58,561 nt of DNA. Source: Clostridia bacterium. Its GTDB lineage: Bacteria; Bacillota; Clostridia; Christensenellales; DTU072. The stretch spans positions 1 through 58,561 of the forward strand of contig JAFXIQ010000003.1 of assembly GCA_017533005.1 (NCBI GenBank), in the 5' to 3' direction. The notes under the pieces are model-generated. The model ran no database searches, was not told the DNA's origin, and worked only from the letters and a program-made list of their open reading frames with translations. Below, in pieces: positions 1 through 58,561 of this stretch. Numbering within the stretch: position 1 is the stretch's first letter; the number at the start of each line of letters is the position of its first letter. Both the position numbers and the translations under genes were made by a program.

Positions 1-2
1 CC

Positions 3-3000
3 GATTATAAAAACCTTGATTTACCGATTTCGGCAGAGCTTAAGTTTGCAGATGAAGACGAAGAATTCATTCTCACTAGAAAAGTAGAAGAGAATACGAA
101 CGGCGAAGTAGTTGAGAGTGCAGAAGTTACGAAAGCAGGAGCTACGGTTGCTAGTGGCAAAGAAGCTGTAGACGCATTCGTTTATGAACACGTGGGATTA
201 AACGCAAAAGCATTTAGCGCACTATTCGCTATTGAACGTGAAGAGAACCAACTTCTTGCAGGCGATACCATCACGCGTGAAACTTTCGTTGCAGAAAAGA
301 TGAGCGAACTTACTACTTCGGAAGAAGTTATGGAAAAGGTCGCGTCTTTCAAAGAAGAAGAAAAAGCGATTCTTGCTTACATTGACAGCATCAAACCTAT
401 CAGCAAAGTAGAAATTAGGGACCAACAAATCGTTGTTGATAGTCGTAGAATCGTTCTTGACGGCATAAGAGAAGAAATCGACAAGATTTCACAAGAAGTT
501 GGCTTCGCAGAGAAGTATCAAGAAGAACAAGCACTTTACTACGATGCAATCGCAAAACTAGAAGCGCTCAATGCAAGAAGCGAAGAAATGACAGCGCTTG
601 CTAACAGAGCGTCGTTAAGTAACGAAGCTCAAGCTATAGCCGGCATTTATCAAAGTTACGAAGAAACCAAGGCGCGTTTAGCCGGTGTTCGTAAGGGACT
701 TGCAGAAGAACAAAAGAAGGTTGATGCACTCAAAGCAAAAGTTGAAGAAGGCAAAAAGAGCCTTGCTGGCATCACCGACGAATACGCAAAATCTGCAATC
801 AAGAGCGAAGAATATCACGAAAAGCTCAAAGAGCTTGTCATGCTAGGTTCTACAGAACCACAAGCTCTTCGTTTGAAAGAAAGCGTTGAAAGTTACTACA
901 AAGTATTCGATGCACAAATCGCAGGTGTAGAAGAACGTAAAGCCGTTCTAGAAGAACAATATCTAGCGTTAAACGCAGCTTGCATAGAATTGACTCAGAA
1001 AAAACAAGCTATCAGAGACGCTGTTGATTACAAGAAAGCCGTACAAAGAGGAGCTGTTCTAGAAGTTGACGTCGTTAGTAGCCAAGCACAACTTGTTGCA
1101 CTAGAAGAAAAAGTTGAAGAACTAGGCAAAGAACGCGCAAAATTATTCGAAAAGAAGATGGATGCAACCGAGCTTGCTAGCGAACTTCGCACCAAGCGTG
1201 CAAATCTAGATAAAGCCGTTCGTGGCAAGAATGCAGATGCAAAGACGGCGCTTAACAACGCAAGCTTGTATTCACACACGCTTTACAATAAGCACTTGGC
1301 TGTTTCTAACTACGAAGTAGAAATTGCAGCTATCGAAAAGAAAATTGAAGAAGTTAAGCTTGCGCAAGCAACATACGGAGAAAAGCGCGATAGGCTTCTA
1401 GTTAGAAAGCAAGAAGTTAGCGCACACAGAGAAAAGCTAATTGCTAAACTTGACCTATTCAACGAAAAGCTTACCGAATACGAGAGCCACAACAGAATGA
1501 GTGATTTAGCAGACGACGTTGAATACGGCGAAAGATGTCCTATTTGCGACGGTTTCGTAACGCTTAAGAAAGCGATTCCGCTACGCGATTCGAGAGCTAT
1601 TGTAGACCAAATTGATGCTCTCAAAGCCGAGATAGAAAAAGATACCAACGCTCTTATAGCAGCAGAGAGCTCAATCGGACAATTCGATGCAGCAACCACT
1701 ATAAGTTCACAATACCTAGTCGCATTGGAAGAATCCAAAACACAAAAAGAAGTGCTTATGGACGGTATTCTACGCGAATACGGCGTTAATAGCGTATCCG
1801 AATTGTTTGCAAAGGCAGAGGGTGCAGTAGAGAGTTACAACCGTAAAGTTCTCAACTACGATGCACTACGTGCAACGCTCTACGACCTAGACCAACAAGA
1901 AAGCATTATCGTTGAATGTAACGCAAAAATTGCAAAAATCGACAACGAACTTCTACCCACTGCAGTTCAACAACAAGCCGAAATCGAAGCAAAAGTTGCT
2001 GACATTAAAGCCGAATACGAGAATTTAGCAACAACGTATTTTGCAGGCGAGAGCGCTAGAGACCTTCTCTTGAAACTACAAGTCGTAGAGAAAGAATACG
2101 AAACCCTAGAGAAAGAGCTAGAAGAAAAAGAAGACAAGCTTCGTGAAGTTATCGCAGAGAGAGATGACCTACAAAAGGCTACGATGGCATACGTAGCACG
2201 CACAATCCCCGTAGTTATCAACGGCAAAGAATATTCCTACCAAGACGTTGTTGCAAAGGTATACAGCGATAACGTTCGCGCGCTTATTGCAGAAATTCAA
2301 GACGCTGACGACAAGAAATCATCGACAAAGGTCAAACTAATGGGTGTTAAGACTGTTGTCGACAGAATGGAAAAAGAAAGCGAAGAAGTCGAACGCGCAT
2401 TCATAGCTAGCGTTGCGAAGGCAGACGCTATGGAAGAATCGGCGATGGGCGTATTTGCTGAATACGAAGGCAAGTTCCAAGAACTAGGCATTAACTCTTC
2501 TCGCGACTTAGAAAGACTTATTCTTGACGAAGCAACTATTGCTCGTTACAGCGCAGAGCTTATAGCTTACGATGAAGAACTAGTCGGCACTAAAGAAGCT
2601 ATCAACGTATACCAATCGGGAATTACCGCACACGCAGGATATTACGACAACTACGAATCTAACGTAAAAGCTCTTGCAGAGCTCAAGGAAAAGGAAGAAG
2701 TCGCGATTATCGACCTTGGCAACTCAATGGCAGACATAAAAGAAATGCAAGAACGCTACGAAGCCTTGAGCCTTGCGAACAAGAAGCTAGTAAAAATTCA
2801 AGAAAAAATCACCGACTTTGAAGGCATTTCAGTAGCGGTAAAAGAAGGCGCGATTATAGCTAAAGACATCGCACAAGTAGTGATTGAAAGAGCTAACGGT
2901 ATAATTAAGACGATTTCCGGTGGTAGATATTTCATAGAAACCGCTGAAGACGGCACCGTAATTCTCAACTCACAAAAGGGAAAAGTTAGAACGGACAAGT

Positions 3001-3227
3001 TAACGAGAGAAGAGAAGATTCTACTTCCGTTAGGACTAGCAGGTGCGTTTAACGAAGTTATGCTCAAACTTCTTGCAGGCGACATCGTTCCGGTTATCTC
3101 GATAGGCGCTAGCGAAAACGATAAAGCCAGCCTAACTCCCATCTTTGAATACAGCAAAGATAGAGAAATGATTGCTATTCCAGAAGACGAGTCTGCTTTC
3201 TTCAGAGCGTTGAGCAGAATAGAATAA
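3..3227 (+). CDS. SbcC/Rad50-like coiled-coil protein, 5'-truncated by the window edge, with degenerate ATPase motifs
   Basis: Frame is open from base 3 (DYKNLDLPISAELKF...). Long coiled coils surround a central Zn-hook CPIC (GERCPICDG). The C-terminus has the SbcC layout (ISGGRY...LTREEK...LGLAGA) but lacks LSGGE and the Walker B DE. Confidence 0.75.
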   Translation, partial: DYKNLDLPISAELKFADEDEEFILTRKVEENTNGEVVESAEVTKAGATVASGKEAVDAFVYEHVGLNAKAFSALFAIEREENQLLAGDTITRETFVAEKMSELTTSEEVMEKVASFKEEEKAILAYIDSIKPISKVEIRDQQIVVDSRRIVLDGIREEIDKISQEVGFAEKYQEEQALYYDAIAKLEALNARSEEMTALANRASLSNEAQAIAGIYQSYEETKARLAGVRKGLAEEQKKVDALKAKVEEGKKSLAGITDEYAKSAIKSEEYHEKLKELVMLGSTEPQALRLKESVESYYKVFDAQIAGVEERKAVLEEQYLALNAACIELTQKKQAIRDAVDYKKAVQRGAVLEVDVVSSQAQLVALEEKVEELGKERAKLFEKKMDATELASELRTKRANLDKAVRGKNADAKTALNNASLYSHTLYNKHLAVSNYEVEIAAIEKKIEEVKLAQATYGEKRDRLLVRKQEVSAHREKLIAKLDLFNEKLTEYESHNRMSDLADDVEYGERCPICDGFVTLKKAIPLRDSRAIVDQIDALKAEIEKDTNALIAAESSIGQFDAATTISSQYLVALEESKTQKEVLMDGILREYGVNSVSELFAKAEGAVESYNRKVLNYDALRATLYDLDQQESIIVECNAKIAKIDNELLPTAVQQQAEIEAKVADIKAEYENLATTYFAGESARDLLLKLQVVEKEYETLEKELEEKEDKLREVIAERDDLQKATMAYVARTIPVVINGKEYSYQDVVAKVYSDNVRALIAEIQDADDKKSSTKVKLMGVKTVVDRMEKESEEVERAFIASVAKADAMEESAMGVFAEYEGKFQELGINSSRDLERLILDEATIARYSAELIAYDEELVGTKEAINVYQSGITAHAGYYDNYESNVKALAELKEKEEVAIIDLGNSMADIKEMQERYEALSLANKKLVKIQEKITDFEGISVAVKEGAIIAKDIAQVVIERANGIIKTISGGRYFIETAEDGTVILNSQKGKVRTDKLTREEKILLPLGLAGAFNEVMLKLLAGDIVPVISIGASENDKASLTPIFEYSKDREMIAIPEDESAFFRALSRIE

Positions 3228-3243
3228 GCTTGATAAAGTAACG

Positions 3244-3299
3244 ACGCCACCATGGGCCCATGGTGGCGTATCCCGTAATCTTGCCCTAGAAATAGGGCA
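3244..3299 (+). other. Two stem-loops in the queT leader
   Basis: Perfect 26-bp palindrome ACGCCACCATGGGCCCATGGTGGCGT (3244-3269) and TGCCCTA-GAAA-TAGGGCA (3282-3299). Confidence 0.6.
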
Positions 3300-3332
3300 C
3301 TTAATTTATTAGACTAGGAGAACTAACTCTTA

Positions 3333-3845
3333 ATGGGCAAAAAGGAAACTCTCAAGAAAAACACGATTAGGCTAGTGCGTTCGGCAATAATAGGCGCATT
3401 GTACTTCGTGCTCACATATTTTCTTGCACCCATTTCATACGGACCGTTACAGTTTAGAGTGGCAGAGGCTTTTACGCTTCTACCCATACTCTTTCCGGAA
3501 GCAATCGTTGGCTTAAGCATAGGTTGCCTACTTGCTAATATCTTTTCCGCCTATGGGTGGTACGATATGGTGTTTGGAACGCTTGCAACGCTAATCGCAG
3601 CGATTCTTACCTACCTTATCGGCAGATGGCTTAGAGAGAAAAAGCTCGTTGTACGCGCATTAGTAGGGGCAATCCCGCCGATTTTAGTTAACGCGATAGT
3701 GCTACCTTTGATATGGCTGTTTTTCAGCGGGGACACGATGTATTGGCTCAACTTCGCAACCATACTCGCTACGCAAACCGGCACCATACTTGTCATAGGC
3801 ACGCCTTTAGTGCTAGCACTTGACAAGGCGAAGCTCTCGCGTTAG
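3333..3845 (+). CDS. queT: QueT family queuosine-precursor transporter (ECF S component)
   Basis: AIIGALYFVLT..LAPISYGPLQFRVAEA motif, GCLLANIFS, DMVFGTLATL; multiple TM helices; AGGAG RBS. Confidence 0.85.
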   Translation: MGKKETLKKNTIRLVRSAIIGALYFVLTYFLAPISYGPLQFRVAEAFTLLPILFPEAIVGLSIGCLLANIFSAYGWYDMVFGTLATLIAAILTYLIGRWLREKKLVVRALVGAIPPILVNAIVLPLIWLFFSGDTMYWLNFATILATQTGTILVIGTPLVLALDKAKLSR

Positions 3846-3861
3846 AAAACCTTAAAAAATC

Positions 3862-3890
3862 TTGACTTTAGTCAAGTAATGTACTATAAT
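3862..3890 (+). promoter_or_regulatory. sigma70/sigmaA promoter of greA-lysS
   Basis: TTGACT-17bp-TATAAT. Confidence 0.7.
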
Positions 3891-3966
3891 ATGCAAGCTA
3901 TGCGCATTTTTGGGCGCAAAAAACGTAAAATCAACAAATACTAGTCGCTATGACTCGGAGGAAATA

Positions 3967-4443
3967 ATGGAAAAAACAATACCCTTAACACAAGCCTATT
4001 TCGATGAACAAACTGCCAAGTTGAAAGAAATGGAAACAACCGGACGTACGCAAGTGGCAGAAGCTATCAAACTTGCAAAAGAATTCGGTGACTTATCAGA
4101 GAATGCAGAATACACAGCAGCCAAGAACGCGCAAGAAAAGCTAGAGATAGATATTGCAAGACTAACGGAAATGCTTTCAAAAGCTTATCCTATCGACACC
4201 AGCCTATTGAAAGGCGACGTTGTAGAAGTTGGCACGTATGTAAAAGTTTACGACGTAGAATTTGAAGAAGAACTTGACTATCAAGTAGTATCCAGCTGTG
4301 AAGCAGACACTTCGAAGAATAGAATTTCCAACGAAAGTCCTATTGGTAGAGCGTTAATGGGCAAGAAGGTCGGCGCGAAGGTTACTTTCGATGCACCCGG
4401 TGGAGAGATGGAATTCAAAATCCTAAAAGTATACGTTAAATAG
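3967..4443 (+). CDS. greA: Transcription elongation factor GreA
   Basis: GDLSENAEY and [13 protein letters not shown] motifs. Start placed at ATG 3967 after GGAGG. Confidence 0.95.
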
Positions 4444-4469
4444 AGAAATTAAGACAGACAGGAGAGTAT

Positions 4470-5966
4470 ATGGAAGACGTAAAGAACAAAATTCTTCCCG
4501 TAGAAGAAGTAGATGAAAACGAACAAATAGCCATTCGTAAAGAGAAGCTTGATACGATGCGCGCTAACGGATTTGACCCTTTCCAAGAAGTTAAGTTCGA
4601 AAAAACTGCCGATGCAAAAGACATTTTAGGCGATTACGCCAAGTACGACTGCCAAAAAGTAAAAATGGCAGGCAGAATTATGTCCAAGCGTATTATGGGC
4701 AAAGCCAGCTTTTCACACATTTACGACGGCACGGCTAGCATGCAACTTTATTTCCGTATAGACGGACTACCAGAAGGCAAATACGACGAATACAAAAAGC
4801 TTGATATCGGCGACATAATCGGTTTTGAAGGTGAAGTATTCACCACGCACAAAGGCGAAATTTCCGTTAAAGTTAGCGACTACATTTTGCTTTCTAAATC
4901 TCTACGTCCACTCCCCGAGAAGTATCACGGACTAACCAATCAAGATTTACGTTATCGTCAACGTTACGTAGACCTTATCGTTAATCCAGAAGTTAAAGAT
5001 ACCTTTATTAAGCGTTCACAAATCATTACTTCAATCAGAGAATTTTTGAACGACAAGGGCTATATCGAAGTTGACACACCTATTTTGAACACCATTTTAG
5101 GTGGCGCAAATGCAAGACCGTTTATCACTCACCACAATACGTTAGACATCGATATGTACCTACGCATAGCTCCCGAACTATACTTGAAACGTCTTATCGT
5201 TGGTGGTTTCTTGAAAGTTTATGAAATGGGCCGTTTGTTCCGTAACGAAGGTATGGACACCAAGCATAACCCCGAATTTACCACCATTGAGCTATACGAA
5301 GCATACGCTGATTATAACGATATGATGGACATTACGGAAGACCTTTACAAGTATTGTGCAGACAAGGTACTTGGCACGAGAACGTTAACCTATCAAGGCG
5401 AAACCATTGAACTCGACGGCAAATGGAAGAGAGTTACCATGGCAGACCTTGTTAAAGAACACACGGGTATCGATTTTTACGCTGACACGATGGAAGAAAT
5501 CATTGCAAAAGCAAAAGAAATCGACGTTTACCTAGAAAAAGACGTTACATGGGGTAACGCGATGTACACAATTTTCGACCAAAAAATCGAAGAGCAACTC
5601 GTACAACCCACTTTCGTTATCGACTACCCCGTAGAAGTTAGCCCCTTGGCAAAGAGAAAGAAATCCGACCCAAGACTAACCGAAAGATTCGAGTTCTTCA
5701 TCACAGCTCGCGAAATGGGCAACGCATTTAGCGAATTGAACGACCCCCTAGACCAAAAAGGCCGTTTCGAAGACCAAGTCAAAGCTCGTGAAAAAGGCGA
5801 TGATGAAGCTCAAATGATGGATGAAGACTACGTTACAGCTCTAGAATACGGACTCCCCCCCACGGGTGGCCTAGGCATAGGTATTGACCGCATGATTATG
5901 CTCTTTACCGATGCTCCCTCAATTAGAGATGTATTGCTCTTCCCCACAATGAAACCCCTAAAATAA
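4470..5966 (+). CDS. lysS: Lysine--tRNA ligase (class II)
   Basis: [45 protein letters not shown]. Confidence 0.97.
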
Positions 5967-6087
5967 CGAGCGATAAACGGCGCTATGCTTCAGAAACCAT
6001 CGCTTCGCACTCGGTCATTTACGCTCAAGTAAACTCCCTGCGCGCTCAGCTTGATTTCTTCGCCTAGCTTGTTTCTCACTCGTTATT
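5962..6087. repeat. ~126-bp palindromic element, copy 1 (ERIC-like core)
   Basis: Inverted ends AATAACGAG...CTCGTTATT; core GGTCATTTAC-N6-GTAAACTCCC; near-identical to the adjacent copy. Confidence 0.75.
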
Positions 6088-6213
6088 CCCACAAGGCGAT
6101 AAACGGCGCTATGCTTTAGGAACCATCGCTTCACACTCGGTCATTTACGAAAAAGTAAACTCCCGTCGCAAATATCTTGATTTCTTTGCCTAGCTCGTTT
6201 ATTACTTGCTATT
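6088..6213. repeat. ~126-bp palindromic element, copy 2 (boundaries approximate)
   Basis: Shares GCGATAAACGGCGCTATGCTT...AACCATCGCTTC.CACTCGGTCATTTACG...GTAAACTCCC with copy 1. Confidence 0.7.
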
Positions 6214-6265
6214 ACACATTGTCGGCTTATAGCAGAACGATACACTCACTTGGATTAGGATAATT

Positions 6266-7528
6266 ATGAAACTTCCTATCAATGAAACGTTAAGAAAATA
6301 TGAAAACCATATTTCATTTCATACCCCCGCACACAGCGGGGTTGTTTCTATGGGTGAAATTTGCAATACACGCCTTGACGTAACGGAGTTATCTTATAGC
6401 GACAATCTTCTCGTTCCAGAGAACGTTATCCTTGAGAGTGAGCGCGAAGTCGCACGCGTCTACGGTACTCAAAATGTTATATTTTCAACGGCAGGCGCTA
6501 CTACTCTCGTTCATACTGCGATTGCAACGTTAGCTAATCGTGGTAGCTTCTTAATAGTAGGTAACGCACACAAGTCCGTATTTTCAGCACTTCGTATTGC
6601 GCGCGCACAAGCCGTGGTTTTCCACTCCGGAAATCTTCGTGAAACCATTCGCCGTTACAACATTAAAAACCTAGTTATAACCAGTCCCAGCTACTACGGA
6701 AACGTTCCCAAAGAAATGCATTTATTGAGAGAGCTTCGCGATAGTTGCGACGTGAAAATTATATGCGATGCATCACACGGCTCGCACTTCGCGTTTAGCG
6801 ATAAACTACCAGTTTGGGAGTCCGATTTGTGCGATATTGTTATCCATTCTTTACATAAAACGCTTCCGGTTATGACAGGTGGCGCGATAATGCACGTGAG
6901 TGACGAGCTTATATCCAGAGCGAGAATACTATTTTCAGAGCGCCACACAACCAGTCCGTCTTACCCTGTATTATGTTCTATAGAATGGGCAGTAAACGAG
7001 TTTGAGAACAAGGCTCGCGCTTACTATGAAGAGATGTATTCCTTAATAAACGAGTTCAAGTTGAGTATTAAAGATACGCCTTTTAGCGTATTAAACACGA
7101 ACGATTTTTCTCGACTTGTTATAGTTTCCGACTATGATGGTGGAGCTGCTCGCGACTACCTTGAGAGTGTGGGAATATATCCCGAGATGTCGACCGACAA
7201 TAGGGTGGTGTTTATTGTAACGCCCTACAATATGCACGAACTTAAGAGTCTTGCTAGCGCGCTCATTAACGCACCTAGAATGGAGAAAACCCCGTACGCA
7301 CTATCAACTAGAGTAGGTGAGAGCGTAATAACTTTTTACGATGAATTTGAGAGCGTGTCACTTAACGAGAGTATCGGCCGTGTTTCTTATCGAGAAGTAG
7401 GCGCGTATCCACCGGGAACTCCACTTGTTTATAGTGGCGAAACCATTTCGGAAGAATTAGTTGGTATGCTTAAGCTAGGACAATCAACATTTGGACTTGA
7501 TAAAGGCAATATACTTGTGGTAAAATAG
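6266..7528 (+). CDS. PLP-dependent Orn/Lys/Arg decarboxylase family protein (YaaO-like)
   Basis: SFHTPAH, DVTEL, NAHKSV, DASHGSH, SLHKTL (PLP lysine), TTSPSY, YPPGTP; conserved position upstream of tmk. Confidence 0.85.
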   Translation: MKLPINETLRKYENHISFHTPAHSGVVSMGEICNTRLDVTELSYSDNLLVPENVILESEREVARVYGTQNVIFSTAGATTLVHTAIATLANRGSFLIVGNAHKSVFSALRIARAQAVVFHSGNLRETIRRYNIKNLVITSPSYYGNVPKEMHLLRELRDSCDVKIICDASHGSHFAFSDKLPVWESDLCDIVIHSLHKTLPVMTGGAIMHVSDELISRARILFSERHTTSPSYPVLCSIEWAVNEFENKARAYYEEMYSLINEFKLSIKDTPFSVLNTNDFSRLVIVSDYDGGAARDYLESVGIYPEMSTDNRVVFIVTPYNMHELKSLASALINAPRMEKTPYALSTRVGESVITFYDEFESVSLNESIGRVSYREVGAYPPGTPLVYSGETISEELVGMLKLGQSTFGLDKGNILVVK

Positions 7529-7533
7529 AGAAT

Positions 7534-8172
7534 ATGGAAAAACTAGCTAAATCAAGATTTATAACTTTAGAAGGCTGTGAAGGCGTAGGCAAGTCCACGC
7601 AACTAAAAATGCTCAAAGAGTACCTAGAAAAGACAGGGCAACCTGCCGTCTTTACTCGCGAGCCGGGTGGCACTCCTGTTGCTGAAGCGATAAGGAACAT
7701 ACTTCTCGACAAGTCTATGGAAATTTCTCCATCTGTCGAGGCGTATCTTTTTGCTACTGCGAGAGTGGACCATATTGATAGAGTTATACTCCCAGCGAAA
7801 GAGCGTGGTGAGCTAATAATTTGCGATAGATACATTGACAGTTCGCTTGCTTATCAAGGAGTAGCGAGAGAGTTAGGTATAGACAACGTATTGGCTCTTA
7901 ACAGTTATGCTGTTGAAAAATGCATGCCCGACAAAACCATATTCATAGATATGGACCCCAACAACTCGTGGCGCAAGCAAAACGGCAAAAAAATTCTTGA
8001 CGACAGAATGGAATTAGAGAGTGATAGCTTCCACGGCAAGTGCTACGAGGGCTACAAAGAACTCGCGAAACGTTATCCCGATAGAATTGCAGCTATTGCA
8101 CCCAACCTAGACAAAAAAACTACTCACGAGAGCATACTTGACGTATTAAGAGCAGGTGGATTTATTAAGTAA
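7534..8172 (+). CDS. tmk: Thymidylate kinase
   Basis: FITLEGCEGVGKST P-loop, TREPGG, CDRYIDSSLAYQG. Confidence 0.95.
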   Translation: MEKLAKSRFITLEGCEGVGKSTQLKMLKEYLEKTGQPAVFTREPGGTPVAEAIRNILLDKSMEISPSVEAYLFATARVDHIDRVILPAKERGELIICDRYIDSSLAYQGVARELGIDNVLALNSYAVEKCMPDKTIFIDMDPNNSWRKQNGKKILDDRMELESDSFHGKCYEGYKELAKRYPDRIAAIAPNLDKKTTHESILDVLRAGGFIK

Positions 8173-9143
8173 TGTTAACTAGAAGATTAATCGAAAGCGC
8201 ACGTTATAAAGAGTTCAAGTTAGACGTAGAAAGGAACCGACTTTCTCACGCCTACCTTATCATTGGTGATGACACTCAAGTACGTGCAACGTATAAGAAT
8301 CTTCTTGCTATGACCATACTATGTAGGGCGAACGTCTGCTTTAATTGTCCTACGTGCGAGAAGATAATTGCTCACGCACATAGTGATGTAAAATTCTTCA
8401 ATGATGACGGCGATATGAAAGTTAAGGATGCCGAAACGCTCATTGAAGATGCCTATATTCGTGGTTTAGAGGGCGAAACAAAAATTTACTTCGTTGACAA
8501 TTTCGATAAGTTTACTAGGCAAGAAGTGCCTAACAAACTATTAAAAATCTTTGAAGAGCCACCGGAAGGCGTGGTTATATTCCTATTTGCCACGTCGGAG
8601 AACGGAGTGTTAACCACTATTAAATCGAGAGCAAAAAAGATGCTCTTACCTTCTTTCACGACGGAAGAAATCAAGGAATATTTAATTGATATCGGCACGC
8701 CGGAAGACCAAGCAGAAATTGCTTCGGTACTATCGGGAGGAAGAATAGATAGGGGCAGTAAGTTTGCGGAAAACGAAGAATACGTTGTGCAGTACGAGAA
8801 GTGTTTTGAGGTACTTACTTCGGTTAAGAAGTCTAGTGATATAGCTAGCGTATTGAATAACAAGATTTTTTCTAGAGAGCAAATTAGCGTAACGCTAGAA
8901 TTTTTTGAAATAATATTAAGAGACGTTATGTGTCACGTCAGCAAGGCGAAAGTCCCCACGATGACGCTTAACAAAGACTATGATATAGGAAGAATTGCAG
9001 AGGGATTTACTGCAGGTGGTGTGGCTATGGCGCTTATAGCCGTTACCGATGCTAGGCGAAAGCTTAACGTCAACGTCAACCCGTTATCGGTTGCAGAGCG
9101 CATGATGTTCGATATTTTGGAGGCAAAATACAAATGGCAATAG
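8172..9143 (+). CDS. holB: DNA polymerase III delta' subunit
   Basis: RLSHAYLI, Zn cluster C..C..C..C, NKLLKIFEEPP, TIKSR; synteny tmk-holB-yaaT. Confidence 0.88.
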   Translation: MLTRRLIESARYKEFKLDVERNRLSHAYLIIGDDTQVRATYKNLLAMTILCRANVCFNCPTCEKIIAHAHSDVKFFNDDGDMKVKDAETLIEDAYIRGLEGETKIYFVDNFDKFTRQEVPNKLLKIFEEPPEGVVIFLFATSENGVLTTIKSRAKKMLLPSFTTEEIKEYLIDIGTPEDQAEIASVLSGGRIDRGSKFAENEEYVVQYEKCFEVLTSVKKSSDIASVLNNKIFSREQISVTLEFFEIILRDVMCHVSKAKVPTMTLNKDYDIGRIAEGFTAGGVAMALIAVTDARRKLNVNVNPLSVAERMMFDILEAKYKWQ

Positions 9144-9985
9144 TAGTAGGAATTAAGTTCCGTACAGGACAAAAGATATACTATTTCGACCCCAACGGAG
9201 AAACTTTCAAGGAAGGCGACAACGCTATTCTAGAAACTGCTCGTGGACAAGAATTCGGCAAGGTAGTTTTCGGCAACAAAGAAGTTCCCGAGAGCGAAGT
9301 AGTTCAACCGCTTAAACCCGTTTTGCGTAAAGCTACAGCTAAAGACGAGGCCCAAAACGAAAAGAACTTAAGCGAACGCACTCGACTTATGGAAGAAACC
9401 GTCAAAAAAGTTTTTGCACACAACCTACCGATGAAAGTTGTAGATGCTGAATACACTTTTGACAGAACCAAGATAATAATTTATTTTACTGCTGATATGC
9501 GAGTAGACTTCCGTGAGCTAGTCAAAGACCTTGCTTCGTTATTCCATTTACGCATTGAGCTACGCCAAATTTACGAGCGTGACGACATTAAGCTTCGTGG
9601 CGCGCTTGCAGTATGTGGTAGACCGTGTTGTTGTATAACGCACTTACAAGACTACGAAAAGGTCAGCATAAAAATGGCAAAGTACCAGAATTTATCCTTA
9701 AATCCGTCTAAGATAAGTGGATGCTGTGGCAAGCTTATGTGTTGTTTGAGATACGAGAACGATTATTATCAAGAAACTTACAAGCTTATGCCGAAAATGA
9801 ATTCTACTATAGACACACCTGACGGAGCAGGGCAAGTAGTGGGAACGGATATGCTCAAGAGAGAAGTAAAGGTACGTATAACCGACAAAGAAGGTGGCGT
9901 AGAAATAAAAACTTTCCCATTAGAGAAACTGAATATTAAAACGACTTCTACGGAGCCGGAAGACGACGCGAGCGACGACGAATAA
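9134..9985 (+). CDS. yaaT: PSP1/YaaT (RicT) family protein
   Basis: YFTADMRVDFRELVKDLA, CGRPCCC, KISGCCGKLMCCLRYE. Confidence 0.93.
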   Translation: MAIVVGIKFRTGQKIYYFDPNGETFKEGDNAILETARGQEFGKVVFGNKEVPESEVVQPLKPVLRKATAKDEAQNEKNLSERTRLMEETVKKVFAHNLPMKVVDAEYTFDRTKIIIYFTADMRVDFRELVKDLASLFHLRIELRQIYERDDIKLRGALAVCGRPCCCITHLQDYEKVSIKMAKYQNLSLNPSKISGCCGKLMCCLRYENDYYQETYKLMPKMNSTIDTPDGAGQVVGTDMLKREVKVRITDKEGGVEIKTFPLEKLNIKTTSTEPEDDASDDE

Positions 9986-10009
9986 GCGCGCGATAATACA
10001 AAAACTCCC

Positions 10010-10038
10010 TTGACAAAGCACTATCAAAGTGATAGAAT
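10010..10038 (+). promoter_or_regulatory. sigmaA promoter of the ferredoxin gene, with an overlapping inverted repeat
   Basis: TTGACA-17bp-TAGAAT with TG extension; CTATCA-AAG-TGATAG at 10021-10035. Confidence 0.7.
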
Positions 10039-10068
10039 ACAATAAACAAACTTATAAGGAGAAGAACA

Positions 10069-10242
10069 ATGGCATATTGCATCGATAAAGAACTTTGCAT
10101 CGCATGTGGCGCATGTGCAGACAGCTGCCCAGTTGGCGCTATTTCAGCAGACGGAGACGTTTACACCATCAACGCAGACGAATGTCTAGGTTGTGGAATC
10201 TGCGCAGGAAGTTGCCCTCAAGAAGCTATTTCCGAAGAGTAA
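10069..10242 (+). CDS. fdx: 2[4Fe-4S] clostridial-type ferredoxin (57 aa; not in the ORF track)
   Basis: Manual translation MAYCIDKELCIACGACADSCPVGAISADGDVYTINADECLGCGICAGSCPQEAISEE*; two CxxCxxCxxxCP motifs; AAGGAG RBS. Confidence 0.93.
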   Translation: MAYCIDKELCIACGACADSCPVGAISADGDVYTINADECLGCGICAGSCPQEAISEE

Positions 10243-10256
10243 GAAATTCCAGAAGG

Positions 10257-10283
10257 ACGGCGTTCTTTTGAGCGCCGTTTTTT
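10257..10283 (+). terminator. Intrinsic terminator after the ferredoxin gene
   Basis: ACGGCGTTC-TTTT-GAGCGCCGT followed by a T-tract. Confidence 0.7.
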
Positions 10284-10303
10284 CTTGCAATAAAAACTGA
10301 AAA

Positions 10304-12382
10304 ATGCCCGTAATAGTTAAGGAAGCCGAACAGCTCAAGAAAAGGCTTATTGAAGAAAATCCCCATTTAACAGAAGAAGAAATCTTTTCCTTGTATATCG
10401 AGGAAGGCTTTCGTCGTGCAGAAAAGGGGCACGAATTTAGACTTGACGTTTCAAGGTATTTTCAATACTATAACAACGATAGAAGGCGCGCTTTGAACAA
10501 GAAAAAGCAAGCCCATGAACGCATTTTACCGTGCGAAGTGCACGTTGTAACCCAGCTTTTCACGCCCGAATACATCACAAGATACATTGTTGACAACTCT
10601 CTCGGCAGGCTTTTATACGAAGGTGGTATAGATTTAGGGCTAGAGTATTTAGATAGAAACAGCGAACTCAAATTTCATACGAGAGAAATTAACCTAGAAG
10701 AGCTACGCATTTTAGACCCGGCGGTAGGCACGGGTAACTTGTTGTTATACGCTTGCGAAATCCTTATCAGAGCATATAGGGAAAGGGGTTACGCAGAAGA
10801 CAAGATTTGCAGGTATATCGAACGTAACTTTATCGGCATAGACATTGACGCGCGAGCAGTAGAAATATGTAAACGCGTATTCAAAAAAGAATTCAATGTA
10901 GTGCCGTGTATCTACACGATTAAAAGACCTCCCGCAAGAGTGGTTGAGATATTGCAGAAAAAGGGCTTTACTAACCTTACTCGTGCGCTATGTAATTGCA
11001 CAGCTTTAGGTTCGGTCGTAGATTTCACTAAGGAAGAAATCAATGAAATAATGTCAATCGTGCCCACTTTGCGCGCATTGTGCCATAAATTTGATGTAAT
11101 TTTAATCAATCCACCATATTTATCTAGCTCTGATTTCAATCAAGTCCTTAAAAAATACGTTAGCGAATACTACAAGGAATACGGGGCTGACTTATTCTCG
11201 GTATTCGTTGCGAAATATCTCGGCAGAATGAATCCGCACGCCTATATGGGTATCGTTTGCCCGTATAATTGGATGTTCACTAAGCGCTTTGTCGGCATAA
11301 GAAAGGCGATAATAGAGAACCATAATATATCAACGCTTGCACAGCTTTCGTTATCGGGATATCGCGAAGCCACCGTCTATCTATCAGCATACGTAATTAA
11401 AGGAAGCCGTGATAAATCGCTCGCTAGCATCATAAAATTAAGTGAAGAAAAGGACCAAGAAGAAGGCCTTAAAAAGGCAGTTGCAAGCTATACTAAGGGT
11501 ATAAATTTCAAGCGTATGCAGGAGAGCTTTTTGCTTGCTCCTGGTTGCGCTTTCATATACGGCGATGGCGAAAACTTCCTAAAGAATTATGCAAAAGGAA
11601 GGCTAGAAGACGTTATGGAAATTAGGCAAGGGCTAGCAACAGGTAGCAACGCCTACTTCCTAAAGGACATAAAAACCGTAGATATAAATGACGTAGACTT
11701 TGCATCTACTAGCTACTCGGAGTACGAAAATGCTAACAAAAAATACGCCTTATACAGTAAAGGTGGCGAGTTTAGGAAGTGGTATGGCAACGTCGACTAT
11801 GTAATCAAGTTTGACAAAGCTTCTCGCGAAAAGCTTAAGACCGTGGGCAATAAAATGCCTTCTCGTGATTTTTACTTCAGACCGGCGATAACGTGGACTT
11901 TAGTATCTTCAAAAGGCATTTTTGGAGCACGAAAGTGCGAACATTCGGTTTTTGACGTAGGTGGCTCTTGTGGTTTCCCACACGACCCGACGGACCTTGA
12001 GTTCATACTAGGATATCTATGTAGCAAAGTAGCTACAACCTATCTTAACGCGCAAAATCCTACCATAAATTGTCAAGTCGGCGACCTTAAGAATTTACCT
12101 TTTGTAAGACCTAGCCTAGAAGTTAAGGCACGTGTAACCGAGCTAGTTAAGGAGTGTATAGAAATCGCTAAAAAAGATTGGCTTGCGTCCGACGCATCGT
12201 ACTTAAAGAAGGAAGAAAGACCGGTTATAACTAAGGAAGAAGCCAAACTGAATTTTGCTAAAATGAAGAAAAACGAAGAAGAAATCAATAAGATTTTTAT
12301 CGAGCTTTACGGGCTTGAAGACGCACTAACGCCGGAAGTCGAAGATAGGCTTATTACGCTTAAGGTGCAAGGGGATTGTTGA
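10304..12382 (+). CDS. N6-adenine DNA methyltransferase, BREX PglX-like, stand-alone and shortened
   Basis: TQLFTPEYITRYIVDNSLGRL, ILDPAVGTGNLL (motif I), NPPY (motif IV), KGGEFRKWYGN, NEEEINKIFIELYGL. Confidence 0.8.
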   Translation: MPVIVKEAEQLKKRLIEENPHLTEEEIFSLYIEEGFRRAEKGHEFRLDVSRYFQYYNNDRRRALNKKKQAHERILPCEVHVVTQLFTPEYITRYIVDNSLGRLLYEGGIDLGLEYLDRNSELKFHTREINLEELRILDPAVGTGNLLLYACEILIRAYRERGYAEDKICRYIERNFIGIDIDARAVEICKRVFKKEFNVVPCIYTIKRPPARVVEILQKKGFTNLTRALCNCTALGSVVDFTKEEINEIMSIVPTLRALCHKFDVILINPPYLSSSDFNQVLKKYVSEYYKEYGADLFSVFVAKYLGRMNPHAYMGIVCPYNWMFTKRFVGIRKAIIENHNISTLAQLSLSGYREATVYLSAYVIKGSRDKSLASIIKLSEEKDQEEGLKKAVASYTKGINFKRMQESFLLAPGCAFIYGDGENFLKNYAKGRLEDVMEIRQGLATGSNAYFLKDIKTVDINDVDFASTSYSEYENANKKYALYSKGGEFRKWYGNVDYVIKFDKASREKLKTVGNKMPSRDFYFRPAITWTLVSSKGIFGARKCEHSVFDVGGSCGFPHDPTDLEFILGYLCSKVATTYLNAQNPTINCQVGDLKNLPFVRPSLEVKARVTELVKECIEIAKKDWLASDASYLKKEERPVITKEEAKLNFAKMKKNEEEINKIFIELYGLEDALTPEVEDRLITLKVQGDC

Positions 12383-12407
12383 CAGAATTTTCAAGAAACT
12401 ATATAAT
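12379..12407 (+). promoter_or_regulatory. sigmaA promoter
   Basis: TTGACA-17bp-TATAAT; the -35 box overlaps the methyltransferase stop codon. Confidence 0.65.
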
Positions 12408-12439
12408 TAGTATATTGATATGTTAAGGAGCAAAATAAT

Positions 12440-12955
12440 ATGGACACTAATTTTAGAATAAACAGAAGTTGGATAAAAACCGTAATACTAGGAATGTTAA
12501 CGCTTGGTATATATCCACTCGTTATGTATCATCATATTACGCAAGAAATCAACTTCGTTTGTATGAAAGACGGCAAAAAGACGATGGACTTTTTGCTTGT
12601 TACCTTTATTGTTGCGCCGATAACTGCGGGAATAGGCGCAGTCGTATGGCAACATCGCATTTGCAACAGAATGGGTGACGAGCTCAAGCGTCGTGCAATC
12701 GACTTAGAGTTTAGCGCAAAGGATTTTTGGAAAACTTGTTTCTGGGGAATGTTACTAGCGGTAGCAGCTGTTATTATGACGTCTATAGAAGCTAGTGGCG
12801 CAGAACTTGGAGTGTTGTCGATAATATCCTTTGTGCTTATGATAGTTGCCAGCATTTTGGTAATCATTTTTGAGAGCAAATTCTTGAAAGCCATGAACGC
12901 CTTGAACGAGCACTACAACTCTCACGAAAAAATGGAGCCCCGCCCATACTATTAA
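12440..12955 (+). CDS. Membrane protein, DUF4234-like
   Basis: ILGMLTLGIYPLV..HHITQEIN pattern; several TM segments; AAGGAG RBS. Confidence 0.6.
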   Translation: MDTNFRINRSWIKTVILGMLTLGIYPLVMYHHITQEINFVCMKDGKKTMDFLLVTFIVAPITAGIGAVVWQHRICNRMGDELKRRAIDLEFSAKDFWKTCFWGMLLAVAAVIMTSIEASGAELGVLSIISFVLMIVASILVIIFESKFLKAMNALNEHYNSHEKMEPRPYY

Positions 12956-12977
12956 GATAAAATGTAAATTCAATAAT

Positions 12978-13004
12978 AAAAAGCACGCGAAAGCGTGCTT
13001 TTTT
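12978..13004. terminator. Bidirectional terminator
   Basis: AAAAAGCACGC-GAAA-GCGTGCTTTTT between convergent genes. Confidence 0.8.
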
Positions 13005-13010
13005 CTTGGT

Positions 13011-13754
13011 TTATTCTAGATAATAGTCACGAAGTTCGTTGAGTGTTTCTTCCGTCAATCCGAATTCTTCGTATAGGTAGGCACTCATAGAGCCATATTT
13101 CTTTTCGATAGCATTGTAAGCGCATTGTAGTAGCTTTTCGTCAACTATGAATAGGGGACGGTAACGTTTGAAGAAGTATGGGCGCAAAGGTTTTGGAATT
13201 CTTTTGCCGATAACTTCTTCGAGATATGGAACGACTTGCATACTCGACATGTAGTCGCGGAAAATATCTTCTTTGCTTACGCCGAGAATGGTTAGAATAA
13301 GCATTGCGCCGACGCCGGTTCTATCTTTACCTGCCGTGCAGTGTTGTAGGAAAGGCGTTTCGCGCTTTACCATGGCTTCAATCATCTTTTTGTAGCCTAC
13401 GTTATTAAAAGGTAGCGTTTCGTAGGTAGGATAAATGTCCTCGAGATGCACTTTTATTAGGAGTTTTTGTAGGTTGCTACCGTGCTCGATTTTGAAGAGC
13501 TTTCCATTATTCAAATTAGCAGGGTAGTTTTCGTGTTCAACACCGATTTTTTGATACACGGAAGCATCGTCGCATTCGCTCGCATCACGGAAGTCGAAAA
13601 TATGTTTAAGACCTAGTGCTTTTAGCTCGTTGATATCGTTTTCGGTTGCATCGTCAAGGCGCGCAGAGCGATAGAAACAACCACTTTTAACTTGCTTATT
13701 GCCTACTTTCAAATATCCCAAATCACGTAAGTTATGAACTTTTTCCATTCGCAA
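13011..13754 (-). CDS. Protein-tyrosine phosphatase family protein (Y_phosphatase3/IphP-like)
   Basis: HNLRDLG, YRSARL, DFRD, catalytic HCTAGKDRTG. Confidence 0.9.
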   Translation of the reverse strand: MRMEKVHNLRDLGYLKVGNKQVKSGCFYRSARLDDATENDINELKALGLKHIFDFRDASECDDASVYQKIGVEHENYPANLNNGKLFKIEHGSNLQKLLIKVHLEDIYPTYETLPFNNVGYKKMIEAMVKRETPFLQHCTAGKDRTGVGAMLILTILGVSKEDIFRDYMSSMQVVPYLEEVIGKRIPKPLRPYFFKRYRPLFIVDEKLLQCAYNAIEKKYGSMSAYLYEEFGLTEETLNELRDYYLE

Positions 13755-13860
13755 TTCTCCTATGTGCTTATTTTATCATAACAGACCTTTTTTATCAAGA
13801 AAACTATTGTCGAATAGTGGAAAACTTAAAAAAATGGTAGTTGTTATACAATAATCGGTA

Positions 13861-13889
13861 TTGACAAAGCGCGCGCGTGCTTATATAAT
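13861..13889 (+). promoter_or_regulatory. sigmaA promoter with a CG-alternating spacer
   Basis: TTGACA-AAGCGCGCGCGTGCTTA-TATAAT. Confidence 0.75.
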
Positions 13890-13935
13890 AAATGTATAAA
13901 TAAACATTTTAACGTATTTCGTAAGGAGCAACATT

Positions 13936-14445
13936 ATGGCAGAAGAAAAGAAGACGCAATCAGAAGGCAAAAAGACTTTAATACAAGCAATACTATTTAC
14001 GCTATTGAGCCTAGTCGCATTCGTTGTGCAATTTGTTATCGTACAATTTGGACCCAAGGCAATGATAGCACTAGAAGACACCGTTATTGATGCTTGGATT
14101 TTTGGTGAACAAAATCTTAACGTATTTTTAGCATTCTTGATTGGTAATATTGCTGCGAAAGCAATTTCTTATATTCTTAACAGAAAGAAGACCTTTGGCG
14201 CGACCAAGAATTTGGCATTCTCACTTACGGTATACATTGTAATGTGCGTAACGCTAATTATAGTAGAAACTTTAATCGGCGACCCACTTGCAAAAGCTCT
14301 CTTGAAGCTCATTCCCGCACTAGGCGATTGGAGTGCAACGCTTTCAATGCTACTATACTCAACGGCAGACTTCGTAATAGTCTTCTTGATGGAAAAATTC
14401 GTAATAATGAACGATAACTTGTTCAAGAAAAAAGAAAATAAATAA
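13936..14445 (+). CDS. GtrA-like 4-TM membrane protein
   Basis: Four hydrophobic segments, SYILNRKKTF motif and a terminal FLMEKFVIM. Confidence 0.6.
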   Translation: MAEEKKTQSEGKKTLIQAILFTLLSLVAFVVQFVIVQFGPKAMIALEDTVIDAWIFGEQNLNVFLAFLIGNIAAKAISYILNRKKTFGATKNLAFSLTVYIVMCVTLIIVETLIGDPLAKALLKLIPALGDWSATLSMLLYSTADFVIVFLMEKFVIMNDNLFKKKENK

Positions 14446-14456
14446 GGAGGCACCAT

Positions 14457-15524
14457 ATGTCAAAGTACCCCGAATACATTAGTGAAAAACGCCGTCCCAT
14501 TGATACTCCCGAAAGTATCGTTGAGAACGGACAGGCTCATTTCGGTACTTTCAAAGACCCGTTTAAGAACCTAAATCTTATTGATTGTGAAAAACCTTGT
14601 GGAAAAAGAATGCCTGATTTTATGAAGAAAAGCCGTCTTACCGAGTGGGAAGCTTTTGAAGTTCATCTTGATGAGGGCGCATTGATAAGTGCAATTTATA
14701 ATACCGGACCTATGGGCTTTTCTATCTTCGTATGGTTCGATAAGAGAGATAAAAAAATCTACTCTTGGCGCAATATCGTACCTGTTAAACAAGCTAAAGT
14801 CGCATCTCAACTTGTTGACGATTACTGCTATTTGAAGGTAGCTAAATCGGAATATAAAATCGAGAACGACCTTATGAACGGCAAGGCTCGTGCAAAGGGC
14901 TATAGCGTAAACAAGAAGAGTGGTAGATTCGAAATCGACATCAGTGTAGACAGACTATCCCCTTGTTCAAACGTAAGCATACCTTTCGGCCCCAACAAGC
15001 CTTTATATTCAGAAAAGGATTTCTTCAAAGCAACGGGTACCATAACGGTTAATGGTGAAGTATTTACCACCAACGAGAATTCGGTAGCAATCATAGACGA
15101 CCACAAGGGATATTATCCTTTCCGTGCTCACTACGATTGGCTAACCACTATGGGTGTGATTGATGATGAGGGCGAGAAGAAGTATTTTGCATTCAACTTG
15201 ACGCGCAATCAATCTATCAATCAAGACGATTACAACGAGAACCTGATTTGGGTAGAAGGCGAGTCTTTCCCACTTCCCCCAGTAACTTTCTCAAAGGCTT
15301 CCAAGAAGGCAAAGACGTGGTATATTAAAGATGAACACGGATGCGTAGACCTTCGTTACGAAATCGATAACGTATTCTATATGCCAATGCATTTCTTGGT
15401 AATTGACGTCTATTACGCGCTTCCTTACGGAAGAATTTACGGCACGGTAAAAGATACCAACGGCAAAGTCTACAAACTAGACGGCGTATTAGGTATCGGC
15501 GAAGATAAGACCACACGTATGTAG
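14457..15524 (+). CDS. DUF2804 family protein
   Basis: RLTEWEAF, YSEK, DDHKGYYP, YDW, FNL, ENLIW, GIGEDK pattern; AAGGAGG RBS. Confidence 0.7.
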   Translation: MSKYPEYISEKRRPIDTPESIVENGQAHFGTFKDPFKNLNLIDCEKPCGKRMPDFMKKSRLTEWEAFEVHLDEGALISAIYNTGPMGFSIFVWFDKRDKKIYSWRNIVPVKQAKVASQLVDDYCYLKVAKSEYKIENDLMNGKARAKGYSVNKKSGRFEIDISVDRLSPCSNVSIPFGPNKPLYSEKDFFKATGTITVNGEVFTTNENSVAIIDDHKGYYPFRAHYDWLTTMGVIDDEGEKKYFAFNLTRNQSINQDDYNENLIWVEGESFPLPPVTFSKASKKAKTWYIKDEHGCVDLRYEIDNVFYMPMHFLVIDVYYALPYGRIYGTVKDTNGKVYKLDGVLGIGEDKTTRM

Positions 15525-15546
15525 CACTAGCCAAAAAAACAAAAAG

Positions 15547-15574
15547 AAAACCGCAACTTATCGTTGCGGTTTTT
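15547..15574. terminator. Bidirectional terminator
   Basis: AAAACCGCAAC-TTATC-GTTGCGGTTTT. Confidence 0.8.
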
Positions 15575-15592
15575 CGTTTGTATTAAATGTTA

Positions 15593-16588
15593 TTATACGC
15601 GATTCTTTTGGAAGTTCCATAGGTCACGGCACATATCGTCTAGGTTTCTCTTTGCTGACCATTTGATTTCCTTTTTAGCTTTGTCGGGGAGCGCGTAGCA
15701 GGTTGCTATGTCACCGGGACGACGTGGAGCGATTTTGTATGGAACGGGTTTGCCACTAGCTTTTTCGAATGCTTTTACCATATCTAGAACGCTGTAGCCA
15801 ACGCCGGTTCCTAGGTTGATAGGTTCTACTCCGTAGTTATCAATATATTCTAGAGCAGCAAGGTGTCCTTCAGCAAGGTCCATTACGTGAATGTAGTCGC
15901 GAACGCCTGTTCCGTCGGGAGTGTCGTAGTCGTTACCGAATACGTTTAAGTAGGGGAGTTCGCCGTGAGCGACTTTTGCAACGTAAGGCATTAGGTTGTT
16001 GGGAATACCTTTGGGGTCTTCGCCGATTAAACCGCTTTCGTGTGCTCCTACGGGGTTGAAGTAGCGAAGAAGAACGATATGCCAGCTGTTGTCAGACGCA
16101 TAAACGTAACGCAAGATTTCTTCTATCATTAGCTTCGTTGAACCGTAAGGATTGGTCGTTGATAAAGAGCACTCTTCGTCGATGGGTAGTCTTTCGGGGG
16201 TGCCGTAAACGGTTGCCGAAGATGAGAAAACGAATTTTTTAACGTTGAACTCTTTCATAACTTCAAGAAGAGATAGCGTAGAAATTAGGTTGTTTTGATA
16301 ATATTTGATGGGCATAGCACAGCTTTCGCCAACAGCTTTAAGACCTGCGAAGTGGATAACTGCGTCAATAGCGTTTTCAGTGAAAATCTTTCTTAAAATA
16401 TCTTTATCACAAACGTCGCCTTCATAGAAAGTGATGGTTTTTCCCGTGATTTTTTCAACGTTTTTAACGCTTTCGATGTTGCTGTTTGAGAAGTTGTCAA
16501 CTGCTACTACGTCGTAGCCGGAATTCAAAAGCACTACGTTTGTATGGCTAGCGATATAGCCTGCGCCACCGGTAACAAGAATTTTCAT
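15593..16588 (-). CDS. galE: UDP-glucose 4-epimerase
   Basis: GGAGYIASH, HFAGLKAVGES, SSSATVYG, YGSTK, LRYFNPVGAH, GTGVRDYIHV. Confidence 0.97.
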   Translation of the reverse strand: MKILVTGGAGYIASHTNVVLLNSGYDVVAVDNFSNSNIESVKNVEKITGKTITFYEGDVCDKDILRKIFTENAIDAVIHFAGLKAVGESCAMPIKYYQNNLISTLSLLEVMKEFNVKKFVFSSSATVYGTPERLPIDEECSLSTTNPYGSTKLMIEEILRYVYASDNSWHIVLLRYFNPVGAHESGLIGEDPKGIPNNLMPYVAKVAHGELPYLNVFGNDYDTPDGTGVRDYIHVMDLAEGHLAALEYIDNYGVEPINLGTGVGYSVLDMVKAFEKASGKPVPYKIAPRRPGDIATCYALPDKAKKEIKWSAKRNLDDMCRDLWNFQKNRV

Positions 16589-16604
16589 AATATTACTCCT
16601 TTAG

Positions 16605-16772
16605 TTAGGTTATTTTATATATTTTTTGACGAGGTTATTCATTTCGTCAAGAGCTTTTTCCATATCTTTTACGAGCTTGATTTGCGTTCTAGCCCTGTCA
16701 AGGTTATGATGCGTGCGTTTAATCTTGAAATAAACGTCCCCGTCTAAGTAAGAATCTCATACCACACTCGAA
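16605..16772 (-). pseudogene. C-terminal remnant of an N-acetylhexosamine 1-kinase (NahK)/APH-family kinase
   Basis: Manual minus-strand translation FECGMRFL, then after a frameshift YLDGDVYFKIKRTHHNLDRARTQIKLVKDMEKALDEMNNLVKKIYKIT*. This matches the family C-terminal signature ECGMRFLTDYLxGDxYFK...HNLDRARTQ. Confidence 0.7.
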
Positions 16773-16865
16773 TCCTTTGTATAAAAGTATTCTACCACAG
16801 CTTGATGAAAAACACAATAGAAATACTCATACTGCGCCACAACAGCGAATAATATTAGGTAAAAT

Positions 16866-17108
16866 CTATTTAATTTCCTGCATAAGGCTCTTAAACTCCG
16901 CAGTATCAAAAAACTCAAAAAGCGAAATATTAAACCCATCGCACAACATTTTTATAGTTACGATACCGGGATTTTTACTCTTTTTATAGATAATGCTTTT
17001 AAGCGTGGACGGTGACACACCGGAGACTATGGCAAGTTTATGCATAGACATATTTTTTTGTTCGCAAAGCTCAAGAATTCTGTTCTTTACAAGGCTATAA
17101 GTATCCAT
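16866..17108 (-). CDS. XRE-family HTH transcriptional regulator
   Basis: RILELCEQKNMSMHKLAIVSGVSPSTL..I....NPGIVTIKMLCDGFNISLFEFF; start at ATG 17108 after GGAAGG. Confidence 0.88.
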   Translation of the reverse strand: MDTYSLVKNRILELCEQKNMSMHKLAIVSGVSPSTLKSIIYKKSKNPGIVTIKMLCDGFNISLFEFFDTAEFKSLMQEIK

Positions 17109-17203
17109 AATAAAAACCTTCCTAATGTAATTATGGTCTAAATATAGCCTATTCAATATTGACAATGTGGGCGATATATGATACTATTAGTCTATAAATA
17201 GCC
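17093..17203. promoter_or_regulatory. Promoter of the zinc-ribbon operon with three candidate XRE operators
   Basis: TTGACA(17159)-17bp-TACTAT with TG extension; G(G/T)CTA-N4-TA(G/T)CC at 17093, 17136 and 17190. Confidence 0.55.
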
Positions 17204-17219
17204 CGTAGGAGGAATTATA

Positions 17220-18101
17220 ATGGCTTTTTGCAGTAATTGTGGTAAAGAAATAGAGAGCGATGCAAAGTTTTGTGCAAATTGCGGGAGAGCAGTAGAAACC
17301 AACGTAGCGCCTGTTGTTAGCACTCCTATAACTATGTATAATGAACCCAAAGAAGAAAGTAAAAGGGTAATTATTCACGAAGGTTCTATAAGAAAATGCC
17401 CTAATTGCGGTGCCGTTTTGAGTTCATACGAGAGTATCTGTTCATCATGTGGCTTTGAACTCCGCGAAGTCAAGCAAAACGAAGATATTGCAGAATTTTT
17501 AGCAGAGCTAAAAGAGATAAAAATATACACTCAAGATCCGGAGAGAAGGAAGAGACTTATCGTTGACACAATAAGAGATTATAACGTCCACAATACGGTT
17601 GAAAGTGTAAAAGAGTTTTTGCTACAAGCCAAGAGTAACATTTTGAATGCCGATAAAGACGGCGATGGTCAAATCAATCCTGAAGAAAGAGAAATATTAG
17701 TGGCTTGGTTTAAGAAATTTGATGAAGTTTATGAAAGAGGTGTAGAGCAGAACATTTTGAAGAAAGAAACTGATATTGCTTACGCGAACAAGCTAAAAAA
17801 AGAAGTAGAAAAAATTAAAAAAGCAACTATTGGGAATGTAAACAAAAATTTTCCACAAAACAAAAAAATAACGGTAGCGACTATAATAGGAATTGTCTGT
17901 GCGATGATGGGATTGATTATGGGATTTACTAACGGAGCCATAATAGCTGGGATATTTGCCGTTGTGCAAGTGGCGTTATTTACTATTTCACTATTAACTA
18001 ATATGGGGATAATTAAGAGTAACGTTCCTAAATTAGCAATGTTATTGTGTATAGCAGGATATGTGATGGTAATACCTTATTTTAGCTTGTATAACTTATA
18101 A
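17220..18101 (+). CDS. Double zinc-ribbon membrane protein with an EF-hand-like loop
   Basis: FCSNCG..FCANCG, KCPNCG..ICSSCG, DKDGDGQINPEE, three C-terminal TM helices; AGGAGG RBS. Confidence 0.75.
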   Translation: MAFCSNCGKEIESDAKFCANCGRAVETNVAPVVSTPITMYNEPKEESKRVIIHEGSIRKCPNCGAVLSSYESICSSCGFELREVKQNEDIAEFLAELKEIKIYTQDPERRKRLIVDTIRDYNVHNTVESVKEFLLQAKSNILNADKDGDGQINPEEREILVAWFKKFDEVYERGVEQNILKKETDIAYANKLKKEVEKIKKATIGNVNKNFPQNKKITVATIIGIVCAMMGLIMGFTNGAIIAGIFAVVQVALFTISLLTNMGIIKSNVPKLAMLLCIAGYVMVIPYFSLYNL

Positions 18102-18117
18102 AGTAGGAGAAAGAGTT

Positions 18118-18492
18118 ATGGCATTTTGCACAAATTGTGGTAATAAATTGGTAGAAGGGGCAAAGTTTTGCACAAATTGTGGTAAGGCAATAAACGTTAC
18201 AGTAGCACCAAAAAGTAGCGCGACTGTAAATACTGCTGTTCAGCCCGAGCAACGAGTATCCAAATATGATGATAGTAAAGAATGGCAAGTGAAATTAGAG
18301 CTTGAAAGAATGGAGAAACTTCGCCAAGAAAAGCTAGAAGACGAGGCAAGGCATCGTCAAGAAAAGCTAGAAGACGAAGATAGAGAAGAAAAAAAGAAGG
18401 ATTTCAAGCTAGGAAGAATTGGTAAAGGAATATCTGCAATAGGTGGGGCCGTCGCGTCTGCTGCGATTTTGTTGTGGAAACTAAAGGATTAG
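18118..18492 (+). CDS. Zinc-ribbon protein with coiled coil and C-terminal hydrophobic segment
   Basis: FCTNCG..FCTNCG; RQEKLEDE occurs twice; hydrophobic tail. Confidence 0.75.
   Translation: MAFCTNCGNKLVEGAKFCTNCGKAINVTVAPKSSATVNTAVQPEQRVSKYDDSKEWQVKLELERMEKLRQEKLEDEARHRQEKLEDEDREEKKKDFKLGRIGKGISAIGGAVASAAILLWKLKD
18321..18377 (+). repeat. In-frame 33-bp-period tandem duplication
   Basis: TCG(C/T)CAAGAAAAGCTAGAAGACGA at 18321 and 18354. Confidence 0.8.
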
Positions 18493-18504
18493 TGGGGTGA
18501 AACT

Positions 18505-19179
18505 GTGAAAAGCGAAATGATACAAATAGGTTTTGGAATACCGTATTTTGACGTATGCGATTATAGATATCCTGATTATGCAGTGCCAGTTGCGGTTAGG
18601 GGCAATATATCGTTTCAAGTAAAAAACTACGACAAATTTTTATCCAAATTGGGGCTAACGGAGAGTGCGTTTCAAGCACAAATAAGAAACGTTATAAATA
18701 GTGCTACAAGGAAGTATGTAGTTAACGCACCTATTGCTTTTAGCATCCCTGCAATACAAATAGACAGGAAATTAATCGAAATTACGAATAAATCGGCAGA
18801 AGAAATAAGAGCGATAGCAAAGAATACCTATGGTATAGATGTTACGTTTAACATAACGGCAATAGAGCTGGATAAATACTCCGATGGCTATAAGACATTG
18901 AGCGTGCTGACGAGAGAACTGACGGAAGAGCAAGCTTTTGCGCAACAAGAAATTGCCTTGGACGAGTTAGAGGCAAGGAAGAGAATTGAGCTAAACGCAA
19001 TAGCAGGGAAAAACGATATTGATTTAGAAGACTACCGTGAGAATTTGCGCATTGCCAGAGATGAAAAGGAAAACAATACCAAAAAGAAGATTAAATCCCT
19101 TAAATTAACGATAGGCGTTATAGTAGGCGCAGTTTTAGCTGTTGTAATCGCACTTTTAGTCGTTTTTGTAATTAAATAA
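18505..19179 (+). CDS. SPFH/Band-7-like protein with C-terminal TM anchor (possibly shortened at the N-terminus)
   Basis: FGIPYFDV.D...YAVPVAVRGNISF, coiled coil, C-terminal TM helix. Confidence 0.55.
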   Translation: MKSEMIQIGFGIPYFDVCDYRYPDYAVPVAVRGNISFQVKNYDKFLSKLGLTESAFQAQIRNVINSATRKYVVNAPIAFSIPAIQIDRKLIEITNKSAEEIRAIAKNTYGIDVTFNITAIELDKYSDGYKTLSVLTRELTEEQAFAQQEIALDELEARKRIELNAIAGKNDIDLEDYRENLRIARDEKENNTKKKIKSLKLTIGVIVGAVLAVVIALLVVFVIK

Positions 19180-19197
19180 CAATTTATAATAATCAAT

Positions 19198-19225
19198 AAA
19201 AAGCAACTCAGAGAGTTGCTTTTTT
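19198..19225 (+). terminator. Intrinsic terminator
   Basis: AAAAAGCAACTC-AGA-GAGTTGCTTTTT. Confidence 0.8.
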
Positions 19226-19278
19226 CGTATGGACAATGCGTACTTGGCGTGATATAATATTTAATGGTAGGAGTACTT

Positions 19279-20217
19279 ATGGACAAGAAAAGAACGGAAG
19301 ATATTTATAATTACTTAACAAGCTTTATGGGAGAAATCGACTTCCCTTTAGAAGCGCAAAAAGCCATACTTGATTCACTAAAAACGATTATTGAAAACGC
19401 CACTGCAAGCGAAGCGTTTTTCGCGCCTATAGAGCGTTATGAAAGTGGTGAAATCGACAAGTTACTTCCTTATATTTTCAAAGAAAAAAATTCTCCGCTT
19501 AAAAGAGTAAAAGAGCTAACAGCCGTCCACGAATATACGCTTGACATACTACTTTACTTGTGTGCAACGCCCGCACTGGAAAAGCGTTATGAAAACAAAG
19601 GGTTATCTCGCGAGCTATTTGTAAGCGCGATGCGCGACCTTAAGTGCAAACTTATAGAATGCAAAAAAGTCTATGACGTTTGGGGCTCGTTTGTAGCATT
19701 TTGGTTCGACGGCTGGTTTGACATGACGAGATACGCCTTAGGTAGATTGCAATTCGAAATCAAAAAGATGTTTACCTTCTTCTTTTGTGGGGGGAAGTTC
19801 ATTTACCCCGGCAAGCGCTTTTTGAATTTACATATCCCGTCATCGGGCGCATTAAATCACGATGAAGTACTTGCGTCTTACAAGCAAGCGTACGAGTTTT
19901 TTGCACCGCAATTCAAAGAGAAAGAAATATTGTTCGTGACGATGTCTTGGCTACTTTTTAAGGAGCATAAAAAGATGCTACCGGCAGAGTCCAACGTGGT
20001 TAAATTTATGAATGATTTCAAGATTGTTCTCAATTTCAAAGACCCCAAGAACGGCGACTTTTGGCGTGTCTTTAACAAGAACTATGACAAGAAATTAACG
20101 GATTTTGGAGCACAAACAACAATGCAAAAAGCCTACGAAAAACATATAAGAAAAGGCAAAAAAATGGGTGGCGCAATAGGCGCGTTTATCTATGATGGCG
20201 AAACCTTCAAAAAATAA
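19279..20217 (+). CDS. Acyltransferase-like protein (DUF5596/GNAT-like family)
   Basis: YALGRLQFE, LNLHIPSSGAL, SWLL, SNVVKF, FWRVF, TTMQKA; start at ATG 19279 after AGGAG. Confidence 0.65.
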   Translation: MDKKRTEDIYNYLTSFMGEIDFPLEAQKAILDSLKTIIENATASEAFFAPIERYESGEIDKLLPYIFKEKNSPLKRVKELTAVHEYTLDILLYLCATPALEKRYENKGLSRELFVSAMRDLKCKLIECKKVYDVWGSFVAFWFDGWFDMTRYALGRLQFEIKKMFTFFFCGGKFIYPGKRFLNLHIPSSGALNHDEVLASYKQAYEFFAPQFKEKEILFVTMSWLLFKEHKKMLPAESNVVKFMNDFKIVLNFKDPKNGDFWRVFNKNYDKKLTDFGAQTTMQKAYEKHIRKGKKMGGAIGAFIYDGETFKK

Positions 20218-20266
20218 ATAATGGCAATTTAGGATACCATAATGGGATAAATAGAATATCAAATAT

Positions 20267-20298
20267 AAAAAAGGCAATCGCGATGCGATTGCCTTTTT
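20267..20298. terminator. Bidirectional terminator
   Basis: AAAAAGGCAATCGC-GAT-GCGATTGCCTTTTT. Confidence 0.8.
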
Positions 20299-20300
20299 GC

Positions 20301-21791
20301 TTATTGTTTATTATCGGCGTCGGTATTTTTTGCCTTTTTATCTTTAATCTTTTGAACGACTTTGCAGGTGAAGTTCTTGATGTCTTCGAAGGGGTTTCTT
20401 CCACCGAAGGCAAGACATCTATTTTCGGGTAGATTTACTTCTACGACAACCGTCATACAGGCGAGCATAATGAAGAAAGTGGGACCGAAGAAGTTAGTGT
20501 CTATCATACCGTATAGGTCGAATAGGAACAAGCTTATCATGATAGCTAACGATGCTGAATTTTTTCTTAATTCCAAGAAGGTGCGATATCTCCAGAAGTA
20601 GAAGAATACGAATACGATAACACCGCAGATACCCATATTCGCGAATACTTGAAGAATGGTCGAATGGTACCAGTAGGGGGAGTAGTTATCTTTTGCCATT
20701 TCGCCGAGCTTATAGTCCCAACCTGCACCGAATACAGGCCAAGTTTTGAAGGTTTCCATTGCCATGGGGTATAGTCCTTCTACACGACCGGAGCTATTTA
20801 GACCTTTATTCAAAATAGTCGTAATGATTGGCGCGAAAAATTCGCCTTTCAAGGCAACTAGTACTATTGCTAGCGCGAATAAAGTGGTAACGCTAGTTGC
20901 GAACAAGCCTTTATTTTCGGTTTTTGACGCAGTGTAGATGAGCATCAAAGGCAAGAGTAGCGTAGTAAATAGCAACGAACCTCTGCAACCTGAGAAGATT
21001 ATGATTACGTATTCAATGGCTGATGCGACAACGAATAACGGGGTAAACTTGTTCTTTTTCAAGCTGAAATAAAAGCCGGTAGGTACTGCCATAGATAGTA
21101 CGGGAGCAACGTTGTTGGGGCCTGCCCAACCGAGTTTTAGGTTTTTACTAGTTATAGCGGATAGAATATTTTCTTTACCGAGAGATAGATAATAAGTGAT
21201 AGCTTGCGCGCTGATAACGATACCAATGATGAATAGAATTTTTAGCATATATTGCATTAGGTTTGCCTTATTATCTTCGTCAGCTAGGGTAATCATGAAG
21301 AAAGTGTAACCTATAGCGACTAGTATGATTATACCCATACCGGCAACTACTGCGAGTGGATTTTCGTAAGGGCTACCTAGACCACCGAGTGCAAAAGGTA
21401 TAATCAGAGCTATCATACAAGCGTGGAATCCTTTAATCTTCTTCGGGTGTAGCGCGTCGAAATGACGGTGATAGCGCAACAAGTTGTAAATTAATCCCGC
21501 AAAGAGTAGCACGATAAAAACGATTAGTACCCACAAAAAGTCGTCTAAACGGTGACGGTCGTTACTAATCATCATGGTAAACATCATTAAAAAGCACAAT
21601 AATTGTTTAACGCCTTTGTCAAGGAATAAGGATATTACGACCACCGCGAGAAGCGCGCAAAGCATAGGTACCCATATACCGAATGCCCATGCAACGTACG
21701 TCATAACGCCGAAGAAAGCTATAAACCAATCGGACTTAACAAACGCAATAAAAAGATTTTTTGCTTTAACCAGAGCTTCTTTCATTATCAA
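20301..21791 (-). CDS. O-antigen ligase/polymerase-like membrane protein
   Basis: About 12 TM helices, SGCRGS, SSGR, PVFGAG, HSTILQVFANMGICG. Confidence 0.75.
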   Translation of the reverse strand: MIMKEALVKAKNLFIAFVKSDWFIAFFGVMTYVAWAFGIWVPMLCALLAVVVISLFLDKGVKQLLCFLMMFTMMISNDRHRLDDFLWVLIVFIVLLFAGLIYNLLRYHRHFDALHPKKIKGFHACMIALIIPFALGGLGSPYENPLAVVAGMGIIILVAIGYTFFMITLADEDNKANLMQYMLKILFIIGIVISAQAITYYLSLGKENILSAITSKNLKLGWAGPNNVAPVLSMAVPTGFYFSLKKNKFTPLFVVASAIEYVIIIFSGCRGSLLFTTLLLPLMLIYTASKTENKGLFATSVTTLFALAIVLVALKGEFFAPIITTILNKGLNSSGRVEGLYPMAMETFKTWPVFGAGWDYKLGEMAKDNYSPYWYHSTILQVFANMGICGVIVFVFFYFWRYRTFLELRKNSASLAIMISLFLFDLYGMIDTNFFGPTFFIMLACMTVVVEVNLPENRCLAFGGRNPFEDIKNFTCKVVQKIKDKKAKNTDADNKQ

Positions 21792-21892
21792 TCTCCTAAC
21801 GAGCTATTTCTTGAATTATAGCTCTATATGTGAAAATTGTCAATGTAGAGACTGAATTTTGTGTGATAATAGAGCTTTTAAATGACATTTTC

Positions 21893-21921
21893 TTGACAAG
21901 TTGATTTTGTGTGTGTAGTAT
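21893..21921 (+). promoter_or_regulatory. sigmaA promoter of the ABC operon
   Basis: TTGACA-17bp-TAGTAT. Confidence 0.55.
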
Positions 21922-22003
21922 ATATTATGTATAAATATTCGCGCGCGGGCACAAGCGCAAGCGCATTCGTAATATAATATACGAAAGATGAAGGAGCAAA
22001 AAG

Positions 22004-22942
22004 ATGACAAAAAAGAGTGGCAAAAGTACGTACACATGTGAAGTTTGCGGAACTGAAAACAGCATAAAAAATAGAGAATGCAGTTCTTGTGGCGTTGTTC
22101 GCAAGCGCAATAAATTCGTGAAATCGTTGAAAAAAGCAAGCGACGTAAAAGAAAGTTTTGTTTTTTCAACAAGCGTAAGTACGGAGCCAAACGCTGTTAA
22201 AAAAGCTAAAAATGGTGCGCCTTTAGAAGTAAAAGGCTTATCAAAAAAATACAGTTCAAAAGCTAATTTTGCTATAAAGGACATTTCTTTCACTTGTAAC
22301 GAAGGTGAAATCGTTGGACTTCTTGGTGCAAACGGAGCAGGCAAGTCTACTTCTCTTAAGTGCATAACCGGTATGATACCTTTGACGGAAGGCGAAATTC
22401 GTATTTTAGGTTATGATATTTCTAAAAACCCCGTCGAAGCAAAATCACAATTTTCTTTTGTAAACGACAATCACGCAACGTTTGTGAAAATGACGGGGCT
22501 TCAATATATTACTTTTATGGCGGACGTTTACAAGGTTTCAAAAGCCGATAGGGAGAGAAGACTTCGCTATTTAGAAGAAGTATTTTGTCTAGGCGACGGA
22601 ATAAATAGACTAATTTGCAACTATTCACACGGCATGAAACAAAAAATATGTATGATGGGCTCGCTTATTCACCAACCCGACCTATGGATACTTGACGAAC
22701 CGATGGTAGGTTTGGACCCCAGAACGCAAGGCGCTGTTATTAAGTTCATGCACGACTACGTAGGACAAGGTAAAACCATACTTTTCTCTACCCATAATTT
22801 GGACGTTGTACGTAGAATATGCGATAGAGTAGTGATAATAAATAAGGGAACGCTAATAGCCGACCTAGAAATTACAGAAGAAATGAGAAACGATAATACC
22901 ACTATCGAGTCGTATTACTTTTCTGACGGAGATATGCAATAA
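22004..22942 (+). CDS. ABC transporter ATP-binding protein with an N-terminal RanBP2-type zinc finger
   Basis: GANGAGKST, YSHGMKQK, ILDEPMVGLD, STH; N-terminal YTCEVCGTENSIKNRECSSC. Confidence 0.9.
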   Translation: MTKKSGKSTYTCEVCGTENSIKNRECSSCGVVRKRNKFVKSLKKASDVKESFVFSTSVSTEPNAVKKAKNGAPLEVKGLSKKYSSKANFAIKDISFTCNEGEIVGLLGANGAGKSTSLKCITGMIPLTEGEIRILGYDISKNPVEAKSQFSFVNDNHATFVKMTGLQYITFMADVYKVSKADRERRLRYLEEVFCLGDGINRLICNYSHGMKQKICMMGSLIHQPDLWILDEPMVGLDPRTQGAVIKFMHDYVGQGKTILFSTHNLDVVRRICDRVVIINKGTLIADLEITEEMRNDNTTIESYYFSDGDMQ

Positions 22943-24603
22943 TGCTCAGAGTATTACTAAAAAAACAGATGCTCGAGCATCTATCGGTATTTAAGAAAAA
23001 CCGCAAGAACATCGACTTTGTGGGGATTTTGCTCACTATTTTGTTGGCAGGAATAACCATTTTTGTCGTATCTGCAGTTTTTAGTCAGTTCATAGAGAAG
23101 TATTGTGCTATTCGATTGGAGAATATTCTCGACGTTAACGCACGTTATTATGAAATTATGACGATTTTATACGAATGCGTATTTATCGTTAGCAGTTTTG
23201 GTGCGACTTCACAACTTGCAAGAGCGATTTTTGAGAACGATGACAGGAACGTACTTATAACGCTTCCCATTAAGTCTTATACTATTTTCCTATCGAAAAT
23301 CGTATCGATATATTTTTCACAAGCGATACTTTCTCTATGTGTATCGATACCGTTGGTAGTTATCTTTACTACGGTAGTCGGTGGAAGCACAAGCATAATA
23401 CTTTTGTCGGTACTTGCGGGCTTTATTATTCCCGTAATTTCTCTAGCAGTAGCGTCGGTATTATGCCTACCATTCTATTTCATTAAGCGAATGTTACAAT
23501 CGAAATACGTAGTGTTTTTGTTAGTAATAACTGCAATATGCGCTGTCGCTTTTTGGGGATATTCCAGAATTTTAAGATTTTTCGAAGGCATTATGACTTC
23601 GGGAGAAATACAATTTTTCTTCTCCGAAAAAGTTATGGAAACCATAATAAGCTTAACAAACTCGTTAGTGCCAGCTAATTATTTAGCACGCCTAGTATTG
23701 AGTATTGAACCTTTGAAAAACGCCGGAATACTACTTGCAATCGTAGTGGGATTAGGAGTTTTCGCATTCTTATTAGTTTACTTTTTGTACAACAAAGCGG
23801 TTAAGATAAGAGTACAAAACAGCGATGGAATTTTCTTCGCGCCTAAAAAACTCGGAGCACCGCGTTCGATTATTTTCAGATTATTTGAGAAAGAGCTCGG
23901 TTCTATTATGTTCACCCCCGACTATGCTTTCCAATATTTGTCAGTAGCAGCAATCTTACCTATAATGGTATACTTTTGTATGGAAATCGGCGCGAAGATG
24001 CTTCTTTCCGTCGTGCATATAGAAGCCAACTTCGAAATAGCTATTTTCTTGACGCTACTATTCGGTGCGCTCACGAATACTTTCTGTGCGATAAATATCA
24101 GCCGTGAAGGTCCTTCGTTCTATATGCAAAAGACGCTACCGATTAAACATTTACAGTTTATCGGCGTTAAAATCGTGTTGAATTTCATAGTAAGCGTAAT
24201 TTCCGTAGGTGTAAGCACGATAGTGATAACGAGTTTAGGCTATGTAGCGATTGTAGAAGGCGTATTTATATTCTTCGTTGGCATAGTTATGAGCCTTGCG
24301 CAAATATGTTTTGCGACAAAACTAGACTTGAATCATCCACATTTTTCTACGGAAGAAGACAATACGGTTAAAGAGAGCAATTCTAACGTATCGGTTATCA
24401 TAATACTTGGAATGGTATTCTCGGTTATTTTAGGAGGCGTACCGCTTTTTGCAAAAGTAATGACCTTCTTTGATAATCCCATACCTGGATATTTGACGTA
24501 CCTATTCGTAGGAGGCGTATCGTTACTGATACTTTTAGGTTCGCTTCTATACACGTTTATTGGCTTAAAAGCTAAGTTTGATAGAATATCGGAGGGCGAT
24601 TAA
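22942..24603 (+). CDS. ABC-2 type permease
   Basis: About 14 TM helices, LITLPIK..IFLSK, ISREG..FY.QKTLPI; translationally coupled to the ATPase. Confidence 0.8.
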   Translation: MLRVLLKKQMLEHLSVFKKNRKNIDFVGILLTILLAGITIFVVSAVFSQFIEKYCAIRLENILDVNARYYEIMTILYECVFIVSSFGATSQLARAIFENDDRNVLITLPIKSYTIFLSKIVSIYFSQAILSLCVSIPLVVIFTTVVGGSTSIILLSVLAGFIIPVISLAVASVLCLPFYFIKRMLQSKYVVFLLVITAICAVAFWGYSRILRFFEGIMTSGEIQFFFSEKVMETIISLTNSLVPANYLARLVLSIEPLKNAGILLAIVVGLGVFAFLLVYFLYNKAVKIRVQNSDGIFFAPKKLGAPRSIIFRLFEKELGSIMFTPDYAFQYLSVAAILPIMVYFCMEIGAKMLLSVVHIEANFEIAIFLTLLFGALTNTFCAINISREGPSFYMQKTLPIKHLQFIGVKIVLNFIVSVISVGVSTIVITSLGYVAIVEGVFIFFVGIVMSLAQICFATKLDLNHPHFSTEEDNTVKESNSNVSVIIILGMVFSVILGGVPLFAKVMTFFDNPIPGYLTYLFVGGVSLLILLGSLLYTFIGLKAKFDRISEGD

Positions 24604-24604
24604 T

Positions 24605-27600
24605 ATGAAGAAAAAGATAATTGCACTCATTTTAATAATCCCTTTGTTGTTCTTGGTAACGCTTTTTTCAGTTAGTAAAGTTGCGGGAATATTCACGGAA
24701 ATCCCCGCTTCAGGCATAAAAATAACCACGCAAAACGATGACGGGCTCATATATCTTGATATGGCAAGATATGAAAAAGACATCTACCTAAAGGCGGAAG
24801 TCGAGCCACAAAACGCAAAAAATAAGGAGTATTCTTTTGAAATCAGCAAGGTTGATGAAGAAACCGCACTTGCTGACGTAGAAATAGCTAGCGACGGCTT
24901 GCTCATAGTTAGGGGTGAGGGTAAAGCGAAGATAACGGCAATTTCCGCGGATAAAGGCTTTACCGATAGCGTAATACTATCCGTTTACAGCAGTAAAATC
25001 CTATCCATTACACCTTATGTTAAGACGTTTGTCGGTGAAGACGTTGCGCTTCAACAAGTAGGCGATTCCGAGTATAACGTAACGCTTGCTAGTGGCGAAT
25101 ACGAATTTGGTAGCATAATTGAACCTAACGCATTGTCGGATAGCGCCGTATCTTGGGTTAGCGACGATACGTCGGTCGTTAGCATTGACGAAGTAACAGG
25201 CCGTGCAAAAGCTAGACTTTCGGGTTCTTCAAAGGTTAGCGTAATTTCTACGAACGGTATAAACGGAGTAATCACCAAGACCATTAATGTCAGCGTTCCA
25301 TATTCAGGTGGCGCATCGGGAATGAGCATAGAAGGAAAAGTAGACAATACGCTAGTATTCTCAAAAGGTAGAAACGAAGTTTCTTTCTATCTTGAGCTTG
25401 AACACGCTAATATAGAACTTGGCGAAACACAATTTTTAGGAATAACCGGAGTAGGCGCAGGGGAAATCATAAACCAAGAATACGTAATGCTTGACGACGT
25501 AGGCAAGAAGTTTGAAATCATACTAACCTTGAGTGATAATCCAGATAGAACCAACCTTGAGTTGTTAATTAATCTACCCGGCAAGGCAGAAAAGAGCGAA
25601 TTAGAACTAATATTTAACGAGTTTAAGTTTGACGTTTACAATAAATATCACTTAACGGGAGACAACGTTATTTATCAAAAGATTGAGAACGAAGTCGTAT
25701 ACACTGCATTTGGTGAACCCTCGGATAAAGAAGTAACGTACGTATGGGACGGTTCGGGATTAAATATTAAGACGAGCAAAAAAGGCGCCGTAGCTAATAT
25801 AACAGCTCCGGGAACGGGCGATTATGCGCTTACCGTTTCGGCGTACGAAAAAGGCAAGTTGATATACACTAAGACCAAGACTATCAGTGTAGTGAGGGGA
25901 ATTCAATCTATAGAGTTTATTGATAATACAAAGACTTACGGCGTAGAAAATATTCTAGCCATCGGCGATACCGAAATGGATGCTAGTGGACCTAAGACGC
26001 ATAGACACGAATTAAAGATGAACATAAAGTACACGGACGGTACGCTTTCATCTTATACAGGGGAAGATATAACCTTCTCAACGTCGAATTCAAAGGCAGT
26101 AAGTTTATTCCAAACCGCTAACGAATTCCGTGTCGTTATAAAGGGAGACGGACTTGCTACTATAGGTGCTAAGTGGGAATATGGAGAGTATTTCAATCAA
26201 GACGTTAAGACGTCGATAACCGTACGTGGCGTAAAAGACGGCATGATGGTAGACTCTTACGAAAAGATTAAGAGAGCAGAAAAAGAAGGTGTACCTATCG
26301 TACTAACGGCAGACGTTATGCTCGGTTGGAAAGATATGAACGAGAGTGAACTTAAGGCCTCGGCAAGCAAAATGCCTACCGATTACGACTGGACTTTCTA
26401 CAAGAACACGGATATAAATAATGAAGTTGACGTCGTACATCCAGAAGTCTATTATCTACTCGAATTCAAAGACGACGTTTATGGTAACGGCTACACGATA
26501 AACGCCGATAACTTCACTATGGCAAGGGATAAAGTAGGCAACCCCAAACTTTTCAAAGGCCCCTTGAACTTCGTAGCAGCAGCAGGCGCTAGCGTAAAAG
26601 CTCAAGACAATATTGTTTTCCTAGTAAGAAACGATGGCGTCACTATCAATAACGTCAACCTACTAGGATGCTCGAACGAGAGTTTAATAGATGAAGAAAA
26701 CGGTGGTATAGATTTAACGCGATTGAATTACGCGGGAACTACACTAGAAATTTCTGCCGATAATTGCAACTTGATTAATAGTAGAGTAAGCAACGGCAGA
26801 ACCGTCGTTAGAGTTTTCGGTGGAGAAACCACTAACGGCACTCCGATAGTAGAGAACTTTAACGAATTTGATATTAACGATGAACGTATCCACGTTAATA
26901 TCGAGAGCTCGATTTTGACGGGCGCAAGAGAGTTTATATTGAAAATTGGCTCTAATAGGGCGATTTTACCACCGAAATATCCTAATATGGACGCGTATCA
27001 ACAACGTGCATTCTTTGATGGAAACGGTAATGCGTACGATGCTATGAACAAGAACAATTATAGGGATAGCGAGTTCTACAACAAGTACGTTATAACCGAC
27101 GTAATCCTTAAGAATTCAGTATTAGAGAACTCGGGACTATTATCTATTGGTATGGAAACGCACTTCTCGGGCTCAATGCTAGACGGTTATAGCTTATTCC
27201 CGAAGATTTGGAATAGATGTTCAGCAACGTCGTTCGCTAGCGTATTGAGAATGGAAGGCGAAGTCAAGATGTACGATTGGAAGAAGCTCGATAACGTAGA
27301 TAGCTCCACGCTAATAGAAACCGAAGCCGGCGCAAGAGAATTCTTAACGCTACGTATTGCGGATATGCTCAAAAAGGTCGCAGAAGTTAAACCAGAATGT
27401 GCAAACATCATAACCGAAGTAAACGGACAAGATTATTTGCATGGTGGAATTGCATTTTATGGTGGCGGATACAACTATTCTTGCATAGATATGGATAAGT
27501 TTAATGGCGAAAAACTCTCTCGTTACAACATAAACATTAGCGTGTTGGCAGAGGGAGTAACGAACGTCAACGACCCGTTGTACTCACAAGGTACGTATTT

Positions 27601-27733
27601 ACCGCTAGCAGCAGGTAAAGAACCCTTTACGTTCTATATGTATAATAAAGATTCAGTAACCAATTATGACAAACAAGTTGCCGATATCGCATCTGGTAAC
27701 GCTTACAAATTACCTATAGCAGTTATAGGTTAA
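24605..27733 (+). CDS. Large exported protein with Ig-like (Big_2-like) repeats and a probable C-terminal beta-helix
   Basis: N-terminal MKKKIIALILIIPLLFL; VSWVSDDTSVVSID..G and TFSTSNSKAV Ig motifs; DVYGNGYTINA. Confidence 0.7.
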   Translation: MKKKIIALILIIPLLFLVTLFSVSKVAGIFTEIPASGIKITTQNDDGLIYLDMARYEKDIYLKAEVEPQNAKNKEYSFEISKVDEETALADVEIASDGLLIVRGEGKAKITAISADKGFTDSVILSVYSSKILSITPYVKTFVGEDVALQQVGDSEYNVTLASGEYEFGSIIEPNALSDSAVSWVSDDTSVVSIDEVTGRAKARLSGSSKVSVISTNGINGVITKTINVSVPYSGGASGMSIEGKVDNTLVFSKGRNEVSFYLELEHANIELGETQFLGITGVGAGEIINQEYVMLDDVGKKFEIILTLSDNPDRTNLELLINLPGKAEKSELELIFNEFKFDVYNKYHLTGDNVIYQKIENEVVYTAFGEPSDKEVTYVWDGSGLNIKTSKKGAVANITAPGTGDYALTVSAYEKGKLIYTKTKTISVVRGIQSIEFIDNTKTYGVENILAIGDTEMDASGPKTHRHELKMNIKYTDGTLSSYTGEDITFSTSNSKAVSLFQTANEFRVVIKGDGLATIGAKWEYGEYFNQDVKTSITVRGVKDGMMVDSYEKIKRAEKEGVPIVLTADVMLGWKDMNESELKASASKMPTDYDWTFYKNTDINNEVDVVHPEVYYLLEFKDDVYGNGYTINADNFTMARDKVGNPKLFKGPLNFVAAAGASVKAQDNIVFLVRNDGVTINNVNLLGCSNESLIDEENGGIDLTRLNYAGTTLEISADNCNLINSRVSNGRTVVRVFGGETTNGTPIVENFNEFDINDERIHVNIESSILTGAREFILKIGSNRAILPPKYPNMDAYQQRAFFDGNGNAYDAMNKNNYRDSEFYNKYVITDVILKNSVLENSGLLSIGMETHFSGSMLDGYSLFPKIWNRCSATSFASVLRMEGEVKMYDWKKLDNVDSSTLIETEAGAREFLTLRIADMLKKVAEVKPECANIITEVNGQDYLHGGIAFYGGGYNYSCIDMDKFNGEKLSRYNINISVLAEGVTNVNDPLYSQGTYLPLAAGKEPFTFYMYNKDSVTNYDKQVADIASGNAYKLPIAVIG

Positions 27734-27746
27734 ACAGGAGAAAACT

Positions 27747-30700
27747 ATGAAAAACTTTAGCAAAAAATTGTTAATTTTACTAGTGCTGATGCTCATTGCA
27801 ATTACTGCAATGACAGCGTTCGCATGTGGGGAAGAAGAGGAGGACACCAATCCTACACCGTCACAATCAGGTAAAATCGTAGTTTTACAAGACGGCGATA
27901 ATATCTTGAAAATGCTTGACGATATTAGTGAGTTGTCAGAATACATTCCCACGATAAGCGACCCATCGCTAGGTTTTTACGGTTGGTACGTAGATAAGGC
28001 TCTCAGCCAAGAATACGATGGCAGTCAAGACGTATCTACGCTATATGCTAAATGGATTAAGAAGACTTTCACCGTCAAATTCTTGAACTATGACGGCACG
28101 GTACTTCCCGTTAACGGAAACAACACGCAAATCATAGAATACGGCGAGAGTGCTATAGCCCCCGAAACTCCCACCAAACCGGGCGTAGAGTTTACAGGTT
28201 GGAACGTTCCTTTTGATAACGTTACTTCGAATTTAACGGTTATGGCAACGTTCTCTAGCGAGCCACAATTTTTGACGTTCTATGCGGAGGACGGCACGGA
28301 GATATTTAGCCAAAAATTCGTAGAAGGCGCCAACGTAACGAGCTATTTTAACGCTCAACTCGTTCGCGCGGAAGAACTTCTTCCGGGTGGTATCGAGTTT
28401 GATACTTGGTGTACGGACGAAGCTCGTGAAGTAGCCTTTACGGAAACCGATGAAATCATAATGAGTAGCGCACCGCTTACTTTGTATGCGCGTGCAAAGA
28501 TGAAGAACATCGAGCAACTCAAGATTATACCTTCTAGAAACGACTTCAGATACGATAGAGGCGGTTTCGATTTAGTAGCAGATTTCTTGGATTACAAAGA
28601 GCTTCAATACAACTATAAGTGGTATAAAGCTAACAAGCCGGGAGAAATTTTATACGAAAGCAATAGTGCAACCTTTGCTGTTCCTTGTCAAGACGCAGGC
28701 GAGCACGTATTTGTCGTAGAAGTTACCGCTAGTTACAAAAATTACGCACCCAAGGTATCGGTTGCAGAAGGAATTGTCAATATAGAATTAGGCAAACTCG
28801 AAGGAATATCCGTTGAAGGCAACGAAGTTAACTATACAGGAACCAATCATACTATAGTGGTTAACGGAACCTTCCCCGATGACAGTATAACGTATAGAAT
28901 AAAGGGCGAAACGAGCTATTCAGACCTACCCATAAAGGACGCAGGCGAATATGAAATCGAAACGCGCGTAGAAAGAAAGAACTACGAACCTATTGAATTC
29001 ACAGCTAATGAATTCAACTCAAAAATTCTTAAAATCAACAAAATAGGTCTTACCTTGACGGCGGACAACAAGAGCATTGAATATGGTAAGAACCCACCTA
29101 AATACTCATTTGTATCAAACGGATTGGTAAACGGTGAAACAATCGAGAGTATTGATGCAGAAGTAACAGTAAGTTGCGCATACGAAAAGGGCAACAAGGT
29201 TGATAATTACGATATTGAGATTAAGTGTTCAACACTTACTAACTATAACGTAACGCTCGTTAACGGCAAGTTGGAAGTATCTAAAATTAGTCTTACAATC
29301 AACGTTAAGAGTATGAGTAGCACGTACGGAGATAAAGTACCTACTTACGATTGCACGTTTGTTGGGCTAGACAAGACCAATGCTAACGAAGAAGCCCTTG
29401 TAAGAAATGGTATTAAGTTCGTATGCGAATACGCACAAGGTAGCAAGGCAGGAACGTATACAGTAACGGCACAAGTAGCTCTCGACAACTACAACGCAAC
29501 AGTAGTTGACGGACAGTTGACGGTAAATAAAAAGGACGTAACCGTTACGGCTTCTGCAGAAAAGACCAAGATTATTTACGGCGAATCTGCACCGAATTAC
29601 ACGTATACGATTTCAGGTCTTGTATTGGGCGAGAGTGTTAACTATGCGTTTGGCAAGGAACCCACGCTTTCATGTGGTTATAATCAGGAAGACCCGAACA
29701 ATCGTATCGTAAAAGACTACAGCATCGTAGCGTCAGGACTTGTTTCTGATAATTATAACGTTAAATACGTAAACGGCACTTTGAGGGTAATCAAAAAGGA
29801 ATTAGTGCTAACTCCGATAGACCAAACCATTCAATATGGTGACGCCGCACCTAAAGCAAGTGCAGATACGATTAAAGCAGAAGGACTCCAATACGGAGAA
29901 ATTTTACCATACACCAGCATAGGCTTGTTTATTACCAACACTGAAACCGTTCAATCTTACAAGAAAGGTGACAAAATTGGTTCGAATTACGATATCAGCT
30001 TGGGAACTTATGCTACTAACAACTATTACGTAGTTTATAATAACGCAATACTTACCGTTGAACCGAGAGAACTAAAGGTTAGCGTACTTCCTATGACCAT
30101 AGTATATGGTGATGAAATAAAAGAAGAAGACGTTAAACTCGTATTCGAAGGCTTCTATGGAAGAGAAGACGAGAGCGTTTTGAACTTTGCTGGAATGCAA
30201 ATTCTAGGTTATACCGCAGGTGATTCTGTAGACAAGAAATACGGTTTAAGCGTAGAGGGCATTACGTCCGAGAACTATAATATTGTTTGTGAAGACGTTG
30301 GAGAACAACTTACGGTTATTAAACGTGATTTAAGTATAACCATAAGAGCGTACGACGATATTAAAGCTAATCCTTGGAGTCACGCGATTAGTGTTTCTGA
30401 CGCCAAGACTCACATAACTATTGGCAACTTATATGAATTCGACGCGATTAACGGAACGCTTGCAACCGATTCAGGCGAGTTCGGTTCTTACATCTTCAAA
30501 GGCGAAACGTTAGGCGGACAATTCAGTTGGGCAGAAGCTATTTCTATTTCTAGAAACGACGTTTCAACGCTTGATAACTACAACGTAAGCTACGACTTGC
30601 AAGTTGAAATCGGCACTTACGGTATGTTGATTAGTGAAAAAGAAACCTACTATGACGGAAACTCACACACGCTATCCGTAGAGAGCTTCTACGAGAATGC

Positions 30701-33700
30701 AGAAGTTTTATTCGGAACCGAAGAAGGCAATTATATCTATGATATAAACTCAATCCCCAATTTTGCCGAAGCAGGTAGCTATACTATCTACTACAAGATA
30801 TGGGATAAGAGTGGAGTGCTTACCGGTGAACTATATGCAAGTAAAGTTATTAATATCAAGAAGAGACCTGTAGAAATCGTTGCAGAAGACCTAACGATTA
30901 CTTACGGCGAAGCGCTTCCCACTACCTACAATTACACTATAGAAGGAATGGGCTTCCTAGACGGAGATGGTATTGAAGTTCTAGAAGGCGAGCTACAAAT
31001 CAACAGTAATTATGAATATAAAGGAAAAGTAGGCCAATACGCTATCATTGCAAGTGGTTTGACAAGCGATAACTATGACGTAATCTTCGTTGACGGAGAA
31101 CTTATCGTAGATAAACGTGAACTAACGGTAAAAGCTATTAACAAGAATATGACGTATGGCGATGATATGCCTGAATTCACCGTTACTTATAGTGGTTTTG
31201 CAGATGGCGAAAGCTACGAAGGATTAGGTGGATTGACGGTTACGTTCGACTGTATATACGCGAACAGCAAACGTGCAGGCGAATTTGAAATCATTCCTGT
31301 TTTCGAACAAGAATGGGATAACTACTACCTAATCGCTGATTCAGGCACGCTAAAAGTTGCTAAAAAGGCTCTGTCGTTAAGAGCTGACAACAAAACTATA
31401 GTTTACGGTGATGAAGCTCCGTCGTTTACGGCATCGTCTAGCGATTTTGTACCTGGCGATGATTTGAGCTCAATGACGTCGGTTACGTATTCAACCAAGT
31501 ACGAAAAAGGCTCTGACGTAGGTACTTATACAATTAGCATTAAAGCCACGTCGGATAAGTACGAGATAACTGCTCTCAACGGTAGTTTGAAAGTCAACAA
31601 GAAATCCGTTGCCGTAGATTGGGTAGGAATTAACACGAGCTATACGTATGATAGTACCGATAGAACGGGTGCAATCACTGCGAGCTATAAATCTGTTATA
31701 GACGGTTCAGTTATAACGGCTACCATTACGTTCGGCAAAAAATCCACCGTATTCTTGACGGCAGGCGAATATAGCGTAACTGCAACACCTGCAGATGGAA
31801 ACTATACGTTAACCAACGCAGTTCAGACTGTTACAATGAAAAAAGCAGATTACACGTCTGCATCACATAAAGACGTTACAGGTATTTACGACCCCTATAC
31901 CACACTCAAGTCTTATAAACTCAATACAAACTACTTCTGGACGTATGAAGACAACGTTCCTAACTGCGTAGATAAGAATTACAGCGCTTATTACAACGCA
32001 GACCCAGAGAACTATAACAACTTCTACTTCGATATAATCGTTGAGTTGAAAAAGGCAAGCATCGGATTAAGCGCATTTAATACGACAATAGTTCCCAATC
32101 AAGTGGTAGAAGCTGATTATAATGGTAACAAGTTTGATATAACGCCCAAGATTTACTATCAAGATATGGTAGTCCCGACGGCACACTACACCTTGACGTT
32201 CACCAAGGGCTATGAGTTCACACCGGGTACGTATAAGACGGTTATGTACTTCTCAGCTGACAACTATCAAATGGAGAGCGATAGCGTAACTTATTACGTC
32301 AAGTATAAGAGCGTAAAAATCGGTGCAAACGGCAACAAGCTATACACAATCGAAGACGCATTGAATATTGCAACTTCGGGCAATATCGTTATCGTTACAA
32401 CCGATACCAATTTCGGTGAAAGAAGCGAAGTAGGCGCATATTTATACAACAGCGATAGCTATTACACAGTCAAGAGTGGCGTAACAATGTTGTTACCATT
32501 CAACAAAGACGACACCAAGGGCTATATCCCCGGTGGTGAAGAAGGTGATAATAACTATGATTCACATCCGGAAGACGTAAGCGAAAAGGTATTGTATATC
32601 ACGATGAATATTCCTTCCAGCGTTACGCTAAACGTTAAAGGAACGCTAACGGTTGGTGCCGTTACAAGCGCAAAAAAGGTTATAGGAGCACAAGATAACA
32701 AGCTTGTAAACGACGTTAACGGTAACTATTCGGTTATAAACTTGTCTGGCGATATTATAGTTGATAGTGGTAAGTTAAATGCATACGGATACATTCGTGG
32801 TAGTGGTATGATTAGCACGAACGGTAGCGCATTGATAACCGAAAACCAAATAATCAACGGTTGGACGGGTGGCACGATTTCTGCTGCACGTTTCAGTGGT
32901 GGATATAAAGTAGGTGCCGACGCGCTAATATTCCCTTCAACTATAACTGACGACGATTTCGGACACGACCCCGGAATGTTCCCGTTTAACGATTATTCGC
33001 TAGAAGCTATTACCGTTAAGATGTCGTTGAACTATGGTAGCACTTGGCGTGGTTACATTAAGATTTCTACGAGTGCTCAAGAACTTGCAGGAATGGAAAT
33101 CGTAAATGAAAAGATTTCCGAGACCTATTTGACGTTAGCCTCTTCCAATGCGAACGACGATAGTTCGGGTATGTATCGTATGATGAATAGCGGTAGCAAA
33201 ATTATCAAGACTAGCTCGAACGGAAGAATGAGATTGGAGCTACTAGGCGATATAACCGACGGTTATTCAGCTCTGGAAGTTGGCGTTCTTAAAGTAACGA
33301 TAAATATGTCGTCAAAAAAGGTATTCTTCCCCGTTACAAAGAGGACTGACGTTGTTGTAAGTGGTGTATTTACTCAAAGATATAAGAATAAATATATGCC
33401 GGGCTCTACGCTAACCATAAGCGAAGGCGCAACTTATAACTTGAACGGTAGCATTATTACCTACGAAAAGGGCTTCGTAGATGCTGCTATAGGAGCAACT
33501 TACGGCACGTTTAACGATAATAGTGCGTATGTAATGGTAAAGGGCACAATAAATATTAACGGAGCGTTTGGTGGCGATATTTACGCTACGGAAACGGGTA
33601 AAGTTAACGTTTCTTCATCAGCCGTTACCACAGTTACTTCTAGAGAAGGAACGGGTACGCAAGCAAGAGAGGGCGTTAGCGTTGTATTTACTTTCGTTGA

Positions 33701-33806
33701 AGATGGAACCGTAACACGCACGATGCGACTCAAGAACGCTGACGGCACTAACGTTCAAGGAACTGCAGGCAAGAACTATTCTTACGCAAACGGCAGTTGG
33801 AGCTAA
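27747..33806 (+). CDS. 2019-aa surface lipoprotein/adhesin with InlB B-type repeats and MBG-like repeats
   Basis: Lipobox AFAC; FYGWY..LYAKW and PTKPGVEFTGW; many L.L.ADNK.I.YG...P.Y...NY.V..VNG.L.V repeats. Confidence 0.78.
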   Translation: MKNFSKKLLILLVLMLIAITAMTAFACGEEEEDTNPTPSQSGKIVVLQDGDNILKMLDDISELSEYIPTISDPSLGFYGWYVDKALSQEYDGSQDVSTLYAKWIKKTFTVKFLNYDGTVLPVNGNNTQIIEYGESAIAPETPTKPGVEFTGWNVPFDNVTSNLTVMATFSSEPQFLTFYAEDGTEIFSQKFVEGANVTSYFNAQLVRAEELLPGGIEFDTWCTDEAREVAFTETDEIIMSSAPLTLYARAKMKNIEQLKIIPSRNDFRYDRGGFDLVADFLDYKELQYNYKWYKANKPGEILYESNSATFAVPCQDAGEHVFVVEVTASYKNYAPKVSVAEGIVNIELGKLEGISVEGNEVNYTGTNHTIVVNGTFPDDSITYRIKGETSYSDLPIKDAGEYEIETRVERKNYEPIEFTANEFNSKILKINKIGLTLTADNKSIEYGKNPPKYSFVSNGLVNGETIESIDAEVTVSCAYEKGNKVDNYDIEIKCSTLTNYNVTLVNGKLEVSKISLTINVKSMSSTYGDKVPTYDCTFVGLDKTNANEEALVRNGIKFVCEYAQGSKAGTYTVTAQVALDNYNATVVDGQLTVNKKDVTVTASAEKTKIIYGESAPNYTYTISGLVLGESVNYAFGKEPTLSCGYNQEDPNNRIVKDYSIVASGLVSDNYNVKYVNGTLRVIKKELVLTPIDQTIQYGDAAPKASADTIKAEGLQYGEILPYTSIGLFITNTETVQSYKKGDKIGSNYDISLGTYATNNYYVVYNNAILTVEPRELKVSVLPMTIVYGDEIKEEDVKLVFEGFYGREDESVLNFAGMQILGYTAGDSVDKKYGLSVEGITSENYNIVCEDVGEQLTVIKRDLSITIRAYDDIKANPWSHAISVSDAKTHITIGNLYEFDAINGTLATDSGEFGSYIFKGETLGGQFSWAEAISISRNDVSTLDNYNVSYDLQVEIGTYGMLISEKETYYDGNSHTLSVESFYENAEVLFGTEEGNYIYDINSIPNFAEAGSYTIYYKIWDKSGVLTGELYASKVINIKKRPVEIVAEDLTITYGEALPTTYNYTIEGMGFLDGDGIEVLEGELQINSNYEYKGKVGQYAIIASGLTSDNYDVIFVDGELIVDKRELTVKAINKNMTYGDDMPEFTVTYSGFADGESYEGLGGLTVTFDCIYANSKRAGEFEIIPVFEQEWDNYYLIADSGTLKVAKKALSLRADNKTIVYGDEAPSFTASSSDFVPGDDLSSMTSVTYSTKYEKGSDVGTYTISIKATSDKYEITALNGSLKVNKKSVAVDWVGINTSYTYDSTDRTGAITASYKSVIDGSVITATITFGKKSTVFLTAGEYSVTATPADGNYTLTNAVQTVTMKKADYTSASHKDVTGIYDPYTTLKSYKLNTNYFWTYEDNVPNCVDKNYSAYYNADPENYNNFYFDIIVELKKASIGLSAFNTTIVPNQVVEADYNGNKFDITPKIYYQDMVVPTAHYTLTFTKGYEFTPGTYKTVMYFSADNYQMESDSVTYYVKYKSVKIGANGNKLYTIEDALNIATSGNIVIVTTDTNFGERSEVGAYLYNSDSYYTVKSGVTMLLPFNKDDTKGYIPGGEEGDNNYDSHPEDVSEKVLYITMNIPSSVTLNVKGTLTVGAVTSAKKVIGAQDNKLVNDVNGNYSVINLSGDIIVDSGKLNAYGYIRGSGMISTNGSALITENQIINGWTGGTISAARFSGGYKVGADALIFPSTITDDDFGHDPGMFPFNDYSLEAITVKMSLNYGSTWRGYIKISTSAQELAGMEIVNEKISETYLTLASSNANDDSSGMYRMMNSGSKIIKTSSNGRMRLELLGDITDGYSALEVGVLKVTINMSSKKVFFPVTKRTDVVVSGVFTQRYKNKYMPGSTLTISEGATYNLNGSIITYEKGFVDAAIGATYGTFNDNSAYVMVKGTININGAFGGDIYATETGKVNVSSSAVTTVTSREGTGTQAREGVSVVFTFVEDGTVTRTMRLKNADGTNVQGTAGKNYSYANGSWS

Positions 33807-33819
33807 AGAAATCAATAAG

Positions 33820-33847
33820 AAAAGCCACTCGAAAGAGTGGCTTTTTT
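33820..33847. terminator. Bidirectional terminator
   Basis: AAAAGCCACTC-GAAA-GAGTGGCTTTT. Confidence 0.8.
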
Positions 33848-33863
33848 ATATAGTTAATAAAAA

Positions 33864-34157
33864 TTAGAAACCTACGTCGATGTTGAATTTCAAGGTGTGA
33901 ACGATTTCTTGACCTTTTCTTGAAAAGGTTTTGGGCGCATCTTTTTGCCAACCAGCGTATAGAGTTTGGTCTTTAGCCGGCATTTTATTTAGATTAGCAG
34001 GAGTTGTGCAGTTAGCGTCGGCGAACCAGCCTGTGAAAGTATATCCGTCTGCTGATAGGATAGGAAGTGTGATTACCGTGTTCTTTTTAGCTACGATAGG
34101 AAGTATTTCTTCTTCCATTCTGAGTTTAGACTTAAAACTTAAAGTTACTTTTGCCAT
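33864..34157 (-). CDS. Small protein with a single InlB B-repeat (Listeria-Bacteroides repeat)
   Basis: LP...DGYTFTGWFAD...MPAKDQTLYAGW; AGGAGAGG RBS; no signal peptide. Confidence 0.65.
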   Translation of the reverse strand: MAKVTLSFKSKLRMEEEILPIVAKKNTVITLPILSADGYTFTGWFADANCTTPANLNKMPAKDQTLYAGWQKDAPKTFSRKGQEIVHTLKFNIDVGF

Positions 34158-34329
34158 TTTGCCTCTCCTGTTAAGATTATTTTATGAATTATTAATATCT
34201 ACAATAAAACAAGTATAGTATATTACAATTGATGACATTCGTAAAGAGCTTTTCCGTTTTTTTATCAACAAGTATTGATTATTAATTATTTTGAGTTATA
34301 ATAAACGTATAAATTTGAAAGGTGAACGT

Positions 34330-34944
34330 ATGACTGATATCAAAGAAAAATTGCATTCAGGCGAACTTTATTATCCTAGTTCAAGTGAAATAATGAGCGA
34401 ACAATTAGATTGTCTAGAATTATTATACGACTTTAACGCTACGCGTCCGCACGAAGCCCAAAAGCGAGAAGAACTTCTTAAAAAGATGTTTGCAGAAATC
34501 GGCACGGATTGTTATATAGAGCCACCGTTGCACGCGAATTGGGGTGGGAAGCATGTGCATTTTGGCAACGCGGTATATGCTAATTTTAACTTAACGTTAG
34601 TAGACGACACCCATATTTATGTCGGTGACAGTACGATGTTTGCGCCTAATGTAGTTATTGCTACGGGAACGCATCCGTTATCCCCCGAGCTTCGAGAAAA
34701 GGCTTATCAATACAATCTGCCCGTTCGAATTGGCAAAAACTGTTGGTTGGGCGCAGGGGTTATAGTGCTTCCGGGAGTGACTATCGGTGATAACGTTGTG
34801 GTTGGTGCAGGTAGCGTGGTAACGAAAGACCTTCCCGACAACGTTCTCGCATACGGCAATCCGTGTAGGGTAATCAGAGAACTTGGCGAACACGATAAGA
34901 TATATTATTATAAGGATAGAAAAATTAATTACGATAAACTATAA
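34330..34944 (+). CDS. lacA: Galactoside/maltose O-acetyltransferase (hexapeptide repeat)
   Basis: [45 protein letters not shown]. Confidence 0.82.
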
Positions 34945-34947
34945 TAG

Positions 34948-34981
34948 AAAAGAGCTCCAACGCGCGTTGGAGCTCTTTTTT
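34948..34981. terminator. Bidirectional terminator
   Basis: AAAAGAGCTCCAACG-C-GCGTTGGAGCTCTTTT near-perfect palindrome. Confidence 0.8.
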
Positions 34982-34989
34982 AACAAGGA

Positions 34990-35883
34990 TTATTTAGCGA
35001 AAACCGATAGGTATCTTTCCCCGCTATCAGGGAAGAGCGTTACTATAACGGCGTTAGGTTCTATTTGGGCGAGTTTTTCGCTCGCTACGAGAGCTGCGCC
35101 GGAAGATATTCCTACGAGCGTTCCATAGTCTTTTGCCGCGCGTCTTGCGCCCTCATAAGCTTCTTCCGTTGATACCGTGACAATCTTGTCGATGTATTCT
35201 CTGTCGAGTATGCTCGGCACGAAATTCGCGCCAATACCTTGTATGCCGTGCGCGCCTAAAACACCTGTAGATAGTAGGGGACTTTCTTTTGGCTCTACGG
35301 CAACCGTTATTAGTTCGGGATAAACGTCTTTTAAGGCCTTTGATATTCCGGAAATCGTTCCACCACTGCCTACGACAAGAACGAGATAGTTAGGGATAAC
35401 ACCACCTAGGTCTTTTATGATTTCGGGAGCAGTTGTTTCTAGGTGCGCGAGCACGTTGTCCCTATTGTCGAATTGCATAGGTATGTATGCGCCGTCGATA
35501 CTCTCTTTTAATTCGTTTGCGCGAGCGATTGCGCCTTGCATACCGTCTTCTTTGGGCGTCAACTCAACGCGTGCGCCGAGATGTTTAAGAAGCGCAATTC
35601 TTTCCTTACTCATATTTTCGGGCATAACGAGAATTGAGTTATAGCCCTTAACTTTCGCGATATAGGCAATTCCGATACCCGTATTACCACTTGTGGGTTC
35701 TATAATTGTGCCACCCTTCTTTAGCTCACCACGAGCTTCAGCGCCTTCTATCATATAAAGCGCCGCTCTATCCTTAACGGAATGCAAAGGATTGAAATAT
35801 TCTAACTTCGCATAAATATTGCTACCATTTAAGCGAAGTAGCGGGGTGTTTCCAATAAGTTCGATAATATTATTCTTGAACAT
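34990..35883 (-). CDS. cysK: Cysteine synthase
   Basis: IGNTPL, KLEYFNP.HSVKDR, EPTSGNTGIG, HGIQGIG, GISSGA, PDSGERYLS. Confidence 0.92.
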   Translation of the reverse strand: MFKNNIIELIGNTPLLRLNGSNIYAKLEYFNPLHSVKDRAALYMIEGAEARGELKKGGTIIEPTSGNTGIGIAYIAKVKGYNSILVMPENMSKERIALLKHLGARVELTPKEDGMQGAIARANELKESIDGAYIPMQFDNRDNVLAHLETTAPEIIKDLGGVIPNYLVLVVGSGGTISGISKALKDVYPELITVAVEPKESPLLSTGVLGAHGIQGIGANFVPSILDREYIDKIVTVSTEEAYEGARRAAKDYGTLVGISSGAALVASEKLAQIEPNAVIVTLFPDSGERYLSVFAK

Positions 35884-36676
35884 CGTCTTCTTTGATTTCT
35901 TCTTGAACGGGAGTTTCTTCTTGAGATTCTTGAACGTCAGCTGATACAGCGGGTGTTTCTACGGGAGCTTTCTTTTTGCCGTCCAACAAGCCTTTCTTGT
36001 AAAGAATGGTTGTAGAAATGCAAGAAACAACCATACCGACGATAATCATCGTTGATTGCGAGAGTGCGCTACCCATACCGATTAAGTTGCCAACGATGCA
36101 GATTAAGAAGCATACGCCGAAAGGAATGAGAGCTACTTTCCAGTATTTAGCAAGAAGCGCCATCGTTAGACCACCGAAGATTGCGGGCATAACGTATGGA
36201 GAAATCGGTTGCAATACTTCAACGAGTTCTTCTTGGAAGATTGCGAGAGGGATAAGACCGATTATGATTATAATGGTAGTAACGATACTGCTAACGGCGA
36301 TAGAAATAGTGGTAACGATTTCTTGTTCTTCCGTACCTTGTTTAACTTTAGCAACGTTTTGAGAGTTAAGAGCGCAAGGGAGTTTAAGGTTAGCGATGTT
36401 ACCGGTTATAAACGATAGGTATTGACCACCGGTACCGAGAAGTGGAGCGTAGCTGAATGCTTCTATGAGTCCGATAGCCCAGTAGCCTGCGATGAAGGTT
36501 ATGCAAGCAGCGATTGCGCCCCAATCGGGAACAACTTTTGCAGCTATGCAGAAAGCCACGGGAACTGCGCAAATGAGTGCTAGCGCAATCCAAGTGAAAA
36601 TTCTACCGATGGAGTGAATTTGATTATTGTAATCTTCTCTTGAATTAGGAGCGTTAAACAAATCTAATTTTTTCAT
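35870..36676 (-). CDS. Membrane protein, partner of DUF5058
   Basis: SYAPLLGTGGQYLSFITGNIANLKLPC motif; multiple TM helices; acidic tail. Confidence 0.7.
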   Translation of the reverse strand: MKKLDLFNAPNSREDYNNQIHSIGRIFTWIALALICAVPVAFCIAAKVVPDWGAIAACITFIAGYWAIGLIEAFSYAPLLGTGGQYLSFITGNIANLKLPCALNSQNVAKVKQGTEEQEIVTTISIAVSSIVTTIIIIIGLIPLAIFQEELVEVLQPISPYVMPAIFGGLTMALLAKYWKVALIPFGVCFLICIVGNLIGMGSALSQSTMIIVGMVVSCISTTILYKKGLLDGKKKAPVETPAVSADVQESQEETPVQEEIKEDDVQE

Positions 36677-36691
36677 TTTCTTTACCTCCTA

Positions 36692-37420
36692 TTAAGCGAA
36701 TACGGGCACGAATGCAAAAGCGATGCCGAGCGCGCCAACGATACTAATGGGTAGAGCGTAAGATTCCATCCATTTTTGTTTGCCAAAAATCATAATAGCA
36801 CCACAAATACCGGTGATTACAACGCTTGCAGCAAGGGTAATGAGCGTAATTTCGCCGTAAGTTCCAACGCCACTCTTGTCGAAAGTAGGATTGCCGATAG
36901 TGAAAGCACCGCCTACTAGAATGGAAGAAATGATACCCGATAGCATACCGCCAAGAAGTGCGCCTGTGATAGCATCCATTTTTTTAGCATTATTTGTTTG
37001 GATATCGTAGAGTTTAGTTTGGTATTTTTTGTAGAAAATTGCATTGAAAAGTGGACCGCTGATAATGCTCAAAGTCATAACTACTACAGCAGAAGCAATT
37101 ACGGAAGTACTTGCACCTACTTCAGCAGCGCCTGCAGCGAATAGAGCGGCTATTTCGTATTGAAGTGCGCCGATAACGGTTAAGCGAATCCAAGGGATAG
37201 CAAGACCGACGTATTGCATCATAACACCTATACCGATAACGATAGGTATAGATGGAACGATGGAGAAAATTGCACTATTTTTAATAGTTTCAGTGATGAC
37301 AGCCTTGTCCATATTGATGGCTTTGGCTCTTTTGAGTGCTTTGATAAGGAAAACTACGCTCATCGCGATGATGATTGTAGCAATTATCGCACCCAAGACG
37401 TAAATTACAACAAAGTCCAT
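36692..37420 (-). CDS. DUF5058-like membrane protein
   Basis: SAIFSIVPSI, PWIRLTVIGALQYE, KWMESYALPISIVG. Confidence 0.7.
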   Translation of the reverse strand: MDFVVIYVLGAIIATIIIAMSVVFLIKALKRAKAINMDKAVITETIKNSAIFSIVPSIPIVIGIGVMMQYVGLAIPWIRLTVIGALQYEIAALFAAGAAEVGASTSVIASAVVVMTLSIISGPLFNAIFYKKYQTKLYDIQTNNAKKMDAITGALLGGMLSGIISSILVGGAFTIGNPTFDKSGVGTYGEITLITLAASVVITGICGAIMIFGKQKWMESYALPISIVGALGIAFAFVPVFA

Positions 37421-37450
37421 AGGGATACTCCTTCAAGTAAATATAAACTT

Positions 37451-37479
37451 ATTTTAGCTCAAAAAACAAAAAAAGTCAA
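37451..37479 (-). promoter_or_regulatory. sigmaA promoter of the DUF5058-cysK operon
   Basis: Minus strand TTGACT-17bp-TAAAAT. Confidence 0.55.
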
Positions 37480-37561
37480 TATGCGCGCGTACAATACGCG
37501 TACAAAATGAAATAATCAATATAATTATTAGTCGTATTAGTCGAAAATTTATGATAATTAC

Positions 37562-37590
37562 TTGATAAACCTTGTTTAATGTGTTATAAT
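37562..37590 (+). promoter_or_regulatory. sigmaA promoter of secG
   Basis: TTGATA-17bp-TATAAT with TG extension. Confidence 0.65.
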
Positions 37591-37625
37591 CAACAAGCGT
37601 TTGAACAAAAAAAGGAGAAATTAAT

Positions 37626-37892
37626 ATGTTTGAAGTCTACACAGGCTTAATGATAGCACTTATGGTAGTTATGGTTATACTAGCAATTGCCATGATAATA
37701 ATAGTAGTATTGCAAGAAGGTAGCAATGCTAACCTAGGAGCCATTTCGGGCGCTGCAGAATCGTTTTTCGGTAAGAACAAAGCAAAGACTCTTGACGCGA
37801 AGTTCAAGAGATGGACAATCGGAATTTCAGCAGGAATTCTAGTTGCTTCAATTCTATTCTTTGTTTTCTACCTACTCAAGAACGCTCTATAA
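37626..37892 (+). CDS. secG: Preprotein translocase subunit SecG
   Basis: VVLQEG...LGAISGAAESFFGKNKAKTLD; two TM helices. Confidence 0.92.
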   Translation: MFEVYTGLMIALMVVMVILAIAMIIIVVLQEGSNANLGAISGAAESFFGKNKAKTLDAKFKRWTIGISAGILVASILFFVFYLLKNAL

Positions 37893-37922
37893 TTCGGTAG
37901 CGGAAGAAAGAAAATTGACACG

Positions 37923-37954
37923 AAAATGGCTATAAATCTTATAGCCATTTTTTT
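37923..37954 (+). terminator. Terminator after secG
   Basis: AAAATGGCTATAA-ATC-TTATAGCCATTTT plus T-tract. Confidence 0.7.
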
Positions 37955-37982
37955 GTGTATATGATATAATACTGATAGAGTA

Positions 37983-38432
37983 ATGATAAAAGTTATTGCA
38001 ACTAACAAAAAAGCGTACCACGATTACTTCATAGAAGCTACTTACGAAGCGGGTATTTCTCTTGCGGGTAGCGAAGTTAAGAGCTTAAGGCTCGGTAACG
38101 TAAACTTGAAGGATAGCTACGCGATAATCAAGAACGGAGAAGTACTCCTTATGGGCGCGCATATATCGCCTTACGATAAGGGCTCGTACTTTAATCCCGA
38201 GCCGAGACGAACTCGTCGGCTCCTTTTGCATAAGCAAGAGATAATGAAACTCCGTTCAAAAGTCAACGAAAAGGGTTACACACTCGTAGTAACGAAGATG
38301 TATTTCAAGGACGCCCTTGTAAAAGTAGAGCTAGGGCTAGCGAAAGGTAAAGAAGGGCACGACAAACGCGAAGCGCTCAAAGAAAGAGAGCAAAAGCGTA
38401 TGATAGATAGAGCACTCAAAGAAAATTATTAA
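37983..38432 (+). CDS. smpB: SsrA-binding protein
   Basis: [45 protein letters not shown]. Confidence 0.97.
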
Positions 38433-38446
38433 ATAGGAGAAAGAAA

Positions 38447-39724
38447 ATGACAGCAATCGACACAAAGTGCGTTCAAGCAGGTTACACCCCAGGTAATGGC
38501 GAAGCCAGAGTTATCCCAATCGTTCAATCAACAACGTTCGCATACGACACGCCGGAAGAAATGGGCGACTTGTTTGACCTAAAGAAAGCAGGTTATTTTT
38601 ACACTAGACTTGGTAATCCCACCGTTGGTGGTTTAGAAGAGAAGCTAACTGCGCTAGAAGGTGGTACGGCAGCGCTTTGCGCAGCGTCAGGAATGAGCGC
38701 AATTATGCTCGCAACCCTTAACGTATGTAAAACCGGGGACAATTTCTTGTCTACTTCCAATATTTACGGTGGCACTTATAACTTATTTAACGTAACTTTG
38801 AGAAAATTAGGTATCGAATGCAGATTCTATGAAGCTAACGATAGCAAAGAAAAAATCGAGAGCCTAATCGACGACAAAACCCGTTTCATCTTTGCAGAAA
38901 CCATCGCGAATCCCGCAGGTATCGTTATTGATTTTGATAAGCTTACTTCGATTGCAAAGAAATACGGTATGCTCTTTATGGTAGATAGCACTATCGCAAC
39001 ACCTTGCATTTGCAGACCTATCGAATGGGGCGCAGACGTCGTTATCCATTCAACTACCAAGTATCTAGACGGCCACGCAACGAGCGTTGGTGGCGCAATT
39101 ATCGAGAGTGGAGAGTTTAACTTCGTTGGCAACCCACGTTACCCCGATTTCAATACTCCAGATGCGAGCTACCACGGCTTGGTGTTTGCTCGTGACGCAG
39201 GCAAAACGCCTTTCACAATGCGCGCACGCGTTATTGGAATGCGTGACCTTGGCGCACAAATGGCACCGATGAATGCATTTTTAACTATGCTCGGAACTGA
39301 TACGCTACATTTAAGAATGGCTCGCCATAGTGAGAATGCACTCGCTTTAGCAAAAGCTCTAGAGAAACACCCACAAGTAGAATGGGTAAAATACGCAGGA
39401 CTAGAGAGCGATGAGAACTATGCTCGCGCAAACAAATATTTCGATAACGGTAATTGTTCAGGTATGGTTACCTTTGGAATAAAAGGTGGTAGAGAAGCCG
39501 CAATGACCTTCCAAAAGGCGCTCAAACTCTTCAAAGTAGTTACCCATATTGCTGATTCAAGAAGTTGCGTGCTACATCCTGCATCAACCACACACAGACA
39601 ATTATCAGATGCAGACCTAGTCGCTTGTGGTGTTGCAGCTAATCTTATAAGACTTTCCGTTGGAACGGAATCCGCAAGCGATATAATAGCCGATGTAATC
39701 AACGCACTCGACTCGGCTAAATAG
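38447..39724 (+). CDS. metY: O-acetylhomoserine sulfhydrylase
   Basis: YTRLGNPT, ASGMSA, ETIANP, HSTTKY, HPASTTHRQL. Confidence 0.9.
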   Translation: MTAIDTKCVQAGYTPGNGEARVIPIVQSTTFAYDTPEEMGDLFDLKKAGYFYTRLGNPTVGGLEEKLTALEGGTAALCAASGMSAIMLATLNVCKTGDNFLSTSNIYGGTYNLFNVTLRKLGIECRFYEANDSKEKIESLIDDKTRFIFAETIANPAGIVIDFDKLTSIAKKYGMLFMVDSTIATPCICRPIEWGADVVIHSTTKYLDGHATSVGGAIIESGEFNFVGNPRYPDFNTPDASYHGLVFARDAGKTPFTMRARVIGMRDLGAQMAPMNAFLTMLGTDTLHLRMARHSENALALAKALEKHPQVEWVKYAGLESDENYARANKYFDNGNCSGMVTFGIKGGREAAMTFQKALKLFKVVTHIADSRSCVLHPASTTHRQLSDADLVACGVAANLIRLSVGTESASDIIADVINALDSAK

Positions 39725-39740
39725 TGAGGAGTAATAATTT

Positions 39741-40649
39741 ATGCCAATAGTAATACCCAAGGCAATTCCTGCTTTTTCGACCTTAAAAAAAGAGAACGTC
39801 TTCGTAATGGCGAAGAAACGTGCGGAAGCGCAGGATATAAGACCGATTGAAATCGCAATCGTAAACTTAATGCCTACCAAAATAGAAACCGAAACGCAAC
39901 TCATTCGTTTGCTTGCCAACACTCCGTTACAAGTTAATTTGACGCTTGTAAGAACCGCAAGCTATAAAGGCACAAACGTATCGGGCGACCACTTAGAGAG
40001 ATTCTATAAGACTTTTGACGAAATCAAAGACAACCGTTTTGACGGAATGATTATAACGGGGGCTCCGGTAGAAACTCTTGACTATGGCGACGTCCTTTAT
40101 TGGGATGAGCTAAAAGAGATAATGGACTTTGCCGATAAAAAGGTAACGTCTACAATCTACATTTGTTGGGGAGCGCAAGCCGCGCTTTACCATTACTTTG
40201 GAATAGGCAAAAATCCACTTCCCGAGAAATTATTCGGTGTATTCAAGAACCACGCCGTAACGCAATTCGACCCACTCTTGAAGGGCTTGAACGACACTTT
40301 TTCAATACCCCATTCAAGACACACTTCTATTGACGAAAAGGCTGTTCGCGAGAACAAGAAGCTCGTTGTCGTCGCAGAAGGTAAAGAATGTGGATTGAGT
40401 ATCGTTAAGACCAAGGATGATAGGAAGTTCTTCTTCTTCGGACACTCCGAGTACGATAGAGAAACTTTGAAGACGGAATATTTAAGAGATAAGGATAAAG
40501 GGCTCCGTATCGCTCCGCCCAAGAATTATTTCATTGACGGGGATATCAATCGCATCAATATGAGTTGGAATAGCACGGGAAATCTTTTGTTTTATAACTG
40601 GCTCAATTACTACGTATATCAAGTAACCCCTTATAGCTTGGAGGACTAA
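39741..40649 (+). CDS. metA: Homoserine O-acyltransferase, probably acetyltransferase (MetAA)
   Basis: NLMPTK, ICWGAQA, PHSRHT, GHSEY. The Glu in GAPVE is the residue associated with acetyl-CoA specificity. Confidence 0.93.
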   Translation: MPIVIPKAIPAFSTLKKENVFVMAKKRAEAQDIRPIEIAIVNLMPTKIETETQLIRLLANTPLQVNLTLVRTASYKGTNVSGDHLERFYKTFDEIKDNRFDGMIITGAPVETLDYGDVLYWDELKEIMDFADKKVTSTIYICWGAQAALYHYFGIGKNPLPEKLFGVFKNHAVTQFDPLLKGLNDTFSIPHSRHTSIDEKAVRENKKLVVVAEGKECGLSIVKTKDDRKFFFFGHSEYDRETLKTEYLRDKDKGLRIAPPKNYFIDGDINRINMSWNSTGNLLFYNWLNYYVYQVTPYSLED

Positions 40650-41740
40650 TGTTTGTTAAAAGAATAGTCGTCAATAATTTTCTCTCGTACGACCACGCCG
40701 ATGTGACTTTCGGCGAGGCTCTTAATATTATAACGGGAGCGAATGCTAGTGGCAAGACTAATCTTATAGACGGCATATACTTTGCTTCGGTAGGTCGTTC
40801 TTCAAGGCATAACCGAGACAAGGAACTCATTAAATGGGAAACCGAAAAAGGTGCAAGAGTAACCCTTTTGGTGCAAAAGAAGTTTTCTAGGCACACAATA
40901 GACATTTACATAGACCCACAAGGAAAGAAGAGAATAGCCGTTGACAACATTCCCATTCAAAGAATGGGCGAGCTTATGGGCGTGCTTAACGTAGTGTTCT
41001 TTTCTCCTACGGAAATGCGCCTTGTAAAAGACGGTCCCTCGGATAGAAGAAGGTTTTTAGACATAAGCTTGTGTCAGCAAAGCAAGACCTATTTTTACAC
41101 ACTACAAAGGTATAATAGTTTGCTTGCACAAAGGAACAAAATCTTAAAAGATTATCGTGGCCGTCCTACGCTACGCGATATGCTTAACGTAGTCGACGCG
41201 GACTTCATAAGATGTGCGACCTTCATAATTCAAGAGAGAAAGAAGTACGTAGAAGCCATTACGCCGTATGCGCAAAGGGAACACGCCAAGCTAACTGCAG
41301 GTAAGGAAGAACTTAATTTGCAATATGAAACCGAGCCCGTGGACTTTAACGATATCGCGGGTTCACTTCGTAGGCTTTTGAACGAAGCGTTTACTGCAGA
41401 CGCTAGACTAGAATACTCTACGGTGGGACCACACCGTGACGACTTAAAAATCACGTCTGGGGACGTTGACGTAAGAAGATTCGGCTCGCAAGGACAGCAA
41501 CGTTCGGCTGTGTTATCCTTGAAGCTTGCAGAGATTGCATCTTTTAAGGCAAGAACGGGAGAAACGCCGGTATTACTACTTGACGACGTGTTGTCGGAGC
41601 TTGACGCAGATAGGCAAAAGGCACTTTTCGATGCAGTTAAGGGAATGCAAACCATTATAACCTGCACGGAAACCGACCAAAGCAAAGAAACAGCTACAAT
41701 TTTTGAAATTAAAGATAGGCAAGTCAAAAGGATAGACTAA
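40649..41740 (+). CDS. recF: DNA replication/repair protein RecF
   Basis: GANASGKTN, GPSDRRRFLD, GPHRDDL, GSQGQQRS, LLLDDVLSELD. Confidence 0.95.
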   Translation: MFVKRIVVNNFLSYDHADVTFGEALNIITGANASGKTNLIDGIYFASVGRSSRHNRDKELIKWETEKGARVTLLVQKKFSRHTIDIYIDPQGKKRIAVDNIPIQRMGELMGVLNVVFFSPTEMRLVKDGPSDRRRFLDISLCQQSKTYFYTLQRYNSLLAQRNKILKDYRGRPTLRDMLNVVDADFIRCATFIIQERKKYVEAITPYAQREHAKLTAGKEELNLQYETEPVDFNDIAGSLRRLLNEAFTADARLEYSTVGPHRDDLKITSGDVDVRRFGSQGQQRSAVLSLKLAEIASFKARTGETPVLLLDDVLSELDADRQKALFDAVKGMQTIITCTETDQSKETATIFEIKDRQVKRID

Positions 41741-43464
41741 TGGAAATCAAGAACGAGAAAAAAGAGTTAATCGCATCATTTATAAATATTGAAGGCGTTA
41801 CGCAAGAAGAGATTTACGCACTAATTACCGTTCCACAAGACAGTGAAATGGGTGATTTTGCTTTACCTTGCTTCCGTTTTGCTAAGGCGCTTCGCAAGGC
41901 TCCCGTTATGATAGCTCAAGAATTGAGAGATGCTATACTCGTAAAAGACCATCCTTTCACGGCGGTCGAGGCAGTTAACGGCTACCTAAATTTCAAGTTC
42001 AACAAGCTAGAAAAGGCGAAAAAGACCTTGAACGCAGTGCTTTCTATGGGTACAGATTACGGCACGTCGCAAGAAGGTAAAGGCAAAACCGTTTGTATCG
42101 ACTACAGTTCTATCAATATCGCTAAACCTTTCCATATCGGACACCTTTCCACAACGGTTATCGGTGGTGCGCTATATCGTATGTACAAGAAACTCGGCTA
42201 CAACGCCGTAGGAATCAATCACTTGGGCGATTGGGGCACGCAATTCGGCAAGCTCATCGTTGCATTCAAAAAGTGGGGCGATAGAGAAGATTTAGAAAGT
42301 CGTGGCATCTATGCTTTGAACGAAATCTACGTTAAATTCCATCAGGAAGCAGAAAAAGACCCCACGTTAGATGATTTAGCAAGGAAATATTTCAAATTAA
42401 TAGAAGACGGCGATAAAGAAGCTCTTGATTTGTTCTATTGGTTCAAGGAAATCACCCTTCGTGAAGTAAAAAAGATTTACGAACGTCTTGACATTAACTT
42501 CGATTCCTATAACGGAGAAGCTTTCTACAACGATAAAATGACGCCCGTTCTTGAAGAACTCAAAGAGAAAGGTTTAACAACCATTTCGGACGGTGCAGAA
42601 ATCGTTGATTTAGCAGAATACGGTATGTCACCTTGCTTATTAGTAAAGGCAGACGGCGCAACGCTATACGCGACTCGTGACTTAGCCGCAGCGTTTTATA
42701 GAAAGCACACTTACGACTTTTGGAAGTGCCTATATGTAGTCGCATACCAACAAAACTTGCACTTCAAACAAGTTTTCAAGGTGCTAGAGCTTATGGGCAA
42801 AGATTGGGCGAAAGACCTAGTTCACGTTCCATTCGGTATGGTTTCGCTAGAAGACGGCACTATGTCTACGAGAAAGGGCAAGGTCGTTTGGTTAGAAGAC
42901 GTTCTCAATAAATCGGTAGAAAAGAGTCTAGAAATCATTTCCAAGAAGAATGAAACGCTCGCGAACAAAGAAGCAGTTGCAGAAATGGTAGGTACGGGCG
43001 CAGTAGTTTTCTTTGCGCTATCTAACAGCAGAATTAAGGATATCGTGTTCGGTTACGACAAGGTTTTGAACTTTGACGGAGAAACCGGCCCTTATTGCCA
43101 ATACACTAACGCACGTTGCAATAGTGTTTTGAGGAAGCTCGGTAACGTCGAAGAATACTTAAAAGAACCTTTGACCGATGAAGAACTCGCGGGTATTGAC
43201 AACAAAGAGAGCGACGCACTTATTACGTTGATATCTAATTTCGGTAGCGTATTGAATGATGCAGTTGCAAGATACGAGCCAAGCATCGTCACGAGATACG
43301 TAGTGGACGTAGCGCAATCATTCAACAAATTTTATTTAGAAAATCGTATTTTGAACGCAGACGAGAGCCAAAAGAGAGCGAGAGTAGCGCTTGTTTACGC
43401 AACCCACGTAGTACTTAAAGAAGGCTTAAGATTGATAGGCGTACAAACCCCCGAGGAAATGTAA
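41740..43464 (+). CDS. argS: Arginine--tRNA ligase
   Basis: DYSSINIAKPFHIGHL, NHLGDWGTQFG, MSTRKG, GETGPYCQY. Confidence 0.96.
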   Translation: MEIKNEKKELIASFINIEGVTQEEIYALITVPQDSEMGDFALPCFRFAKALRKAPVMIAQELRDAILVKDHPFTAVEAVNGYLNFKFNKLEKAKKTLNAVLSMGTDYGTSQEGKGKTVCIDYSSINIAKPFHIGHLSTTVIGGALYRMYKKLGYNAVGINHLGDWGTQFGKLIVAFKKWGDREDLESRGIYALNEIYVKFHQEAEKDPTLDDLARKYFKLIEDGDKEALDLFYWFKEITLREVKKIYERLDINFDSYNGEAFYNDKMTPVLEELKEKGLTTISDGAEIVDLAEYGMSPCLLVKADGATLYATRDLAAAFYRKHTYDFWKCLYVVAYQQNLHFKQVFKVLELMGKDWAKDLVHVPFGMVSLEDGTMSTRKGKVVWLEDVLNKSVEKSLEIISKKNETLANKEAVAEMVGTGAVVFFALSNSRIKDIVFGYDKVLNFDGETGPYCQYTNARCNSVLRKLGNVEEYLKEPLTDEELAGIDNKESDALITLISNFGSVLNDAVARYEPSIVTRYVVDVAQSFNKFYLENRILNADESQKRARVALVYATHVVLKEGLRLIGVQTPEEM

Positions 43465-44273
43465 TGATAGATAGCCATTCTCATTCAAAATTTTCGCACG
43501 ATGGCAGAGTTTCTATAGAGAAACTTATTGCGCGTGCAGAAGAAATGGGAATGAATTACTATGCCGTTACGGAGCATTTAGATAGGGATTATAAGTTCGC
43601 TAAACGCGAACGCTTTATTCGCCAACTAAACCTAAAAAGATACTTGCGAAAGGTAGAAAAAATTCGCTCGCAAAGAGATGGGAACGAAAAAACTTATGTA
43701 GCTTTTGGCGTAGAAGCAGGATATTGCCCGAAATCTGCCCCTATATACGAGCGTGAGCTTGCAGGTTTAGATTTAGACGTTGTGATAAATTCCATACATA
43801 CCATTGATGGTGGTGACGTTTATTTCAAGGATTGGTTTAACGGTAAAGAGCAAGATTACATATATAATAGGTATTTAGATTTAATAATAGAGAGTCTTGA
43901 CGTCAATTATCATTACGATATCGTGGCGCATATAGGTTACGTAACACGTTACGCTCCCTATGAAAACGTCAGCTTAATGCAAGATAAATATCTAGAAAAA
44001 ATCGATATTATTCTCAAAAAAATCATAGAGAAAGATAAAACCATAGAAATAAACACGCACATTAAGGACGAAAAACTCGGCTTTCTTCCGGAAATACCCC
44101 TTCTTAAACGTTACTATGAATTAGGTGGAAGAAATATAACTTTCAGCTCGGATACTCATAGACTTGATACTATGGGCTTTAGATACGATAGGGTGGTAAA
44201 AGTCGCCAAAGAAATAGGGTTTACTCATTTCGTAACGTATAGAAAACATCAAAAAGTAATAGAAGAATTCTAA
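43464..44273 (+). CDS. PHP-family (HisJ-type) histidinol phosphatase
   Basis: DSHSHSKFSHD, TEH, GVEAG, SIH, AHIGY, EINT, SSDTH. Confidence 0.85.
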   Translation: MIDSHSHSKFSHDGRVSIEKLIARAEEMGMNYYAVTEHLDRDYKFAKRERFIRQLNLKRYLRKVEKIRSQRDGNEKTYVAFGVEAGYCPKSAPIYERELAGLDLDVVINSIHTIDGGDVYFKDWFNGKEQDYIYNRYLDLIIESLDVNYHYDIVAHIGYVTRYAPYENVSLMQDKYLEKIDIILKKIIEKDKTIEINTHIKDEKLGFLPEIPLLKRYYELGGRNITFSSDTHRLDTMGFRYDRVVKVAKEIGFTHFVTYRKHQKVIEEF

Positions 44274-44279
44274 TAAAAT

Positions 44280-44305
44280 AAGGCAACTCTCGAGAGTTGC
44301 CTTTT
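44280..44305. terminator. Bidirectional terminator
   Basis: AAGGCAACTCTCGAGAGTTGCCTT followed by T's. Confidence 0.75.
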
Positions 44306-44331
44306 AGTTTATGAAATTTTAGTTAGCTTAA

Positions 44332-44853
44332 TTATTCCGAATAGCCTTTACCTAACACGTTTTCTAGCAAAGAAGCATACTCTTGGAAGTCGGGAATAGG
44401 GGAGTCGTTTTTGTTATAGATAAGTTCCATTCTTTCATTGTAGATACACATTTGTATGCCTGTAGAAATGAATCCGTTTCGATCGTAGAAGCGCTTCCTT
44501 CTAATTCGCATTTCTTCGTTTTGGGCGCCCAATCCTACGCTTTCTATTTCCAAAACTATACGTTTATCGCAATAGGTATCTTTTAGAACTTCTAGAGATT
44601 TTTTGCCGTAACCTTTATTTCTTGCCGTTTCTTTTATAGCAAAATAATCTACCAGAACTAGGTTATGGTCTTTGAGAATTATAAAGAAGCCAAGGTTTTC
44701 TTCACCACTTTGTATAGCCAAAAAATCGCACTTATTTTTTCTCATTAAATGGTTTATAATACAAATAGGCTTTCTCTCGTTTTTCGGGAAAGCCTTTTTA
44801 TATAAGTCGATTAGTGAGCGTTCAAAGCGTGGGATTTTTTTAAGAGTTATCAT
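44332..44853 (-). CDS. GNAT family N-acetyltransferase
   Basis: AFPKNERKP, DYFAI...RNKGYG, RRKRFYDRNGF. Confidence 0.85.
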   Translation of the reverse strand: MITLKKIPRFERSLIDLYKKAFPKNERKPICIINHLMRKNKCDFLAIQSGEENLGFFIILKDHNLVLVDYFAIKETARNKGYGKKSLEVLKDTYCDKRIVLEIESVGLGAQNEEMRIRRKRFYDRNGFISTGIQMCIYNERMELIYNKNDSPIPDFQEYASLLENVLGKGYSE

Positions 44854-45461
44854 TTTGTAAATAGTCCTACGAGCATATCTATAAGCAACGCACGCATATT
44901 ATCGTAGTCGATATAAGGGTGTTTGTCGTAGATATATTCGTGAGCAAAACTTTGCACCAAGTTTATTGCAATGTGCACTTTTTCGGGGAGCGAGTTGCCG
45001 GTATAGCCGGCTTTTTCTAGGCTTTTTGCGATAGTCTCCGCCATATTATCTTCTAGGGATAGGAATTTTTCGTTGACTTCTTTATCGCTAGACGTCATAG
45101 AGTGTAGCGCTTCGTGAATTTCCGCATTCGATTTGTGTGTGTCGACGGCGAACTCAATAACGCGAGGAATAATGGAGTGGAAATCAAGCGGGGTGGGTAG
45201 CTCGTTGAAGGTATCAAAAAGAGGCGCTAGTACCTTCGCCATATAAATATCGATAACTTCTACGAGAATGTCCTTTTTGTCACGGAAGTAACCGTACACG
45301 ATACCCGTAGAAACTCCTGCGCGCTTTGCGATTTCGGCGGTGTTGGTTTTGTAATAACCCACTTCCGAGAAAAGCTCGTAGCCTGCGGAAATTATCTTAT
45401 TCTTTTTTTCTATCGAGCGTTCCTGCTTGGGGATACGCACGCCTTTTGCCTTGTTGTCCAT
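44850..45461 (-). CDS. TetR/AcrR family regulator
   Basis: IISAGYELFSEVGY..T.TAEIAKRAGVSTGIVYGYFRDKKDIL. Confidence 0.93.
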   Translation of the reverse strand: MDNKAKGVRIPKQERSIEKKNKIISAGYELFSEVGYYKTNTAEIAKRAGVSTGIVYGYFRDKKDILVEVIDIYMAKVLAPLFDTFNELPTPLDFHSIIPRVIEFAVDTHKSNAEIHEALHSMTSSDKEVNEKFLSLEDNMAETIAKSLEKAGYTGNSLPEKVHIAINLVQSFAHEYIYDKHPYIDYDNMRALLIDMLVGLFTK

Positions 45462-45549
45462 ACGGACATTATAACATATGTAGAAACTAAAATAAAGGTT
45501 TATTTTTAAAAATCGAACAAAATGTTACGCGCGCACGCAAAAGAATGTA

Positions 45550-45639
45550 AAAATGCGAAAAAACTTTCACGTTTTACTTGACACGTCATATATATAATGA
45601 TATAATAACTGCGAAAATATGAAATATATTTCACATTAT
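45550..45639 (+). promoter_or_regulatory. feoAB promoter flanked by two 26-bp inverted-repeat operators
   Basis: TTGACA(45578)-17bp-TATAAT(45601); AAAATGCGAAA-AAAC-TTTCACGTTTT (45550) and AAAATATGAAA-TATA-TTTCACATTAT (45614). Confidence 0.65.
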
Positions 45640-45652
45640 TTGAGGAGCGAGT

Positions 45653-45928
45653 ATGATATTCAAAAAAGGTAGCAAAAAAGCTATTCGAAGCAACCTAGAA
45701 AAGAAGCTTTCCGAGTTTGAAATAGGCGAGAGGGGCATAGTGAAAATGGTAAATGGCGAAGGCAGGATAAGACGTCGCCTATTTGACATGGGAATCACTC
45801 CCGGAACGGAGATATATTTAAGGAAAAAAACGCCTTTAGGCGACCCTATGGAAGTAATGCTAAGGGGATATGAGTTGACGTTGAGAAAGAACGAAGCTGA
45901 AACTGTAGAAATGGAGATGATAAGATGA
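45653..45928 (+). CDS. feoA: Ferrous iron transport protein A
   Basis: RRRLFDMGITPG, PLGDP, RGYELTLRK.EA. Confidence 0.92.
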   Translation: MIFKKGSKKAIRSNLEKKLSEFEIGERGIVKMVNGEGRIRRRLFDMGITPGTEIYLRKKTPLGDPMEVMLRGYELTLRKNEAETVEMEMIR

Positions 45929-48351
45929 AGAAATTTGCTTTAGCAGGAAATCCTAACTCAGGGAAGACCACTTTATTTAATAGTTTGACGGGCTCGACTG
46001 CACACGTTGGCAACTGGCCGGGGGTTACCGTTGACAAGAAGGAAGGAACGTACAAAAAGCTTCCCGAGCCCATTACGCTTGTGGACTTACCGGGTATATA
46101 TTCATTATCGCCGTACACTCCGGAAGAAGTAGTTTCGCGCAACTTTTTACTTGACGAGTTCCCTGATTGTATTATCAATATCGTAGATGCGACCAACTTA
46201 GAGAGAAACTTATATCTTACCACGCAACTTATGGAAATCGACGTGCCTATTATCGTGGCACTCAATATGATGGATGAAGTCGAGAAGAATGGTGACAAAA
46301 TCGACGTCAAGAAGTTGGAAGAAAAAATGGGTGTGCCCGTAGTGGCTATTTCCGCGTTGCGAGAGAAAGGGCTTGATGAATTGATGGCAAGAGGTTACGA
46401 AACCTGTTTGAAAGGCAGGAAAGCGTCCACTGTACTTGCTTCAACGGAGCTTATGCACCTTATCGGCGACTGCAGAATTGCGCTAGAAGGTCAAGGCGTT
46501 GACAACGCGTTATTCCACGCTGTTAAACTTGTTGAGCTAGATAGCATAGAGAGCGAAATGCACCCTGCTTCCGTTAAGATGGTAGAAGAGTTTAAGAAGG
46601 TTTATAACGATGAAATCTTTGGTAGCGACTTCGAAGCGATTATTGCCGACGCCAGATATAAATACATAACTAAGCATTACTCTATTGCCTGTGAAAAGCA
46701 TAGACGTGCGAGTGGCGAGAGCAAGTCCGACAAGATAGATAAAGTACTCACGCACAAGGTATGGGGTATTCCTATTTTCTTAGTAATTATGTTCTTTATA
46801 TTCCACTTTACGTTTTCAGAAGACCTATTTTTCTTGGGGGCTTTCGGCGTTTTTGATAACGTAGAGATGACGGTTATCGAACAAACCATAAGTGGCAATG
46901 CAATCGAAGAATATCTAAGTGGGGTAACCGTAAATTCATTTTTCGGATACGAAACTGGCGTTTATTCAATAGGTGTAATTCTTTTCAACGCAGTTGATAT
47001 TTTAACGGGGCTTATTTCTACTTCGGTAGAAGTCGCTATGACAAACGCTCCCGTATGGCTAACGGGGCTATTGATTGACGGCGTGTTAGGTGGCTTATTC
47101 TCGGTGCTATCGTTCTTACCACAAATCATAGTATTGTTTATGTTCTTCTCAATTCTAGAAGACAGTGGTTACATGGCGAGAGTGGCGTTTATACTTGACA
47201 GGCTATTCAAGAAGTTTGGTTTGTCTGGTAGAGCTTTTATGCCTATGATTATGGGATTTGGCTGTTCTGTTCCCGCTATGGTAAACACTAGAACGCTTGC
47301 CGACCAGAACGAAAGAACGGCAACCATAAGGGTAATACCTTTCTTTAGCTGTGGAGCAAAGCTTCCTATTTTGACGGCTATTTCAGGTGGTATCGTTCAA
47401 CTATTTGGAGTAGGTAACGCAGACATAATAACTTACGGCATGTATGTCATAGGCATAGCAACGGCGATAATTTCGGTAATACTTATGCGTAAGACAACAA
47501 TGAAAGGCGAAGTCCCCCCGTTTATTATGGAGCTACCCGCGTATAGACTTCCACAACTTAAGAGCTTACTTTTACATCTATGGGATAAAGCTAAGCACTT
47601 CATTGAGAAAGCCTTCACTATTATTCTCGCTTCAACCGTTATTATATGGTTTATAAGCCATTTCTCTTGGTTTTGGGAATTTTTACCCGACGAAAGAGTG
47701 AACGAGAGTATTCTTGCCGGCATAGGTGGATTGGTACAACCTTTGTTTACGCCTTTAGGCTTCGGTAGTCAGTTGAGTAGTTCAGGCTGGGTATTCGTGG
47801 TGGCAGTCGTAACGGGACTTATTGCAAAAGAAAACGTTATTGCAACTTTCGGAACGCTAGGTGCTTGTATAGCAGGCGCTATGATAGACGTAGAAACCGA
47901 CGGTGGCGTTTCGGCGGTCATAGAAATGATTACTGCAACAGGAATAACCGTCCCCGGACTTATCGCATTCATCGCGTTCAATATGACGACTATACCTTGT
48001 ATGGCAGCAGTAGCTACTGCAAAAGCCGAGCTTCCCACTAAAAAAAGCTTCATTATGACGCTAATTTTCTGGGTTGTCGCGTCGTATTTACTCGCAACGA
48101 TGATTTACTTAATTGGTACGTGGTGGTGGACGGTATTCATTTTCTTAGCAGTATGGGCAGTGATAATTCTACTCATAACGTTAGAAAACAAAGGCGTTAC
48201 GAAGATGAAAAAGTTCTTTTCAAAGATTTACGCGCTAATTCCCGATGGCAACAAGAGCACTAAGTCGAGCGCTAAATGTTCAAGTTGCGCGTCGTGCTCG
48301 TACTCATCAACTTGCGCAACGGCAAGAACCAAGAAAAAGGACGGCGAATAA
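45925..48351 (+). CDS. feoB: Ferrous iron transport protein B
   Basis: GNPNSGKT, GNWPGVTV, DLPGIYSL, NMMD, EDSGYMAR, GFGCSVPA; Cys-rich C-terminal tail. Confidence 0.96.
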   Translation: MKKFALAGNPNSGKTTLFNSLTGSTAHVGNWPGVTVDKKEGTYKKLPEPITLVDLPGIYSLSPYTPEEVVSRNFLLDEFPDCIINIVDATNLERNLYLTTQLMEIDVPIIVALNMMDEVEKNGDKIDVKKLEEKMGVPVVAISALREKGLDELMARGYETCLKGRKASTVLASTELMHLIGDCRIALEGQGVDNALFHAVKLVELDSIESEMHPASVKMVEEFKKVYNDEIFGSDFEAIIADARYKYITKHYSIACEKHRRASGESKSDKIDKVLTHKVWGIPIFLVIMFFIFHFTFSEDLFFLGAFGVFDNVEMTVIEQTISGNAIEEYLSGVTVNSFFGYETGVYSIGVILFNAVDILTGLISTSVEVAMTNAPVWLTGLLIDGVLGGLFSVLSFLPQIIVLFMFFSILEDSGYMARVAFILDRLFKKFGLSGRAFMPMIMGFGCSVPAMVNTRTLADQNERTATIRVIPFFSCGAKLPILTAISGGIVQLFGVGNADIITYGMYVIGIATAIISVILMRKTTMKGEVPPFIMELPAYRLPQLKSLLLHLWDKAKHFIEKAFTIILASTVIIWFISHFSWFWEFLPDERVNESILAGIGGLVQPLFTPLGFGSQLSSSGWVFVVAVVTGLIAKENVIATFGTLGACIAGAMIDVETDGGVSAVIEMITATGITVPGLIAFIAFNMTTIPCMAAVATAKAELPTKKSFIMTLIFWVVASYLLATMIYLIGTWWWTVFIFLAVWAVIILLITLENKGVTKMKKFFSKIYALIPDGNKSTKSSAKCSSCASCSYSSTCATARTKKKDGE

Positions 48352-48361
48352 TGCATAAATG

Positions 48362-48393
48362 AAGAAGGCGACGCGTGAACGCGTCGCCTTCTT
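48362..48393 (+). terminator. Stem-loop after feoB
   Basis: AAGAAGGCGACGCGT-GA-ACGCGTCGCCTTCTT. Confidence 0.65.
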
Positions 48394-48432
48394 AAATTGT
48401 CGAATAAATTTTTCCATATTGCATAGCAATAA

Positions 48433-48461
48433 TTGCAAAATGCAAGGGAATTTGTTATAAT
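48433..48461 (+). promoter_or_regulatory. sigmaA promoter of purC
   Basis: TTGCAA-17bp-TATAAT with TG extension. Confidence 0.6.
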
Positions 48462-48505
48462 CTAAACATAGGGCACGCCCATAAACAAAAATTAAGAGGT
48501 TTAGT

Positions 48506-49189
48506 ATGAAAAAACTTTATGCAGGAAAAACTAAAGACGTATATCAACTCGAAAACGGCAACGTTTTGCTTAAGTTCAAAGACGATTGCACCGGCAAAGA
48601 TGGTGTATTTGACCCGGGTGAAAACAGCGTTGGCTTAACCATAGACGGTATCGGTAAAGCTAACCTACAAACGTCCATTTACTATTTCGAAATGCTCAAA
48701 GAAGCTGGAATCAAGACTCACTACGTTTCAGCTAATCTAGAAGACGCTACTATGGAAGTACTTCCTGCAACGGTATTCGGACACGGACTAGAAGTTATAT
48801 GCAGACTAGTTGCAACCGGAAGTTTTATTAGAAGATACGGCGAATATATCAAAGACGGCACCGTTCTAGAAGGTGGTTACGTAGAATGCACGTTTAAGAA
48901 CGACGAAAAGGGCGACCCACTAGTAACGGGAGAAGGCCTACAAGCTCTAGGCGTAATGGACCTCGCTATGTTCGAGAGTATGAAAGCTCAAACACTAAAA
49001 ATCACCAACATTGTAGCAGCTGATTTGAAGTCAATCGGACTAGACCTATGGGATATCAAGTTTGAATTCGGATACAACAACGGCGAAGTTATCCTAATTG
49101 ATGAAATCGCTTCCGGAAATATGCGCGTATACAAAGACGGCGTTATCGTACCTCCGGTAGAACTTACCAAGCTAATCAACAACAGATAA
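48506..49189 (+). CDS. purC: SAICAR synthetase
   Basis: [37 protein letters not shown]. Confidence 0.9.
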
Positions 49190-49201
49190 TTAAAAAGAAA
49201 G

Positions 49202-49229
49202 AAAACTCGACTTACAAGTCGAGTTTTTT
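49202..49229 (+). terminator. Intrinsic terminator
   Basis: AAAACTCGACT-TACA-AGTCGAGTTTT. Confidence 0.75.
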
Positions 49230-49269
49230 ACTTTAAACGCAATAAACAATGTTATTTTCGAGGTAAAAA

Positions 49270-49971
49270 ATGAAACCGTATATAGTTTTACATATGCTGA
49301 TTTCCATTGATGGGAAAATAACGGGTGGATATATGAATACCGATGTGGCAAGCGCGCTTTGTGAAGAATATTATCGTATAAATCGTGAGTATAAAGCCGA
49401 TGCATTTGCCTGTGGAAGAATTACCATGGAAGGAAGCTTTACGCAAGGCGTTAAACCCGATTTAACTTCCTACGAAGGCGTTAGATTTCCACGAGAAGAT
49501 TATATTGCTAAACAACACGGCTATTACGCAGTATCAATAGACCCCCACGGAAGATTGGGTTGGTATGGTAGCGAAATTAAAGATGAAGACCCAGGCTACG
49601 ACGACGCGCATATAATCGAAGTATTAACGGATGATATACAAGAAGAGTATTTAGCGTTTTTGAGGGATAAAGGCATATCGTATATCTTTTGTGGGAAAGA
49701 GAAAATCGACGTCAAATTAATGAACGAGAAACTCGTTAAGTTCTTTGGAATTAAAAAGTTGATGTTAGAAGGTGGTGGCCTTACAGACAGCTTATTTTTA
49801 GACGCCGATTGCATTGACGAAATGAGTTTAGTCGTCGTACCGTTGATTGACGTGGATAAGGACGGAATTGATTTATTCGCGGGAAAGAGTTGTAACGTGC
49901 AAGAATACGCCCTTAAGTCTTGCGAAAAACTTACGGCGAATGGATTGTGGTTAAACTACGTTAAGAAGTAA
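49270..49971 (+). CDS. RibD C-terminal/DHFR-like reductase
   Basis: KPYIVLHM..SIDGKI, CGRITM, LMLEGGG, IDEMSLVVVP. Confidence 0.85.
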   Translation: MKPYIVLHMLISIDGKITGGYMNTDVASALCEEYYRINREYKADAFACGRITMEGSFTQGVKPDLTSYEGVRFPREDYIAKQHGYYAVSIDPHGRLGWYGSEIKDEDPGYDDAHIIEVLTDDIQEEYLAFLRDKGISYIFCGKEKIDVKLMNEKLVKFFGIKKLMLEGGGLTDSLFLDADCIDEMSLVVVPLIDVDKDGIDLFAGKSCNVQEYALKSCEKLTANGLWLNYVKK

Positions 49972-49981
49972 ATAAAATAAA

Positions 49982-50010
49982 AAAGGCGCACTCGAGTGCG
50001 CCTTTGTTTT
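49982..50010. terminator. Bidirectional terminator
   Basis: AAAGGCGCACTCGAGTGCGCCTTT palindrome. Confidence 0.75.
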
Positions 50011-50021
50011 TGATATAGAAC

Positions 50022-50600
50022 TTATTTTTCTTCTCTTTCTCTGATTTTTTTGAGAACGGGTAGCTCTCCTATGTAAACGATGGGCTTACCTTTTTCGAAT
50101 AGGAAAAGAGCTTTGCCTTTTAATGCGAGAATACCAACGGCTAGTGGTTCTAGCAAGAACACGATAGAAAGCACTAGCATAAACGCATAAACGACGTAAA
50201 CGAACGCACCGTTTCCGAACCAAGCGTGGAATCCTGCGACTATTGTGTCGAGCATCATAATTTCTCTACCTACGAATCCCATAATACCCACGTTTGCAGG
50301 GAATATAGCGATGAAAACGTAAACTAGTGGTAACGTTAACACGAATGCGAAAATCGTAATACCAAGAGTTAATCCGTTACGCAATTTGTTGTCTTCTATG
50401 GTAAGGGCAACGTTACTGAATAGCATAATTCCACACGACATAGTTGCTATAACGATGATGTATCTACCGAGCGCGTTAGTAATGGCATTGAAAAGTGGGA
50501 GTATTTGCATAGCAGAAACTAGGAATACTAAACCTAATGCAATTATAATTACGGAAAGAGCGAGAAGTGCGATTTGTTTTTTGCTTACGTTTGCTTTCAT
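50022..50600 (-). CDS. Hypothetical 4-TM membrane protein
   Basis: Hydrophobic ORF; start at ATG 50600 after GAGGT. Confidence 0.7.
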   Translation of the reverse strand: MKANVSKKQIALLALSVIIIALGLVFLVSAMQILPLFNAITNALGRYIIVIATMSCGIMLFSNVALTIEDNKLRNGLTLGITIFAFVLTLPLVYVFIAIFPANVGIMGFVGREIMMLDTIVAGFHAWFGNGAFVYVVYAFMLVLSIVFLLEPLAVGILALKGKALFLFEKGKPIVYIGELPVLKKIREREEK

Positions 50601-50732
50601 AACTACCTCACGGACGTTGATACACACATTATACATTAAATTTAACGATTTAACAATAGTAGACGGGCATATTTACATGAAATGACGTCAAATTTTATTC
50701 GCGCGCACTCGTAAGTGCGTGCGAATTAGGTA

Positions 50733-50760
50733 TTGACTTTTGTACAATTACTAGTATAAT
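50733..50760 (+). promoter_or_regulatory. sigmaA promoter of the RyR-domain operon
   Basis: TTGACT-16bp-TATAAT. Confidence 0.6.
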
Positions 50761-50825
50761 TTATTAGTAAAGGTGTGACGTTTCACATAAGCAGGAGAGT
50801 TTTCTTATATCACCAAGGAGAAAAT

Positions 50826-53033
50826 ATGATAAAAGAAGTCGTAATAAACCTAATAACGTCGTTGTGCTTAATATATATGATAGGCATAGTGGGATATTTT
50901 ATTTATAAGGCTTGCGCTACCAACAGAGAAGGCCGTCTTAAATTGATAAAAAGCTTTAGTAAAGGCAAGTTTATATTGATATATTTCGTAGCAGTACCAC
51001 TTTATTGGCTTGCACAAGTTTATGAAGGCGTAGCGATAGGTGGAGCGTTCCTTAACGCAATCCGTTACACCATAGAAATCGTTATCGTTAAATTTAATTA
51101 CTCTGCAACCGATATGTTAATGAACGATAGCATATTCTTCAGAGTAACAATGGATATTTGCAGAGCGCTCGTTATACTCAACGCTACTATTTTTGTCGTA
51201 GGCATACTTGGTCAAAAGATTTTCAATCATTATATGATAAAGAAGGCCGACAAGTCGAAAAAGCCCACCTACGTAATCGTTGGATACAACGATGAAAACA
51301 AAGCCATCATTAAATCTATAATTGCAAGAAAAGACGGAGAAATCTTACTTTTTGCAGAGAATACCGATGAAATAAAAGATTACGCATACGTAAACTGTAT
51401 CGGGCACGTACCTTTCAAAGTGAAGGATGACTTTGCAAAGAGTATAAGTGCAGTTGTAAAAGACTTTGCCGAGCAAAAGATAAATATCATAATCAACACT
51501 CAACGCGATGAAGACAATCTAGTAATCGTGAAGAGCTTGAGCACGTTGATAATAGAGAAAAACCTTGAGAAATTCGACATAAATAACGAAGTCGGGCTAT
51601 CTTGTTTCGTATTTGGCGAGCCGGAAAACGTTGCTACGTTCACGCACTTTGCAACCAAAACCAAAGAAGTTATAAGGTACGTTAACAAGTATAAGCTTAT
51701 TGCAATGGACTTTGTGGGAAGCTATCCTATAACGCATTTTATGAAGGAAGAAATATCTACGGAAACCGCCACTATAAAAGAAGACGTGGACGTAAATATT
51801 GCGCTTATAGGATTTGGAAAAACCAACCACCAAATTTTCTTGACGTCTGTAGCTAACAATCAAGTTATGACCATTGCCGACGGCAAGCTACAAGAAAAGG
51901 TAATTAATTATTATATTTTTGATAAAAACAAATCTAATCAGAACAAAAATCTTAACCACGATTATTTTAGATACGGTAATTTCTTGAAGAGCGCAAATCA
52001 AGAAGAATACTTAACCTTCCCTGCAAAGACTGCGAACGAGAAGTTCTATAAGATTGACGTAAACGACGAGAGATTTTATTTACGATTAGAAAAGGGATTA
52101 CGCGCGAAAGCCGAAGGAAGAAAGGCGTTTAACTACGTCGTTATTGCTTACGGTAGCGATATGGAAAATATTGATTTTGCGGATAAAATCACCGAGAAGC
52201 TCAATGAATGGGGCTTGAAAGACAACACGAAAGTATTCGTAAAAGTTCGCAATACCGACTTAAACGATAACGTAATAGCCGGCGAATACGTTAACGACGG
52301 AAGGTTTATAACGTTTGGTGGCGAAGAGAAGTCTGTTTACAACATAAATTCGATTAAGACGTCTAGTTATGAAGGAATGGCAAAAGCAAGGCACCTATGC
52401 TATAAGAGCGAAGATAAAATTAACGAATTGATGCAGGTTGAGAATAAAGAAGAAGCTCTCAAAAAAATCTATGAAGATGCTATTAAGAAGTGGTATGAAT
52501 GGCATAGAATTCAACGCGAATCTAACGTTTACGCGTGTTTAAGCATAAGACTTAAGCTCAATCTACTAGGCTACGACTACGAAAAGGGCGAGTGGGATGA
52601 AGAAGTCGCCAAGGAAATGATGGATAAGTATCAGTTGAACGATGAAATTCAATACGTAAAAGGTCTTAACGCCCCTGGAAAGAAATACGACAAACCCATA
52701 GTAGATTACGGAGATTGCAACTTTATAGAAGGCACCGTAAGGAACAACTACGCGCAACAAGAGCACCTTCGTTGGAATGCGTACGAAATAAGCTGTGGCG
52801 TACTTCCTGCGAGCATAGAAGAAATCAAGACTATTAGTCACAGAGAGCTCGTTGCAGTGAGAAAGCACGCGAATCTTACCACGTTTGACGGACTTTTAGA
52901 TTATAGAAGAATAATCGCAGAAAAGGACGGAAAAACCGAAAAAGACGTCGACGTAATCAAGTATGATTATCAAATAATGGACGATGTTTGTTGGATTTTA
53001 AAAGATAACGGCTATAAAGTCGTCAGAAGATAA
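50826..53033 (+). CDS. Membrane protein with TM module, two Rossmann/TrkA-like domains and a C-terminal RyR domain (paralog A)
   Basis: Three TM helices; YVIVGY and IALIGFGK; W..W...QRESN...IRLKL.LLG and AQQEHLRWNAY..CG...KHANLTTFD.L. Start at ATG 50826 after AAGGAG. Confidence 0.7.
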   Translation: MIKEVVINLITSLCLIYMIGIVGYFIYKACATNREGRLKLIKSFSKGKFILIYFVAVPLYWLAQVYEGVAIGGAFLNAIRYTIEIVIVKFNYSATDMLMNDSIFFRVTMDICRALVILNATIFVVGILGQKIFNHYMIKKADKSKKPTYVIVGYNDENKAIIKSIIARKDGEILLFAENTDEIKDYAYVNCIGHVPFKVKDDFAKSISAVVKDFAEQKINIIINTQRDEDNLVIVKSLSTLIIEKNLEKFDINNEVGLSCFVFGEPENVATFTHFATKTKEVIRYVNKYKLIAMDFVGSYPITHFMKEEISTETATIKEDVDVNIALIGFGKTNHQIFLTSVANNQVMTIADGKLQEKVINYYIFDKNKSNQNKNLNHDYFRYGNFLKSANQEEYLTFPAKTANEKFYKIDVNDERFYLRLEKGLRAKAEGRKAFNYVVIAYGSDMENIDFADKITEKLNEWGLKDNTKVFVKVRNTDLNDNVIAGEYVNDGRFITFGGEEKSVYNINSIKTSSYEGMAKARHLCYKSEDKINELMQVENKEEALKKIYEDAIKKWYEWHRIQRESNVYACLSIRLKLNLLGYDYEKGEWDEEVAKEMMDKYQLNDEIQYVKGLNAPGKKYDKPIVDYGDCNFIEGTVRNNYAQQEHLRWNAYEISCGVLPASIEEIKTISHRELVAVRKHANLTTFDGLLDYRRIIAEKDGKTEKDVDVIKYDYQIMDDVCWILKDNGYKVVRR

Positions 53034-53064
53034 TAAGTAAGCAGTTTTCTACAAGGAGAAGACA

Positions 53065-55245
53065 ATGAATCATTCAGTAGAAGTTTTAATGTACGCAATG
53101 TCCGTAGTTTTTATACTAGCGATAGTATTGACGACGCTACTATACTTTTGGATTAGGAAGAAGTATTCGTATAAGAAATGGACGGTTGAAATAATCTTTA
53201 TGACGGCGATAGTGCTTGTTTCCACGCTATTTAAGTATCTAGTATTTATGTACGTCAGCGATACGGAAGTACAGGCTAGTGGTTGGGACGGCTACGCGGT
53301 ATTTATTAAATCGCTATACACAACGGTAGGTGGATTGACGTGGGAAGGTCTTGCCGACGGTGGACACGAACCGCTTCCCTTTAGACTCGCGTATTACGCA
53401 TCTTCGATTTACGCAGGCGTTATGACGATAGTCATAATATCAGCGACTGCGAGCTACGAGTGGTACTCAAGACTCTCTTTAATTTTCGGATATGAAAAGA
53501 ACAAGAATATCTATGTTTTCACAGCCGTTAACGAAGAAGCCATTGAAATGGCGGAGAATATCAAAAACACACGTCCCAACGCAAAAATCGTTTTTGCGGG
53601 AGATACGCTAGAGTCTTTTGATAGAAAAGACGAACTTTGCCGTAGGATTATGGCGAACGGATTTTTATATTGGTCGTATTCAAAGGATGAAAAATCTCCT
53701 AAGAGCATAGCAAAAGCACTTCTTCTTAACAATAACAACGCGAACGATTACGACAAGGACTTTGTGGTTTTCGCATTCGAAACCGACAATCATATACCGA
53801 TTGAAGAAGACAATTTAGACGTAGTATTTGGAGATATAAAAGCGCGTATAGAAGCGAAAAAGGATGACAAACTACGTATAGAATATATACTTTTATCCAA
53901 GCGCAACGTCAATTATCAAGCCTACGAGAGCGAAAACAACAAGATGCGAGAAGCTTGGAACAACACGGAAAAAGCTAATGGCGTAGATTATAGCGAAAGA
54001 TACGTTCTCAATGTATGGAACGAGGCTCAAGTCGCAGGAAGACAAGGCGTTCGCAAGCTTATGGACGTAGGATTTATGGACGACGTCGTAAACGGTGATA
54101 AAGGCGATATTCGCGTATGGACTTTAGGTTTTGGTGGAATTGCAGAAGCTATCACCAAAGAAATCTTCGTAGGCACGCCGGGCTTTATGAATGGTAGCGC
54201 GCGTGGTTATAGCGTAGAAGTCTACGATGTTAACGCAGACCAAGTGGAGGGTATTTTCAGGTTGCAACGCCCAACGTATGCTTTTTGTGACGGTAACTGC
54301 ACGGAAGAAGTTGCTGTTTCAGAAAAGCGCGCTCAACTTGGAGTAGGTAAAGATATGTCTTGCCCCGTTTATACTTTCAATCAAGTAGATTGTTTGAGTA
54401 AAGACTTTTCTGATATAGTTGGTGGCACGGCAGAGGCGAGCGAAAAAGGCATTTTAACTCCGGACGTGATATTGGTAGCTACAGGCGATGATTACCGCAA
54501 CGTTTCCATAACTAACGCGCTTCTACAGAGCGTAGTTAATGCAAACGCCGTAAAAAATCAATACGTTCTAGTTAATATTTTCGATGACCACAATAACAGT
54601 TTGATATCCACTTTTGGCAAGAGTTTTGACGAAAACGGCGTGTTAAGAATCAATGATAAATTAACCGTAGTTATTGTAGGCAATATGAGTAATACCTACG
54701 ATTACGCAAGTTACGTAGATTATAAGCGAGAAGGTGCCTTGAAAAATTGGTCTTACAACAACGCTGATTTAACGGATATTGATAAAGAAATCAATGATGT
54801 ATTCTACAAAAAATGCAATGGAGAGCAAATAAGCGATGCAGAAATCGAAAAGATTGCTGATAATATTATTGGTATTGAGAATACGTTTAGAAATATCAAA
54901 AAGGAACAAATCGACGTTGCTTGGAAGAAGTTTTATAGTTTAGATATGTGGAGCAAAGAATCTAACTATAACGTGGTATTTTTAGGTAAGCTATACGGAA
55001 AAATGTATAATCAAGCGAGCCCTGCTACCAAGACGGAAATCTTTACGTGGTATTACGATATGTCCAAAGTAGAGCACGACCGTTGGGTAAGAAGCCATAT
55101 AAGCGACGGTTGGGTGTATAAAGCAAACAAGAACAAAGCTTGCAAGCAACATAATTGCATAATAGAATTTGAAAAGCTAGATAAAAGCACCATTGTTTAC
55201 GATACGCTAAACATTATATGGAGTAGAATTAAGTTCGGTAAATAA
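53065..55245 (+). CDS. Membrane protein with TM module, two Rossmann/TrkA-like domains and a C-terminal RyR domain (paralog B)
   Basis: Three TM helices with pore-helix-like KSLYTTVGGLTWEG; IYVFT and VWTLGFGG; SKESN and SKVEHDRWV.....GWVY....KQHNCIIEFEKLD. Confidence 0.72.
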   Translation: MNHSVEVLMYAMSVVFILAIVLTTLLYFWIRKKYSYKKWTVEIIFMTAIVLVSTLFKYLVFMYVSDTEVQASGWDGYAVFIKSLYTTVGGLTWEGLADGGHEPLPFRLAYYASSIYAGVMTIVIISATASYEWYSRLSLIFGYEKNKNIYVFTAVNEEAIEMAENIKNTRPNAKIVFAGDTLESFDRKDELCRRIMANGFLYWSYSKDEKSPKSIAKALLLNNNNANDYDKDFVVFAFETDNHIPIEEDNLDVVFGDIKARIEAKKDDKLRIEYILLSKRNVNYQAYESENNKMREAWNNTEKANGVDYSERYVLNVWNEAQVAGRQGVRKLMDVGFMDDVVNGDKGDIRVWTLGFGGIAEAITKEIFVGTPGFMNGSARGYSVEVYDVNADQVEGIFRLQRPTYAFCDGNCTEEVAVSEKRAQLGVGKDMSCPVYTFNQVDCLSKDFSDIVGGTAEASEKGILTPDVILVATGDDYRNVSITNALLQSVVNANAVKNQYVLVNIFDDHNNSLISTFGKSFDENGVLRINDKLTVVIVGNMSNTYDYASYVDYKREGALKNWSYNNADLTDIDKEINDVFYKKCNGEQISDAEIEKIADNIIGIENTFRNIKKEQIDVAWKKFYSLDMWSKESNYNVVFLGKLYGKMYNQASPATKTEIFTWYYDMSKVEHDRWVRSHISDGWVYKANKNKACKQHNCIIEFEKLDKSTIVYDTLNIIWSRIKFGK

Positions 55246-55270
55246 GCGAATTTAAGGTTTAAATTTGGTT

Positions 55271-55298
55271 AAAAACGTTACCACAGGTGACGTTTTTT
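55271..55298 (+). terminator. Terminator after the RyR operon
   Basis: AAAAACGTTACC-ACA-GGTGACGTTTTT. Confidence 0.7.
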
Positions 55299-55371
55299 AC
55301 GTTTTATACGTATCAATGTAGTAAATATGAAGAAAAATATTAAAAAGCAAGCAATTTTTTTTATCATATCT

Positions 55372-55400
55372 TTGACAAGAAAAAAGCCGTGTGATAGAAT
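55372..55400 (+). promoter_or_regulatory. sigmaA promoter of gdhA
   Basis: TTGACA-17bp-TAGAAT with TG extension. Confidence 0.7.
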
Positions 55401-55471
55401 TTACCTATCAAAAAATGTCGCAACACTTATTATATAATAATAAGCGAATCTTATAGAAGGAAGATTAAAAA

Positions 55472-56827
55472 ATGAGCTTAAAAAATGAATACCTAATCAA
55501 AGTATTGGCTGACCTAGAAAAGAGAAATCCAGGCGAACCAGAATTCGTTCAAACCGTAACGGAAATGTTCGAAAGCATTGAACCCGTTGTCGAAAAAAGA
55601 CCTGACCTAATAGCAGCAGGCGTTATCGACAGAATGGTAGAACCGGAAAGACAAATTATGTTCCGTGTTCCATGGGTTGACGACAGTGGCAAAGTTCACG
55701 TAAACCGTGGTTTCAGAATTCAATTCAATTCAGCAATTGGTCCATACAAGGGTGGTTTGAGATTTGCACCCAACGTTTATGCTGGAATTATCAAATTCCT
55801 AGGCTTCGAACAAACCTACAAGAACGCATTGACGTCACTTCCCATGGGTGGTGCAAAAGGTGGTTCGGACTTCGACCCACAAGGCAAGAGCGATAATGAA
55901 GTTATGCGTTTCTGCCAAAGCTTTATGACAGAACTATACAGACACGTTGGTCCTAACACCGACGTTCCCGCTGGTGACATTGGTGTAGGCGCAAGAGAAA
56001 TCGGTTACCTATTCGGTCAATACAAGAGACTTACCAATAGATTTACGGGCGTTCTAACTGGTAAAGCAGTTAGCTTCGGTGGCTCACTAATCCGTCCGGA
56101 AGCAACCGGTTACGGTGCAGTATACTACGTAAGAGAACTTCTCAAGCACTTTGCAGACGAAGATATCGCAGGTAAGACCTTTGCAGTATCAGGTTTCGGT
56201 AACGTAGCATGGGGAACTGTTAAGAAAGTTCACGAACTAGGTGGTAAAGTTGTTACTATTTCTGGACCCGACGGATACGTTTACGACCCGGACGGAATTT
56301 GCACGGAAGAAAAGATTAACTACTTGCTAGAAATGCGCGCATCTTGCAGAAACAAGGCTCAAGATTACGCAGACAAATTCGGCGTAGAATTCTTCCCCAA
56401 ACAAAAACCATGGGGAGTTAAAGTTGACGTTTGCATGCCTTGCGCAACGCAAAACGAAATCGGCATGAAAGAAGCTGAACAAATCGTAGCTAACGGCGTC
56501 AAGTACTATGTAGAAGTAGCTAATATGCCTACAACTAACGAAGCAGTTGCATACCTAAAAGCAAACGGCGTTATCGTAGCTCCTTCCAAGGCAGTTAACG
56601 CAGGTGGCGTAGCAGTATCAGGTCTAGAAATGTCACAAAACTCTATGAGAAACTCATGGGCAGCAGAAAGAGTAGAGGCAGAACTCGAGAACATCATGAA
56701 GAACATCTTCAGCGCATCTCTAAAAGCAGCTAACGACTACGGCTTCGGTGACGACCTAGTAGCAGGCGCAAACATTGCAGGCTTTATAAAAGTTGCAGAA
56801 GCTATGAAGGCTCAAGGCGTAGTATAA
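55472..56827 (+). CDS. gdhA: Glutamate dehydrogenase
   Basis: GPYKGGLRF, GGAKGGSDFDP, DVPAGDIGVG, RPEATGYG, GFGNVA, NAGGVAVSGLEM. Confidence 0.96.
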   Translation: MSLKNEYLIKVLADLEKRNPGEPEFVQTVTEMFESIEPVVEKRPDLIAAGVIDRMVEPERQIMFRVPWVDDSGKVHVNRGFRIQFNSAIGPYKGGLRFAPNVYAGIIKFLGFEQTYKNALTSLPMGGAKGGSDFDPQGKSDNEVMRFCQSFMTELYRHVGPNTDVPAGDIGVGAREIGYLFGQYKRLTNRFTGVLTGKAVSFGGSLIRPEATGYGAVYYVRELLKHFADEDIAGKTFAVSGFGNVAWGTVKKVHELGGKVVTISGPDGYVYDPDGICTEEKINYLLEMRASCRNKAQDYADKFGVEFFPKQKPWGVKVDVCMPCATQNEIGMKEAEQIVANGVKYYVEVANMPTTNEAVAYLKANGVIVAPSKAVNAGGVAVSGLEMSQNSMRNSWAAERVEAELENIMKNIFSASLKAANDYGFGDDLVAGANIAGFIKVAEAMKAQGVV

Positions 56828-56953
56828 TAACGCGATATATACTTCGTATAACTTTGTCAAGCCCCCAAATTCTATTCAGTCACATACGCTCTAGTATGCT
56901 CCTGTCATAGAATTGGGGGCTTTTCGCGTTCTACTTGTATCTATCGCGTTATT
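56826..56953. repeat. 128-bp palindromic element, copy 3 (ERIC-like core)
   Basis: AATAACGCGAT...ATCGCGTTATT ends; core CAGTCACATAC-GCTCTA-GTATGCTCCTG. Confidence 0.78.
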
Positions 56954-56954
56954 A

Positions 56955-57081
56955 AATAACACAATATATACTTCGTAATACTTTGTCAACGCCACGCTTT
57001 TTCGTTAGTCATTTACGCCTTAGTAAACTCCTAGCTCAAAGCGTGGCGTTTTCGCGTCTTACTCGTATCTATCGCGTTATT
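56955..57081. repeat. 127-bp palindromic element, copy 4
   Basis: AATAACACAAT...ATCGCGTTATT ends; core TAGTCATTTAC-GCCTTA-GTAAACTCCTA; arms shared with copy 3. Confidence 0.78.
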
Positions 57082-57303
57082 TTATGTTCCGACCAATCGT
57101 GATATGGAAAATCATAGCAGTCGCGAGCTTTGTGCTATAATTTTTGTTTCCATATCAGTCGGACTTATAAGGTGGAACGCCTGCGTTCCTAGAGCGAATT
57201 TGCTAGGGGAGTTCCCCTAGCGTACCCCTACAAGGTGCAAAATCGAAAATGCGATTTCCGATTTTGATGCATTTATAGTATAAATTTAGGCGTTTTTATC
57301 ATT

Positions 57304-57333
57304 AAAAAAGCAACTCTTGCGAGTTGCTTTTTT
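57304..57333. terminator. Bidirectional terminator
   Basis: AAAAAAGCAACTC-TTGC-GAGTTGCTTTTTT. Confidence 0.8.
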
Positions 57334-57346
57334 GATTTTTAATTTA

Positions 57347-58252
57347 TTATTGAACGTAAATTTCGTCGAGCATCTTATATACTCTTTCCATTGTATTTTT
57401 AGATACGTCGAGCCAGAAATTGAAGTGGTAGCAGTGATTGTCGAACGTTTTGTCGCTGTGGCATTCTTCAACGTCAACGCCTAGTTCCTTGAGCTTTTCA
57501 TATATACGTTCGCCTTGACCTTTAACGAACCAGTCTTTCTTAGCGTAAGTAATGATAGTTCTTGGGAAGTTTTCATTTAGCCAATTGATGGGAGCAATTT
57601 CTTCTGCGTAGGGGTAATCGTTAAGATTTGAGAAGTCATCTGCGAACTTGAAGTCGAGAGTGCTTTCAGCGATAACTTTAACTAGGTCGAAGGGTATCTT
57701 ATGTTGAATGGCTTCTAGTAGGTCGTAAATTCCGCAGAAAGAGATAAGGCCGGCGGGCTTAATGTTAGATTCTTCTATGTTCAAACGTTTACGTAGTTCA
57801 GGGTTTGTTAGAAGGCAGGTGACGTAAGTTGCAGCCCATGCGCCTGCGCTATCGCCCGTGAAAACTACTTTATTCAAATCTAAGTTATAAGTTTCAGCTA
57901 AAGTATTCAAGAAGTTTGTTAACGTCATTAAGTCGTTAATAATATCAAGAACGTGGTATTTGGGAGCAAGACGGTAGTTAGCATTAACAACAAACCATCC
58001 TCTGTCGGCATAAAGGTGAGAAATACTCTTACGATGTTTCTTGTCGCCTTTTACGAATCCACCACCGTGAATATTGACTACAACGGGCATTTTTTCGGTA
58101 GTTTCTTTATAGTAAAGGTCAACTTTACATTCTTCGTAATTATCGTTATAACTTATGTCTTTAACGCATTTAACGCCTTCTTTGTTAATGTAGTTTTGTG
58201 GGATATGGAACAACCAGTCGATACCCAAGAAAACAACTTCTGCTCTATTCAT
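57347..58252 (-). CDS. Alpha/beta hydrolase (HSL-like esterase/lipase)
   Basis: IHGGGF oxyanion motif, NYRLAP, GDSAG nucleophile motif. Confidence 0.88.
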   Translation of the reverse strand: MNRAEVVFLGIDWLFHIPQNYINKEGVKCVKDISYNDNYEECKVDLYYKETTEKMPVVVNIHGGGFVKGDKKHRKSISHLYADRGWFVVNANYRLAPKYHVLDIINDLMTLTNFLNTLAETYNLDLNKVVFTGDSAGAWAATYVTCLLTNPELRKRLNIEESNIKPAGLISFCGIYDLLEAIQHKIPFDLVKVIAESTLDFKFADDFSNLNDYPYAEEIAPINWLNENFPRTIITYAKKDWFVKGQGERIYEKLKELGVDVEECHSDKTFDNHCYHFNFWLDVSKNTMERVYKMLDEIYVQ

Positions 58253-58340
58253 GATGAGCCCTCCCGAAACGTATTATATAAGTATTCTACCACTAAAATA
58301 CTCATAAATCAATATAAATATGAATTTTAATAATATTCGT

Positions 58341-58369
58341 TTGACAAAATCGTAAATAGTCATTATAAT
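58341..58369 (+). promoter_or_regulatory. sigmaA promoter of the tRNA
   Basis: TTGACA-17bp-TATAAT. Confidence 0.75.
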
Positions 58370-58388
58370 TGTTGAAGTAGAAAGAAGT

Positions 58389-58436
58389 GCACCCTTAGCT
58401 CAATTGGATAGAGCGTTGGTCTACGGACCCAAAGGT
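58389..58436 (+). pseudogene. 5'-half duplicate of tRNA-Arg(ACG)
   Basis: 47/48 identity to 58471-58518; no T-arm or 3' acceptor strand. Confidence 0.8.
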
Positions 58437-58470
58437 CAAAACTGAATATTTCCCCCGATTTCGGGGTTAT

Positions 58471-58547
58471 GCACCCTTAGCTCAATTGGATAGAGCGTTG
58501 GTCTACGGAACCAAAGGTTAGGAGTTCGAGCCTCTTAGGGTGCGCCA
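58471..58547 (+). tRNA. tRNA-Arg (ACG)
   Basis: Acceptor GCACCCT/AGGGTGC, D-arm, anticodon stem TTGGT-CTACGGA-ACCAA, GTTCGA T-loop, encoded CCA. Confidence 0.96.
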
Positions 58548-58561
58548 AAATTAGCCCAAAA

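Follow-up and report, generated by a model that had tools for sequence, protein, structure and literature searches.

The tandem genes and their products

On the forward strand of the window—by which we mean the whole stretch of 58,561 nucleotides analysed from a Clostridia bacterium—two genes lie in tandem with a gap of 31 nt between them: gene A (50826..53033), encoding 735 aa, and gene B (53065..55245), encoding 726 aa, the ATG of each being preceded by AAGGAGA. The reading frame of A admits a start at either 50775 or 50826, and we chose the ATG at 50826 because AAGGAGA lies just upstream and because a database cluster with 99% identity to A (P0003) is also of 735 aa. A sigma-70-like promoter, TTGACT-16-TATAAT (50733..50760), precedes A with 11 of 12 consensus positions, and an intrinsic-terminator-like hairpin of 12 pairs (12 bp) followed by a T-run (55271..55297) comes after B, both on the same strand as the genes and both being consensus matches only; promoter-like sites in the A/B region numbered 20 versus 16.9 in shuffled sequences. 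As judged by these signals, A and B share a promoter and a terminator of their own and form a single operon; this arrangement, together with the lengths of about 730 aa, agrees with what an earlier note had read from the same DNA. Contigs from four runs, each of a different other study, contain both genes intact; of 20 listed substitutions in them 13 were synonymous, there being 137 further differences besides the listed 20; the intact genes in four independent runs and the synonymous excess among the listed substitutions support the conclusion that A and B are under constraint.

A comparison of A with B by BLASTP gave a best E of 3.8, which amounts to no similarity, yet the profiles of the two families aligned by hhalign over 444 columns with a probability of 97.6% (E 4.8e-12), which shows the two to be distant paralogues of one superfamily with the same layout; the earlier note had described a common architecture with low mutual similarity. 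In hhalign comparisons of single regions the second Rossmann domains matched at 90.8% and the membrane domains were not alignable by profile (0.3%), the membrane domain of A being tied to that of B only through a bridging 644-aa protein of genome G044, the membrane part of which is matched by both profiles (A1, i-E 6.9e-5; A2, i-E 2.9e-8). We found 331 homologs of A, none of them named and none with Pfam domains, and 192 cluster representatives related to B at E<=1e-30.

Domain layout and structural likeness

The AlphaFold models of A (pLDDT 92.0, pTM 0.86) and B (pLDDT 84.2, pTM 0.81), both of them confident, have three long helices and a shorter one before the last—residues 2–31, 50–67, 71–86, and 103–143 by DSSP in A; 3–33, 35–64, 73–91, and 104–129 in B—in accord with the three transmembrane helices and pore-helix-like segment deduced earlier. 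In the pore-domain-like region of A (residues 1–146; 50826..51263) the short helix 71–86 is followed by a loop at 87–95; no filter is recognizable there, and when the membrane domain was compared by profile with genuine pores no match reached significance. In B, residues 83–98 (SLYTTVGGLTWEGLAD; 53311..53358) constitute, according to the profile alignment, the conservation, and the model, a putative P-loop with a degenerate selectivity filter: the family profile aligns LT[FW]EGLxD onto the LTTVGYGD of canonical relatives, with Y85 and G89 conserved in 14 of 14 members, G90, L91, and G95 in 13, and E94 in 12, and the helix of the model ends at residue 91, the filter-equivalent stretch being non-helical. 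The match of B to genuine pores by hhalign is weak on its own (22.8%). When the ORFs of the locus in genome G106 were searched with the B profile, it matched one protein there from the pore to the Rossmann part (i-E 4.3e-6), and the two filter positions coincide in the alignment. As had been remarked, neither protein sequence contains TVGYG, B having LTWEGLAD at that position; of the proposed non-K+-selective channel, it is the absence of the K+-filter signature that stands, conduction and a tetramer being predictions.

The relatives that connect these membrane parts with canonical pores are proteins of about 510 aa annotated as ion transporters in Oscillospiraceae/Clostridia (399 matches), which contain Ion_trans_2, two Rossmann domains, and RyR in the domain order of A and B and share with them an ATGDD/CTDDD motif and the RyR core. 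In these proteins TVGYGD is retained and the membrane helices number only two; A and B differ from them by the loss of the filter and by an additional helix at the N-terminus. In genomes G057 and G106 such relatives carry TLTTVGYGD, an A/B-like downstream layout, and an RyR tail (Pfam Ion_trans_2 51.3 bits, RyR 27.4 bits); their genes lie downstream of a paralogue in both of those genomes and beside a TIR gene in G057 and G195.

Following the membrane part, folds and conservation point to tandem Rossmann/RCK-like domains at residues 147–530 of A (51264..52415), the second with GFGKTN and the invariant Asp366, and at residues 147–560 of B (53503..54744), the second with GFGGIA, Asp388, and the ATGDDYRN motif. 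The two Rossmann-start motifs noticed earlier are indeed conserved, in A at G329, G331, and D366 (51/51), in B at G355 and G357 (15/15) and D388 (13/15). By Foldseek the best match of both models was the full-length K+ channel GsuK (PDB 4GX0, 4GX1, 4GX5; E 6.1e-6 for A, 1.4e-5 for B), which has two RCK domains per subunit and whose entry titles name ADP and NAD as bound ligands; VIA-align gave Z 16.8 for A, where 353 of 375 GsuK residues aligned with the model range 37..513, and Z 15.9 for B. The likeness extends over the pore and both Rossmann domains at 11–14% sequence identity, but the global rmsd of 8–11 Å indicates that the domain arrangement differs, and GsuK has a canonical filter and neither the extra N-terminal helix nor an RyR repeat. 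Besides GsuK, the closest structures of both models were gating rings, upon which the cytoplasmic part superposes: those of CASTOR/DMI1 (Z 16.2 for A with rmsd 4.1 Å over 332 aligned residues; Z 16.0 for B), KtrA (A: Z 15.7, rmsd 3.6 Å, 258 aligned; B: Z 15.4, rmsd 3.6 Å, 261 aligned), and TrkA. From these rings A and B differ in having no TrkA_N/TrkA_C Pfam match, a degenerate glycine loop in the first Rossmann domain, and an added C-terminal RyR-like module. The pore-plus-tandem-RCK layout of the BK/GsuK type suggested beforehand is hence the best structural match of the models.

The C-terminus of B is an RyR domain of the Repeat12 type (residues 641–726; 54985..55242) as recognized by phmmer and profile: a search of the PDB gave the RyR1 chimera 6uhi (E 4.4e-12), aligned without gaps to RyR repeat 1, and the profile match of the region has an E of 2e-16, although the Pfam RyR score (26.8 bits) falls below the cut-off of 27.4 and that model matched 9 of the 15 B family members. 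In A, an RyR-like core with insertions (QQEHLRW ... RKHANLTTF ... KYDY; residues 636–727; 52731..53006) was found by neither Pfam (0 of 51 members) nor the PDB sequence search, and its likeness, which we regard as divergent, comes from one profile–profile match to the RyR region of B (hhalign 92.9%, E 3.7e-7, 43 columns). The C-terminal motifs described before recur in both families, W...ESN in the consensus lines of each and EHxRW with all four residues invariant (E646, H647, R649, and W650 in 51 of 51 A; E670, H671, R673, and W674 in 15 of 15 B), and the core residues H647, W650, H681, and D714 of A are likewise 51/51. The description of both as RyR-domain proteins therefore holds clearly for B and, for A, extends to a divergent RyR-like core; and since the curated Pfam models largely fail—Ion_trans_2 and TrkA_N matched neither protein—the support for the family assignments rests on profiles and folds. 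The lack of RyR/RCK hits, which the earlier note would have taken as a refutation, is thus in part the case at the level of Pfam.

The Pfam family of the C-terminus of B also includes the single-repeat RyR/Repeat12 proteins RyDEP and RyR Tad, which two 2026 preprints describe as cleaving or sequestering 2'/3' cADPR (PMC13232231; 10.64898/2026.06.04.730250), RyDEP being a phage cADPR glycosidase with a catalytic dyad; conserved residues of these phage proteins contact the cyclic ADP-ribose signals. The spacing of H671, W674, H696, and D713 in B, conserved in 14–15 of 15 members, equals that of H75/W78/H100/D117 in RyDEP and of H129/W132/H154/D171 in RyR Tad, a correspondence drawn from the spacing and by way of the alignment with animal RyRs. 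On this basis B keeps all four ligand-contact residues and would have a candidate nucleotide pocket, though RyDEP and RyR Tad are small soluble anti-defence proteins of phages and here the repeat forms the C-terminal end of a membrane protein of the host. In animal RyRs it is repeat 1, of RyR1, RyR2, and RyR3 alike, with which the repeat of B aligns without gaps, and B resembles them in placing it, by prediction in the case of B, on the cytoplasmic side of a cation channel; but only the repeat is shared, the animal proteins having tandem repeats in a channel that belongs to another family and has six helices and 5,000 residues.

TIR enzymes in the neighbourhood of relatives

In 201 related genomes of the order, with hits of the A1 profile in 28 and of A2 in 29, we merged the superfamily matches into 45 loci, of which 15, across 10 taxonomic families, had TIR_2 within 5 kb, against 0.71 expected; the A2 matches counted include some RyR-only ones, and about 12 of the 15 are membrane channel-like by ORF maps. 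The other 30 loci had no TIR within that distance, many of them being on short contigs. Where the superfamily was matched, 33 of 37 genomes had TIR, and where it was not, 25 of 164, the significance of these statistics being overstated in that related genomes are not independent. Same-strand clusters of TIR and channel-like genes occur in G057, G030, G007, and G044; the three closest-scoring A homologs have in common a cassette of A with a GNAT protein and a TIR protein, near-identical A cassettes are found across three taxonomic families, and TraG/VirD4 or PDC-S01 neighbours were seen at relatives' loci. In a quick tree the A of the window groups (SH-aLRT 98) with those of two loci, both with an A-then-B operon: L090, with TIR_2 (67.3 bits) 2.9 kb upstream, and L094, with a TIR-methyltransferase diverging about 600 bp away.

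At the window's own locus, in contrast, the flanks are housekeeping genes (FeoB, SAICAR synthetase, RibD_C, glutamate dehydrogenase, and an esterase), the 58.6-kb contig contains no TIR, and PADLOC gave no match for A or B; an independent 10.3-kb contig has the same arrangement. The only TIR match in the genome, whose assembly is 76% complete, is an orphan on contig C39 between asparaginase and FtsK, which shares with the L090 TIR only the TIR domain (34% over 111 aa). The earlier suggestion of a possible anti-phage effector gains real support from the TIR association of the superfamily, a defence role of this particular locus being conjectural. A verified anti-phage system of similar composition is Type X Thoeris, in which a TIR enzyme accompanies a predicted ion-channel effector, ThsK (10.64898/2025.12.03.692087), as TIR adjoins a predicted channel in relatives of A and B; the main text of that source gives no domain content or sequence of ThsK and no mention of RyR, so that the comparison is by description only, and the window locus differs in lacking an adjacent TIR.

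Rival readings and a proposed mechanism

Whether A and B join in one assembly is a question on which the pairing data pull both ways. In other genomes A stands directly upstream of B with gaps of 12–50 nt at 6 of 13 B loci and nearby at a seventh, and at 3 of these 7 A-then-B operons a gene of TIR type lies no more than 3 kb away; on the A tree the paired loci fall together (3 changes versus a shuffled mean of 6.3), and pairs of RyR-bearing proteins recur (G057, G106, G178, G040, and G099, as well as G044 with a 103-aa RyR-only gene). In addition, a dimer of A-RyR with B-RyR is plausible, since single RyR repeats of solved structure are described as working in dimeric form and those of animal RyRs in tandem pairs. 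Nevertheless, the remaining 6 of the 13 B loci had no A, and in the order sample full-length A was alone at 11 of 12 loci, as judged by the absence of a B-like ORF from the fetched flanks—the exception being the window itself—and 6 B-like genes were alone; moreover, membrane domains that cannot be aligned would be unusual for subunits of one pore. The co-occurrence that the earlier note proposed to check holds in part, its heteromer being a conjecture, and we give a chance only a little short of even to the view that the two proteins, though co-transcribed, make up a homomeric assembly each, either for different ligands or in redundancy.

The reading that we slightly favour, at somewhat better than even, is that A and B are nucleotide-gated, non-K+-selective, Thoeris-like membrane effectors. 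We consider it unlikely that they are instead housekeeping cation channels gated by metabolites or nucleotides (ATP, ADP, NAD(H), ADPR) that maintain ion balance or help the cell adapt to stress and take no part in defence against phages. Such a role would fit the housekeeping flanks, the own promoter, and the lack of a PADLOC match; A and B could be the only K-channel-type proteins of the genome, no Ion_trans_2 channel having been found in the 76% assembled; the RCK rings of KtrA, TrkA, and GsuK bind ATP, ADP, or NAD according to structure entry titles; and the animal Repeat12 is described as an ATP/drug site and proposed metabolic sensor. The patchy distribution, the strong TIR linkage, the loss of the K+ filter, the near-identical cassettes in three families, and the TraG/VirD4 or PDC-S01 neighbours argue against it. 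More improbable still, in our estimation, is that the membrane part is an anchor and the RyR repeat an enzyme or sponge, like RyDEP and RyR Tad, by which ADPR-type signals or NAD metabolites are removed or buffered at the membrane. The RyDEP catalytic dyad is kept by position in B (H671, D713), the filter region of A is unrecognizable, and, since 6 of the 8 phage homologs described as tested bound signals without cleaving them, RyR repeats can act without a channel; but the whole GsuK-like layout is conserved, including the constrained P-loop motif of B, relatives have a textbook TVGYGD filter within it, and a tandem Rossmann ring is of no obvious use to a sponge.

Under the favoured effector reading, A and B would belong to one superfamily that descends from K+ channels and is located in the inner membrane, its members having an extra N-terminal helix, an M1–P-loop–M2-like pore domain with a degenerate filter, two RCK-like domains, and one RyR repeat. 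As in GsuK and MthK, a tetrameric pore would be built from the membrane domains and a cytoplasmic gating ring from the Rossmann domains, and the RyR repeat, to judge from the residues contacting cyclic ADP-ribose signals in the phage proteins, would provide the binding pocket of a nucleotide of adenine or ADP-ribose type. Once bound, this ligand may open a path for cations without selectivity for K+, so that ion gradients collapse. The A–B operon of the window would then depend on a TIR elsewhere—such as the orphan on C39, the assembly being incomplete—or on an endogenous nucleotide. What is new is the strong TIR linkage of the superfamily and the recurrence of the A-then-B operon in other genomes; because the relatives are so often beside TIR enzymes, the likeliest role of the superfamily is that of effector arm in Thoeris-like, NAD-derived signalling, and A and B are probably signal-gated membrane effectors.

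The operon, its strain variants and its immediate neighbours

Gene A was called as an open reading frame on the forward strand, with alternative starts at 50775 and 50826 and its end at 53033; we took the ATG at 50826, giving a protein of 735 aa, because the sequence AAGGAGA lies just upstream and the 99%-identical cluster P0003 also measures 735 aa. Gene B (53065–55245, forward strand, 726 aa) follows after a gap of 31 nt, in which an AAGGAGA precedes its ATG. A sigma-70-like site at 50733–50760 (forward strand) agrees with the consensus at 11 of 12 positions, and a hairpin of 12 pairs followed by a T-run lies at 55271–55297 (forward strand), these three signals being consensus matches only. 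BLASTP found no similarity between A and B (best E 3.8), so that the picture given in the earlier note, of two adjacent and mutually dissimilar genes of ~730 aa with promoter- and terminator-like signals of their own, holds on the ORF calls, the consensus matches and the BLASTP comparison.

The assembly to which the operon belongs (1.29 Mb in 58 contigs, 76% complete) has one copy each of A and B, and both genes are present in contigs of four runs from four other studies, among which no indels inside A or B are listed; 13 of the 20 listed substitutions inside the two genes are synonymous, there being 137 further differences beyond those listed. One of these contigs, 10.3 kb long, is colinear with the window from 48400 to 56855. 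The RibD_C-like gene at 49270–49971 (region 49190–50022) is a presence/absence difference between strains: the contigs of two runs (X10, X11) join 49190 to 49979 and to 50022, those of two others (X8, X9) keep the gene, and of 21 genomes of the family compared for synteny as a test for an insertion, only 2 have this neighbour, too few for the comparison to be informative. Divergent from A, the reverse strand encodes at 50022–50636 a protein of 204 aa and some six hydrophobic segments, which is retained in all four strain variants; because it matches no Pfam family and has no relative in any fetched locus, we did not count it as a part of the module. The interval between the divergent genes contains an imperfect, GC-rich inverted repeat (50700–50727) immediately ahead of the -35 hexamer, possibly an operator or what is left of a terminator. 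Farther away, two very long adjacent forward-strand ORFs of 1051 and 2019 aa occupy 24578–33806.

Pore, tandem Rossmann domains and C-terminal repeat

To compare the two proteins as families we used alignments and profiles, that of family A having been built from the query and 50 of the 120 listed matches, chosen across the ranking, and that of family B from the query and 14 of 16 matches, with the window's own cluster (P0123) and a 408-aa fragment (P0125) left out. With hhalign the two profiles matched at 97.6% probability (E 4.8e-12), the aligned part spanning 444 columns (A 55–528 on B 54–566). Taken separately, the second Rossmann domains matched (90.8%), as did the C-terminal cores (92.9%, E 3.7e-7, 43 columns); no match was obtained between the first Rossmann domains (13.7%) or the membrane domains (0.3%). 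A and B are distant paralogues. Family A comprises at least 331 database matches at E<=0.001 among 8000 candidates scored, for which the only name given is 'hypothetical protein' and no Pfam domain had been precomputed. For family B a word-based search gave 16 matches only, and an exhaustive profile search gave 1588 at E<=0.001, 281 at <=1e-10 and 192 cluster representatives at <=1e-30. An NCBIfam scan returned nothing above its cut-offs, and the members of both families, frequent in Clostridia from animal guts, have no annotation other than hypothetical protein.

The AlphaFold models of A (pLDDT 92.0, pTM 0.86) and B (84.2 and 0.81), both of them confident, were compared with solved structures. 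Foldseek placed full-length GsuK first among PDB entries for both (E 6.1e-6 for A, 1.4e-5 for B), followed, likewise for both, by CASTOR/DMI1, TrkA, Slo1 and MthK. In VIA-align, model A covered 353 of the 375 residues of GsuK chain 4gx5_A (Z 16.8, model range 37..513) and model B 354 of 375 (34..554), and full-length MthK aligned from model residues 40–46 onward; the global rmsd of these GsuK-type pore alignments is large, so that the match, including the succession of outer helix, pore helix and inner helix recovered in both models, is one at fold level only. The two Rossmann-type domains of each protein further superpose on gating rings of known structure: that of DMI1 (A, Z 16.2, rmsd 4.1 A over 332 residues, model 142..735; B, Z 16.0), KtrA (A, Z 15.7, rmsd 3.6 A, 258 of 268 residues; B, Z 15.4), CASTOR (Z 15.4 and 14.7 for A and B) and TrkA (Z 15.3 and 14.6). 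S-adenosylhomocysteine hydrolase, transhydrogenase and a dipicolinate-synthase-like enzyme also appeared, as lower-ranked, generic Rossmann matches that leave the membrane domain unexplained, and we rejected them. A search of a viral fold library with model A yielded 0 matches at E<=0.001 and brought up no RyR protein of phages. The Pfam families Ion_trans_2 (PF07885), TrkA_N and TrkA_C matched neither A nor B, nor any of the 51 and 15 aligned members of their families. The layout of a pore plus tandem RCK domains, which the earlier note had read from the sequence, thus remains the best structural description of A and B by fold and profiles, but the Ion_trans_2 and TrkA_N matches that it had proposed as a check did not appear; folds and profiles speak for the modelled architecture, curated models do not.

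The ancestry of the pore was approached through relatives. Ion_trans_2 matched in 15 of 101 genomes of the order and gave no match in the window's own genome, in an assembly that is 76% complete. One such relative, a 513-aa protein of genome G057, combines the sequence TLTTVGYGD with two Rossmann domains and a RyR tail (Ion_trans_2, 51.3 bits; RyR, 27.4 bits) and lies directly after a 623-aa paralogue, the same pair being found in G106; this canonical family has 399 database matches, of which the most specific names are 'ion transporter' and 'ion channel'. Within the G106 protein, the B profile aligns with the region from the pore to the Rossmann domains (i-E 4.3e-6 in a search of the locus ORFs), and the residue alignment sets the L-T-[FW]-E-G-L-x-D of family B onto the L-T-T-V-G-Y-G-D of the canonical relatives, in register. 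At the place of the filter B therefore carries T-W-E-G-L-A-D rather than T-V-G-Y-G; in the model this motif comes after the end of the short helix, as is expected of a filter, and an hhalign comparison of the B membrane profile with 17 genuine pores gave the same register, weakly (22.8%). The P-loop motif of B is conserved at Y85 and G89 (14/14), at G90, L91 and G95 (13/14) and at E94 (12/14). In A, no recognisable filter was found in the stretch 87–95, and its membrane profile did not match the genuine pores (hhalign, 0.9%); the membrane parts of A and B are linked solely through a 644-aa protein of G044, whose membrane part is matched by both profiles (A, i-E 6.9e-5; B, 2.9e-8). Among sequence relatives, a canonical pore thus occurs within this architecture, with a direct link for B and an indirect one, through the G044 protein, for A. 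We conclude that K+ channels are the ancestors of both A and B and that the K+ signature has been lost from each, in agreement with the earlier note's remark that neither has TVGYG; as conductors of ions the two proteins are putative.

There are two candidate nucleotide sites, one in the second Rossmann domain and one in the C-terminal repeat. In the second Rossmann domain, G329, G331 and D366 of A are present in 51/51 members, and G355 and G357 of B in 15/15, with D388 in 13/15 and Glu in the remaining 2; the first domain has a degenerate loop, which reads GxNxxN in A. By analogy with KtrA, TrkA and GsuK, the glycine loop of the second domain, together with the acidic residue of strand 2, would bind a dinucleotide or an adenine nucleotide. 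At the C-terminus of B, Pfam RyR (PF02026, Repeat12 type) scores 26.8 bits, just below the cut-off of 27.4; the same family matches 9 of the 15 family B members, the B profile finds RyR in the PDB at E 2e-16, and the single sequence of B aligns ungapped with repeat 1 of RyR1/RyR3 (6uhi) at E 4.4e-12. The C-terminus of B is a RyR repeat, as the earlier note had proposed. The correspondence extends to the residues of the candidate pocket. In phages, RyR repeats that occur singly form homodimers that bind or cleave 2'/3' cyclic ADP-ribose, with contact residues H75/W78/H100/D117 in RyDEP and H129/W132/H154/D171 in RyR Tad, according to the consulted portions of two 2026 preprints (PMC13232231; 10.64898/2026.06.04.730250). 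The candidate ligand contacts of B (H671, W674 and H696, 15/15; D713, 14/15) have the spacing of both phage proteins (H-x-x-W, His +25, Asp +17).

As to A, Pfam RyR matched 0 of 51 members, and neither its profile nor its C-terminal 110 residues retrieved a RyR entry from the PDB, while hhalign, as stated, aligns this same end with the repeat of B. In addition, the two family profiles match overlapping DNA stretches in three genomes (G018, G044, G057), and in one Atlas neighbour cluster 20% of the members have RyR. A keeps the E-H-x-R-W and the histidine of R-K-H, with H647, W650 and H681 in 51/51 members and a 9-residue insertion; the equivalent of the aspartate, D714 (51/51), was assigned by eye.

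Pairing of A with B and linkage to TIR genes

The earlier note had named the co-occurrence of A and B as a check. In the order sample, none of the 11 full-length A homologs other than that of the window has a B-like ORF in its fetched flanks, and six large B-like genes occur singly; but when the B profile was run against the genome collection, 13 full-length B loci were recovered, in 6 of which an A gene ends 12–50 nt before B and in a seventh of which two small ORFs separate B from a truncated A-like gene upstream, the other 6 having B without A. The A-then-B order thus recurs in 7 of the 13. On a tree of 20 A proteins (a quick IQ-TREE with SH-aLRT support only, the short A-like and more distant relatives having been left out, bar one outgroup) the pairing requires 3 changes, vs a mean of 6.3 when shuffled, and the A of the window groups with those of loci L090 and L094 (SH-aLRT 98). 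At L094 a TIR-methyltransferase gene is divergent from A at ~600 bp, at L090 a 350-aa TIR protein (67.3 bits) is encoded 2.9 kb upstream, and at L085 B is followed by a TIR-like STAND-TPR protein (27.2 bits against a cut-off of 28); these calls rest on a genome search with Pfam TIR_2 and on a Pfam scan of 10 ORFs picked by eye from L082, L085, L086, L090 and L094, so that TIR genes among the other ORFs of L082–L094 may be missed. From the recurrence of the order, the clustering on the tree and the TIR genes near L094 and L090, it follows that the A-then-B operon is a conserved module, linked to TIR in the window's own clade.

Several of the paired and unpaired loci have neighbours of another kind. 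Just upstream of the operon at L082 (1977–4733), and also at L084, L085 and L089, we observed a conserved pair, an unannotated gene of ~305 aa and a TraG/VirD4-type gene of ~610 aa; the coupling-protein assignment comes from Pfam at L082, where alone the pair was scanned, and at the other three loci a similar ~610-aa ORF in the same position was recognised by size and N-terminal sequence only. This pair suggests that A-then-B is carried on a conjugative element. At L086 (1275–7651) a B-family gene, here without A, comes after genes for vWA, Ser/Thr-kinase and TerD proteins and unannotated cysteine-rich ones (zinc-ribbon-like, by eye), which we take to be a Ter/TerY-type stress or conflict cluster, and at L087 (1–7921) the upstream ORFs begin with sequences resembling those of L086. 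Finally, on four contigs (G178:C209, G040:C2, G099:C2 and G115:C196) A-like proteins of 416–433 aa adjoin B-like or RyR-bearing proteins of 645–973 aa; the short proteins consist of the second Rossmann domain and the RyR-like end without the membrane part, and are a split or soluble variant of the A–B pair.

The linkage to TIR is broader than the paired loci. Among 201 genomes of the order the A profile matched in 28, the B profile in 29 and Pfam TIR_2 in 58; merging A and B matches within 3 kb gave 45 loci in 37 genomes. TIR_2 lies within 5 kb of 15 of these loci, vs 0.71 expected with TIR genes placed at random in each genome, and within 10 kb of 16, and TIR occurs anywhere in 33 of the 37 superfamily genomes vs 25 of the 164 others, counts in which related genomes are non-independent and some of the B-profile matches are RyR-only. 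The 15 TIR-adjacent loci are spread over 10 taxonomic families, and ORF maps show about 12 of them to encode membrane channel-like proteins. The same-strand order is TIR, paralogue and canonical channel in G057; two TIR genes and a channel-like protein in G030; two TIR genes, a 639-aa ORF and an A-like protein in G007; and a channel-like protein, a 103-aa RyR-only protein and TIR in G044. In G195 (L077, G195:C34:12479-14589) a gene for 582 aa, whose product combines a canonical K+ filter with a RyR tail, stops 9 nt ahead of a same-strand TIR_2 match; the TIR gene model is provisional, a long opposite-strand ORF overlapping it. The three closest-scoring A homologs (G187, G042 and G080) are nearly identical and belong to three taxonomic families; they lie in a common cassette with a double-GNAT protein (366 aa) and a TIR protein (434 aa) that has a methyltransferase-like part; this cassette adjoins the PADLOC candidate gene PDC-S01 in G187 and G080 and has different flanks in G042. 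So near-identical a cassette in three families, with different flanks in one, points to its recent horizontal transfer.

The locus of the window is of a different kind. A and B are flanked by genes for FeoB, SAICAR synthetase, a RibD_C protein, glutamate dehydrogenase and an esterase; no TIR gene lies in or next to the operon, nor anywhere else on this contig, the arrangement being the same in an independent contig, and PADLOC (2023 models) assigned 0 families to A, B and a canonical relative. The sole TIR_2 match of the assembly is a 340-aa protein on another contig (C39), between asparaginase and FtsK, which has the TIR domain alone in common with the TIR protein of L090; this orphan is no more than a candidate for the cognate partner of A and B. 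The proximity to defence genes raised in the earlier note is consequently found near the relatives (15 of 45 loci, together with L090, L094 and the borderline L085) but not at the window itself. Because the flanks are housekeeping genes, PADLOC has no match and the only TIR gene is on C39, the defence case for this locus therefore rests on homology and clade, not on local context.

A putative membrane effector of TIR signalling

The earlier note had imagined a heteromeric, ligand- or nucleotide-gated channel, possibly a stress or anti-phage effector. The first part of this reading stays an expectation: A and B would be heteromeric, conducting and ligand-gated. For the second, the linkage to TIR gives strong comparative support to the superfamily as a probable anti-phage effector, and moderate support to such a role for the operon of the window.

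Relative to published work, A–B fits the class of TIR-type nucleotide signalling with a membrane effector. The nearest published system is type X Thoeris, the subject of a 2025 preprint, in which a TIR protein is combined with an 'ion channel' effector, ThsK, and the signal is described as not known (10.64898/2025.12.03.692087); since the domains and the sequence of ThsK are absent from the main text in the part consulted, the likeness is one of description only, and the A–B superfamily may or may not be the same as ThsK. RyR domains have been noted in bacterial, archaeal and viral proteins without an assigned function (PMC7399828, in part). On the phage side, RyR-type repeats are used to destroy or to soak up TIR-made cyclic ADP-ribose signals, and the consulted portions of the two reports identify no host protein that uses the RyR fold (PMC13232231; 10.64898/2026.06.04.730250); nor did a full-text literature search find a paper on a host-encoded RyR-domain channel as the effector of a TIR system.

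A more specific scheme, which we put forward tentatively and consider rather doubtful as a whole, is that A and B are K-channel-derived pores and the host counterpart of the phage RyR sponges; that the RyR repeats of A and B pair into a Repeat12-like module that senses an ADP-ribose-type signal made by TIR and opens a cation-permeable pore; that this arrangement foreshadows the cADPR/RyR signalling of animals; and that the TIR-methyltransferase partners of the clade make an undescribed signal.

The annotation of at least 331 family A matches and of 192 family B representatives (E<=1e-30), now hypothetical proteins, is improved by these results, and the A-then-B pair constitutes a natural case for whether two single RyR repeats heterodimerise. 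If the role in TIR signalling is true, the superfamily would be the missing host side, in which a channel-like membrane protein, encoded in linkage with TIR genes, bears a nucleotide pocket of RyR type. Bacteria would then also offer an example of a RyR repeat joined to a cation channel, a matter that bears on the origin of the Repeat12 module of the animal receptor and on the sensitivity to cADPR and ATP proposed for it.
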